Positions 1 through 64,000 of a stretch of 64,000 bases of DNA are shown here, in pieces. The stretch's first letter is position 1. Each line of letters opens with the position of its first letter. Below the pieces are notes generated by a model that saw nothing but the letters and a program-made list of their open reading frames with translations, did no database searches and was not told the DNA's origin. The stretch is from Haliotis rufescens (lineage: Eukaryota): NCBI RefSeq assembly GCF_023055435.1, contig NW_025963846.1, positions 2,976,001 to 3,040,000 on the forward strand, written 5' to 3'. A program made the position numbers and the translations under genes.

Positions 1-1386
1 CACAAAAACGCAACTGCTATGAAACGCATGCATTCCACGCAAAAGTGGAAGCCCCATGCATTTCACTACCCAAGAATGGGTATAAAAACATGTGCGTTAA
101 CGTGATTCCATATGCATTGTTTAGCATCGTGTTGACAACAACCACTCAGAAAAACAACAAAATAAAGCAATTATTCAATATTACGAAATGCCACGCCTGT
201 CCGAAAATGAGCGTCTGCGAGCCATTGGTATGCTTGAAACAGGATCGAGTCAACGTGATGTTTTAAGACAATTTAACGTCCACAGAAACACTATTTGGTG
301 TTTATGGCAACGTTGGCAACAGACGAATGCAGTCAGAGACCATCCTCGGAGTGGCAGGCCCCGGGGAACCAATAATCGACAAGACAACTGGATTCGAACA
401 ACACACCTACGAAATCGATTCCAGCCAGCCAGCCAGCCACAGTGACTGCAAGAAGCATCCCTGGCCTTCGACGAATATCTTCACAAACCGTACGTCGTCG
501 CCTCAGATGTGCAGGGATTGTGGCCATAGGACCCGCCAGACGTCCCATTTTGACAGGAAACCACCGTCAAGCACGTTTACAGTGGTGCAGACAGCGGCTA
601 CGCTGGACGGCCATGCAGTGGGGACCGGTTCTATTCACTGACGAGTCTTGTTTTCACCTCAGCCACAGCGATGGACGGATTCGAGTGTACCGACGTCGAA
701 GTGATCGTTACGTCAATCATTGTGTCATGGAAGAAGATCGGTTCGGGGGCGGCAGCGTTATGGTTTGGGGCAAGACAGAGGACCCGTTTGATAGTGGTAG
801 AATGAAATCTCAATGGACAGCGCTACCACGACGAGATCATCGGCCCTGTTGTTCTACCGGTTTTGCGTCGTCTTGGCCCAGGCATTACCTTTCAACATGA
901 CCACGCCCGGCCGTATATTGCTCGACTGGTTCAGGATTCACTTCAACAAAACAACGTGAATGTCATCCCCTGGCCGGCTCGCTCCCCTGATCTCTCACCA
1001 ATCGAGCACAGGTGGGATGAGATGGATCGACGTCAACCACGTGTTCCACAGACACTCCAGGAACTTCTAAACATGCTCCAGATATTGACAGATATCCCAC
1101 AGGACTTTGTGCGACACCAGGTCCATTCCATGAGACGAAGATGTGTTGCTTGCATCGCAACCAGAGGTGGACACACACGCTATTGATTTGCAAATTGACA
1201 TTTTGGTATGTTCATGTTTTTTTATGAAATCACGCATTTTCTGAAGTCAGTATGGCAAATTAAACCATTTGAACACTTACAGGAGTCTTTTATTTGTTGC
1301 AAACCGTAATTGTTTCACATTTGGTAAAAAACATAACTTTGCATTAAATCTTATTCAATGTCAAAGGAACTTTTGTTGTTCAGTAT
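1..1386 (+). mobile_element. Tc1/mariner DNA transposon, decayed (frameshifted transposase 188-1186)
   Basis: Overlapping ORFs give MPRLSENERLRAIGML (HTH), RSGRPR, VLFTDESCF, GGGSVMVWG, FQHDHARPY and WPARSPDLSPIEH; right end ...ttttgttgttcagta-ta; left TIR lies outside the window. Confidence 0.9.
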
Positions 1387-1694
1387 ATGAAGAATGTATT
1401 TGATCATTGTATTATGGAACTATAAAGTCTATAGATATAAACTGAACATTCGGTGTGTGTTGTGAGAGATCAAAAAGAGCTAGAGGTATAAACTATACTT
1501 TGTTTAGACTGCGAATGTACGATGACATCTCATAGTGTATGATTTTCATTAGAAAAGCCTGCTGGTGTTTGTTGTAAAATATAGTGTTTTTCAGTAGGCC
1601 GAGAGTGTTACGCATACAGTACCTCGAGAAACACAGTAATTAATGCATGTTCAATGTACCTACAATTTAATGAGGTCACCTCTTAAAGTTGTAA

Positions 1695-1836
1695 TACCCG
1701 TGCTCGTGGGTTTCACCGAAGTGGTAAACATCTGAGACCTGCATCACTTCGGGCTTTCCTCCCACATTAAGCTGACACGCCGCGATATAACTTGAATATG
1801 GTTACAAGCGGTGCTAAACCCAACTCACTCACTCAC
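1695..1836 (+). mobile_element. SINE family C, 3' fragment
   Basis: Matches the 3' half of 49481-49762; (ACTC)n tail. Confidence 0.8.
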
Positions 1837-2218
1837 ATAATGTTGTAACATGGTATATAGGTAAAGGAAGTAGGAGTTTCTCGATTCGGAAATAGTGTCA
1901 TTCAACGAGGATACAGAAACGTATAGTCTCCTTGATTTATTACATACGGGCCTTTAAGTGGTGATATAATGGACACTATATTATTTTGTCTTCGGTGACG
2001 TTCAATTCACTGAACAAACAATCGTTGAGCCCTTGGTACCCTAAAGTAAAGTAAACATCAGTCTTTTCATGTATATGCACGTGTAGATTGGATGGTGACC
2101 TACTATGTATCATTTGGTCCTTGTCTGCAAGAGCTGCTTAACATATTTGACTAAACTTTTGAAAATTACTACTTTTTCATATTCACAACTCTATCAAATA
2201 TTATTGCATATGTTTCAG

Positions 2219-2350
2219 CATGTAATGTCGGAATGTATGGCGTAAACTGTACGTCAGAATGCCGGCATTGTCTGAACTCTAAATGTGACAACAGGGACGG
2301 AACCTGCATTGACGGCTGTATTGGAAATTTTTCAATGCCATTTTGTCAGG
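2219..2350 (+). CDS. RPTP-1 exon, EGF/laminin-like repeat
   Basis: [43 protein letters not shown]; phase 1-1. Confidence 0.85.
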
Positions 2351-5300
2351 GTAAATTCAATTAATCAATTTCGTTGCAGATAAACCCTTTCACACCAACA
2401 TTTAATTTAGAATAATTATGACATGTGATGTTCCTCGTCATATCCCTCTGTCTTCACATCCGATCGTCTTATACAGACTCCCTGGTTTCACGAAGGAGTA
2501 AATGCCTACGTCTCGTAAGGCCTCATTGGAATTTTCTTTGACATTTAGATGTCAGCTTGTAATGTAATCGAAATACTGGTCAAAATTCTGATTAATACCA
2601 ACTGACAGACTTCAAGTTCCGCAAAATGTATTGTACATATACAACTTCATGTACTCTTTTGAAAATCTACATTTCACAATTAAACATTTAAAGGTCAGCT
2701 GATTGTATTTACAGACTGCCTCTCAACTCACTACGGAGAAGCATGTAATGAAACATGTGGCAAGTGTCAGGGTAATACTCCATGTGAGAGATTGTCTGGA
2801 GAGTGTTCTGAGGGTTGTTTATCGGGCTATGACCAAACAGATCTTCTCTGTCGGACGGGTGAGTACTCTAAAACGATGATTGCTTTGCATGCAAAAAGGG
2901 ATCAACTCCTTCCTCACCTTCTTTTGAATGTCAAAATGTTTTGGATACACATATGTTCAATGCAGTGCAATTGCCTCCATCAAGTCGTATGCACTTCCAG
3001 TTGAAAGATGTGCCTTCCGGTTGGAGACATGTACTAATCAGAACCACGTGCACAGGAAGCCTCGTGCCACTAGTTACCTTGAATAGAATGTTATCATGTA
3101 CTTTAGTTTTAATGATCTTTCAGACAATCACATGATTGATTATTTCAAGTACCTGCTTTTAAAACATCTAATGCAAACACAGGATTGGTCCAGTACACAC
3201 GGGAGCAGAACTACCTTAAGAATGATCATTCAAGTGAACCTTTATCTTCAAAAAAAGTCGCTCAAGAGTTTACCACATTCAATGCACCACCATAACATAT
3301 GGAACATATGTACCAGATATCATATAAGAATGGACAGTCAGAACCTTGAGTTATCATGAACATTCTAACATGTTGAAGTGAATTTGCCCTTCGCTATTAG
3401 CGACAATTATTTCAAGAACATCTCAAAGGCCTATCTAGCATATAAATCAAATATGATGTCCCTTGGTGGAATTAATGTGACAACGAAATATTATTATCAC
3501 TAATATATATTAAGTATTCAATTGGTATAACAATTGATAATATTTAAAAATATTTTAATATATATGCAGAAAAAGGCATTTAGGTGAAAATGTAAAGCAT
3601 CCTTTTCGAATGACTATCATTATGACCTTGACTTTGTACACACATCACTCATGACGTCGTAGGATCTCGAACCCGCTTTACGGATGGCATGTATTCAGGT
3701 TCATTGATCGCCACCCTTCTTGAATTCAGTGGTAACAGTGTTTTTCATGCTATAGTCTAGAGAACGGTACTGACCCGTTACATGCCATATCAGTGTGCCC
3801 AACTGATTTCTCTTGGTTATAAATTGTTTATACATGATACAATAATCCTGATATATCCAAGCACCACCTGGTTTCAAACAATATTTTTGAGATTGTGTAT
3901 GCTGCACACTGAACGAAGGTCACAATGTCCTACTTCGTATATCTTGTCTTCAATTGCCATAGATAAGTTTTCAAACAGTATAGCTACCCCATGCACAGAA
4001 ACAAACAATATTTTTACTGAAAATACGCATACATTATGAATGGCATTCACTTTGATCTTGACCTTACAGAATGCGAAAACCTTAAAGCATGATTGCGTCA
4101 TGAACGTTCGGCATAGTAATCATATTAAAAACAGTTATTATATATTTTCTAGACGCTCAATCACAGTCTCCTGTTGCTGTGATCCCGATGGTTGGAGGAG
4201 GAATAGCAGTAATGTTGGTCATCGCTGCTTTTGTAGCAGCAGTCGTCATCTACAGAAGAAGACGGTATGCTAGTCCAATTTCCAGTTATAGAAATTATTG
4301 AATAAGAAATAAGAAAATATTTTGAACTGAGAATCAGACTATGTGAATTATCCATACTTAAGTGACTGGTTAACTAAATTAGTGTTCAAATTTTATATGT
4401 GCTACAACATATTTAGTGATGTAGCATAATATAGATCTCTATTAACATATCTTGCGCAGTAGACTCTGCTTTTTAGAGATGTGCGTTATGTTTATGGACA
4501 GGGTTTTGACATAATAATTACATTTCTATAAAAAAACCCAACAAATTTCCATATTAATTTAAGGAGAATAACTGAAGACACAGGAGAACCAGAAATACAT
4601 AATAGCGAGCGTCTGCACTCTCAATATGACGTGATTACAATGGTGGAAAGTTCAACTTCTGGTAAATATTCAGTATTCAGTATTTGGTATATTAATGCCA
4701 TTAGGATGATTTTAAATCGCTTCACTCAACAGCCAAACTGAAATGACTGAAATGTCAGTAAGTGTAACGAACGCGGTTTGGGTGAAATCAATAATATACT
4801 TAATATTCACGAGTAGCCATAGGACGCACCAAGGGTCACAACGGGGTCAAAACAAGAATTCAGACCGACGACCAGTAAATCGTTGAACGAATATATATTT
4901 TTAAAGTCATAATCAAATGTCTTTTAAAGTTGTACGTCAACATATTGCTAAAAGCAATCATTGTGAGGTCTAGATATATAAGTGTATATACTAACACTTC
5001 CAACCATTAAACAGGGCAATGCAGTCACACATCATCAATGATACACCCATAGTTATCTGATACGAAATAGGTCATTATCCCGTGGCCCCACCTGCACATG
5101 TTAAACTTCATAATTTACAACAAATGTCTAATGAATAGGACAAGCAGAGAAAATTACACTGATTTTCACATGGACTTCCTGTGAACGCTTTTCTGGAGTA
5201 AATGTTGATCGTTGCTTTTAAATATTCCTTACTTGGATTGGTCATTTAAGCTTATAACCAGTTTTTAATCATTTGATTTAAATCATACGTGCAATACTTT

Positions 5301-8300
5301 TTGTAAAAGGTCATGCCTGTGTAACAGTATTAGTAAAATACAAGTTCCTTCACACAGACTGAAAGTTGAGTGCTGAAACAAGAATTTGAACCAAACACAT
5401 ACTGAAAGTTTACCAGTTTCAGAGTATTATTTCAAGACCCAATTTAAAATCTGATTTAGTGGCAATTTTTAATGTCATCCATTCAAAACTTCACCCATGA
5501 TATTATTGCAATACAGGCGAACAATCGCATGAACATGTATATGAGCAACTCCTGGATGATGGGCATGCTGGGGCATTGTATGAACCTCCGCTGGATCATG
5601 GATCTGGTAAGGTATTACCAAGACCTCTACTTGGTGATGACCCTTCTTGGGCAAACTCAGGACCTCTACTAGATGCTGATGACGAGGACGCCATGTTTTC
5701 TGTGGAAACTGATGTAGACGTAGATACCGAGGCAGCTGCTACTTACTACAACTGGATACCTCCTCATATGATGCTGGATAAACTGCCCCAGTGCATCATG
5801 GATAAAAAGAAGAAATCATTTGAAGTAGAATTCCAGGTTTGTTAAGACGGTGATATATACAAGATAACCTGTTTACTCGTTTTAGACAATATGTGTATCG
5901 ATGTATTTTATGCTGCTATTGTTTTGTCCATCTAGGCACGCCAAATATGATATACATTTATTTAATCTTTTGCTACATCGAAATCAGCAACATTCCAGCT
6001 TGGCAATCAACCAAGCCATGTTGACCATTTGATTCATTTAGTCGCATTACGACTCGCACAGGATATCGGAGATCAATACGCGCGAGAAACTTGAGACAAC
6101 ACAATATAGTTACATAGCTTTACTCTGACAACTTTTAGGCCATTCCTTATGGGGCAAGGCGATCCCATGTGGTTGGAAAGAGACCAGAAAACAAGAAGAA
6201 GAACCGCTTTGTCGCCCTGTATTCTTGTAAGTTTGTTTGTTTGTTTGTTTAACGCCGCACTCAGCAGTATTCCAGCTATATGACTTCTGCTTGTAAATAA
6301 TCTAATCTGGACCAGACAATCCAGTGAATGATATCATGAGCATCGACCCACGCAATTGGGATCGATGACATGCATCTACCCAGTCAGCGAGCCTGACCAC
6401 CTGATCCCGTTAGTCGCCTCTTACTATTCGTTAAGTAAAAACAATTGGCATTCTAGTTTCTAATTAATATACTGCAAAAACACACAAGCCTTCACACGAA
6501 CCTGAAATTTAAGGTCTTATGGCTATCGTAACATAAATATACATGTTAGTAGTTTGCAAACAGATGATATTTGCATTTACAGATGATCACTCGAGAGTGG
6601 TGCTGACGGAAGGGGCTGACGACTATATCAACGCTAACTACATCAAAGTTAGTCTCATATCTGTTCTTACAAAATTATACATAACTGTAAATGAAGGTTA
6701 TATTGTATTTTTCCTAACTTTGTTTCATGTTCCCTTCAACACGTATCGAGATAGATCAAAGTGTGTATGCTTTGGTGTGGATATTATAGTTCATGATATG
6801 AACATTGCGAGTCTCCAGATAAAAGATAAGGTCACACATAGTTCCCAGCATGTATATTCATTTGGACTGAAGAAATGTGTTACAGTATTCTTTAACATGG
6901 CGGTCACTAGTTGAAATCTTAAAGCAAACACTATTATATTGTTTGAGTTTGTATTAATGTTCACAGGGACACGATGACAATCCAAAGTACATAGCAGCAC
7001 AAGGTACCAAAAACTACTGCACCATGTCTCTGTTTTGCCTTTAAGGGCCAGACCGCCTCCGTGGTCATGTGGTAGAGCGTCCGCCCGGAGAGTGTAATTT
7101 CGAGGGTTCGATCCCCGGCCGCGTCATACCAGAAGACGTTAAAATATGGTACTTGTTGTTTCCCTGTCTGGCGCTCGGCATTTAAGGGGCTAAGACAAGG
7201 ACTGGTCGGCTCGGAGTCAGTATACTGTGCCTGAGTGGGGTATTCATGTTAAAACTGCGGCATGGTATCTCAGTGAGCTAGCACTATAAATCGGCATCAG
7301 TCCGGACTAGTACAAGCAGCCACACGTGCATGCACGTCGCTATATAAGTGAAAGTAATCTTGGACGCGACGTTACCCCATTTCACCTCACCTCACCTCAC
7401 CTTTGAGGGCCTTGTATAAGAATGAATGTATGCTCACATATTACATAATGTATGGAGTCAATTGTCTTTCAATTTAATCAATAGCTTGGGTCGATTTCCA
7501 TTTAGCAACACATATTGAAGCTAGAACTATGAAAGGGCAGAGGTATATATTGTAGTTGTAATAATGAACTCATATTTTGGTTTGTTACAACCTCTGACCT
7601 CTGCCATATGATGGGATGTAATTTCAGGCCCAACACCTGTTACGATCACTGACTTCTGGCAGATGATATGGCAAGAGAATGTCACGGAAATCGTCATGTT
7701 GACAAACCTGATGATGAAGAACAAAGTAGGACGTATTTTTGATACATCAAATTAATAATAATAATAAAAAAAACCCGACAAGAATCATAGGGAACCTCTG
7801 CTAAAACAGTCGATTGAACAATTCCGACCATATTATGATCATGCGTTTATGAATCACTATCAAATAGTGATGATACTTAGTGTTTACTAAAAGGGTGAGG
7901 GCATGCGGCCCAAAAGATGATATCGATCAAAAACACATGCACAGGCAAGTCAACCCTTCACCCGAAAAACACGGGACCATATGGTCAAAATAGGGAATTG
8001 CATCAGACATCTTGATGTCACTGATGTGTCAAATGTGGAAATGTCCCCTCGACATGTCTGCCATAAAACGTGTTGAAAGCTTTACTTGAATAGTGTAAGC
8101 TTGATCAAACAACGTTTGAGCAAGAGTCGTATCTTGGTTGGAAGAGCATGCTCAAATATACCCCAAAAGGCTGGCGCTGCTGTAACATTGTTCGGCATAA
8201 ACTATTTCAAAGTTCAGTTCTTATGTTAGACTAAATTAAACTGATACACGCTTTCAGAGGAAAATGAGTTTTCTTTTCATTAGAATTTTGTGGTCATTTG

Positions 8301-11300
8301 TTCTACATTTCTGTAGAAAAGGTGTGAACAATACTGGCCTGCTGAATACGAGAGTGACTGCTATGGAGACTTCAGCATAACCAACAAGAAGGCAGTCGCG
8401 AGAGCTGACTACACCACATCAACCTTTCTGGTTCGAAAATCTGTATGTATATTATATAATATCGATATCATGATATGTGCTTGAAAGTAACGAAATATAT
8501 AATTCGTATGTATTTTTTGTATTCGCGGGGTATAATCACATATTGTATTGTCAAATATTTACATTATTATATGAAACATATTCAGCTTCCTGTTAGGAAT
8601 TATATTAATACATGTACATCAGTTCATTATTGGTCCTACACGCAGACTGAAGAGAGAGTAGTGAGACATTTTCACTTCACCTCTTGGCCAGACCATGGTG
8701 TCCCCTCCGCCCCAGCCCTCGTCAGCTTCTGGAGAATGGTCAAACAGGAAGGCGCGAAAGGCAGACCCATGGTCATTCATTGCAGGTAGACGTGAAGATC
8801 CGGCTTACAATAGGTCTTCAGCAACCCAGGCTTGCTGTAAAAACGACTCTGCTTGTCGTTAGCGGCGACTAACGGGATCGGGTGGTCAGGATCGCTGACT
8901 TGGTTGATGCATGTCAATGATCCCAGTTGCGTGGATCGATGTTCATGATGTCAATCACTGGATTGTCTGGCCCAGACTCGATTATTTACAGACCGTCGTC
9001 ATATAGCTGGAATATTGCTGAGTGCGGTGTTAAACAACAAACAAACAAACAAATGATAGTGATTTATAAACAAATGCTCACGATAAAGTCGGAATTGTAC
9101 GTTTGATAATTGGCAGAGATTTCTTATGAATATGGAAAGGGTTTTGTCACTTTTATTTATATGCAGCGATCTTCTTCTTCATCAGCGCAGGTGTTGGCCG
9201 GACAGGGACATTCATTGCTCTTGATCATCTGATGGAGGAGGCTGAGAATGAAAACAAAGTCAACGTGTTTATGTGTGTTGGCAAGATGAGAGAAGACCGG
9301 ATGAACATGGTCCAAACAGTGGTGAGAATGTTGCAATCATTACGTATATCCATGTTATAGTCTGATGTAGCCTCTCAATGAGCATACAAACGATTTTGAC
9401 CTTACCTGACCTCTTATGCACCTTTTATTTGTTGCAGCTTTAATCAAAGGCAACAAGTTTGAATAGTGGTTAATGAGGGGATGGATCATTTCCGGAATAT
9501 GAACTCATATTTCTTCATGCCACTTGCAGACCTCAGAAATGCTGAATTTGTGCCTTTTTCGAATCCTATTCAGTGTTGTACTTTACTTTATTATTGCGTT
9601 TTCAAGGTAACAGGTTCTGCATTTCTCCATTTAATATGCCACGGTTTCTATTGTTCTCAGAGAAGTGAAAGAATGTATCTTTACCGTACAAGGATTGCAG
9701 GTATAAGGGTGAATTGTCCTTATATAAATTGTAGCATTAATTATGCATATTATGTTCCTTCACTCTCGAATGACGAAATACAATAAAGCCTTAAATAGAT
9801 CGAGCTTTTTGAAGTTTGAACCTTTTGCCATTATCTGCCAGAGCCAGTATGAGTTCGTGCACGATGTTGTGTTGGAAGCAATTCGTAGTCGGGGAACGTT
9901 CTTCACGTCACCGGAGTTCGAAAAGGAATTTGGTCAAGGGGAGACCTTTACTGAACCACAGGAAACCAAACTGAGAAAACAGTTTCAGGTAGGTTAGTTC
10001 TCCATATGTGTTTGTTAGTGTAATCTGTAAGAATAAATACAGTTCAAGTTGGTGGAATGTTACGTCACTTAATGGCTATTCTCAAGTAGTTGGTTATACA
10101 CATATTCATTGACACGCATGTTGGGAAATCTTACCTGGACGTCCAGAAGGTCGTGATGAACGCTGTTATAAAGGAGTATACCATCCACTTCATTTCATCA
10201 ATTGATAAGTACTGATCACAGACTTGACATCTGACCGTGATATACTATATACTATATATACACACCACGTCGTTGCTTAAATGTTTCTGTGTATATTTAA
10301 CCTTGTTATCTAACACAAGGAAGTCTTCACAAAAGATAATTGACGAGGTAAAAATTATGTTTGTCTTCAGTTACTGCAAGAAAGTACATCCAGGCTGTCA
10401 GAGGAGACAGTGTCGACAGCTCTTCTACCTCAGAATGCTGCTAAAAACAGGAGCCGAACTATTCTTCCAGGTACCATAACACGCGATGGAATATATTCAT
10501 ATTTCTATGCCTGTTCTAAGAGACTGCCTCCGTGGTCTTGTGGTAGAGCGTCCGCTCGGAGAGCTGAAAGTCCGGGGTTCGATTCCCGGCCGCGTCATAC
10601 CAAAATACGTTAAAATATGGTACTTCTTGTTACCCTGCCTGGCGCTCGGCATTAAGGGGCTAAAACAAGGACTGATCTGCTTGTTCCTCAGTGGGCTAGC
10701 ATTATAAAATCGGTATCAGTCCGGACCAGTACAAGCAGCCACACGCACAAACACGTGCATGTACGTCGCTATTTAAGTGCAATAATCTTGGACGCGATGT
10801 TAAGTCCCATTTCACCTCACCTCCTGTTCTCGGCATTATGGCTGGAAGGGATAATACAATGACCAATAGATGGCCAAAGACTATGTTACGTACAGTTCAT
10901 CGTCAGTTATCACCTACTAAGTGTCCTCCATGCTGAACGTTTATGTATTTCTTGCGAATCAAAACAGCAAGATGAGGACCAGAGAGGCCAACACTGGCTG
11001 TAAAAAGTACAAACATTTGGCTTCACGGCTCCAAGAGTTCACGAGAGAGCTAGCACAGAAGACAATAAGAAACTGTACATGTTCGTGCTTTTCTGGATTA
11101 TTTATCTTGTGATTAATAATACGGTTTATCTGTTGCAGGAAACAAGACGAGGCCTCATCTGACCACACGGGTTCACCAGCGCAATAACTACATTAATGCT
11201 GTAGTTTTGTCTGTATGTATAAGGGACACGGGTGGCCCAGTCGTCTAAGGCGCCGCTATTCGCTGTACAGAGTTGCGTCCCTTGGGCACGCCAGAAAACT

Positions 11301-14300
11301 ACGATTGTGGGTTCTAATCCCGGTTCGCCCCGATTATGTTTCTAGGTTTGTCAGCACCATACCCGTGCTCGTCGGTTTCACTGAAGTGGTAAACTTCTGA
11401 GACCTGCATCACTTCAGGCTTTCCTCCCACTGGAATACTGTTAAAAGCGGCGTTAAACCAAACTCACTCACTGGCTCACTCTGTATGTATAACCTCTGCA
11501 TGTACACATATATACATGTCAAACACACTGTACCCAATGTATTTGAAATATATGCATTGCATATATATACCTTACTGTATTTTACAAGGAGTGTGGTAGC
11601 TCAAGGCTAACAACTATTAATGCCTTATGTTTTCGATTATTTGACTTTTCACATTGGGTATGTGGGGAACACCTATTGATATCGAGAAATACTCTTCGAT
11701 ATTTGCGGAAATGGAATTGACAATACCACATAAATGTTCATGTTTGCTACTGCAGTCTATACTCCGGCCCAGCAGCCTGATAGTCACCCAGACGCCCCTG
11801 CCAGACACCGTGGTGGACTTCTGGAGACTGGTGTACGACCATGACTGCTGCACAGTTATCTGCCTGGATGACTCTAAGGTTACGTTAATCGTTAACTTCA
11901 GAGTTATTATTTGTTTGTTTGTTTGCTGTTTAACACCGCAGTTATTGTTTGTTTGTTTGTTGTTTAACACCGCACTCTGCAATATTCCGACTATATGACG
12001 GCGGTCTGTAAATAATCGAGTCTGGACCAGACAATCCAGTGATTGGCATCATGGGCATTGATCCACGCCATTGTGTTCTTACTTCACCTATCACTAAGCC
12101 AAAGAACAAATAGCAAAAAATATATATATTTTAAGTGAGTTAATGTTTCATACCACTTTCCTCTATCACTTCTTCTTTCGTTGAAATCTAACCATAATGA
12201 TTAGTATTCAGTTATTCTTTTTTCCCTACCGTTACAAGAAATTATATAGACGTATAAATGTCGGATCTCAGCAATATTACTTCTATATGACGGTGGTCTG
12301 CAAAAAAACGAGTCTGGACCAGACAATGCAGTGATTAATATCATGAGCATCGATCCACGCAATAGGGATCGATGACATGCATCAACCAAGTCAGCGAGCC
12401 TGACCACCCGATCCCGTTAGTCGCCTTTATGACAAGCATAGTCGCCTTTTACGGCAAGCATGGGTTACTGAAGACCTATTCTACCCCGGATCTCTGTGTG
12501 AAGTGTGACCAGACAATGTGTAGCTATTAGTGAAATGTTCCCTTAAAACATACAATGTATGCAAATAGAAACGGTCTTGTTTGTTAGTGTGAGAAGTCAA
12601 TCTAAAACTATGCTTGTGTTTATTCTAGGAGGTAGAGAACGTGTACCCTAAAGAAAACCAAAACTTCAAGAAAGGACCGTTCACTATTGTACTTGAGAAG
12701 GAGAATTCAAACAGGGAGGATTACAGAGAGAGAAGCCTGACCGTTCTGCATGACAAGGAGGTCAGTTATGCCTGGGATTTATATTTAGCAGTGCATACTA
12801 TTGACACATAATCCATAATAAACTTCAAATGTTGCCATGTGTTAACCAAACTAACAGTTCCACAAACTGACATTTTCAGTTGTTTCATCAATCAAATAAT
12901 CAATTTATGTGACGGATGGTTGACTTAATTCACTAGCACGGACATTTCTTGAATATGTCTTCACTTTGAATTGATTACATGAGCTAATAATTGAAGTTAC
13001 TTTACGAACTGAATACCACCGAAATAAGGATATATCTAAACATGACTAACAATAGCCGTTGATATTCAGTAGATCGTATGTTAGTACTACTGTAAACTAA
13101 GAATTAAGACGTTGTTCAAACATCATGGTCACATAATGACACTGGATGCATCCTGTAATCTAGGGTTGTGAGCGATCCGTCGTCGTGTTCAGTCTCAAGT
13201 CTCTGGACATGATGTCCCACCCTGCCACACTACTGGAGCTGGTCAACAGCGTGCACATGGTCATCACTTCCGCCGATCACAAAGTCCTTGTCCACTGCCA
13301 GTATGTTCCACACACTCAAATACATAGCCCTGACAGATTAATGTGTATGGATTGCTGTTGTAACACGTTGAATATTCCATGTAATATCTTTAGGTTTGAT
13401 GGTCTGTATGACGGTTTATATTGAATGTATCATTTGACCGTGTCGTTCTTTGATGTTCCCCACATAATATTTCATACTTGTACTCTTAGGGAGCTTTTCG
13501 AAGCGCGAAATAGTCAAAATAGCGCACATCAAACCCTTCGGTAACGTTAAATGAAATCATTTACATTATTTGGACGATTAGCTTCAGTAGAATGCATACA
13601 GCTGAGTTACCAGCATGCTAAATACATACAAGATTAATCATGGTCAGCTGTGTGGTGTGAGAGGGAATTTATATGAACTAGGCAAAGGACACCTTTCTTC
13701 AATTCATTCTTTCTCACATTTGTTTGTGTGTTGGACATGACAGTGACGGCGCCAGTGTGAGCGGCGTGTTCTGCAGTGTCCTCAACATCATCAGCAGACT
13801 GAGGCTGGACAGAGACGGGGACATCTTCCTCTCCATCAGGGAACTGCAATGTGTCAGACCTCAGTTCATACAGTCCTTTGTGAGTATTTGAAGCGCAATT
13901 CTGTAATAACAGAACCTGTGGAAACTGATAATACCTTACATTCCATTTTCCATACTATATATGTACTATATATGTTGTATGGTCAGAGTTATAGCGAAGT
14001 ACTGCTCACATAAATGTTCTGTAGAAGAGAAGGTGTCTGTTTGATTTAATGCGTGTCTCTCATTAGATGTTATTACCCAATATGAAACTTGAAAACAGCT
14101 CACACTATTGCAAATGAGGAGCCACGATTGGGAAACAATTGTCACATTGCAGTGGCTAAAACAACTGGAACTTATTTAATGTACTATATGTCTATATGTA
14201 CTCAATACAGCTCAATGCAGCGACCAAAGCAAATAATTGTGGCCAAACAAACAAATACCTTCATGTACAAACTGTGTAAGGGATTTGTTGTGTAATGGAG

Positions 14301-14783
14301 TGATTGATTGATATTTTGAACAACGTCCCACGCCGTTGGGATACGATGACCCGCAATCAACTAAGTCAATATTCCTGAGGGGGCGGTCGGGTAGCCAAGT
14401 GGTGAAAGCGTTCGCTCGTCACGCCGTAGACCCGGGTTCAATTCCCGACATGGGTACAATGTGTGAAGGCCATTTCTGGTGTCCCCCGCCGTGATATTGC
14501 TGGAATATTGCTAAAAGTGGCGTAAAACCATACCCACTCACTCACTATTCCTGACCTCTCCCTTCATTTAGTTGTCTATTACGACAAGGACATTTTTCTT
14601 GGGACCTTACCCGGAATCCTGCTGGGAATAAATTACCCACAAATATAAGTCGTACTATCTGTGTTTCGAGTTATGATAGCAGGAATTATTATTTACAAAT
14701 GTTACTTTCAGGAGGATTACCAACTGTGTTACAGCATCGTGAAGGAATACAACCGCGACGCCAGCTTCTACGCCAACGTGTGA
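2219..14783 (+). CDS. Receptor-type protein tyrosine phosphatase (RPTP-1) with EGF/laminin-like ectodomain repeats, TM and tandem D1/D2; 5' exons outside the window
   Basis: 20 GT-AG phase-consistent exons: 2219-2350, 2715-2858, 4153-4264, 4564-4661, 5517-5836, 6139-6226, 6583-6647, 6967-7003, 7628-7725, 8317-8442, 8646-8785, 9186-9321, 9842-9988, 10371-10470, 11139-11212, 11756-11878, 12629-12760, 13164-13300, 13744-13879, 14712-14783. Motifs: [53 protein letters not shown]; D2 HCHDGASVSG; ends YANV*. Confidence 0.93.
2715..2858 (+). CDS. RPTP-1 exon, EGF/laminin-like repeat
   Basis: [48 protein letters not shown]; phase 1-1. Confidence 0.88.
4153..4264 (+). CDS. RPTP-1 exon, transmembrane helix
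   Basis: [27 protein letters not shown] followed by RRRR stop-transfer. Confidence 0.88.
4564..4661 (+). CDS. RPTP-1 juxtamembrane exon
   Basis: [32 protein letters not shown]; phase 2-1 links the neighbouring exons. Confidence 0.75.
5517..5836 (+). CDS. RPTP-1 juxtamembrane/wedge exon
   Basis: [13 protein letters not shown]...KKSFEVEFQ; overlaps ORF 5576..5845. Confidence 0.82.
6139..6226 (+). CDS. RPTP-1 D1 exon (pTyr loop)
   Basis: [29 protein letters not shown]. Confidence 0.88.
6231..6424 (-). mobile_element. SINE-like family D (no tRNA head), 5'-truncated
   Basis: Matches 45492-45755; (AAAC)n tail. Confidence 0.85.
6583..6647 (+). CDS. RPTP-1 D1 exon
   Basis: [22 protein letters not shown]. 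Confidence 0.92.
6967..7003 (+). CDS. RPTP-1 D1 exon
   Basis: [13 protein letters not shown], 37 nt. Confidence 0.9.
7050..7401 (+). mobile_element. tRNA-derived SINE family B
   Basis: A/B-box head, (CACCT)n tail, TSD cctttaagggcc/cctttgagggcc. Confidence 0.88.
7628..7725 (+). CDS. RPTP-1 D1 exon
   Basis: [33 protein letters not shown]. Confidence 0.92.
7800..8090 (+). repeat. Unclassified dispersed repeat (also ~28835-28990, 32170-32430, 60815-61060)
   Basis: Shared aatcactatcaaatagtgatgata...cacatgca...caagtcaa blocks. Confidence 0.55.
8317..8442 (+). CDS. RPTP-1 D1 exon
   Basis: [22 protein letters not shown]... Confidence 0.92.
8646..8785 (+). CDS. RPTP-1 D1 exon (WPD loop, catalytic Cys)
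   Basis: [14 protein letters not shown]...PMVIHC. Confidence 0.95.
8791..9053 (+). mobile_element. SINE-like family D, near full length
   Basis: Homologous to 45492-45755; starts 5 nt after an exon end. Confidence 0.85.
9186..9321 (+). CDS. RPTP-1 D1 exon (P-loop, Q-loop)
   Basis: [14 protein letters not shown]...[12 protein letters not shown]. Confidence 0.95.
9842..9988 (+). CDS. RPTP-1 D1-D2 linker exon
   Basis: [14 protein letters not shown]...KLRKQFQ. Confidence 0.9.
10371..10470 (+). CDS. RPTP-1 D2 exon
   Basis: ...[17 protein letters not shown]. Confidence 0.9.
10521..10823 (+). mobile_element. tRNA-derived SINE family B (internal deletion)
   Basis: GGTTCGATTCC B-box; TSD cctgttct. 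Confidence 0.85.
11139..11212 (+). CDS. RPTP-1 D2 exon
   Basis: [25 protein letters not shown]. Confidence 0.9.
11223..11479 (+). mobile_element. tRNA-derived SINE family C
   Basis: 13-bp TSD tctgtatgtataa; homologous to 49481-49762. Confidence 0.88.
11756..11878 (+). CDS. RPTP-1 D2 exon
   Basis: [30 protein letters not shown]. Confidence 0.92.
11910..12074 (-). mobile_element. SINE-like family D, 3' part with duplicated tail
   Basis: gagtctggaccagacaatccagtg core. Confidence 0.8.
12268..12493 (-). mobile_element. SINE-like family D
   Basis: Includes the 5' head. Confidence 0.82.
12629..12760 (+). CDS. RPTP-1 D2 exon
   Basis: [21 protein letters not shown]... Confidence 0.85.
13164..13300 (+). 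CDS. RPTP-1 D2 exon
   Basis: ...LLELVNSVH...KVLVHC; no WPD. Confidence 0.85.
13744..13879 (+). CDS. RPTP-1 D2 exon
   Basis: [17 protein letters not shown]...RPQFIQSF. Confidence 0.9.
14379..14545 (+). mobile_element. tRNA-derived SINE family A (~165 bp), nested in an old family-D copy
   Basis: A/B boxes, (ACTC)n tail, TSD tattcctga. Confidence 0.88.
14712..14783 (+). CDS. RPTP-1 terminal coding exon
   Basis: [23 protein letters not shown]. Confidence 0.9.
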   Translation, partial: EDYQLCYSIVKEYNRDASFYANV

Positions 14784-16021
14784 CGAGTACGACAACGTAC
14801 GACGAGTACGACAACGTACTAGTATGTGCCATGACATTTTCCGACCGCTTGAACATGACGATCGCCCTCCTACAAGATTGCATGCCGATCTTATCCACAG
14901 TACGAAGTGTTAAAAACTATGTCTGTTTTATGGTTGATCAAACTTAAGGAAAGTTTTATTTCTCTACAATCGTGTGAAAAACAATGCAACGACTGTTTGA
15001 AGAGGTGAACTACATTTGTTGTATATTTGATTACATTTAATGTGTTTTTTTTTATTCCTCTGTAAACAAAGTAATAATATCGTGTAAACATCACGATAAA
15101 TGTTATTACAAGAGCAAGCCTAATGTCAGCCTCGTTGGTCAAAATTCATTTAATGTCCCTGTGAATATATTTTTAATGGACATGTGTCGCGTATTGTTTT
15201 GTAGGTAGCACGTACTTCACCCCACCCAACATGTATACCATGCAAAACATTGATGTTACATATAAGTTTTTTAGTCCAGACAAGATTTTCCACGTCATTG
15301 TATATAGTACTGTATATCATAGTGAAGACAAGGATTTTTTACTCTACTCCTCCACCACTGTCATCAAAGGTTAAATATACCCTCCACTACTCTCTATGAT
15401 TCACTTGTTTCTCCATGAAATCACAGAGCACATAATATGTATCGATGTTTACATGCAATTAAAATGTATATATAAGGCGTCTTACTTTGTTGGGAAGTAT
15501 TGCTCCATATTCCAAAAGAACGTATACATCGACTAAGACTAAAATTGTACATATGTCACTGGAAATGTATTCTAAAGCCCAATTATTTATGGTACGATTC
15601 GTCCCAAGACAATTTTATGGCACTTTGGGCGAATTAACATCACTCAAACACATCTGTGGTCATAACTGTCACTTGTCACGTACATAAAACAGATGATGAT
15701 GTTCTGTCAACTAAGCGTGTTGGGCGCTTCCATATCACTTAAGTAATGTAATCAATATATTGTGTGACCTCTTCGGGCGCCCAGGCAAACACGACACTTC
15801 GTCGATTTACGTAAACCTCCTGATGACGTTATTGGTCATTGGGTATGCGGTTACACTCATTTAGGAATAATCTTTTAAATTTGAAGTTTAAACGATATAC
15901 GGCTTTTCCATTGGACGAGAGGTCGGTCACATGACCGCGAAATTGACGTTCATAAGTGTATGAACGACACAATTTGACGTTCATACGTTTTTCACGAGAC
16001 CGTGTTCTTGAAATGACGTAA

Positions 16022-16677
16022 ACACTGACGGATTACTTCCACATTCCTGGGGAAAACCCTGGGAATTCCCTAGCACGAAAACGAACATAAGCGTTCTTTC
16101 TGATTATTTAGAACATTTATTCTTGGTCTCAGCGTTTCAGTATACATTGAGAAATGTCAGAGAGCGTGACTGCATGGTTATTCACGAATATCCTCGCTAC
16201 GGCCCATCCTAATGAACAAACGAAGAAATGCACATCCAAACTATCTTAGTGTCGACTCGATCCGTGTCTAGGCTGACATTGACCGTCTCCAGCTATCTCT
16301 AAATTTACCTTTATGTCTGTTTGACGCGTCTTTATTCACCTTTCAATGATTGGCCAATTGATCAATGATGACTAACACATGTAACAGCCACAGGTTCATT
16401 AACAACTTCGGAAATCTCTCCCGTCACGTTTATCGTGTCGGCCATTTTGACGTCTTGTACTTTATGTAAATGTATTACGACGCGCGGTCATTGTGACTGA
16501 CTTACTGAGGTAGTTCTTTACAGACCTTTCTCATCTAATGAGGATATGATTTGAACACATGTGCTGTGTAAGATGTTTTTGAAGAGCAAGTTGTGCATCC
16601 ATACGCCCATGTCACCTCTCTTTTTGAGGAACTATTTTACTCCGCGATATAGCTGCTTGTTGTATGGCTGTCAGTGT
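16022..16677. repeat. Unclassified dispersed repeat, possible non-autonomous DNA transposon (CACTG...CAGTG ends)
   Basis: 16020-16160 is homologous to 44128-44250; short inverted ends acactgac/gtcagtgt. Confidence 0.35.
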
Positions 16678-17249
16678 AAACATGAAGTCACACGTACTAA
16701 ATAAAATTGTTTTTAGATCTTGGCCTACAACCTTTGAGGTAAGAAATTGTGATTAAAAAATTATAAGAATTGACTTTCACTTTGTGCGAGTTCATTGGAG
16801 TATGAACCTTCATAGAGTGAGGGCCAAACTGTATGAACGTCGGAGCTTGCGATGTCATTCGCTTGAAATACAAGTTGCACCCAGTAAAGTTAGCATTGGA
16901 ATTTGAAAGAAATTCAGACCCGGCTCATGCTGAAAATGGATAAATGTTAACGTTCTGTGAACTTTTGGTGTGTGTCATTCTACGACTGCTGATGACGGGG
17001 TTTATCGCTGGAGGCGGCGCGGTTGGATTTACTGAGGCACGATAGTGGGGAGCTCGGTGCACGTGATTTCTTTTAGTAGGTCGCACATTCTCTGTTATAG
17101 CTTCGAATGAACGCTTCATTTCGGTGACCCGATATACACATGATCTGTCTGACTTCATAACTTGCATCATTCATAGCCTAAATCGATGTCGCTCTCAGTT
17201 TTCCCTAATCTTTATAATGTTATTTTTCAATATTCAGTAATGTACATGT

Positions 17250-17990
17250 ACGTTCCAGCTGTACGCTGTTCGGTAGGTTTGGTAGGTTTGGACGGTGTCT
17301 TATGCGTTGCCTTAGATGATCCAAGAGATGTTCCACCGGTGAGAGGTCTGGTCAGCGTGACGGTCAGAGAAACACGGGTACAGTATTGACGTTGAGAAAG
17401 TCCTGGATTATTCGAGCAGTGTTGGACCTGGCATGTTCCTGTTGGAACATTATCCTTTGTAATTGTCTTCTGAGAAAGGTAAACCGCGGTCATATAGCTG
17501 GAATATTGCTGAGTGCGGTGTTAAACAACAAACAAAAAATGAGAAAGGGGAGGACAACAGGACAATGACTTCAGATTTGCATCCCTGTAACGTTGGGCGT
17601 TCAAATTTTTACGGAAGATAACAAGACGTGTCTTCCTTTAAACCACAAATCCCGCTCCACACCATGATGCAATCCAAGGCCAATCGTAAACCCCTCTAAA
17701 GGAAAACCCGCATCCACTCATCCAGTTGAATCTGCTCTCTGCTGAACGTCGCTGAGCGTCGCAGAGCAGTATCCTCGAACAATCATGTTGCTGCCAACGT
17801 CGCACATGTCGTCGAGATCACTGACGTCTATTTCGCCGAAGTTGACGGGGAAAGGGCATTCCAAAGTGGGGTCTGCAGGCCCGAATTCCTGCATCACGTA
17901 ATCGTCTTGACACTGTGTGTCTGCTGATTGACATTGTCATTTATGATGGTTTGGGATCCAACCGCTTGCTGTCTATACCCACTATATCGC
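17250..17990 (-). pseudogene. Tc1 transposase relic
   Basis: Minus-strand translation ISRHTVSRRLRDAGIR, IMVWSGI, NLNAQRYRD, MFQQEHARSNTARIIQDFL, PDLSPVEHLLDHL, with stops and frameshifts. Confidence 0.85.
17480..17539 (+). mobile_element. 5'-truncated SINE D tail inserted in the Tc1 relic
   Basis: TSD tgagaaagg at 17471-17479 and 17540-17548. Confidence 0.8.
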
Positions 17991-18864
17991 ACGTTCGCGA
18001 AACCATTATTGTTTCTCCTCCGTTAGTGGCAAGTAATTTTAACTCCCTTCGGGTATGTAGCGAGTACCATGCTTTCCGGTGAGAAAGGCTTTTGTTTATT
18101 ACGCATTCCGTCAAGGTGTTTTACGGATTTCAATGGATTTCAGTAAATTTCAGTGGATTTCAAGGGATTGCAATGGATAACTGTGAGTTTCTGTTGACTT
18201 TATGTTATAAACATCTTGAATATGATGAGCTCGGTTTCTCCGTTCAGAGGTTTCGAAAACATTACACTCAGCAATATTCCAACTATAGGACGGGAGTAGA
18301 TAATTGAAGTTGGACCAGACCTTTAAAAATCCAGTTTACACCCTTGCAAAACTTGTCGGAAAAATGGAGTTATATTTTAGCTGGACTAACGAGTCTACAA
18401 TCAAAATCGTGTAACGAAAACGACATCCGGTTCGTTAACTGCTGTGCGGATGTCGGTCGATTGCAGGATTTGCAAAGCATGTGCACCGCCAATTCGGCGT
18501 CATCAGATATTTCCAAATCTTTTCATTTTTTTATCGAGGTGCTCACGTGATTTGATGCGCTTCGCGAAGTAAAACACATTTTATCACAATATAGATTTTT
18601 ATTATCGATCAGGCCCCGGTTGTATCAAAGCCTCATTAACTAATTGATACATTAAACCCTAATGATACATTAAATTCTTAATGAACCATTAGTTAATGGC
18701 GTCATTAAAATCGGTTGTATCAAATGTTCATTAGCATATCATTATCTAATGATGCCTTAATGTAAATGTTTTCATTAACCTGTCATTAAATTCTGGGTTT
18801 CCCCTAAATATTTCCCACAATTCCCTGACGTAAACGTACACGTTACTTCAGGTCATCTGTCAAA

Positions 18865-20140
18865 ATGGCATCGTATCCACCTAAACCTAGGAATAGAAAC
18901 AAGAATTTCGACAGCCCCGAAATTCAGCTATGAGCCGAGTTGGTGGAGAAACACATCTCCATACTTAACAGTAAGTTGTGTAGCACAGTTACCCACGAAA
19001 GAAAAAGGCTATTTGGGCAGAAAAAAACTTCCAAAGTTAACGTTATCTGTATTTGTCAGCGTACAACAAAAGAAATAAAAACAAAATGGACGAACATGCA
19101 CCAGACGGCCAAAAGGGAATTCATGATCAGCAACAGACAGCTGGACATGAGGAAGACCGGGGGAGGTCCTTACATTTGCCCCACTTTCCACGACGAGTGA
19201 AAAGATAGTGGACATTTACAAGGAATGTACCAGTTTCACTGGACTCACGGGCATGGAATCGCAAGATCTAGTGATGCAAATTGGTATGTCGCCTGCACTC
19301 AAACAAATATCGATACACAAACTGTTGTTTGTGTTAAAAGTACTTTACATGATACAACGATCAAGTAGCCTAATCAGCTGCTCGATCATACACGTTGAAC
19401 AAGGCTGTGGGGAATCGGCTTACATTTAACCAACCTTTTTCACAACTCTTTAAGTGAAATTGCCGCTTGTGACAAAATGCACAGTGCACAGTTACGTTTG
19501 TATCTTCAATAATTCTGCAAAGAACTTTATTCGTGTAGAGGTACGGAAGTCGCCGATTTAAATTGCTCTCCCTCGACTTTACATCTGTTAGCACGTGCTT
19601 CAGAAGAAAATGTTGGCGATGTCCCTACTCGGGAAGCGTCTGTGTCGAGTTGTTCCAGCTCAAAGATCTACCCAGAAGGAAACACATCTGCATTTCATGC
19701 CGACATCAGTACTATCGAACAGTATGTCGTATTAATTATACTGGAATCTTACTTCTTGCAGCAGTGCTTACATACATGTGATACCAAGTCCTTTTCTCTA
19801 CTCGCCCATCCTTTAGACTGTACCACTCATACTAATTTTGACCTTTAACATACGCGTATACAGCGTAAAATTAACTGTATATATACACACGGAGACTCGC
19901 ATGACCATCATAATAAAATGATACAAAACAATGTATGTTTTCAGGCCTTTGGTCCAGATAGACAGTGGAGAAATCAAATCGTGTCACCAAGAGAAAGATC
20001 AAACAGGATGACATCACTCGACTGCAATAGGAGGTTTTGCTTGAGCAGAAAAAGAAAGTCATCCAGCAAACTATTTACTTTGAACTCATGAACAAGAAGC
20101 TCCGATTGGAGTTGGATAGCTTGATGTACCATGAATGAAA
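18865..20140 (+). pseudogene. Harbinger Myb/SANT-like DNA-binding protein, disrupted
   Basis: RNKNFDSPEIQL*AELVEKH...RTTKEIKTKWTNM...RKTGGGP; coiled-coil-like 3' part; in-frame stops. Confidence 0.8.
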
Positions 20141-20869
20141 AAGACATCCTCATATTTGAAATGTTACTATAGTTCATTAAAAAAATACAATTAGTTTGAT
20201 AGCGTGCTACACAGTGTTGTGTTGTATATTGAATCGCTCCAGTTGAACGAACGGGAGATAACTAACACTGTCAACGCTAATAAATTGTTATCTATCTTTT
20301 ACCACATATATTTACAATACAGGTAACCAAACACGTAGTACTTCTGTGTATTGTCGGGTGTTCTTTACGTTTGTTGCTGTAAATAAAGGTGACTAGGTGC
20401 GATAAGCCGATCAGTGAACACACGATTTCGACGACATTTATGTTAACCATATTGAACTATATCTTGAATAAACTTGATATCATAGAATCATCACTCCAGA
20501 TACACAATGAACCTTACATCCTCACCGTGAAGTCTTGGCGTTGTGAAACAAAATCAAACTCATGCGTGTAGCACTCGGCTTTATGTTTTCTGGGGGGAAA
20601 CGTGCACTATACGCTGGACAATACGTACGCAGTAATCTAAATTAGAGTTAACCAAAGCTGGGAAACCATATCCCTTTGACTCAATATGAAAAGACAACAG
20701 TGCACGCAAAAGATTTTGGTTGAACATTTGTTACAATTTTATGTTGCACGCATTGGCAAAATACTAGTATGCTACCGCGAACACTGTTAACTCTTCAGTG
20801 ACAACTAACGGTATCTCTGCCTTCTTCAGGATATTTATACTAACGCAGAGACAGTTTGACCATTTCAGT

Positions 20870-22226
20870 TAGTGAAATAGTGTCTTGTGATATAATCACG
20901 GATGCTCCGCCCATCTTCGGGACCTGTATATTGTCCTTCAATGTTACGGTCGTCCTCTCCATCAACATCCAGCATGGGGTCACGAAGAATTATCGCCAGA
21001 TTATGCAACACAGCACAAGCACCTGTGAAATATAGTAAGATTGTTAAAAGGGTTTACAGTATTGTAGTCATTCGATTCTTATGTTATGCGAGTGAGTGTT
21101 TCCCACTGATGTTAGCACTATTCCAGCTATATACGAGCTGGGGTACTTACAAACCTTATATGTTGTCAGTATTTAATGTCTTAATTTTATTTCATTTTAA
21201 AACTTTATTTATAGTACAGTTTTCGGAACTTATGTATGCGTTAGCTTCAAATTTATTTAATAGTTATATTATTATCTTAGTTAGCTAACCAATGATGGTC
21301 AAACACTCTCTGGGCTCATCCTGATTTCAACGTGCAGAACATGGAAACGCCGTTTGAGCTACCCAAATGCTCTTTCTATGGTTGACTTTGTTCTTTTATG
21401 GTAAGAGTTGAATCGCTCTTGCTCGGGGGTAGATGGCTTTAGATACGGAGTCATCAAATACGACAAGCGTATCCATGTCACCGAGAATAACGTCGTCTTG
21501 TAGAGTGGTATGGTGTGATTCCAGGTGTTGCCGCACGTTACTCATCGTGAACACGTGACTGTCATGCGTACTGCCTGGCCATCTCGTCACTAAGTTAGTA
21601 AATTTACCTACAGAAGGACACAAAACGGCCAATGTTAATATCAGTCAATATTGCCATCGAACCTGGTTCATATAGCAGCCACTGTCATATAGCTGAAATA
21701 TTGCTGATCGCGGCGTTAAACAACAAATACTGAAATCATATCATAGTATAAAGATTTGTCTGATAGCTGTTTCGTTTAACAATGTGAATGGTGTCAGGGT
21801 CGTTTACATATTGTCCTTGTGACTCTGAAGGGTGGATGTGTTTACTCCATGCACAGGTTTTACAGTGACATTTGTTGTTTTATTATATTCTAAGAATTTA
21901 TTTAACACACCTTGGCTGTCACACACTGCTTGAACGTTGATCGAATGGTAGCCTCTCCTATTGACAAAAGCAGGTTCGTTGTCTGCTGGTGCTCGTATCC
22001 GTTCATCCGATGACTCCAGGAAATCGAGATATATTGTAGAATTCCTTTCTAATGTCACCTATATCCCTCTCGGACGGCCAGGTTACAAACCTCGGCACAA
22101 GAGACGCAATGGCAAGGGAAATCATCCTAACAACTCATGAGGTTGTTGATTTGTCTATCCCTAATGTGTCGCCAGTGATTTGCAGGAAACTTCCACTTGC
22201 AAAGAAACGTAGGGTTACCAGAACCT
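20870..22226 (-). pseudogene. Harbinger (HARBI1-like) DDE transposase, spliced, disrupted
   Basis: VLVTLRFFASGSFLQITGD, FVNRRGYHSINVQAVCD, RWPGSTHDSHVF, IERAFG*LKRRFHVL. Confidence 0.88.
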
Positions 22227-22596
22227 GATAAAATGGTTATAAAGAGGCTAAAAATAGGTTTGACAAATTTTCAAATATTTCCATGATACTTATATCTACT
22301 TTAATCATTTTGCTGCGTTTTCATTATGTCTCAGTAAGTAAAGTGTGAATGATGGATATAAGATGTGCATGTTGTAATACTTAAAACGGATAGAACACGC
22401 AAAACTGTTCTCTTCAGTGTGCACGACACATTTAGTTTAAGTCATTAGAGTAAATCTCCTTTATGAATATGATCTTGGCTGACAACGCCTAGTTGAAAAC
22501 GTATCTTTCTAGATTGAAGTGAAAAGGATGCATGAATTTACATTACTTTCAATTGTGAAATATATTTACAAGGTTGGTATCATTAGGCTGCATATA

Positions 22597-22990
22597 TACT
22601 GAACCGCAAAAGAAACGTCATCCCAAGTGACATTGCATGAAAGTTGTCATTTAAATATCTGGGTAATTTTTGTCAAAGTTTCTCAAATTTAATATTACCT
22701 TGTCCGAAAAAATGAAATTTGATGATAAAAAAAACAAAGGAGATGACAATAAAACCGATCGCCCAAACGCATCACGGCAACGGCCAAACGGCAAAATTGA
22801 AATGCACATGCGTTCCCCCAAATCTTGCCTTATGAAAATCCACCCAGATCGGATAACATTCATTCGTTATTTAATTAATGCCACATGCAAAGATTAACAA
22901 GAAGTCAGCGACACCAAGTCCTTGGACGATTGCAAGCTGGACAAACCGCCCGGCAAGTCGCCAATGCATTTCACGTCCACGTAAGTACAC
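22597..22990 (+). mobile_element. Tc1 left end with transposase N-terminus, truncated by a satellite
   Basis: ta-tactgaaccgcaaaagaaacg TIR-like start; from 22885 MQRLTRSQRHQVLGRLQAGQTARQVANAFHVHVST. Confidence 0.75.
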
Positions 22991-24005
22991 TGTCATTAAT
23001 GTTCCTACCAGATCTAGTTAGTTCCTCCTCCTTTCATGTTCCTACCAGATCTAGATAGGTCGTCCGTCATTAATGTTCCAGCACGATCTAGGTAGGTACG
23101 CTGTCATTAATGTTCCTACCAGATCTAGTTAGTTCCTCCTCCTTTCATGTTCCCACCAGATCTAGATAGGTCGTCCGTCATTAATGTTCCAGCACGATCT
23201 AGGTAGGTACGCTGTCATTAATGTTCCTACCAGATCTAGTTAGTTCCTGCTCCTTTCATGTTCCCACCAGATCTAGATAGGTCGTCCGTCATTAATGTTC
23301 CAGCACGATCTAGGTAGGTACGCTGTCATTAATGTTTCTACCAGATCTAGTTAGTTCCTCCTCCTTTCATGTTCCCAACAAATCTAGATATGTACTCCGT
23401 CATTAATGTTCCTGCACGTTCTAGTCGTCCGTCATTAATGTTCCAGGACGATCTAATCATCCGTCATTAATGTTCCTGCACGATCTAGGTAGGTACCCTG
23501 TCATTAATGTTAATACCTGAACTAGTTAGTTCCTCCTCCTTTCATGTTCCCACCAGATCTAGATAGGTCGTCCGTCATTAATGTTCCAGCACAATCTAGG
23601 TAGGTACGCTGTCATTAATGTTCCTACCAGATCTAGTTAGTTCCTCCTCCTTTCATGTTCCCAACAAATCTAGATATGTACTCCGTCATTAATGTTCCAG
23701 CACGATCTAGGTAGGTACGCCGTCATTAATGTTCCTACTAGATCTAGTTAGTTCCTGCTCCTTTCATGTTCCCAACAAATCTACATATGTACTCCGTCAT
23801 TAATGTTCCTGCACGTTCTAGTCGTCCGTCATTAATGTTCCAGGACGATCTAATCCTCCGTCATTAATGTTCCTGCACGATCTAGGTAGGTACCCTGTCA
23901 TTAATGTTAATACCTGAACTAGTTAGTTCCTCCTCCTTTCATGTTACCACCAGATCTAGATAGGTCGTCCGTCATTAATGTTCCAGCACGATCTAGATAG
24001 ATCTA
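22991..24005. repeat. Satellite, 111-bp higher-order unit of three ~37-bp monomers
   Basis: tgtcattaatgttcctacc recurs at 22991, 23102, 23213... Confidence 0.92.
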
Positions 24006-24589
24006 GAACAAGCATGTAATGTTTCAGCTGAACACACAACGGACAAGCATGCCATGATATAAGTTAACTTGAAACTGAGTCCAGTGAACTAAAATGAACT
24101 TGAATAAGAATTAATTCTGGATATAAGATGAATTAAAAACAGAACTAACTAAAAACAAAATGTTGTAAACTGGTCGACATGTACAGAGCCAAGTTGAGCT
24201 TTGGTTTAAAAAGACGTAACAAAAAGAGATCAAATATCAGATTATGCGTGGTTATTCCGATATGTACACACAGATCATTGGAATGTTAATACCATATTGG
24301 CTGCTACTATTGACCTATGAATCTTGAAAGGGTGTTTTCAGTCTTTTAAGTTGAACCACTTCTCATGTTTATTGGGATTGGTTTTCAGAACTTTAGTCAA
24401 AGTTAGTCTTTGCAGTTGTAAATAAAACGAGTGATTTCAGTTCTACAAACTGATCATATAGCGAGTCTGCCAGTATGAATGTGAAAAGCATTGAAGCACG
24501 CCAGGCGTCAATTGTTTGCGTTTGTTCTTGTTGTTTCATTAATTCATATACACAGAACCCTTCCCCACTCTACCCAAGAACAGACCTTG

Positions 24590-26925
24590 ATACTAGGCGA
24601 TACAACACTCTAGGCAATACAACACACTAGGCGATACAACTCTCTAGGCGATACAACACACTAGGCGATACAACACACTGGGTGATACAACACACTGGGT
24701 GATACAACACACTAGGCGATACAACACACTGGGCGATACAACACACTGGGTGATACAACACACTAGGTGATAAAAGACACTGGGCGATACAACACACTTG
24801 GCGTGCAACACACTAGGCGATACAACACACTGGGTGATACAACACTGGCGGTACAAGACACTAGGCGATACAACACACTGGCGATACACAACACAATGGG
24901 TGATATAACACGCAGGGTGATACAACACACTAGGCGACACAACACACTGGGTGATACAACTCTCTAGGCGATACAACACACTAGGCGACACAACACACTG
25001 GGCGATACAACACACTAGGCGATACAACACACTGGGCGATACAACACACTGAGTGATAAAACTCACTGGTTGATACAAGACACCGGGTGATACAAGACAC
25101 CGGGTGATACAAGACACTTGGTGATACAACACACTGGCGATACACAACACAATGGGTGATATAACTCGCAGGGTGATACAACACACTAGGCGACACAACA
25201 CACTAGGCGATAGAATATACTTGGCGACACAACACACTAGGCGATACAACAAACTGGGTGATACAACACACTAGGCGATACAGCACACTAGGTGATAAAA
25301 GACACTGGGCGATACAACACACTTGGCGTGCAACACACTAGGCGATACAACACACTGGGTGATACAACACTGGCGGTACAAGACACTAGGCGATACAACA
25401 CACTGGCGATACACAACACAATGGGTGATATAACACGCAGGGTGATACAACACACTAGGCGACACAACACACTGGGTGATACAACTCTCTAGGCGATACA
25501 ACACACTAGGCGACACAACACACTGGGTGATACAACTCTCTAGGCGATACAACACACTAGGCGACACAACACACTGGGCGATACAACACACTAGGCGATA
25601 CAACACACTGGGCGATACAACACACTGAGTGATAAAACTCACTGGTTGATACAAGACACCGGGTGATACAAGACACCGGGTGATACAAGACACTTGGTGA
25701 TACAACACACTGGCGATACACAACACAATGGGTGATATAACTCGCAGGGTGATACAACACACTAGGCGACACAACACACTAGGCGATAGAATATACTTGG
25801 CGACACAACACACTAGGCGATACAACAAACTGGGTGATACAACACACTAGGCGATACAACACACTAGGCGATAAAAGACACTAGGCGATACAACACACTG
25901 GTCGATACAACACACTAGGCGATACAACACACTGGGCGATACAACACTCTGGTCGATACAACACACTGGGCGATACAACACACTAGGCGATACAACACAC
26001 TGGTCGATACAACACACTAGGCGATACAACACACTGGGCGATACAACACTCTGGTCGATACAACACACTAGGCGATACAACACACTAGGCGATACAACAC
26101 ACTAGGCGATACAACACACTGGTCGATACAACACACTGGGCGATACAACACTCTAGGCGATACAACACACTGGGCGATACAACACACGAGGCGATAAAAG
26201 ACACTAGGCGATACAACACACATGGCGATACAACTCACTTGGTGATACGACACACTACGCGATGCAACACAATGGGCGATGCAACACATTGGGTGATACA
26301 ACACACTTGGCGATACAACACACTGGGCGATACAACACACTTGGCGATACAACACAATGGGTGATATAACACGCTTGGTGATACAACACACAAGGCGATA
26401 CAACACACTAGGTGATCAACACACTAGGTGATACGGCACACAAAGTGATACAACACACTGGGCGATACAACACAGAAGGCGATACAACACATGAGGCGAT
26501 GCAACACACTGAGTGATATAACACACTAGGCGATAGAACACACTGGGCGATACAACACGCTGGGTGACAGAACACCCTGGGTGATACAGCACACCAGGTG
26601 ATACAACATACTGGGTGATACAACACACTGGGCGATACAACATTCTGGGTGATACAACTCTCTAGGCGATACAACACACTAGGCGATACAACACACTGGA
26701 TGATATAACACACTAGGCGACAGAACACACTGGGCGATACAACACGATGGGTGATACAACACGCTGGGTGATACAGCACACTAGGTGATACAACATACTG
26801 GGTGATACAACACACTGGGCGATACAACATTCTGGGTGATACAACACACTAGGCGATACAACACAATGGGTGATATAACACACAGGGTGATACACAACAC
26901 ACTGGGGGATACAACACACTAGGCA
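24590..26925. repeat. 17-bp minisatellite (ctaggcgatacaacaca) with a block duplication
   Basis: Directly visible; identical ORF translations offset by 525 and 576 bp. Confidence 0.95.
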
Positions 26926-28296
26926 ATATTTCATTCCTCCTTTCCGAATGACGGGTCCAGATGACCTGGAATATACCTGAAGCATATAACACACAACACT
27001 CTTATTTCGAACACCGTCTGACGCAAAACAATTTTGAGGTTTCCATGGATTTTAAATTACAGAGAGCATACTGCTGGTATGGAGCTGTAGCTATTTCTCA
27101 TTCCCATATAAGGAAATGAGCCACATGAGTATAAAGCTGCTAAAATTAATAAAAATGTTTTGGGTCGTATTAATTTTCTTAGTTATTTGGACGATGAGCT
27201 TTAATTTATTTGTCAAATTAACGCATTGAGCCGTGGTAGTGAAAAACTCTCACATTGTGTATGGCGTTTCATCAAAACATAAGAGATAGGAATATTGAAA
27301 TTTTACTGCGGCAAATCACACATATTTGGCTTAAATTACGAAAGAGAAGGCCAGATGTGCAGGTATTAAGGGGACGGGTTGAACCCCGAGTAACAGGTTC
27401 AAGTTAAGCCCAACATTTCAACACACAGCGTCGTTTAACCAGCGCAATCAACCTCGAGGAAAGAAGTTTGTTATTTTCCCACGCGACGCAAGCTGCACTT
27501 TCGTGACATGGCCCATCTTAGATTAACATTGCTACAGAATATATCGACTTGTTGGGTCTCTCTATACGACTTTATTGGTAATTAAAAATATTTCTATTGT
27601 ATGATTTTTATCGCCATGTTGCACAGCACTTTTCTGCAGCATCACTTAAGGTATATACATTAGGGCATGGGAAAACAACATACTGAAACGAGCATGTTCA
27701 CACGGCCCAATCAAATATCACATTATCAAACGTGAGACAGATATATAACTATGTTCTTGCCTGAAAAATGTATGTAACACGATATACCACTCTAGTGGGA
27801 AGCAACACGATATACATGTACTACATGTACACTGGTAGAGAGAAGACAAAGTTTGGATAATGTATACATTTAAACGTTATGGTAAGGAAATCTGAGAATG
27901 ATATAAATAAACAAAATATAATAATTGATGATCATGTAATGCTGCTTTAAAAACATAACTATATGACCCTAGCCTAATACGGGAAGAAAGTAAAAAGTGA
28001 TGCATGTTTTAGACGTTTGCAAATTTCATGAAAAAAGCGACAAAAATCATTCCATAACCATAAGAAATATGTACTAACAGAGTACATTTTTTATATAATG
28101 ATCATGTCTTTATGAATCATTATCAAATAATGATAATGCAAGGGATTCGCGAAAGGTGGGTGTATCCTGCCCCACAAGTCGCGTCCGTCACACACACATG
28201 AACAGGCACATTAATTGTTCACTTGAAAACAAACAACCAACGAGAACATACCGTAAAATAGTTAAAATAGAGGAATTGCATTGGCCATCATGTTTG

Positions 28297-28800
28297 TCAC
28301 TGATACGTCAAATTTGGAAATTTGTCTACGAAGTCTTGAGAAGTAGACTGAACTGCTTGACCATCATTCGACAAAAAGGGAAAGTTGAAGTCATCCTTCT
28401 TGTCATACTGTCTTGTGAATATTGTTTTCTCAGGTGGGTAAAGGGAGGGAATGGGCTGGTTGATAGTTCTTGAACGATATACCTGAAGCTTATCTTCTTG
28501 ACCTAATTCCCTTGTTTGGAGTTTGCTTATATGAGCAGAAATTCTGCCACGTATGCATAAAGAAACAGATGAGCAAGGAGTGGAGAACTGTTGGTGACGA
28601 TGGGAAACTGTACTTGTCACATGTCAAGTAAATGTCACATAAATATCACCAATGAGGAAATCCAGCAGTTCACTGATTGTTTTCTCTGTAAATTTCAGAT
28701 GATATTTTTCATTTTTGACAAATTGTCCTGAGATGTAACTGTATCTGTGGTCAACAAGTTTAGGGACAAATGCCCCATGGATAAAAAAAAGCGACAAAAC
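28297..28800 (-). mobile_element. Penelope-like retroelement RT fragment, decayed
   Basis: ISELLDFLIGDIYVTF and YDKKDDFNFPFLSN resemble PLE RT motifs. Confidence 0.6.
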
Positions 28801-29479
28801 CCTTTCCATATTCTTGAGAAATCTCTGCATAAAGCAGAGTCAATAGTACGATTACGACTATATCATGTGCATCTGTTTCTGAATAACTATCAAATAGTGA
28901 CGATAACAGGTGTTGGCTGAAGAAATGGCGATTTGTCGTGTGGAATAGTCACATGAATTGACATAATTGAACTTGTATTTTCCTGAGATCGCAAAAAAAG
29001 TCAAGCACATCCTTTGACTTTTTGAAAATCCACACGGAAATCCATTGTACGATTTCGACTACATCATTAACCGTTCAAAGCTCCGTTAACTAAAATTTAC
29101 TCTTTTCTAACTAGATTTACCTTTCATCTTATTGATAATTTTATGGCCTCCACGCAAGACTCCAATAAACTACAACATACTCTTTTCAAGTGAATGCTGT
29201 ATTGATATTAGCAGGTAACAGATTGAACAGTGGTCATGTGACCGAATATATTATACAGGGTTAGGTAATTGCTAATTGACCTTCAAATCTAGATTTAGAT
29301 ATAATCTTTTGCATATGCAAGGATAAAGAATGAGGATATTTCTCGCCTGCTGTCTTTACTGAACAGCTATTGCTGGAAGCTTGTTAACTCAGCTGGGGTC
29401 GATGGTGGATGACTGTTGACTAATCCTCATTGGAGTCGAGAGAGTAAGGAGACTGCAAAACAAAGTGTATTGACACATT

Positions 29480-30400
29480 GCAGAGAGTAAGGAGATCACA
29501 AGGCAAGGTATGTTTGGACATCAAGGGTTATGTAGAGAGTATGGAGGCTGTAAGGCAAGGTATGTTGACACACCATGGGTCATGTACAGAGTAAGGTGGC
29601 TGTAAGGGAAGGTATGTTTGGACATCAAGGGTTATGTAGAGATAAGGAAACTGTAAGGCATGGTATGTTGACACACCATGGGTTATGTAGAGAGTATGGA
29701 GACTCTAAGGCAAGGTATGTTGACTCATCATGGGTTATGTAGAGAGTAAGGAGACTGTAAGGCAAGGTATGTTGACACATCATGGGTTATGTAGAGAGTA
29801 AGGAGACTAAGGCATGGTTTGTTGACACATCATGGGTTATGTAGAGAGTAAGGAGACTGTAAGGCATGGTATGTTGACACATCATGGGTTATGTAGAGAG
29901 TAAGGAGACTGTAAGGCATGGTTTGTTGACACATCATGGGTTATGTAGAGAGTAAGGAGACTGTAAGGCGAGGTATGTTGACACATCATGGGTTATGTAG
30001 AGAGTAAGGAGACTGTAAGGCAAGGTATGTTGACACACCATGAGTTATGTGAAGAGTAAGGAGGCTGTAAGGCAAGCAATGTTGACACATCATGGGTTAT
30101 GTAGAGAGTAAGGAGGCTGTAAGGCAAGGTATGTTGAAACATCATGGGTTATGTAGAGAGTAAGGGGACTGTAAGGCAAGGTATGTTGAGACATATTGGG
30201 TTATGTAGGGAGTAAGGAGGCTGTAAGGCATGGTATGTTGACACATTATGGGTTATGTAGAGAGTAAGGAGACTGTAAGGCACGGAATGTTGACACACAC
30301 AGCGTTATATAGAGAGTAACAAGACTGTAAGGCATGGTATGTTGACACATCCTGGGTTATGTAGAGAGTAAGGAGACTGTAAGGCATGGTATGTTGACGC
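29480..30400. repeat. 52-bp satellite (gtagagagtaaggagactgtaaggcatggtatgttgacacatcatgggttat)
   Basis: Period 52 (e.g. 29739, 29791). Confidence 0.93.
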
Positions 30401-30696
30401 ACCGGCTTGGTTAAGAATGCGTGATTGGGTTTTAGAACATTTACAAAATATGCCAGAATATCACAGCGGAGGGAAGTCAGAACAGATTCAACCTGGAGTA
30501 ATTCGGTAGAATAAGGCTGAAGAAATCGGATAAGACAGAATACAATTTCGGAAAAGAAGCGTCACCACGTCCAACTTACGTCGTTTTCCCGTCCAATGAC
30601 CATTTACGAAAACACGATGTTTGCAGTGTCATCACAGCCGAAAGACATTCAGGTTGACTCAGGTTATTACATTACCTACCTAATTCCTAGCATATG

Positions 30697-30761
30697 AACG
30701 TCGCTATATAAGTGCAATAATCTTGGACGCGACGTTAAACCCAATTTCACCTCACCTCACC
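30697..30761 (+). mobile_element. SINE B 3' tail fragment
   Basis: TSD cctagcatatgaacg; (CACCT)n tail. Confidence 0.75.
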
Positions 30762-30805
30762 TAGCATATGAACGGGTTCCTTCCGTATACAGTTTGTAAC
30801 AACAA

Positions 30806-30973
30806 GAGTGAGAGAGCGAATATGGTTTTACGCCACTTTTAGCAATATACCAGTAATATCACGGCGGGGGACACCAGAAATGGGCTTCACACATTGTACC
30901 CATGTCGGGAATCGAACCTGCGTCTTCGGCGTGACGAGCGAACGCTTTAACCGCTAGGCTACCCGACCGACCC
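30806..30973 (-). mobile_element. SINE family A
   Basis: TSD tgtaacaaca. Confidence 0.85.
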
Positions 30974-30984
30974 TGTAACAACAT

Positions 30985-31103
30985 GATCGATGCTCATGAT
31001 GTCAATTACTGGATTGTCTGGTCCAGACTAGATTATTTACAGACCGCCGTCATATAGCTGGAATATTGCTGAGTGCGTCGTTAAGCAACAAACAAACAAA
31101 CAA
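30985..31103 (+). mobile_element. SINE-like family D, 3' part
   Basis: Homology to family D; (AAAC)n tail. Confidence 0.8.
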
Positions 31104-31493
31104 ATGATACAAATAAAGAGTACAATTTGGTATAGAACAACCTTTCGAAAGGGTCATGACTGGCACCAGATAGTGCTATCTAATGTTATGGTCAATTGAA
31201 CTCATGAAACTGTTTAACCAAGTTCTAGTATGGACTCTTCTTCTTGCTGCCGATATTATCGTCATGTTCTGGATTGAGCTGAGCCGTGTGAGTTACGTGA
31301 TACCTCCTGTTGTGCGTTCTGAAGCTGAATAAGGAGGATTAAAAACATAAATAATGTTGTTTTCATAATTTCAACTCTCGTTATTTTTGTACAGTTGTCG
31401 TCGCCTTTAATCTAACTTTTCTTTTCAGCGACTCACCGGAACAGTCTGCCTCCTTTTTACAGTTTTCGAGTTCAACTTTAATCATTATTTGGG

Positions 31494-31575
31494 ATGCGAC
31501 GGTTGCCAATCCGTAGTCATGTTGGCTGTCTTGGATGGACAATTCTCATCTTCCTGATACAGAATAGTGAGGCTG
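31494..31575 (+). CDS. Cadherin gene exon, signal peptide
   Basis: MRRLPIRSHVGCLGWTILIFLIQNSEA|G; g|gtaag phase 1; an upstream acceptor at 31428 suggests a 5'UTR exon. Confidence 0.7.
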
Positions 31576-34500
31576 GTAAGCATGTTATATCATAATATTT
31601 GAAACTTTTTATTGACAGTAAACGAAATATACATTTGAATAATTCCTATAGACGAGTGAGTGAGTGAATGTTCTGTTTTGCTGCAGTATTTAGTGGATCT
31701 GTACTAGCAGATTATGACATTTTAATTGATAACAGAAAATCATTGGAACCACTGACACGTGCCAATTTTCATATCTCATGATATCCAAACATTTCCGTTG
31801 TTTGTAAAATTTCTTATCGTGAAACCATAATTTGTAAACAATGGACCACTCAAATGAAAATAGTTTGTCACGTTTTAGTATGAAATCTCAAACAAATGAA
31901 CCATTTTCTCACATATCTTTATATTAATTTGTAAAAAGATGAAATAGAAGAAAAACATATATAATTTGTTGAACAGAATGTATAAGATTAAACGAGTAGT
32001 CGCATCACACTGGCTAAGGAGGAGGCACTTGGTTGACCACCGGGAAAGAGAAAATTGTGTGCACTATACACGCCCGTCAAAACAGGCCACTGTAGATTCA
32101 CGCCGTTTAAAGTTCAAAATAAATAAAAACGACAATATCCTTTCCATGTTCATATGAAAGCTCTTCTAAAACCAGAGTCGATTGTACGATTCCGACTATA
32201 TCTTGAGTATATGATTATGAACCACTATTAAACAGTGATGATACCAAGTATTCGCGAAAAGTTGAGCGTATCCTGCTCTATCGGTGACACCTGTCACAAA
32301 CACATGCACACGCAAGTCAATTGTTCAGCTGAACCCCCCCCCCCCCCCCCCCCCCTCCCCCCTCAAATAAAAACCCACGGGATTATATAGTCACATGCCA
32401 AGTTTTCATTCGATTTCAAGCTGCTCTACATCTCTGATAGGTGATGAAAATAAGCAACTATTTCAACATAAAGAATGTATGTACCCGTCTCCATGGTGGG
32501 ACTGGAAAGGGGGGAATTATTCCCCTGAACTAAACGTACATCGCCAGGGCTAACCCCCGAAGCTGGTTTACTCCTGGGTTACAGAACGCCAAGAAGAAAT
32601 TCATCTTTTAACTCCGCAGCCCAGTCAGCCTCCCCCGGTATACAAACCAACCAAACTGGAGATGGGACTAGCCCAAGGGGGCGGGTCAGAACCAAGCCAA
32701 GAATATCTTGAGTACACACTTCTTGGTTGGTTGGTTGGTTGTTTAACGCCGAACTCAGCAATATTCCAGCTATATGACGGCGGTCTGTAAATAATCGAGT
32801 CTCGACCAGACAATTCAGTGATTGAAATCATGAGCATCAATCAACGCAATTGTGATCGATGATATGCATCAACCAAGTCAGTGAGCCTGACCACCCGATC
32901 CCGTTAGTCGCCTATTACGACAAGCATAGTCGCCTTTTAAGGCAAGTTTCATGACTTGTCCTCTGTATAGCTGATGTTTGTGACAACTACCAGTGCCTCA
33001 ATTCTGTCATCATTCAGCTTCAATTTGCTCTCCGTCATCCAAGTCGTGATGTGTGTAGTGCAGTTGTAACCACCTGGTTGCCCTTTAAGTCGGCTCTTTC
33101 GACTCTCACGAGGTATTGAGTAAACTATATGTCCACTGAATCCCGATGTAATTGCAATCTAACCAAATACTACATATACTCTACAAAAAAAAGAAACACA
33201 AAAGTGATTTTAGATGTATATTTTATATATCATATAAATAATCAACAGATGATAATCGATTGTTCAAAATTGACACACATCATTGACCCAGGTTCCATAT
33301 GGCAAACATGTAGATTTTCAAGGTGAAGGTAATCTGTCCTCAATACCTTGTATGGTCACCATTAGAGTTCAAGACTGACTGTCATCGTCGTCCCATGGAA
33401 GCAATCAGATCCCGAATTGTGGCCTAGAAAATCTTCACCCAATCTGTCTGCAGTGCTTGTGCCAACGCAATCCTGGTATTGTATAGTTGTAGAGGTGGTC
33501 GTAGTGGTTCATTCACGTAAGTGACGAAGCCGTATGAATTTGTCCTGTGCTCTAGTTGTGATAAATGGTCAACTGGATCTGGGAAGGTCCCTTGTTGTCC
33601 CATGTGTCTTGAGGGTTCCATAGTCTTGTACTGGTGCTTGATGCTACGTGGGCAATTCTGTCTACAGCTGTAAGTTCTCCTGTTTGCAGTCGACCGATTG
33701 CGTTGTTGCGCTGGGCTTCCGTCAGTCGTGGCACGTTTTCGCTATTCACTTGGAGTGAGATTGTGATGGCATGCAAATGAAAAACCAACGTTTTTATAGT
33801 TCCACAAAAGAGGTGTTGCGCGTGCTTGTCATGTTGGTGTTTTTCGGCGAAAGGCTCTCACATGGTTGTGTTTTTGCGATTTTTCCATCTTTTCAACAAA
33901 TTTCTGTAGGACCTCATTCTTTCCACACAAATTAATCCCAATTCATCCAGAAATGACCAATTCATTTGTTGGTATTAATTTTGTATGGATGTCGGCGACA
34001 CTCTGTCAGATATTTACGTTTTTACTACTTCTTTTTGTTTGTTTGCAGAATGTATAATATGATATGACCAGCCTTCACAGTTCACGTATCTGTGTTGGAA
34101 ATGTTGAGCTATCATAATGTTACCTGGATATTTAACGGCAATAAGTTAAACCGAAGGAACCGAAGGCAAAGTTGATTAATGAAGCGACATGACTTTAGAA
34201 AACACCGGGTCCAATATACGTGATTTCAACAATGTACTTGGCTTCATTACTCAAAAAACAATATACTACAATGAGTGGAGTACTCGTCCATAAAAAGGGG
34301 GGAACGGGTAACCCAGTCGTCTAAGGAGCTGCTATTCGCTGTGCTGTGCCCTTGGGCACGCCAAAAACCGTGGGTTCCTCAGAGGAATCACCGATAATTA
34401 TACATATAAAATTTCAACCACAGTATCAAACGGATAGTGTGTGAGTGACTTGGGTAAGTCAGCCACAGGTAGATATGGAGAGTGTCAGATAGTGACTTGG

Positions 34501-37500
34501 GTAAGTCAGGCACAGGATGATATGGATAGTGTCAGATTGTGACTTGAGTAAATCAGGCACAGGATGATATGGATAGTGTCAGATAGTTACTTGGGTAAGT
34601 CAGCCACAGTATGATATGGATAGTGTCAGATAGTTACTTGGGTAAGTCAGGCACAGGATGATATGGAGAGTGTCAGATTGTGACTTGGGTAAATCAGGCA
34701 CAGGATGATATGGATAGTGTCAGATAGTGACTTGGGTAAGTCAGCCACAGTATGATATGGATAGTGTCAGATAGTTACTTGGGTAAGTCAGCCACAGGAT
34801 GATATGGAGAGTGTCAGATTGTGACTTGGGTAAATCAGGCACAGGATGATATGGATAGTGTCAGATTGTGACTTTGGTAAGTCAGCCACAGTATGATATG
34901 GATAGTGTCAGATAGTTACTTGGGTAAGTCAGCCACAGGATGATATGGAGAGTGTCAGTTGGTGACTTGGGTAAGTCAGGCACAGGATGATATGAATAGT
35001 GTCAGTGACTTGGGTAAGTCAGCCACAGGATGATATGGATAGTGTCAGTCAGTGACTTGGGTAAGTCAGCCACAGAATGATATGGATACTGTCAGTTGGT
35101 GACTTGGGTAAGTCAGCCACAGAATGATATGGATACTGTCAGTTGGTGACTTGGGTACGTCAGCCACAGGATGATATGGATAGTGTCAGATAGTGACTTG
35201 GGTAAGTCAGCCACAGAATGATATAGATAGTGTCAGATAGTGACTTGGGTAAGTCAACCACAGGATGATATGGATAGTGTCAGATAGTGACTTGGGTAAG
35301 TCAGCCACAGGATGATATGGATAGTGTCAGTTGGTGACTTGGGTAAGTCAGACACAGGATGATATGGATAGTGTCAGTTGGTGACTTGGGTTACATGTCT
35401 AAGTCAAATGCAGTGTTTACGTGATACTGATATGGGTCACAATGCTTAATATAAATATTACCGGTAAATAAATGTTGTCTGTCCGCATTCTGCTGTGGCT
35501 GACACTAATATGCGTTGCGACCGAGGTATTTCCTTTCCAGAACCGATAACAGTATTTATCATTATTTTTCTTCGTGTTTCAGGCCAGTTCAAAAGGGTTA
35601 ATACAGATGGAGCCGCAAAACTGATTGAGATCAATGAACTTGGAGTTCCAGTTGGTGGAAAAGACCACCTACTTTTTGAAATCAAGGGAAAAGGTCAGGC
35701 AAACATAATTCTCTCCGAGACCAGGTTAATTAACCCTCGCAAGGGGAAGTATTACAGTGTCATTCTTGCTGTGAAACACAGAGACGGGAAAAATAGGATG
35801 AATGGCATCAAATATGGATGCATTCTGTGTTCAGCATTCAGTTCCACAGCATTAGCAACAACTATGGTTGCTGACAAATTCACCCAATTGTGGATTTCAT
35901 GGAAAAATGGACACATCAAAGTGGGACTTGGAACCAGCCTAAACCAAAGCCATCCACTTTTGGATTACAAAGGTCCACAAACATACGGGGTCAATTTCAT
36001 CAGCGTTTTCACGCATCATTCCCCAGGCCAGTGGAGATTTCGAGTGGGTATGTAGAAACTGGACTATATATTTATTGTCAGAGTAGGGGACACATGTACA
36101 GGTAGCCGAGTTGAGAACCTTGTGCATGTCAGGATATGTATTGTTTGGTTCAAAGCCCGTACATTTTCTCTTTGGTGTGGGTAACCATGCACATTGTGGC
36201 AAAAGGTAATTAACTGCGGTGAATGTTTATGACACTGTGGTATTTGTAATAAACCCTGACGAAATATCTACCAAAATATCATTTGTTTGCTGGTGTACAG
36301 GGACAACTGCCTGAAATGTACCCATAAGCTGTTTGGAAATCTAAAACCTAGACATTGAAAACATTTTCAAATGAAAGTTTTTGAATCAATAAAGATTACT
36401 ATATTTATATAGATTTTAATTATACATTACGTTATCAATCACACGCTATGAATGAAAACGACACAAATACAGACGGTGGTGAGCCTAACACAAAGATAGT
36501 TGGACACAACTTTGATAATCTTTATTTTCATAAGGCAGTGTATAAGTGAGTAAGTGAGTGAGTTGGGTTTTAACGCCGCTTTGAACACTATTCAAGTTAT
36601 ATCATGCCGTGTAAGCTTAATTTGGGAGGAAAACCTGAAGCGATGCAGACCTCAGACGATTACAACTTTGTGGAAACCCACGAACACGGTTAGGGTGCTG
36701 GACAAACCAAGAAACATAATCAGGGCGAACCAGGATTCGAACCCACGGACGCACCCTTGCAAAACGAATTGCGGAGGGCTAGACGACGAGTCCACTCGTG
36801 CCTTCGTATAAATGAGAATAACATATGTTTGTTTGTTTGTTGTTTAATGCCACACTCAGCAATATTCCAGCTATATGACGGCGGTCTGTAAGTAATCGAG
36901 TATTTCCTGATTAGTCGACAATAGAATCGAATTGTTTTTGTTACCGTAACGTAAACACGTATCAATGCCCTGATTATGGCGCTAAACGATGTCACTGATA
37001 AGAAGTGATTTCGTATTATTTTCTTCATTGTTTGATGAAATCGAGTCTGGAACAGACAATCCAGTGATTGATATCATGAGCACCAATCCACGCAATTTGC
37101 ATACGATGACATTCATAAACCAATTCAGCAAACCTGACCACACGATCCCGTTGGTCGCCTCTTACGACAAGCAAAGTCGCCTTTTACGGCAAGCATGGGT
37201 TGCTGAAGACCTATTCTAACTCGGATCTTCTAGGGTCAGAACACGTGTAGCTATCTCTAAACTTTAAAAACACATGCAGCTATCACTAGTCACACTTTAA
37301 GTGAGTGAGTGAGTTAATGCTTTACGTCACATCGGCAATATTTCAGCCATATCGTGACAAGTGTCACACTTTAAGCAGGCCCCAGTAGCTGCTCGCACTG
37401 GTCAATGTACGAGTGGTCTATGGTGAGCTACCTATGAGCCAAGACTGAGCTGTCGTCATTACGCTGTACTCAATAGGTGAGTTTTCTTTATTATTTCATT

Positions 37501-40500
37501 TATATCATGGTTCGTCATTTTTTAAGTGGAGAGTGAGTGAGTGAGTGGCTTTACGCCGATTTTAGCAATATTCCAGCAATATCACGGCGGGGGACACCAG
37601 AAATTGGCTTCACACATTGTACCCATGTCGGGAATCGAACCCGGGTTTTCGGCGTGGTGAGCGAACGCTTTAACCACAAGGCTACCCGATCGCCCCTTTA
37701 AGGCAGAGGAAAGCCCAACGTGATGCAGATCGTAGAATTGTACCACTTTACACGAGTACACCTATAGAGCTGAGAAACCTAGAAACATTTGGGATTCGAA
37801 CTGATATCGTCGACATCACTGCATAGGGAACCGAGGTGCCCTATGACGATATCCATAGTCACTTGAAGGGTAATGAGCGAATCTTTGATTACATCTTGCG
37901 TGTCTTTATTTACTATTGCCTAATACAATCGAACTTCTTTGTGTCGAACTCGTGGGGACCTGGAAACAAAATTGAGTTATCCGCGGTTCGAGACATCAGA
38001 GACATTTTATGCTTTATTAGATACTTTTGTCTCCCAAATGAGTTCGAGACAACGGGGAATTCGACATATCCAAGGTCGACACAACGAGGTTCGACTAACA
38101 TGCAAATGAAACATCCCACAATGGATTCTATTTCATACCCGATGGATCAATACCAATAAATCTGTTCTATCTGTTGTAGACAACCCTCCAGTGTTTGTTG
38201 TTCCATTGCCATCAGGGTCAACGACGATCAGCGTTCCCGAGAACAGCCCAGTCAATAAGGCAAGTAATGTATTAGTCCTTGTTTATAAAATATTTGTTGT
38301 TCACAAAAAAACACCTAACAACAAACAAATAAAAAAACAACAATGTGCAAATAAAGGGATAGGAATTAAAAATGTTTTTCAAGTCCATCACCTAAAACAT
38401 TTATTCACGAGGGAAGTATACGACTTAATAATGATTAATTAACACGTCGCTTTGTAAATTATTTAAATTATATCTCGGCGTGTCAGTTTGATGTGGGAGT
38501 AAACCCAAAGTTATGCAGGTTTACAAACATTTAACACCCACGCTCTTGGTTACGGGATCTGAACCAACAACTGTAACAACCTTGAAACCCAGAAACAAGG
38601 TTAATTTGGGATTCGAACCCACGTCGTAGGTTTCTGGTGCGCCTAAGGGCGACTTAGTTTGAGGCATTGACAGGTGAAATCAAATCTATTGAACTGAATT
38701 AGTGTCCTAAACATACAAGTATTATTTCCATGATGGAACTTAGTTTGAGCCATTGACAGGTGAAATCAAATCTATTGAACTGCATTAGTGTCCTAAACAT
38801 ACAAGTATTATTTCCATGATGGAACTTAGTTTGAGCCATTGACAGGTGAAATCAAATCTATTGAACTGCATTAGTGTCCTAAACATACAAGTATTATTTT
38901 CATGATGGAACTTAGTTTGAGCCATTGACAGGTGAAATCAAATCTATTGAACTGCATTAGTGTCCTAAACATACAAGTATTATTTCCATGATGAAACCTA
39001 GTTTGAGCCATTGACAGGTGAAATCAAATCTATTGAACTGCATTAGTGTCCTAAACATACAAGTATTATTTCCATGATGAAACCTAGTTTGAGCCATTGA
39101 CAGGTGAAATTAAATGTATTGAAATACATTAGCGTCCTGAAAATGTAGGTCTAATTATCCAAGATGAAACTTGACTCGTTTGTAAATGAATCTCGACTTC
39201 AAACAGGGAATATATTTTCGGCACACTTTGATTTCAATGCTGGACCAGACAATACTTACTAACTTTACTGTAAAACAAATGTGTGTTGCAATCACCCTTT
39301 TCAATGTGTATGAACATTTTTCTTGATGCGCGATCTTTTTTCAAATTTTAAACATTCCACTGACGACATTGGTTCCCAATGATGTTTCCGTCCTTGATAT
39401 TAATCTTTCACAACCATAATTTCGAAAACACCAGCATGTATTATGTATCCCTCAAATGTAATTTTAAAAGTCAGGGATCAGTATGATGCAAAATATGTTC
39501 AAACGACTTTAGGCTTTTCGAACCATAAGGCGTAATTTCTGAAAGAGCCAATCAAATTAATTACACTGACTATCACAGTATTTATAACCCTGACTATTAC
39601 AGTTTTTATTACACTGACTATCACCGTATTTATAACCCTGACTATCACAGTATTTATTACTCTGACTATCACAGTATTTATAACCCTGACTATCGCAGTA
39701 TTTATTACTCTGACTATCACCGTATTTATAACCCTGACTATCACAAGTTTTATTACACTGACTATCATATGTTTTTATTACACTGACTATCACAGTATTT
39801 ATTACACTGACTATCACAAGTTTTATTACACTGACTATCATATGTTTTTATTACACTGACTATCACAGTATTTATTACACTGACTATCACAAGTTTTATT
39901 ACACTGACTATCATATGTTTTTATTACACTGACTATCACAGTATTTATTACACTGACTATCACCGTATTTATAACCCTGACTATCATAATATTTTTTACA
40001 CTGACTATCACAGTATTTATTACACTGACTATCACAGTATTTATTACACTGACTATCACAATATTTATTACATTGACTATCACGTGTTTTATTACACTGA
40101 CAAACTGTTACTGACTATCACAGTATTTATTACACTGACTATCACACGTTTTATTACACTGACTATCACAGTATTTATTACACTGACTATCACATGTTTT
40201 ATTACACTGACTATCACTGTATTTATTACTCTGACTATCACATATTTTTATTACACCGACTATCATATGTTTCATTACACTGACTATCACATGTTTTATT
40301 ACACTGACTATCACATTATTTATTACACTGACTATCACAGGTTTTTATTACACTGACTATCACAGTATTTATTACACTGACTATCACATGTTTTATTACA
40401 CTGACTATGACAGTATTTATTACTCTGACAATGACAGTATTTATTACACTGACTATCACAGTATTTATTACACTGACTATAGCTGTATTTATAACCCTGA

Positions 40501-43500
40501 CTATCACAGTATTTATTACTCTGACTATCACATGTTTTTATTACACTGACTATCACATGTTTTATTACACTGACTAGCACAGTATTTATTACACTGACTA
40601 TCACATGTTTTTATTACACTGACTATCACAGTATTTATTACTCTGACTATCACATGTTTTTATTACACTGACTATCACAGTATTTATTACACTGACTATC
40701 ACATGTTTTATTACACTGACAAACTGTTACTGACTATCACAGTATTTATTACACTGACTATCACAGTATTTATTACACTTAATATTTATTACCCCGATTA
40801 TCACACTATGTAGTAACGTCAGCCGTGCATGCTAAAACAGTATGATGGAGTGGGCTTTCCCATGAGTTTGATAAAGAGTGTGTCATAAGAATATCGGTTT
40901 TTCAATTCACCAGGCTTTATTCAACATCATGTGCGAGGACCCAGAAAACGACACCATTACGTTGACACAGAAGAATCACGTGGACCTCTTCCATATTGTC
41001 AATTCTACTGTAATCCTGAAGCATATACTTGACTTTGAAAAGGACCGGCAATATTCCCTCAAGATAGAGTAAGTACTCCTTGTTTGAATACAATAAACTA
41101 GGTAAAACCATAATATAATGTGCCCCGGGTATACTCGACTATTTGTAACCGATGGGGGGCGGTCGGGTAGCCTGGTGGTTAAAGCGTTCGCTCGTCACGC
41201 CGAAGACCCGGGTTCGAATCCCAACATGGGAACAAGGTGTGAAGCCCATTTCTGGTGTCCCCCGCCGTGATATTGCTGGAATATTGCTAAAAGCGGCGTA
41301 AAACCAAACTCACTCACTCACTGTAACCGATGGCGATAGTTTAGTTTTGTTTCATGAGTGACATCTGAGAAGCACTTCAGAAGGGAACTGAGAAAGATAA
41401 TTGTGCACTCATTACAATTACCTTCATGGCTTTAGCATAACATTAACAGTGAGTGAGTTGTGTTTTACGCCACTTTGAACAGTATTTCAGCTCTATCAGG
41501 CTGTGTCATCTTGATGTTGGAGCAGAACTCGCAGTGATGCGGGTCCGAAGCGTTCACAACGTTGGTGAAACTAACGTGCTCATCATGGTGTTGACAAACC
41601 TAGAAATCTCCTCATGGGGAATCTTGGAATTTAACCTACGCGCACAGCCCTACAACAGTTACCTTATTTTTTTGTCGTTTCGTGTCGTCATAGTCAAGGT
41701 AAGCCATGACTTAGCTAATCTCGTGGTCAGAATCGGGTCATCTTAGTCAAGGAGTGATTGGTCAATCGACTCCTACTCCGAACTGTCTCTATCAACATTC
41801 ATGTACCGGCCCTTGCATACATCAGGAGTAAACACAACACACAGGTTATACTCCCATACTTTTCATAACGCTCCAGTCCATCTACAAATACAACTGCTAA
41901 ATAAAACAGGCAAGACTCGTCATAGACTGGACACAAACTTTATATATATATATATATTGCAATATATTACAATATTGCAACCACGTCATTGCAGTTTCTA
42001 TTTTCTAACGTTTTTTAAGACTCATTGTATCCTTATAACAATACCTAGTCATTTTGATGCCTTCAGAAATATGCTGCTTGTTTGTGTGTATGTATGGTTC
42101 CTATTAAGCCTGTAAGCATGGACAGTATTGTACTTAATACGATGCAAGCTGTAAGAGTTGTACAATGCATCCTTTGTATTTAGACTCAGAACGTTTCCGT
42201 CAAGCCTCGTTGTTTGTGTTTCAGTGCTCATTATGAATCAAGTTGAAAGCAGCTTTTTGAATACATATATTATCATAATCACGTAAACGGTTTATTATAT
42301 ATATATTTTTTTTCTAATTTGTTTATTTGTAAAGTTAGTGTTACATACGTATACATGTATTTTATTTATTCGTATTAGATGTGTTCTCTGTTTTGTGCTT
42401 CTATGTTCGTCCTAATTATCTTAACGGCATTTGTATGATCTTAATCTGATCTTAGCTAATCTCAATGAAGTGCTTATTTACTTACAATTTGCTATTTCAG
42501 AGCGTTTGATGGTCTATCTCAGAGCGTCTGATGGTCTATTTCAGAGCAATTGATGGGCTTTTTCAGAGCGTTTGATGGTCTATTTCAGAGCGTTTGATGG
42601 GCTCTTTCAGATCGTTTGATGGATTATTTCAGAGCGTCTGATGATCTATTTCAGAGCGTTTGATGGTCTACATACTGTCCTTGTGGCTATGAGTGTCAAA
42701 GTTGTGGATGTAAATGACGAAATTCCTGTTTTGAAAATCAGCGATGACCTCTCGATTCCCGAAGAGTTGAGGGTTGGAACTGTACTCAGCGGCTTGTTTG
42801 ACGCAACTGATGCAGATCGCAACGACGATCTTAAATATAACTTACAAGGTTAGCATGGATGATCATCTGTGACCTATAGAACAACACAAATTCTAACAAC
42901 AATAACCGAGACTGGTTAATTATTTGTGAAAACGAGTTTTCATTAATTCTATCAATATAATAGTTTTTGTCTTTGAATGGCATTTAGAAGTGATACACAT
43001 AAGGAAGAGAATTTATGGATGTCAATTTCTTTCGTATGACCAAACACAACGTTTCAGAGTATATGCATACTCCTTCATCAGGTGAATGAATGCTATGAGG
43101 CAGAGAGCATGTATATGTACATGTAATGTACTTTTGCTTTCCTTGCATGTGCATATATATACATGTAGTTGCATGAAAATATTTCATGATCACTTTTGAC
43201 TGAGCCCTGAATAATGGCTCAGTATACGATCGGAGAACCCGTGGGGTATGACAGCAAAGCTCAAAGATGTCACTTTTCAACTCAAACTTAACTATCATAT
43301 CATTTCTTTAGTAACATAATTGTAAGAGAGTATGGGTATTGAACATGTCGAATGTGACTTTGTTATTTTGAAGGGGGACACAATTATTTCGCCATCAATG
43401 AGGCCAATGGAAAACTGACACTGAAACGAAGAATCGACTTCGATGGTGTTCGTGGTGTAAAGAAGATTGACAAGATGACCTTGACCGTCACCGATAAGGG

Positions 43501-46500
43501 GAGTAACCGGGTTGACGCGTCGCTTACGATTCCAGTAATTGACATCAACGACAACACCCCATCTTTTGGAGATATTTACTTCCACTTCAACGTCACAGAA
43601 CACGGAGGTCAGGGTAAGTGCTTAATACCAAATGGAGACATTTTCTAAAGTGGCATCTTTAGTCTCGATACATTATATTAAGTAGGGGATATCAAAGAGC
43701 TTACACATCAAATATATGCAGTGTTATTAATGAGTGTTTCATGTCAATGAAGGATTTGATTGTCTTTAACTAGAGGGAAAATGTTGGAACCTGATAGGAA
43801 ACAGTTCATTAAAGTTTCAAAGTGTCCACCAGTGACAGGTTAAGCCTCCAATTTCAACCAGCATTCGTTGATTAATCGTGGCACGCTCATAGTCACCCAT
43901 CCAATGATAAATTTGTACCCTATCCATTAAACACCCATTGAAGCACAAGTGGCAGGTAATCTAAAGTGGGTGTGGGATGTTGACGTCTTCTGGTCATGCT
44001 GCTGTAACTGCCTAGATATAATGTCACTGAGGTGGGCACCTACATTGCCATCTTGGAATACAAAACGTCGACCAAACTTGCGTGCAAATGGTAGCACGAT
44101 ATGCGTCTGTAAGTTGTCACCGTAGTATAACACTGACGGGACCACTGAGAATTCCCTAGCATGAATACATACAGAAGCATTCTTTCTGATCATTTAGACC
44201 TTTAATCTTGAACTCAGCGTTTTAGTAAGCATTGAGAAACTGGCAAGCTTGGAGGTTCACACAGTTTAACCAGCGCTTTTAAATCGTCCACACTCCAATG
44301 GACCCATCCGTTCAATTCTTAAGTATATTTTGGTTTTGTGGCGTAACTTGTTTCATCGCACCAAAGACAGCTAGAATGGTGGAAGTGATTGCAGAGTATA
44401 TATTAACCTAATCCTACCAGTAATTCAATGGAATGGTAGGCGATGTGCCTCAGTAATGCCATCATCCACTGGTCGTTAGTTAAATCCCCGATTTTCTTTG
44501 ATTATGGGTATTGGGCTATCAGCACGATCTAGGGTTCCAACCTCAAGGGTTCCAAATCCAAAGTTGGAAACGTCCTCACCCTGTCACGTTGTTTTCCTCC
44601 AACGTTACGTTGACACGCCTGAATCTGAAATACTGTTCAACGCGGCCTTAAACGCATCTCACCCCACCTAACTGGAAGGATTATATTTTCAGCAATACAA
44701 CTGGCCAACTTCGCTATCACCGACGCAGACAGTGGTGGGAACGGAAAAGTGCGCTTTCGCCTACCCAACACAGTCGATAAGAATATATTTACCGTGCAAG
44801 GAACGTCCCTGATGGTGGATGCATCCAAGATCGACTACGAAGAGTTAGAGAAACAGGACTTTTCTTACACCCTGACTGTGGGGGCAATTGACATGCCGGA
44901 TACAGGGAGGGTAAACGTAGGCAAAGCAACTGTTGTGGTCGAGGTATGTGTAATTAAAATTGGTTGTCACCTGCACCCCCCCTCTCCCCCCCCCCCCCAC
45001 ACACACACACATACACACACACACACACACACCCTTTTCGAATACATAACCTTGTAGGTAGTCTGAAGCCAGGGATTGGAACTTTCTTAAAAACTGTAAA
45101 TTTGCACTCATTAAAACGTGTGACATGTGAATACTTTCTCATGTATGAATGTTTTATATTGAGTCTGTGATCACGATTTGATTATCTGATGTAATCGGCC
45201 TGTCACTAATCACTTGACTCCGTAGTGATTCCAGTTGGAATTAGTCCCCAGCAAGCTATGTTTGTTGCACAAGGCGACCTGAGGGAGTCAGGCTCGGTAC
45301 CAAAGGGAAATGTTTTCGTTGAGAAACTAGCCGAACAATTTGTTTCACAGAATATGTTTTTCATGACACCCCGCAGTATTTTGTTGCTTTTCTTCTAGCA
45401 TTTTCTGAAACAAATCATTTAAAACAAGTAATCCCAGCATCAAATGGGAATCAAGGATGATCTGAACCAACTTCTGTCCCTGAGCTTTGTGACTCGTGAA
45501 GATTCGGGTTAGAATAGGTCTTCAGCAACCAATGCTTGCCGGAAAAGGCGACTATGCTTGTCGTAAGAGGCGACTAACAGGATCGGGTGGTCAGGCTCGC
45601 TGACTTGGTTGATGCATGTAATCGATCCCAATTGCGTGGATCGATGCTCATAGTATCAATAACTGGATTGTCTGGTCCAGACTCAATTATTTACAGACCG
45701 CCGTCATGTAGCTTGAATATTGCTGAGTGCAGCGTAAAACAACCAACCAACCAACCCTGAGCCTTCTTTCTGACCTCTGGCAAAATGTACATAGTATGTA
45801 ATCCATGAATCCGGCATTGTCGACATATTGCCACTTCCATGCTATGGTCGCCTGCGTGGAGCAAGCACAGCAATGTCATAAAGTTTACACCCGCTATACG
45901 CTAGTCAAATAATATGTGCATCAGTTGTATTTGCTCACTTCGTATTTAAGGTCCTACCGGTCAATGAATTCTATCCAAAGTGGACGTCTCCAAAGCTTCA
46001 AGCCAACTCTTTCAGTTTTGAAGACAAAGCTATTCTTATGCACGACCCAGTTGGAACCATAGTGGAAACGTTCAGAGCGAAAGATGATGACAAGGGTAAA
46101 GACGGAACTGTAACATACAGAATTATATCAGTCAAATCAGGTGGGTTTTCACTGAGATGTCAAACAGCCTATATTAATGCCTTTATGATATTAGAATCTG
46201 TCACGTGTCGGAGTTGTACAATAGACCCTGCGTTTGTCATAGATTTCTTATGAATATGGAAAGGGGTGTGTCGCATTTGATTAAATATATCCACAGTTGG
46301 GCCTTTCGTGGCTAAGGGGGGACCGTTGTTCTAGTTTTAACCCAGTTTGGTAAGTTAAACATAGTGTACACAATTTAATGATAATCATTTCACCATGTTG
46401 ACGTAAGACAGACGCCGTAGATGACTTCATACGTACACAGACGTCATTGTGGACCTAACGTATAATGATGTGACAATTGATGACTTTTGACTACAGTGAG

Positions 46501-49500
46501 TAAGTGAGTATGGTTTTACGCCGCTTTTAGCAATATTCTAGCAATATCACGGCGGGGGACACCAGAAATGGGCTTCACACATTGTACCCATGTCAGGAAT
46601 CGAACCCGGGTCTTCGGTGTGACGAGCGAACGCTTTAATCACTAGGCTGCCGGCCGCTCCTTTGACTACAGATTATAATTTTTTATATAATTTCTTGACA
46701 GCTAATCAATGACCATAATTATAGTACTTTGTTTCATCGCAGATAAGGGTGAAGACGTGGGTAATCACTTCTTCATGGACATGTATTCTGGACAGCTGAA
46801 GAAGGCATCTCACTTTGATATAAAAGCCGTGTCGTCTTCTTTTGACATTACAGTACAGGCAATTGATGGTGGAAGTAGTCCAAAAAGTGTGAATGGAAAA
46901 TTAAAAGTATCTCTAGGATTCGATAGTGCTGTTGGAGCTGGTGCAGGCAGGGTAGTAGGAATGGGGGGTGCAGGAATGGGAGGTGCAAGGATGGGAGGTG
47001 CAGTAATGGGAGGTGCAGTAATAAGAGGTACTGGTGCAGGTGAGGCAGCAGGAATGGGAGGTGCTGGCAGAGCTGGTGCAGGTGAGGCAGCAGGAATGGG
47101 AGGTGCTGGCAGAGCTGGTGCAGGTGAGGCAGTAGGAATGGGAGGTGCTGGCAGAGCTGGTGCAGGTGGGGCAGTAGGAATGGGAGGTGCTGGCAGAGCT
47201 GGTGCAGGTGAGGCAGTAGGAATGGGAGTTGGTGGTGGATCTGGTGCAGGTGGGGTAGTAGGAATGGGAGGTGCTGGCGGATCTGGTGCAGGTGGGGTAG
47301 TAGGAATGGGAGGTGCAGGAATGGGAGATGCAGGAATGGGAGGTGCAGTAATGGGAGGTGCAGGAATGGGAGGTGCAGTAATGGGAGGTGCAGGAATGGG
47401 AGGTGCAGGAATGGGAGGTGCAGGAATGGGAGATGCAGGAATGGGAGGTGCTGGCGGATCTGGTGCAGGTGGGGCATTAGGAATAGGAGATGCAGGAAAG
47501 GGAGTTGGTGGTGGAGCTGGTGCTGGCGCGGGTGGAGAAGCAAGAATGAGAGGAGGGATGAGTGGTTCCTTGGGAGTTGGTTCGGGTAGAATAGGAGGTG
47601 CAGGAGTTGTAGATGGTGGCGGGGCTGGTGCAAGTGGAGCAGCAGAAATGGGAAAAGGAATGAGAGCTGGTTCAGGAATTGACAAAGGTAGATTCAATGA
47701 TATGGGTAGTGATAGTGTATCAGGTAAGGGTGGTGATGGTAGATTTGGTGGCCACAGGGGACCAGATGAAATAGTTGGCATTGAGAAAAAAACGGGAACA
47801 GGAACTGTACGGGGTGCTGGCGAAGCAGGTGGCAATTGTGACAACGGTGGGTCTGGTTGCTTCAGAGGAACTGATAAGCCCAGAGATGGATTGGGAAGGA
47901 GTGTCCACATTTGTTCTACAGTAGCATCTCATAGAAACAACGAGATATGGGCTTTAAGGGGTGGTTATGGCCTGCTGCTGTTTCTTGGAGCTTTAGGATC
48001 AATGGCGGTTATGTGGAAAATTAAGAAGAAAACGTAAGTACCCTGAACATGTACAAAACTGACTTCGAATGATTAAGAATGAAAGTGCAAATGACTAAAG
48101 GTGTAATTATTGATCCAAATATCGATATTGTGGCAAGTTTATATAGTTCATATTAACATTTCCCTATATAATTATAAGGAATAAAAGCGATAAAACAAAG
48201 CGATGTCCGTAATCATAAGAACATTTCCTAATTTGACGCATGTCCGTGTTGTATCAGGTGAACAGTTGCCTTGCCTTTGCTTGTGTTTGTGACGTGATCC
48301 ACCACTGAGGCGGGATACGCTCATATTTCAGCGTACACTTGGTATCATCATTGTTTGATAGTGATTCACAGACACGTGTTCATGATATAGTCGGAATCAT
48401 ACAATCGTCTCGAGATTTCTTATGTAAAGGGTTTTGTCTCTTTTATCACATGACACAACACAACCTGGCGGAAGTAGTGAACATACTATGGATATTTTAC
48501 AATGTTTCCGTTTGCTTTTGCCTTCAAATCAACGAGTACACCTTGATAATGTTAAGCAAAAATTAGTCATTAACATAGTCCTAAAAAAGCCGAGGTATTA
48601 TACGAACTATATAAAATGGGATCTGACGTCACACGGTTTACAGCAAATCCATGCAATATCACTACACCCACTGGATTGTCTGGTCCAGACTCGATTATAT
48701 ACAGACCGCCGTCATATAGCTGGAATTTTGCTGAGTGCGGCGTTAAACAACAAACAAACCAACCAACTCCGGTACCTGATGTATAATGTAGGCAGCGGAT
48801 TACACCGACCGAGGGAGAAAGGACCATGTGTCATTTAGCTTGTTTGCTGATATACCTGTTCTGATAGGTTGGAAATATATATAAAAGTATGTTAATGAGC
48901 ACAACAACAAAACATGCTTCATGTCAGACAGAGGATGGTGGATATACATGTACATGGTTTATAGAGTCGGGTATGGAATGCCTACACCGAAATGTTACAT
49001 ATATACACACACAACTTGTACATGTCTTGAACACAATTATAAAAATAAAACAACATGTTGACTGATTTTTGCACATGAAGGTGATTAAAATATCCAAATG
49101 ACGCATGTATTAATAAGAATCAGGTCAATCCACACGTTGAAAGGAGACGCAAGATGATAAGAAAAAAATATATACATGTTTTCGTGAAGTTGAGTCAATG
49201 TATAGCATGCTTGATTACCCTAACGAGTTGGAACTCGGTGGTTGGTTAAATATTTTGTTTTCTTGAAACAGCATTACTGTAACACCAGCGAGTACTGCCA
49301 ATGGACTTGGCCTTCACGACTGTCCGGGGTTAGGTAAGATCTTGAGTTAATCTATTTGGACAATTGCAACGTTCATACAGTTTCTAGAATGTGCCAACTC
49401 AACCATTGAAACATATAGACAAAAACATCATTCAGAATACTAGTATATCACTGATCTGCACTACTCCATTTAGTGGTCTAAGGGGGCACGGGTGGCCCAG

Positions 49501-50134
49501 TCGTCTAAGGCGCCTCGATTCGCTGTGCAGAGTTGCGTCCCTTGGGCACGCCAGAAACCTATGATTGTGGGTTCGAATCCCGGTTCGCCCTGATTATGTT
49601 TCTAGGTTTGTCATCGCCATACCTGTTCTCATGGGTTTCACCGAAGTGGTAAACGTCTGAGACCTGCATCACTTGGGGCTTCCCTACCACATTAAGCTGA
49701 CACGCTGCGATATAACTGGAATACTTTTTAAAGCGGCGTTAAACCCAACTCACTCACTCACTAGAAGTCTGACAGTGTTCTGTGCTCCGTTGGTATCACG
49801 GGTTTAATAAGTTATGACACCTGTTATGGCAAAGAACAGGTACAATTTGTCAGGGCTGTTTTGTTCAACAGGCATTCATTAACTAAGACAAAATTGTTAT
49901 GGATGAGTAACTTCTTTATTACAATTGGGCGACGTTTCGATGTAGATTCTAACACCGTTATCAAGCAAATGACAGTTTAAAGTCATTTCCATACCCTCCA
50001 TGATCTGATGATGGCTATATTGCCGCTTTATGGGTAGATTGTCGTAATATTTCATTAAATTCATGATGGAATTGATGGAAACATTGACTTATATTCTTCT
50101 TTTCAGCGGAGTTCAAGGCTCCTGCGCCGATTGA
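31494..50134 (+). CDS. Single-pass non-classical cadherin: signal peptide + FAMeT(Methyltransf_FA)-like domain + 4 cadherin repeats + Gly/Ala/Met-rich stalk + TM + short tail (~991 aa)
   Basis: Phase-consistent exons 31494-31575, 35583-36047, 38180-38259 (GC donor), 40914-41068, 42655-42848, 43374-43613, 44693-44943, 45951-46140, 46743-48033, 50107-50134 = 2976 nt. Cadherin motifs PEN, DPE, LDFE, DVNDEIP, ATDAD, DINDNTP, DAD, IDYE, AIDGG. Confidence 0.85.
32722..32946 (-). mobile_element. SINE-like family D
   Basis: Homology to family D; (AACC)n tail. Confidence 0.82.
33400..34035 (-). mobile_element. Internally deleted Tc1 element
   Basis: PRLTEAQRNNAIGRLQTG N-terminus joined to a C-terminal LAQALQTDWVKI remnant. 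Confidence 0.7.
34438..35392. repeat. 47-bp satellite (gtgacttgggtaagtcagccacaggatgatatggatagtgtcagata), ~20 copies
   Basis: Period 47 (34492, 34539...). Confidence 0.95.
35583..36047 (+). CDS. Cadherin gene exon, FAMeT-like domain
   Basis: LFEIKGKGQANIILS...YYSVIL...FTQLWISWKNGHIKVGLG...PLLDYKGPQTYGVNFISVFT...GQWRF. Confidence 0.8.
36545..36800 (-). mobile_element. SINE family C, diverged
   Basis: GGTTCGAATCC box and shared tail. Confidence 0.7.
36826..37236 (-). mobile_element. SINE-like family D containing a ~135-bp insertion
   Basis: Homology on both sides; aatcgagt duplicated around the insert. Confidence 0.8.
37532..37696 (-). mobile_element. SINE family A
   Basis: Homology to 41154-41322. 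Confidence 0.85.
37926..38097. mobile_element. pogo/Tigger-like MITE
   Basis: Inverted ends caatcgaacttctttgtgtcga / tcgacacaacgaggttcgact. Confidence 0.6.
38180..38259 (+). CDS. Cadherin gene exon (EC1 start)
   Basis: DNPPVFVVPLPSGSTTISVPENSPVNK; donor AG|GCAAGT. Confidence 0.82.
38653..39172. repeat. 86-bp tandem repeat, ~6 copies
   Basis: Starts at 38653, 38739, 38825, 38911, 38997, 39083. Confidence 0.93.
39555..40780. repeat. 24/25-bp minisatellite (ttattacactgactatcacagtat)
   Basis: Directly visible. Confidence 0.95.
40914..41068 (+). CDS. Cadherin gene exon (EC1)
   Basis: ALFNIMCEDPENDTITL...LDFEKDRQYSLKIE. Confidence 0.88.
41154..41322 (+). mobile_element. SINE family A
   Basis: TSD tgtaaccgatgg; A/B boxes. 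Confidence 0.9.
42492..42667 (+). repeat. 8 x 22-bp tandem repeat spanning a 3' splice site
   Basis: Unit ctatttcag|agcgtttgatggt. Confidence 0.92.
42655..42848 (+). CDS. Cadherin gene exon (EC1/EC2)
   Basis: AFDGLHTV...VVDVNDEIP...IPEE...DATDADRNDDLKY. Confidence 0.88.
43374..43613 (+). CDS. Cadherin gene exon (EC2/EC3)
   Basis: YFAINEANGKLTLKRRIDFD...VTDKG...IDINDNTPSF...NVTE. Confidence 0.92.
43900..44120 (-). pseudogene. Tc1 transposase fragment
   Basis: LQTHIVLPFARKFGRRFVFQDGNVGAH. Confidence 0.65.
44693..44943 (+). CDS. Cadherin gene exon (EC3)
   Basis: AITDADSGGNGKVRF...IDYEEL...LTVGAID...ATVVVE. Confidence 0.9.
44975..45032. repeat. poly-C plus (CA)n microsatellite
   Basis: Directly visible. 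Confidence 0.9.
45492..45755 (+). mobile_element. SINE-like family D, full length
   Basis: Head gactcgtgaagattcgggttagaataggtcttcagc; (AACC)n tail; approximate TSD ccctgagc. Confidence 0.88.
45951..46140 (+). CDS. Cadherin gene exon (EC4)
   Basis: VLPVNEFYPKW...PVGTIVETFRAKDDDKGKDGTVTY. Confidence 0.9.
46497..46660 (-). mobile_element. SINE family A
   Basis: TSD tttgactacag. Confidence 0.88.
46743..48033 (+). CDS. Cadherin gene exon (end of EC4, Gly-rich stalk, TM)
   Basis: ORF 46709..48037: FFMDMYSGQL...VQAIDGG, (GGAGM)n, YGLLLFLGALGSMAVMW-KIKKK. Confidence 0.88.
48660..48766 (+). mobile_element. SINE-like family D, 3' part
   Basis: Homology to family D. Confidence 0.8.
49481..49762 (+). 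mobile_element. tRNA-derived SINE family C, full length
   Basis: A box TGGCCCAGTCG, B box GGTTCGAATCC, (ACTC)n tail. Confidence 0.9.
49925..49972 (-). ncRNA. Candidate minimal type I hammerhead ribozyme (U3-A8 core variant) in a Penelope-like terminal repeat remnant
   Basis: RC: catttgc-TTGATAA-c-ggtgt-tagaatct-acatc-GAAA-c-GTC-gcccaat, then AATAAA; stem I imperfect. Confidence 0.45.
50107..50134 (+). CDS. Probable terminal coding exon of the cadherin gene
   Basis: Strong acceptor ttcttcttttcag; phase 2; (T)GVQGSCAD*; AATAAA near 50218 and 50480. Confidence 0.5.
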
Positions 50135-51135
50135 TACACACAGGTAGAAGCTATTGGCACCACGCTATCTTTGAAATATGACGCGCCTATTGATGAAACG
50201 ACCAACTTGAAACTAACAATAAACGCATTGAAGATGCTAGCATATATATGTACGGTGTCATAGTAGATGTAACACCCCTGTTGGTGATGTTTTGTGAGAA
50301 GAACGATTACAGGAGGACGTTTTAAAAGTTGTTTCAAATGAACCTCACATTTTACTATTTAACCTTCAATGTTTTAACTGACGTATCTGCATGGTTCTGG
50401 CCCCAGATTGTAACAGTAGATCCAATTTGTAGATTAGATTATTACCTTTGAAATGTTATATTTCCTCATGTCTGGTTTCAATAAATCAATTGTCATCGAT
50501 GACCTCGGTGTAATGTGTTATATATATATTCAAACTTAGTATTGTGTGTCTCCTATGAAGGCAGTGAAAACAGACCGAAATTGTGTCCTTGGTCACTTCA
50601 TGAAAACAAATAATTTCAATAAAATATTTGCAACAGTTTAATATCATGACATCATCAGATCGAAAGTACAAACTCAAATAACTAATTGGTAAACATACAA
50701 TTCCAACAACGTCTTTAATATAAAGAGAAAAGTACAATTAATATCCATACAACACTTAATATCCGATAACGAAACGTAATGCTGGATGCTTTGGCAGAGT
50801 TAACATACATCAACCCTATGCTATTAATGCCATCATATCTATATCAAAGAGAAAATAGGTTTTACAATCGCTAAACTCTTTAAGATGAAAATAAAGTGAA
50901 CACCAGTACATTAGATGAAAGTTTTCGGAAAAGAGGAAGAACAACAGTACTTTATCGGGATGAAAAGAACCATTTACTTGATTTCGCTCTGTTGTTCTCG
51001 CAAATGTACCCTTATATCTCGATCGAGCCCTCAATCTGTGTTAGAGCGTAGGCAAAAACATGGGCCCTACGAACAGCACACTAGGGTATAATGTGAAAAC
51101 GGTATAGAGGTCTCTTTAAACTTCCCACTCAATGC

Positions 51136-51305
51136 GGGGGCGGTCGGGTAGCCTTCTGGTTAGAGCGTTCGCTCGTCACGCCGAAGACCCGGGTTCGATT
51201 CCCGACATGGATACAATGTGTGAAGCCCATTTTTGGTGTCCCCTGCCGTGATATTGCTGGAATGTTGCTAAAAGCGGCGTAAAACCATACTCACTCATTT
51301 ACTCT
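51136..51305 (+). mobile_element. SINE family A
   Basis: TSD cactcaatgc. Confidence 0.88.
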
Positions 51306-51819
51306 CACTCAATGCACAAGAAACCCAATATCCTACGAGCCTCTGTAAATATGGCGCGGCGTTGTTTTCTTAAGTGTATCGATTTGAGGACGTGTACTAC
51401 ATGTGACCCAAATAACGTCACCAGAACCTTTAGATGTGCTCCAACATCTGCCAAACCTGCACACATGAACATATACACGGAAATAATCAATTAGATACTG
51501 TGATGAATTGAACGTACATGATTTTGTATTATAAGTTTTTAAACCTTACTTCTTCAAGGTCAAGTAAAGTATACTGTCATAAATAGCCACTGAAAAGGAT
51601 ATATTCTGAGATCGGCGTGTCTGGAAGAATGTTATATAAATAACACGTTTTTTACATTTTACTAATCTACACCACCTGTGTGACCTTAGCAATGTTGTCT
51701 AATGTATCAAAGGTTAATTAAAAGATAATCTTGCAGTAAACAGGAATTAACTTCCTCTTTCAATTGATGTATGCAGGATAGCTTCCGCCAAGTGTGTGGG
51801 GTAAGGCGGGGCGGGGAGG

Positions 51820-52048
51820 GATTTGCGTCCCTTGGACAGCCAGAAACCTATGAGTGTGGGTTCGAATCCCGGTTCGCCCCGATTATGTTTCTAGGTTTGT
51901 CAGCACCATACCCGTGTTCGTGGGTTTCACCGATGTGGTAAACGTCTGAGACCTGCATCACTTAGGGCTTTCCTCCCACATTAAGCTGACACGCCGTGAT
52001 ATAACTGGAATACTGTTAAAAGCGGCATTAAACACAACTCACTCACTT
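51820..52048 (+). mobile_element. SINE family C, 5'-truncated
   Basis: Homology to 49481-49762. Confidence 0.85.
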
Positions 52049-52576
52049 ATTTTCGTCTTGTAATTATATCCAATGCTGAGTATTTACTTCTATTTACATA
52101 ATTTGGTTTAAGAAACTGGCACACATTAGGGATTTTATGGATATATGTCATTAAAGGTAACCTTCAAACGACAATTCAAGACATGAAATCAAACAAAAAT
52201 ATTTTAGGGCAAATATTCAAGCATGCCTACTTCTCTGTAGAATTTAACTTGACAGTTCATTTCTTTTAACCCTGATTCATATTTAAATTGGCACATAAGG
52301 ATATTCTTCAGCACAGCAAGAAATTAATGATATAATAGTATTCAACACACTGAAATGCTGATGAAATAAATGATATACAATAAATACATCAGGAGCTATG
52401 ACTAATAAATCAAATGAAATTAAATATGTCCATTTCACATTTTGTCTTCGATTTCTTTGAAAGGCCAAACATATTCATGTTCAGTTGGTTTTGACGGGGC
52501 GAGATTTCACGAGTGTGTGTCTCCCCGAGCCATTGTACACTGAGGAAACAGTTGAAACATGGAAGTATAACGGATG

Positions 52577-52642
52577 TTAGGCCAGTGGTTCGGGATTTTT
52601 CAGGTAATTCCTGGCAACTTCGAAGCAGAAAGAGTACTGGCT
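52577..52642 (-). CDS. RPTP-2 terminal exon
   Basis: SQYSFCFEVARNYLKNPEPLA*. Confidence 0.85.
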   Translation of the reverse strand, partial: SQYSFCFEVARNYLKNPEPLA

Positions 52643-55600
52643 CTGAAAAAAAACACATACAGAGCTTAGAGAGTGTACAATTCTGAGTGAATGAGATAGG
52701 CATATTAATCCTTCTAAATACACACCATGAACAAGGAAAAACCACAATGAGGTGAGGTGAAATTGGGTTTAACGTCGCGTCCAAGATTATTGCACTTATA
52801 TAGCGACGTGCATGCACGTGTATGTGCGTGTGTGGTTGCTTGTACTAGTCCGGACTGATGCCGATTTATAGTGCTAGCTCACTGAGATACCAAGCCGCAG
52901 TTTAACACGAATACCCCACTCAGACACAGTATACTGACTCCGAGCCGACCAGTCCTTGTTTTAGCCCTTTAATGCCGAGCGCCAGACAGGGTAACAACAA
53001 ATACAATCTTTTAACGTCTTTTTGTATGACGCGGCCGGGGATCGAACCCCGGACCTTCCGCTCTCCGGGCGGACGCTCTACCACAAGACCACGGAGGCGG
53101 TCCACCACAATGAAGCATCAAAACGACATACAACTTTGTTTGTATTTCACCAACCCGAAGCATACTACAGATCAGTTGTTACAACAAAAGGCTCATGCTT
53201 TTAACATACATTCGAGTGGAACAGACCATCGAGTGAGTGGGTTTGGTTTAACGCCGCTTTGAGCAATATTCCAGCAATATCACGGCGGGCGACACCAGAA
53301 ATGGGCTTCACATATTGTACCCATGTCGGGAATCGAACCCGGGTTTTCGGCTTTAACCACTAGGCTACCCGACCGCCCCTGGAACAGACAAGTATTCTCC
53401 CTTAGCACTGTTTGTCATTATTTTGATAAGGTTCCTCAATGGCACTTACAGATGAAGTGATGATGGCGGGTCGAATGCACTGAAGCTCGCGGACAATCAA
53501 GAATATGTCCACTTCCTTGTCCATCTTCAACCGGCTGATGATGTTGGACACTGCACAAAACAAACCTGATCGGCTCGCACCATCCCTGAAAACATGTTTA
53601 ACACCTGGTGTCATCATAGAACTTCAGTGACCTATTCATAAAGTTTTAACCGCTGTTTGCCTTTTACGCCTAGTGGAATCTGATTCAGCGGATAAAAGAA
53701 ACTTGTTGTTCTCTGGCGTTGACGTTTAATATTTACAAATGTAATAGAGACTGGGTTACTGAATGTTGTATTGTGTACCCCGTCCACAATATTTCAACGA
53801 ATTCACGGCGTCCCGTTAATGATAGATTTGGGTAAGGCAAACCAGAGGTTGACTGCATGAGCAAAAATGCATGATATGACACAGTCAACTTGGGTCACAC
53901 AATTTAACCATCATATTGTTGTACACTTGGTACTTGGGACCCTTGACAATCGATCCCGAAGTAGAAGTTATGTTGGATCAAGGTAGAAAATCCCTGGACA
54001 ATAAAAGATTATAATTTCCAAAACGGTTTACATATTTAGATTGTGCCTTTATTGTTTGTACCTGCCAGTGATGATCTGAGATACATCAAACCAAATGATG
54101 AGTAATATATTCTCATTATATGCTCATTTTAACATTCAGGAAGTTAAACGTGGCGAGCGACAATTCAACCTCGACCGGACACACTGTCACGCCCTCGAGT
54201 TGTGAGGGACTTTCCGAATCCTGACGGATAAGTTTTCATCTGGACGCTTTGTCACACGACAGCGGGACTCGCGGACTTACAAGCAATGGACGATGATCGG
54301 GTGTTGTCCGGCGTCCTTCTGCCTCTTCACCAGCATCTCCAGGAGCAGTAGAAGAACAAACTTATTGGTGGGAGTGTCCTCATTAACTGACCAGTCGGGT
54401 ATACTGAACACCTTGACGTGGCGGCTTGGCGTGAAGTCATCCTGAGGAAAGCAAAAACAAGAAGAAAGAAATGTGTACCTTATTAATCCATTGTTAGTGT
54501 ACTGTTTGAGAACGGGAAGTTCCAGAACAGCAAATATACACTGTACAGAAATAGATAGAAATGGCCTAACAATGTGACCAAACAAATGGTATTTGTTAGT
54601 CTCTAAGAATGTTTTTTTATAGCGTTGGATATAGCCCCGATACTTGATGTGCCAAACAATATGACCAAAACGAATGTTATTTGCTTGTCTCTAAGAATTT
54701 CTTTTCATTGGATATAGCCCTGATCCTAGATGTGCCAAACTATGTGACCAAACAAAAGATATTTGCTAGTCTCAAATAATGTTATTTCCATTGGATATAG
54801 CCCTTATGCTAGATTTGCGCATTATATAGGTCAAACAATGTGAAACTTAACATCATCTCCCTCCTTACTTCTTTCTTCAGTAGGCGGATTCTAGGAGTCT
54901 GCCAGATAAGGAGACTGAGGGGGCACTGGCATTAAGAGTGAGTGAGTGATTTAACGCCGTAAGATTTAACGATTTAACAGTATTCCAGTTATATCACGGC
55001 ATGTAAGCTCAATGTGGGAGGAACGCCCGACGTGATGCACACGTTTACCACTTCGGTGAAACCCACGAGCACGGGTATGGTGCTAACAAACCTAGAAACA
55101 TATTCGGGGCAAACCGGAATTCGAAGCAACAATCATAGGTTTCTGGCGCACCCAAAGGAGCAACTCTGCACAGCGAATTGCGGCTCATAGACGACTGGGC
55201 CACCCGTGCCCCAAGTAGCATGAAGATGTTCATGGCCAAACATAATTCTCAAAAAGTCTAAAAAGGAACATGCTTGGTGGATAGTTTGTTGTGTATTTCC
55301 AGCGACATATTAACATGTAGGTACCAAACTGTCTGCTTCAGTCATACATACATTTGAACCTCCTTCTGATGCATGACGTTGGATTTGTCGGAATCAATAT
55401 TAGTGTTCAATTCAAAGAGATAACCATAAAACAATGTCTGTGTGCACCTACCTCGCCCTTAGTTCGTAAAATGACAGTTTTCTCTGGAATTTCCTCTCTC
55501 GTGTTGACTGTAGACTTCAACAGAACCTCAAACTTCCCCACCGACAGAGCCTCGCCTTCCCTCAGAGGCATATATTCTCCGTAGTCCTGTCACATACGTA

Positions 55601-58600
55601 TCTTACTTACTAAAGGAAAGCGAACGCAATGAACCCGATGATCATATCCTATAAATGATATCGTTATGAAAAAGCAAAATATTCACAAAGAATAGTTCAT
55701 TTGAATGTTACTGTAACAGTTACGTAATGTATGACGGAAATATCGGAACTGAATTTTCAGTGTTTAACTATACTGATATTTCATTATAACTGTGAAAAAC
55801 TATTCCAAACATCACTACGATGAAGTAAATGGTGGGAATCACAGCGCCGTCATGGTAAAAAATTAAGGATTCCATCAATTTTCAAAGTAACATGATTTGA
55901 TCCATCTTCGATTATCCAGGATATTACATCTCAATTCTACTTTGATAAGTAGCCTGGATCAATTAGCTACCACAATTTCTTGATAAAACATATTCGAATG
56001 GCACGACTCTAAAATAGCCGTCCAATCAAATAACTCTCGTTACCATGGAAGTGCTGTGATATGTTAGAGTGATGGAGGTGGTGACGTCACGTTCATAACG
56101 AAGCTGCGAATGAGTCCAGGGCCCCATCCCACAAAGCGATCGTAGCGATATGACAGTCATAACTCCCACACTTTAACACTAAAAAAAGTCTTCTTACGAC
56201 ACTCGTACTGCTACGATCGCTTTGTGGATGGGGTCCAGGGTGCCGTTGCACAAAACGACCTTAGCACGACGAGTGTCGTAAGTCTATGTTAAGGTATGGG
56301 TGTTACGATCACCTTGGCGCTAAGATCGCTTTATGGAACGGGGCCCAGGGTATTTATCATACTAGTATGTGGATATAATACACTCAATCATCCAGGATGA
56401 ATATAATCTAATATCGTAAAGTTGATGGGAATGTCTAAATCAAATTATTATTAATCTGCAAACTGAAGCCAAAGATAAAAAATCCTTAACCAGACGAAGA
56501 TTTGCGGCGAAGTGATGTCAAGGGTATTCACCTTCAAGTCGACAGGGTTGAGATCTGGGGGCGTGAGGGACACAATGGTCACCGACTCCTGCTCCTGAGC
56601 TAATGTCCAGAACTGCTCTACGCTGTGGAACAGAGGCTGCTGTGTTACGATGAACCCTCGGCGGTGCAGCACGGACTGGAACAACAACATATAACAACAA
56701 GCATGAAATACTCATTCCCCCGCCAGTGTGATATGTCCGGTTGTGTGCATGGCATCAGCCCTCCGGAAACGAGAACTACCGCCATGTTTAGTCAAAGTCG
56801 TTGCTATGGAAACTCGAAAAATAAAGTTTTCAAAAATCATAAACTAGCAAAAGGCACCAGTTACACTGGGCCTATATATGTGCCAAGTTTGGTGAAGAAA
56901 TATCGTAAGGTTTTCAATATCTACTCCGGAAAGCAGCACAACCGCAATCTTCAGTCTAAGTTACAGTCGTTGTCATTGAAACTCGAAATATATTTTTTTC
57001 AAAAATCTCAAACTATCAAAAGGCACCAGTTCACCACTAGACCTATCTATGTGCCAAGTTTGGTAAAGATGTCTCTTATGTTTTTTAGTTCTGCTCCGAA
57101 AACGAAATGTGACGAACGGTCGGACGGACGGAAGGAGGGTAGGATGGACGGACAACACCCATTCCAGTATCCCCCTTCCACTTCTTGGCGGGGATACTAA
57201 TTATATAAAGTATGTGAGGTGAGATGCGGTTGACGTCGCGTTCAAAATTATTGCACTCATATGGCGAGGTGCAAGCATGAGCGTGCATTGCGTGCGTGCG
57301 TGCGTTTGTGTGTGTTTGTGTGTATGACCGCTTGTACTGGTCTGCTTGTTGGCTTTATAGTGCTAGCCCACTGAGATATCATACCGCTGGTTAACATGAA
57401 CACCCAACTCAAACACTGTTTACCAACTCCAATCCGACTAGTCCTAGTTTTATCACGTTAATGCCGAGCGCCAGGCAGGGTAAAAACAAGTACCATATTT
57501 TAACCTCTATCGGTATGACTATTTTCATATGACGCGGCCGGGGATCAAACCACCGACCTTACGCTCTCCAGGCAGAAATAAGGTCGTAGTCGAAGTCGTA
57601 GTCGTAGTTGTAAATATGTAGTCGTAGCACTTTGGCCCCACTGAGGTGTATTCACTTGAATTTATACTGCTTAAAAATGATAATATAGTATATTACATTG
57701 AAATTAACAGACCAATTAAAACCGCAGCCACGATTTTGTCAACAAATTCTAGTACTGCTTTTTGTGTAGGCCAAGTGTCATTCGTATAAAGAATAAGCCG
57801 TCTGTTCCTGATGCTGCATTTGAGGTTGAATCGAAAACTGCAGTAAGCAGAACATTCTAAAAGACTTAACGCCTCACACAGTCCCAGTTATATGAGGGTT
57901 GTTTGTATATAATGAAGTCTGGACCAGACAATCCAGTGTTTCACATCATGAGCATAGACTCAAACAATTGGGATACGTTGACATGCAATCAGTGAAGACC
58001 GAGCCTAGCCATCCGAACCATTTGGTCGCCTCTTACAAGCATAGGCAGCTGGGAAAGTATCTTCTTACCAGGAATTCCCACTGGTGATCAAGTATATAAG
58101 GGGTTTGTACACATTAGTGATGCAGGTCTCAGACGTTTACCACTTCGGTGAAACCCACGAGCACAGGTATGGTGCTGACAAACCTAGAAACGTAATCGTG
58201 GCGAACCGGGATTCGAACCCACAATCATAGGTTTCTGGCGTGCCCAAGGGACGCAACTCTGCAGAGCGAATTGCAGCGCCTTAGAGGACTGGGCCACCCG
58301 TGCCCCCCACTTATTGAAGTCATGGTCAAAAATAAATTCAATGTGTAAAACATACCTCTCTTGTATTGTAAGGTTAACAATATAAGTATTGGTGATAAGC
58401 TTGTTACGTCTTACCGGTAGATACACGGCGTTGATGTAAGGGTTTTGGTTTCCTGATGTTCCTTTCAAAACAACACGGTGGAGAACACCTGAAATAAAGA
58501 CCACATAGCGTCACCATGATTGATCAAAATACTGAAGACGTATAGAATATAGTTTTAGAAAAGCGAATAAGTTCGGTTTAAAGTCGCTAAGAAAAATTTA

Positions 58601-61600
58601 CCGCCGGATAAAGAATTTGTGAACACTTAAAAAATAGAACTGACCAAATAATTACAAACGTTATCGAAACGTTACTAGGCTGAAGCACTGTAAACTTAAG
58701 GTCCAATACACAACTATGATACTGGTATCAAATACATCACCATCGAATTACCATTTCTTTTCTTTTGCCCGGCATTATATTTTACATGTAGAGTGCCTTG
58801 TTAAACAAGGAAGATAGTTCTATGGATATACAACAGTTATTTCTTTATTACAAGGAATGCAACACCGTTATCAAGCAAGTGATGTACAGAAAAGGTCTCC
58901 TTTCTAGGTTCTTTGTTTGAAGCCAAGAACATCTGCTCCATGCCAGAACACCCTGATAACATACAGCTACCCTGCCAGACTCGTAGACTAGACCTTAACC
59001 CCACCCTCAACCCCTCACCACCAAACAGCTCCATTTACCATCAGCCTGCCCTAAATAGGTACAGATCGCCATCAAATCTGCCGCGTTCATCTTATTCCAT
59101 TAAAGATATATAACATGACGCCTCATTATTTATCATAAATGTGACGCACTGTTGGAAGTATTTATCAAGCGTTTTGATGCGCACGTATAATACCTTACTG
59201 TGCTTCTGAATACTAGAGCAACGTGTGTGGTGTTAACAGGTTTGGTGTAATAAAGATACCTGGCAAGATATCCATTGATCTGTTTTTCCCAACGTTATCT
59301 TGTCTTCGGGCAATTTGAGTATCTTCTTCACGCAGAGTTGGCCGCATACTTTCTAGAACCTGAAAATAAGGTGATCACCATTTGCAAAATCTGCTGATGA
59401 CCTTGCTACATTTTCAAAATGTCAGTCTCAACATAGAGACCATTTTCGGTGTTCGAATACGAAGCCATTACTTTCCCTTGTAATATATTGTAGGATTTGG
59501 GCTTTATATTATTATGCTATATTTTACATTCGATTGTCTTGAAACAGTCTTGTGTTCCCCCGAAAACTATAATGAACACACACGCACGCACGCACGCACG
59601 CACATTTTGTCTCTAACTATTTCCATTACCAGATATAATCGGTCACTGTATCTTGACTATAACTCTACAATAGCACCAGACAGTGAAGCAAAGTTTAGTT
59701 TACCTGGTACTCAGCCCGTGGCCGACTACTGTCTGCCAGAGATCGGAAAGACTGTGCTCGGTACTTCTCCATAAGCTCCACGCTGCTGAGGAGAGTGTCC
59801 TTACTGGCTAGCATCTCCTGGAGGGCCAGGTGGACACCGGCATACTGCACCTGGGCACAGACAGAATTCACACGGTGGTGAGTGATTCGGTTTAACGCTG
59901 CTAGGAGTGTCAACCTTGATGTAGGAGGAATGGGATGCAGGCGTTTATTAAAGGTGAATCTGGGATTCAAACCAACGTTAGTGATAAGTACCTTTAGCGG
60001 TACGCCGAGTGTTGGGCGAGTGCTCTCCCTTAGCGCGACGCCAAAGGTACATGTATGAGAAGGCACGAATCCAGCAGGAAAAAATCAGCAAACACACATT
60101 AACACTACCCCCCCTCCCCCCCCCCCCCCCCCCCTCTCTACCGATGCTGATATTTCCGGATGAAGTATGTATTGGAAGCACAGATTACACAGTTGTTAAT
60201 CGCTGTCATTATATTGCGTTATCTTACCAACACCCACGGGGGGCGGTCGGGTAGCCTAGTGGTTCAAGCGTTCTCTCGTCACGCCGAAGTCCCAGGTTCG
60301 ATTCCCGACATGGGTACAATGTGTGAAGCCCATTTCTGGTGTCCCCCGCCGTGATATTGCTGGAATATTGCTAAAAGCGGCGTAAAACCATACTCACTCA
60401 CTCACTCACTCACCAACACCCACGAAAATAGATGTCCCGCATGACCAAGGGACGCAACTCTACAAAGTGTTTGTGGATTTGTGTGTTTTGGAACTGGCTT
60501 GTATTTGAACATATTTCTACAGTTCGGACATATTTCTTTAATTGTTTCGTGACATACCCTGGTTCGAACCATTTCCGGTCTGTGTAGCCTCATCCTGCAC
60601 ACAAACTTAAAGACATCCACTTCCGATTCCGTCCTGGCTTGCTCTGCCATGGCGTTTATAGCAATGAAGGTTCCTGTTCGCCCGACACCAGAACTACAGG
60701 AGTGAAGGTAAGTACTGATTGTTATACACGTACAATAATAAACGTTAAACCCCAGTTCACCTCACCTATTAACAATTATATTATAGTGGCAAAAATAGAC
60801 ATCTCTGTGTTAATGAATCACTATGAAATAGTGATGATACCACGTGCTCATGAAAAGATGAGCGTATCTTGCCCGACCGGTCGCTCCCGTTACAAACACA
60901 AATGCAAAGCCAAGTCAAGTGATCACATGAACAAATACGGAAACATTAGGTACAAGTCAAACTAGAGAATTTCATTGGGCAAATTTAAACACTGATGCGT
61001 CAAATTTGAAAATGTCCTCCACATGCCAACCATAAAACCTTTTGAAATATTTACTGATGCCTTGAATAAATGCTACCAGCATATCTTGAATACAGCAGAG
61101 GCGAATATATGAACAAGTGTTGTAAGTTAAGATAGTTATGGATAAACAGTCATCATTTTGTCTCTGTTTGTGATTAATACGTTGTCCAGAGTAACAAATG
61201 CGCGGAACCAGTCAGATATCGGCCATAGGGATATTGTCACTTACCTGCAATGTACAACCACGGGGCAGGTGGGACTGGTTAGCTTGTTCACGTGTTTGAT
61301 GAAACCGACAAGAGCAGGAGTTGAAGGGAAACCATTTGCTGGCCAGGACACGAACTGAAACTGTGTCACCACGCGTTTCTCAGCAGCCTTGAACAGAATC
61401 AAATGAATATCAGTTATATGATTTGTTAATTTTTTTGGTAAAAACAGAGGTAACTATGTATGGTGTGATGATACCATTATTTATCGTCGTGGATGGAAAC
61501 GTGCGTTAATGACCTAGAAACCTCTACTCTCAATGCCCTCATGACAGAGAAAGTTCTTCTTACCTTTCAGTCGTCGAAATTGATCTCATTGTCAGCATCA

Positions 61601-63961
61601 AATGATTTACATTTCCGATTGTCGTAGATATTGATTCCATTGTCAGTATCAAAGGATTGACACATCCGGTGATGTCATTTTCAGTATCAAAGGATTGAAA
61701 TATCCGATAGTCGTAGATATTGACGTTATTGTCGGTATCAAAGGATTAACAAACCCGGTGATGTCACTGTCAGTACTGAAAGATTGACATACCCGATTGT
61801 CGTAGATATTGATTCCATTGTCAGTATCAAAGGTTTGACAAACTCAGTGATGTCATTGTCGGTATCAAGGGATTGACATATCCGATAATCGTAGATATTG
61901 ACGTTATTATCGGTATCAAAGGATTAACAAACCCCCATGATGTCACTGTCAGTACTGAAGGATTGACATACCCGATTGTCGTAGATATTGATTCCATTGT
62001 CAGTATCAAAGGTTTGACAAACTCAGTGATGTCATTGTCGGTATCAAAGATTTGACAAACCCGGTGATGTCATTTTCAGTATCAAAGGATTGACATACTC
62101 AATGGTCGTAGATATTGACGTTAGTGTCGGTATCAAAGGATTGACAATCCCGGTGATGTCATTGTCAGTATCAAAGGTTTGACATATCCGATGGTCGTAG
62201 ATATTAATTCCATTGTCAGTGTCAAATGATTGACAAACCAGGTGATGTCATTGTCATTATCAGAGGATTGACATTCCCGATGGTCGTAGAAATTAATTCC
62301 ATTGTCAGTGTCAAATGATTGACAAACCAGGTGATGCCATTGTCAGTATCAGAGGATTGACATTCCCGATGGTCGTAGATATTAATTCCATTGTCAGTGT
62401 CAAATGATTGACAAACCAGGTGATGTCATTGTCAGTATCAAAGGATTGACATATCCGATGGTCGTTACTATTGATGTTATTGTCAGTATCCAAGGTGATG
62501 TCATTGTCGGTATCAGAGGCTGTGCCTACCTGGTGGTCGTAGACGTAGAACTCCCTGACGGTGTAATGAGCTCGGGTCACCATCTTGATACACGTCACAG
62601 AGAGATTTCCGTACGTCTTTCCATCTTTGACGTCTGGCCAGTACTTCTGACATTTCACCTGAAATGTACGTTCATCGAAATGTAAAACGTCAACGAAAAA
62701 CATGTTTCTTGATTTTCTGCCGAAACAGATTCCGAAAAAGACAAAATACAAGTAACTGAATGGGGCCCCTGAAAACAAGTGATCACGCTAGGTGTTTGCG
62801 AAAAGGGTAATTATGTTCTGCCCTACCTGTTGACACCCACACAATTTGCATAACAATTAAAAGGACGCTGCACAACACGAAAACTACCATGCGACGGCGA
62901 CAATAGAATATTCGTGGATCGATGTTCACCCCGACAATTACCGCTTTGTCTGTGTGCGTTAAACAAACAAACAAGGAATTATAAAATATTTCTCATTATC
63001 CTGAAACAAAAGAAAGTATATCATCTAAACAAAGAAGGACGGTTCACGTTTTCTTCACATAATTCTAAATTATGGATCACATTATTAATATTTCTTATAT
63101 TTGTATCCAGCAAATAGATCGTGGCCTATCCAAATAGTATTGATGTAGAATTTTAGTCAGGATCATGGAAACACTATTCATATACATTAACAAAATATGA
63201 AAACGGGAACGTATTTTCTTAAAATGTGGCCTTTGAAACCCCGCATTCAGTATCTCTTAAATGTTTATTTAAGTTGTTGGACAGGGATGGCGTTTTATCA
63301 TGTATCTAGATCACAATGCAAGACATGACACGTTGTAAATCACTATAGAAAATGCCTACCTTGCCATTCTCTTTGGTCCTGCTCAACATGACCACTTTGC
63401 AGACATTCCTTTCCCACAACATTCTCCAAAAGTCATTCACAGTTTCTTCCGTAGGACCTAATGAAAAGATCAGTCTTAAAGTAACAATTACACAACGATA
63501 CACATAACGAATTCTATTATCTAGATTATCATTTGAGACATGGGACGAACTTTATCGATAATATGTCAAATATGATCATTACGATTGCTGTCTTACATTT
63601 GTTGGTTCTTTGAATTTTGTATGAACAATCCTTGTTCGGTATGTGGACCCAACATGAGCGTGTCCTATTCATTAACGAATATCTATATATTTTTCGACGT
63701 TCAAAGGTGTTTGTCGCTTTGATCGTGAAGTTTAAGTGTTGTGTGCACAGTTATTGTCTTGTGTTGGACAGGTTAGCATTGTTTTGAATGAAAACAGTTT
63801 CTTTCTTCCACTTTTCACTTTTCAGGCGCCACGGATCCGGAAACCAAGTGAAAAGGTATTCAAGGGAAAACAAGCGTTCACACTGATTACTGACACAAGA
63901 CAACCCTAACAGTGTCCTTCCTACCTTGTGTAGCTATGTACTCTTCCATTATTATGTATCC
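52577..63961 (-). CDS. Second tandem-domain receptor-type PTP (RPTP-2, paralog of RPTP-1), likely pseudophosphatase; 5' exons outside the window
   Basis: 13 phase-consistent exons: 63961-63925, 63457-63360, 62658-62530, 61387-61245, 60693-60558, 59850-59704, 59359-59260, 58488-58415, 56675-56532, 55586-55452, 54441-54281, 53585-53450, 52642-52577. Motifs YIATQGP, DFWRMLW, KCQKYWP, WPANG, HCSSGVGRTG, MVRT; D2 HCLDGASRSG; ends NPEPLA*. Confidence 0.92.
52750..53102 (-). mobile_element. SINE family B, full length
   Basis: TSD accacaatga. Confidence 0.9.
53231..53379 (-). mobile_element. SINE family A
   Basis: TSD tggaacagac. Confidence 0.85.
53450..53585 (-). CDS. RPTP-2 D2 exon
   Basis: DGASRSGLFCAVSNIISRLKMDKEVDIF... 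Confidence 0.92.
54281..54441 (-). CDS. RPTP-2 D2 exon
   Basis: RHVKVFSIPDWSVNEDTP...HPIIVHC. Confidence 0.9.
54560..54845. repeat. Diverged ~85-bp tandem repeat, ~3 copies
   Basis: aacaatgtgaccaaacaaa...ttggatatagccc recurs. Confidence 0.75.
54935..55212 (-). mobile_element. SINE family C
   Basis: Homology to 49481-49762. Confidence 0.85.
55452..55586 (-). CDS. RPTP-2 D2 exon
   Basis: DYGEYMPLREGEALSVGKFEVLL... Confidence 0.85.
56120..56345. mobile_element. Two adjacent Harbinger-type MITEs (56120-56235, 56239-56345) delimited by CAG triplets
   Basis: Long TIRs ggccccatcccacaaagcgatcgtagc / gctacgatcgctttgtggatggggtc; pattern cag-M1-cag-M2-cag. Confidence 0.75.
56532..56675 (-). CDS. RPTP-2 D2 exon
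   Basis: GFIVTQQPLFHSVEQFWTLA. Confidence 0.9.
56717..57197 (+). mobile_element. Helentron-associated (DINE-1/HINE-like) non-autonomous element
   Basis: Internal duplicated block (tgtgccaagtttggt x2), (GACG)n tract, 3' palindrome cccc...gggg followed by atac. Confidence 0.55.
57214..57575 (-). mobile_element. SINE family B, diverged
   Basis: Homology to 52750-53102. Confidence 0.8.
58115..58308 (-). mobile_element. SINE family C, 3'-truncated
   Basis: Head and body homology to family C. Confidence 0.85.
58415..58488 (-). CDS. RPTP-2 D2 exon
   Basis: HRVVLKGTSGNQNPYINAVYLP. Confidence 0.9.
59260..59359 (-). CDS. RPTP-2 D2 exon
   Basis: ...ARRQDNVGKNRSMDILP. Confidence 0.9.
59704..59850 (-). 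CDS. RPTP-2 linker exon
   Basis: VQYAGVHLALQEML...AEYQ. Confidence 0.88.
60239..60410 (+). mobile_element. SINE family A
   Basis: TSD accaacacccacg. Confidence 0.9.
60558..60693 (-). CDS. RPTP-2 D1 exon (P-loop, Q-loop)
   Basis: [16 protein letters not shown]...MRLHRPEMVRTR. Confidence 0.93.
61245..61387 (-). CDS. RPTP-2 D1 exon (WPA loop, catalytic Cys)
   Basis: RVVTQFQFVSWPANGFPSTPALV...PVVVHC. Confidence 0.93.
61580..62516. repeat. Composite satellite of alternating ~37/48-bp monomers (cattgtcagtatcaaaggattgaca)
   Basis: Directly visible; begins ~15 nt into an RPTP-2 intron. Confidence 0.9.
62530..62658 (-). CDS. RPTP-2 D1 exon
   Basis: VKCQKYWPDVKDGKTYGNLSV... Confidence 0.92.
63360..63457 (-). 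CDS. RPTP-2 D1 exon
   Basis: GPTEETVNDFWRMLWERNVCKVVML. Confidence 0.93.
63925..63961 (-). CDS. RPTP-2 D1 exon
   Basis: GYIIMEEYIATQG, 37 nt. Confidence 0.88.
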
Positions 63962-64000
63962 CTGAAAGAATACATACACTGTGAACAACACTCTACATGT

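What the first reader, a model, noticed from the sequence alone, without database searches (positions are those of the whole stretch)
60558..61387. Natural substrate-trap-like D1 in RPTP-2 (WPD->WPA plus Q-loop Q->R, Cys and Arg retained)
Seen: D1 reads WPANG (Ala codon 61337-61339), HCSSGVGRTG, and MVRTRVQY (Arg codon 60564-60566) where RPTP-1 has WPDHG and MVQTVSQY. All 13 exons are open and in phase, so this does not look like a decaying pseudogene. Established: Asp->Ala at this site (PTP1B D181A), especially with loss of Q262, is the engineered substrate-trap design; IA-2/PTPRN naturally has WPA and PTPRU is a two-domain pseudophosphatase. D2 here also lacks the acid (WSV). Inference: a catalytically crippled receptor that binds or shields pTyr substrates, or acts as a decoy for the active paralog.
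Basis: partly seen in the sequence, partly recalled or inferred. Interest (0 to 1): 0.8.

Follow-up and report, generated by a model that had tools for sequence, protein, structure and literature searches.

The report
Abalone receptor with dead phosphatase domain
A red abalone cell-surface receptor keeps a well-conserved, expressed tyrosine-phosphatase domain whose catalytic residues are replaced at three sites, much as in the known inactive IA-2 proteins, so it probably binds rather than cleaves its targets.

Summary
On the minus strand, D1 of this two-domain receptor PTP reads WPANG (Ala 61339-61337), HCSSGVGRTG across a splice site, and MVRTR|VQY (Arg 60566-60564). PDB alignments place the Ala on the WPD Asp and the Arg on the first Q-loop Gln. 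Spliced RNA contigs from four runs join every predicted exon border and carry both codons.

The gene is RefSeq LOC124144901 of Haliotis rufescens. Orthologs in H. rubra and H. asinina keep the Ala, the Arg and the P-loop.

The P-loop Ala is Ser, the substitution reported to inactivate HD-PTP.

WPA plus a Q-loop Arg is also the natural signature of IA-2/PTPRN. A domain tree places this D1 with abalone paralogs, so the likeness looks convergent (AU p 0.057, or 0.034 without the trait columns).

D1 is 92-95% identical between species, against 75-83% for the ectodomain and juxtamembrane region. Twelve of 13 variable exon sites are synonymous.

Verdict: a conserved, expressed D1 pseudophosphatase. 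This is an independent new variant of a known kind. pTyr trapping is plausible but untested, because the WPD-loop hinge residues vary between species. Nothing supports a decoy role towards the neighbouring RPTP-1. Interest is moderate.

The parts
63925..63961 (-). D1 mini-exon, GYIIMEEYIATQ plus one base
   Evidence: Read. Joint 63457|63925 seen in RNA contigs of four runs. Matches P0122 residues 1262-1274.
63360..63457 (-). D1 exon, (G)[32 protein letters not shown]
   Evidence: Pfam PF00102 E 7e-10 (sent as 63360-63473). Joints at both ends.
62530..62658 (-). D1 exon, VKCQKYWPD...REFYVYDHQ
   Evidence: Pfam PF00102 E 6e-6. Joints.
61245..61387 (-). D1 WPD-loop exon, reading WPANG and ending in HC plus AG
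   Evidence: PDB alignment. RNA contigs.
61337..61339 (-). Ala codon (GCA) at the position of the general-acid Asp
   Evidence: Unchanged in four runs apart from a synonymous GCC in one contig. Ala in all three orthologs.
60558..60693 (-). D1 exon holding the rest of the P-loop (S|SGVGRTG) and the start of the Q-loop (MVRTR)
   Evidence: Pfam E 7e-12. PDB alignment. RNA contigs.
60690..60692 (-). Ser codon (TCT) at the P-loop position that is Ala in canonical PTPs (HCS-A-G)
   Evidence: 54 of 54 paralog rows have Ala. Invariant Ser in three orthologs. The same change is reported to inactivate HD-PTP (PMC2661844, passages).
60564..60566 (-). Arg codon (CGA) at the position of the first Q-loop Gln (PTP1B Q262; numbering recalled)
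   Evidence: No difference in four runs. All 53 paralog rows that reach the column have Gln. Arg in three orthologs.
59704..59850 (-). D1 last exon, VQYAGVHLALQEML... then the linker
   Evidence: Joints.
59258..59359 (-). D2 first exon, VLESMRP...NVGKNRSMDILPG (KNRS in place of KNRY)
   Evidence: All four variable sites are synonymous.
56532..56675 (-). D2 exon, SVLHRRGFIVTQQPLFHSVEQFWTL... (limits are tblastn bounds and may overrun the splice sites by a few bases)
55452..55589 (-). D2 exon, DYGEYMPLREGEAL... (approximate limits)
54280..54444 (-). D2 exon with DWSVNED in place of the WPD loop, ending in IIVHC (approximate limits)
53450..53584 (-). D2 exon, (L)DGASRSG...IRPAIITS. The P-loop reads HCLDGASRSG, with Asp at the Ala position as in IA-2. 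The Q-loop Gln is replaced by Thr.

Best explanation
The gene is LOC124144901 of red abalone. It encodes a 1762-residue type I receptor with a long stalk of about 43-residue Cys-rich EGF-like repeats, one membrane span, and two PTP domains.

D1 has lost catalysis at three sites: the WPD general acid (Asp to Ala), the P-loop Ala (to Ser) and the water-positioning Q-loop Gln (to Arg). D2 is also non-canonical.

D1 still keeps the phosphate cradle (His-Cys-x5-Arg), an aromatic residue in the KNR[F/Y] loop and the second Q-loop Gln, and it is strongly conserved.

The most likely working is therefore non-catalytic. D1 would act as a phospho-ligand binding or scaffolding module on a ligand-sensing receptor, in the manner of IA-2 or PTPRU. 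It would hold or shield phosphotyrosine proteins, or compete with active RPTPs, rather than dephosphorylate them.

Shown: the residues, splicing, transcription, conservation and purifying selection. Inferred: loss of activity (from the known effects of these substitutions in other PTPs) and binding.
For: - Residues and alignment to known catalytic positions.
- The three changes are derived. 28 of 29 paralog exons have WPD. All 53 rows that reach the Q-loop column have Gln, and 54 of 54 have the P-loop Ala.
- Expression and splicing in four runs, with both codons unchanged.
- Orthologs in H. rubra and H. asinina keep the Ala, HCSSGVGRTG and MVRTRVQY.
- D1 identity is 92-95%, against 75-83% for the ectodomain and juxtamembrane part.
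- Variable sites in RNA contigs: 8 synonymous to 1 non-synonymous in the D1 exons, and 4 to 0 in the first D2 exon.
- Literature, read as passages only. Asp181Ala lowers PTP1B kcat about 10^5-fold and Gln262 mutation about 100-fold (PMC10267100). P-loop Ser makes HD-PTP inactive and S1394A restores activity (PMC2661844). PTPRN and PTPRN2 are listed as inactive, and PTPRU is a tandem pseudophosphatase that binds substrates of its paralogs (PMC7320164).
- PTPRN proteins carry WPA and a Q-loop Arg.
Against: - No enzyme or binding data exist.
- Cys and Arg are kept, so slow or altered catalysis, for example on phosphoinositides or a special substrate, is not excluded.
- HD-PTP inactivity is itself disputed in the literature: PMC5710140 is listed, and its abstract calls PTPN23 a key phosphatase.
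- The WPD loop varies at 3 of its 7 residues between species (P = 0.02 for that named loop, but 0.43 for any 4-residue window). That argues against a finely tuned closing trap.
- No formal dN/dS was possible, because ortholog coding DNA could not be fetched.
- The runs are only guessed to be RNA, although intron-less contigs support that.
- No structure was modelled.
Confidence: 0.68

Rival explanations
1. D1 is a true natural substrate trap in the strict sense of the engineered D181A/Q262A design. It would bind pTyr substrates tightly with a closed WPD loop and release them very slowly, sequestering them from active paralogs.
For: - Asp to Ala, plus loss of the Q-loop Gln, with Cys and Arg kept.
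- The PTP1B double mutant has very low activity and about 400 nM affinity for a JAK peptide (PMC10267100, passages).
- D1 is strongly conserved.
Against: - The Gln is replaced by a long basic Arg, not Ala.
- The extra P-loop Ala to Ser change is absent from the engineered design.
- The residue after the Ala is Asn or Asp, not Phe or His, and the hinge Pro and Gly are not conserved: WPANG, WLADD, WIADD. PMC10267100 attributes slow release to a closed loop and F182.
- No binding data exist.
Confidence: 0.3
2. D1 is still an enzyme, with low or altered specificity. It could be a phosphoinositide or other non-pTyr phosphatase, or a very slow and highly specific PTP, using another acid or none.
For: - The His-Cys-x5-Arg cradle is invariant.
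- PTPRQ, with WPE, prefers phosphoinositides, and some predicted pseudo-PTPs have reported substrate-specific activity (PMC7320164, passages).
- H. rubra and H. asinina have Asp residues one and two positions after the Ala (WLADD, WIADD).
Against: - Three catalytic positions are hit at once.
- The nearby Asp residues are absent in H. rufescens (WPANG).
- The same P-loop Ser abolishes HD-PTP activity in vitro.
- IA-2, with two of the same changes, is listed as inactive on generic substrates.
Confidence: 0.15
3. The gene is a recently disabled paralog drifting towards pseudogene status, or the odd codons are assembly errors.
For: The genome holds a very large PTP expansion: 575 first-look candidates and 160 matches for PF00102. 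Dying copies are to be expected in such a family.
Against: - All splice joints are used, and both codons are present in contigs of four runs from four studies.
- Full-length open orthologs of 1762-1764 residues exist in three species.
- 12 of 13 variable exon sites are synonymous.
- D1 is the best-conserved part of the protein, together with D2.
Confidence: 0.03

Closest known systems
IA-2 / PTPRN and PTPRN2 (R8 receptor-type pseudophosphatases)
   Same: The WPD Asp is replaced by Ala in vertebrate PTPRN (WPAEG, WPAQG). The first Q-loop Gln is replaced by Arg (LVRSKDQF, MVRTKDQF; a barnacle N2-like protein reads MVRTRGQF). The P-loop Ala is replaced, while Cys and Arg are kept. The proteins are listed as inactive on generic substrates (PMC7320164).
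   Different: IA-2 has a single PTP domain and another ectodomain. Its P-loop change is Ala to Asp, not Ser; here it is D2 that carries the Asp. The domain tree puts the abalone D1 with abalone paralogs (SH-aLRT 93). Forcing a clade with IA-2 costs 13-15 lnL units (p-AU 0.057 and 0.034). The likeness therefore looks convergent.
PTPRU (R2B tandem pseudophosphatase)
   Same: A receptor with two PTP domains, both predicted or shown to be inactive. The D1 changes are evolutionarily conserved. The proposed role is a scaffold that binds substrates of active paralogs (PMC7320164, passages).
   Different: PTPRU has WPE, GSRQ in place of KNRY, and a Thr in the P-loop, and its pTyr pocket is lost. Here KNR[F/Y] is kept and the changes are Ala, Ser and Arg. 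The ectodomain also differs: EGF-like repeats rather than the R2B type.
HD-PTP / PTPN23
   Same: The same P-loop change (HCS-S-G in place of HCS-A-G). It is reported to abolish activity, and S1394A restores it (PMC2661844, passages).
   Different: HD-PTP is a non-receptor, single-domain protein. As read its other departure is an incomplete Q loop. Its inactivity is disputed (PMC5710140 abstract).
Engineered PTP1B D181A/Q262A substrate trap
   Same: Loss of the general acid and of the first Q-loop Gln, with the nucleophile Cys and Arg retained (PMC10267100, passages).
   Different: Here the replacement is Arg, not Ala. There is an additional P-loop Ser. The loop residues that close over the substrate are not conserved. 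The abalone state is natural and about as old as the genus.
Gastropod MEGF/GBD receptor PTPs (Biomphalaria SudRes1 genes)
   Same: Extracellular EGF-type repeats plus intracellular tandem PTP domains in a gastropod, within a paralog-rich family (PMC12297450, passages).
   Different: That paper describes polymorphic, presumably active, RPTPs linked to schistosome resistance. In the passages read it does not describe a dead D1. Orthology to the abalone gene was not tested.

Membership tests
Classical PTP domain (Pfam PF00102) | Significant profile match over the domain | tested here: met
   Four D1 exons each score above the cut-off. The H. rubra ortholog has two stretches, E 2e-121.
Classical PTP domain (Pfam PF00102) | His-Cys-x5-Arg phosphate-binding loop | tested here: met
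   HCSSGVGRTG across the 61245|60693 splice. Invariant in three species.
Catalytically competent classical PTP | General-acid Asp in the WPD loop | tested here: not met
   Ala aligns with the Asp of PTPRS and LAR D1. Ala in all three orthologs.
Catalytically competent classical PTP | First Q-loop Gln | tested here: not met
   Arg aligns with the Gln of MVQT in PTPRE and PTPRA. All 53 paralog rows that reach the column have Gln.
Catalytically competent classical PTP | P-loop Ala (HCSAG) | tested here: not met
   Ser here, while 54 of 54 paralog rows have Ala.
Catalytically competent classical PTP | Measured phosphatase activity | not testable with these tools
   Needs recombinant protein.
Engineered-type substrate trap (D181A/Q262A design) | Asp to Ala and Gln to Ala in an otherwise wild-type active site | tested here: not met
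   Asp to Ala is present. However, the Gln is replaced by Arg, and there is an added P-loop Ala to Ser change.
Engineered-type substrate trap (D181A/Q262A design) | Conserved WPD-loop closing residues (Pro, aromatic or His, Gly) | tested here: not met
   WPANG, WLADD and WIADD in three species.
Engineered-type substrate trap (D181A/Q262A design) | High-affinity, slow-release pTyr binding | not testable with these tools
   Needs SPR, ITC or pull-downs.
IA-2 / PTPRN family (R8) | Single PTP domain with the IA-2 type architecture | tested here: not met
   There are two PTP domains. The EGF-like repeat ectodomain is seen in L002 and in P0122.
IA-2 / PTPRN family (R8) | Active-site signature: WPA or WPE, P-loop Asp, Q-loop Arg or Lys | tested here: inconclusive
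   WPA and Arg are shared. The P-loop has Ser, not Asp.
IA-2 / PTPRN family (R8) | Phylogenetic placement inside the family | tested here: not met
   The best tree places the domain with abalone paralogs P0059 and P0078 (SH-aLRT 93). The AU test of a joint clade gives p 0.057 and 0.034 without the trait columns. This is marginal, and the group was named after the tree had been seen.
Gastropod MEGF/GBD tandem RPTPs | Extracellular MEGF-type EGF repeats plus tandem PTP domains | tested here: inconclusive
   Repeated CxxGxYGxxC...CGxC...C...G.C...C..G..G..C units are seen by eye in L002 and P0122. Pfam called no ectodomain family at E<=0.01. The N-terminal galactose-binding-like domain was not shown.

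The most novel reading that the evidence does not exclude
The abalone lineage has independently rebuilt the IA-2 active site (Ala for the acid, Arg for the Q-loop Gln, a changed P-loop Ala) inside D1 of a tandem, EGF-repeat receptor. It has then kept that state under strong constraint since before the living abalone species split.

If so, this recurrent triad would be a selected design for a non-hydrolysing phospho-ligand reader pocket, not mere decay. The receptor could act as a phosphotyrosine-protecting or dominant-negative partner of the many active paralogs in a large, possibly immune-related, gastropod RPTP family.
Probability: 0.2. Interest if true: 0.6.

Novelty: new variant of a known kind. 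Interest (0 to 1): 0.36.

Why it matters
Pseudophosphatases are known, but well-documented receptor examples with a dead membrane-proximal domain are few. IA-2 and its paralog have a single domain, and PTPRU is the tandem case.

This is a natural, conserved and expressed invertebrate case. It reaches nearly the same active-site substitutions as IA-2 from a different starting point.

If the domain binds phosphotyrosine proteins, it would offer a natural comparison for what these substitutions are selected to do. It would also give a handle on signalling by the greatly expanded EGF-repeat RPTP family of gastropods, a family that one study links to parasite resistance in snails (PMC12297450).

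If the domain is simply inert, it is one more dead member of a large gene expansion.

Tried and rejected
I used protein identity by region and synonymous versus non-synonymous counts from RNA contigs instead.

2. Orthologs outside Haliotis.
   - The exon search of 1.84 billion representatives gave 121 proteins at E<=0.001. Only one was at E<=1e-10: P0001, H. rubra.
   - The D1 region of P0001 searched among proteins of comparable length gave 1616 hits at E<=1e-20, of which the best 120 were listed. After its own cluster the next were 40-44% identical LAR, PTPRD or PTPRS type proteins.
   - No closer relative was seen, so the age of the Asp loss beyond the genus is unknown.

3. AU test on the full 123-domain tree. 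It did not finish in two runs of 288 s. I reran it on 36 domains that I chose myself, dropping 87 rows. I kept the three focal D1s, two abalone paralogs, 12 IA-2 family rows, 16 other D1s and three D2 outgroups.

4. Ectodomain naming by Pfam. Nothing appeared at E<=0.01 beyond the PTP families.

5. The idea that RPTP-1 is the partner or parent. Rejected: it is only 41-48% identical in the central D1 exons, and closer paralogs lie on another contig.

6. Literature searches.
   - 'pseudophosphatase' plus 'mollusc' found one unrelated paper.
   - 'Haliotis' plus 'tyrosine phosphatase' plus 'EGF' found 15 papers, of which 10 were listed. None of those listed is on this gene.
   - On these two searches alone, I found no description of this protein in print. 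Supplements were closed and may hold gene lists.

7. Structure prediction and fold search. Not done, because they would need the joined D1.
Full report
**What is at the coordinates**

The window is G000:C68:2976001-3040000 of a 1.33 Gb genome. On the minus strand lies the 3' two-thirds of a two-domain receptor PTP gene.

Reading 60400-61500 and translating gives three exons:
- Exon 61387-61245 encodes AAEKRVVTQFQFVSWPANGFPSTPALVGFIKHVNKLTSPTCPVVVHC plus the bases AG.
- Exon 60693-60558 starts with a T that completes AGT (Ser). It then reads [45 protein letters not shown].
- Exon 59850-59704 starts with VQYAGVHLALQEML.

Pfam PF00102 matches each of the four D1 exons tested. phmmer against PDB chains aligns the Ala with the Asp of WPDHG in PTPRS and LAR D1. 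It aligns the Arg with the Gln of MVQT in PTPRE and PTPRA.

Two details needed correction. The FWRMLW exon begins at 63457, not further up. A 37-base mini-exon (63961-63925, GYIIMEEYIATQ) precedes it, with the same layout as in RPTP-1.

**The rest of the gene**

The 5' part lies beyond the window. I fetched it as L002-L004 and read L002 on the minus strand. It holds:
- the SYINASHID exon;
- the pTyr-loop exon, NQSKNRFPRVLP (Phe where the canon has Tyr);
- a juxtamembrane exon;
- a membrane span;
- a run of exons, each encoding one EGF-like unit of about 43 residues.

RPTP-1, on the plus strand at about 6190-13885, also reads KNRF. It has WPDHG, AGVGRTG and MVQT.

**Is it real, expressed and spliced?**

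Thirteen DNA runs from four studies hold more than half of the sampled words of 59600-63600. Six small runs hold 11-18% of the words, close to the share of that stretch that the exons make up.

I laid four of the small runs, labelled as organisms A, C, D and E, on 59200-64000. Their contigs skip the introns exactly at 59359|59704, 59850|60558, 61387|62530, 62658|63360 and 63457|63925. All these skipped stretches have GT..AG ends on the minus strand. The join 60693|61245 follows from continuity within single contig records of X15 and X17.

No run differs at the Arg codon. The only difference in the Ala codon is GCA to GCC in one of two contigs of X20. The runs are only guessed to be RNA, but intron-less contigs are hard to explain otherwise. 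Depth from contigs cannot rank expression.

**Identity of the gene and its orthologs**

The WPA exon, searched alone against 1.84 billion representatives, gave one strong hit (P0001, 89% identical, E 6e-19). The other 120 hits scored 54 bits or less.

The cluster of P0001 holds three proteins:
- XP_046568155.1 of Haliotis rubra;
- XP_048252746.1 of H. rufescens (P0122), on a contig of 35,286,876 bases, the length of C68;
- XP_067684586.1 of H. asinina.

This confirms the earlier scan notes that the genome is red abalone. All three proteins are named 'uncharacterized protein'.

In their alignment the WPD loop reads WPANG, WLADD and WIADD. The Ala is invariant, but the Pro, the next residue and the Gly are not. 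HCSSGVGRTG and MVRTRVQY are invariant. The pTyr loop reads KNRF, KNRY and KNRF.

D2 is non-canonical in all three species. It has KNRS, DWS[V/A/G]NED in place of the WPD loop, HCLDGASRSG, and Thr at the Q-loop Gln position.

The P-loop is HCS-S-G, whereas canonical PTPs have HCS-A-G. In a tblastn of the P-loop exon on 60 loci of this genome, two rows were the gene's own locus. All 54 paralog rows begin with Ala-Gly, and all 53 rows that reach the Q-loop column have Gln. Some loci overlap, so there are fewer distinct genes than rows. For the WPD exon, 28 of 29 paralog exons read WPD and one reads WPV.

All three changes are therefore derived and specific to this gene.

The same Ala to Ser change is reported to make HD-PTP inactive, with S1394A restoring activity (PMC2661844, passages). 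For PTP1B, Asp181Ala lowers kcat about 10^5-fold and Gln262 mutation about 100-fold (PMC10267100, passages).

**Constraint**

Between H. rufescens and the other two species, identity by region is as follows:

| Region | Identity |
|---|---|
| D1 | 92-93% |
| D2 | 90-93% |
| N-terminal domain | 77-79% |
| EGF-like repeats | 81-83% |
| Membrane and juxtamembrane part | 75-76% |

Between H. rubra and H. asinina, D1 is 95% identical.

In the RNA contigs, 9 sites vary in the D1 exons. Eight are synonymous and one gives Thr to Ser. Four sites vary in the first D2 exon, and all are synonymous. Under neutrality most changes would be non-synonymous, so selection is purifying. The count is small, and alleles and species are mixed.

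Three of the 25 variable D1 columns fall in the 7-residue WPD loop. That gives P = 0.02 for the loop named in advance, but 0.43 for any 4-residue window. This is a weak hint that the loop itself is less constrained.

**Comparison with IA-2**

A motif scan of the 242 stored proteins covered a sample biased towards hits of this exon and of D1. It showed that proteins named PTPRN in bat, rabbit, a marsupial and a fish (names) read WPAEG or WPAQG, HCSDG or HCSNG, and LVRSKDQF or MVRTKDQF. N2-like proteins of a barnacle and a mite read WPE, HCSDG and MVRTRGQF or MVRTKSQF.

The pair 'Ala for the acid, Arg for the Gln' is therefore the natural IA-2 signature, together with a replaced P-loop Ala.

A tree of 123 PTP domains puts the abalone D1 clade next to two abalone paralog D1s, an H. 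cracherodii protein and H. rufescens XP_048252782.1, with SH-aLRT 93. The clade sits on a stem of 0.69 with tips of 0.015-0.024. The IA-2 family forms its own clade with support 100.

Forcing the abalone D1s and IA-2 into one clade in a 36-domain set costs 13.3 lnL units (p-AU 0.057). With the nine trait columns removed it costs 14.7 units (p-AU 0.034). The group was named after the tree had been seen, and the branches are long. Convergence is therefore favoured, not proven. The tandem architecture and the EGF-repeat ectodomain also argue against IA-2 membership.

**How it most likely works**

- Shown: an intact, transcribed and conserved receptor whose D1 lacks three catalytic residues but keeps the phosphate cradle and an aromatic pTyr-loop residue.
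- Inferred from established PTP enzymology: D1 has little or no phosphatase activity.
- Inferred by analogy with PTPRU (a scaffold that binds its paralogs' substrates; PMC7320164, passages) and with IA-2: it acts by binding. It may hold or shield phosphoproteins, or compete with the many active paralogs. PF00102 has 575 first-look candidates in this genome.

The strict 'substrate trap' reading is weaker. The replacement is Arg, not Ala. The P-loop is altered. The loop residues that PMC10267100 credits with slow release are not conserved here.

A role as decoy for RPTP-1 in particular has no support.

The architecture matches what one paper calls MEGF-type gastropod RPTPs, which it linked to schistosome resistance in Biomphalaria (PMC12297450, passages). 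Orthology was not tested, and Pfam did not name the ectodomain.

**What was left out**

I made no fold or full-length search of a spliced model of my own. 

**Verdict**

- The thing is a conserved D1 pseudophosphatase in an abalone EGF-repeat receptor PTP.
- It is an independent, IA-2-like variant of a known kind.
- Interest is moderate, because dead members are expected in so large an expansion and function is untested.
- The convergent triad under strong constraint is the part worth a bench test.

Noticed in passing
window 60240-60383 (also about 41118-41317, 51176-51298 and 53280-53408): A short interspersed repeat sits in the intron between the P-loop and QY exons. It is present in an enormous number of RNA-run contigs: summed word depth is 3x10^5 to 7.6x10^5 in the bins that hold it, against tens for the exons. 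Many contigs have loose ends there. It looks like an abundant transcribed SINE-type element.
   Followed up: no
window 8640-8786 (RPTP-1) and L013 (G000:C68:3279180-3282317): The WPD exon of RPTP-1 has a near-identical copy about 296 kb away on the same contig, with one amino-acid difference over 45 residues. RPTP-1 therefore has a recent duplicate, whereas RPTP-2 is a singleton.
   Followed up: partly
window 13745-13885 (RPTP-1 D2): D2 of RPTP-1 reads DGASVSG where RPTP-2 D2 reads DGASRSG. It thus lacks even the P-loop Arg. D2 domains of this family look non-catalytic in general.
   Followed up: no
L021 (G000:C68:6558269-6561406): One other paralog on the same contig has WPVHG in place of WPDHG in its D1 WPD exon. 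It is probably XP_048252782.1, whose D1 reads WPV, HCRAG and MIQT. This may be a second, independent loss of the acid.
   Followed up: partly
window 6190-6207 and L002 about 670-690: Both RPTP-1 and RPTP-2 read KNRF rather than KNRY in the pTyr-recognition loop. The H. rubra ortholog of RPTP-2 has KNRY.
   Followed up: partly
G000:C594:50792398-50793927: The best PF00102 match in the genome is an intron-less open frame of 991 residues that holds two complete PTP domains (E 4e-65 and 5e-53). That is unusual among the otherwise exon-split PTP genes here. It could be a retrocopy or a contaminant.
   Followed up: no
window 59306: The assembly has T, whereas contigs of three runs have G and a fourth has A. 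All three states are synonymous (CGA, CGC, CGT), so this is a polymorphic or species-variable third position.
   Followed up: yes
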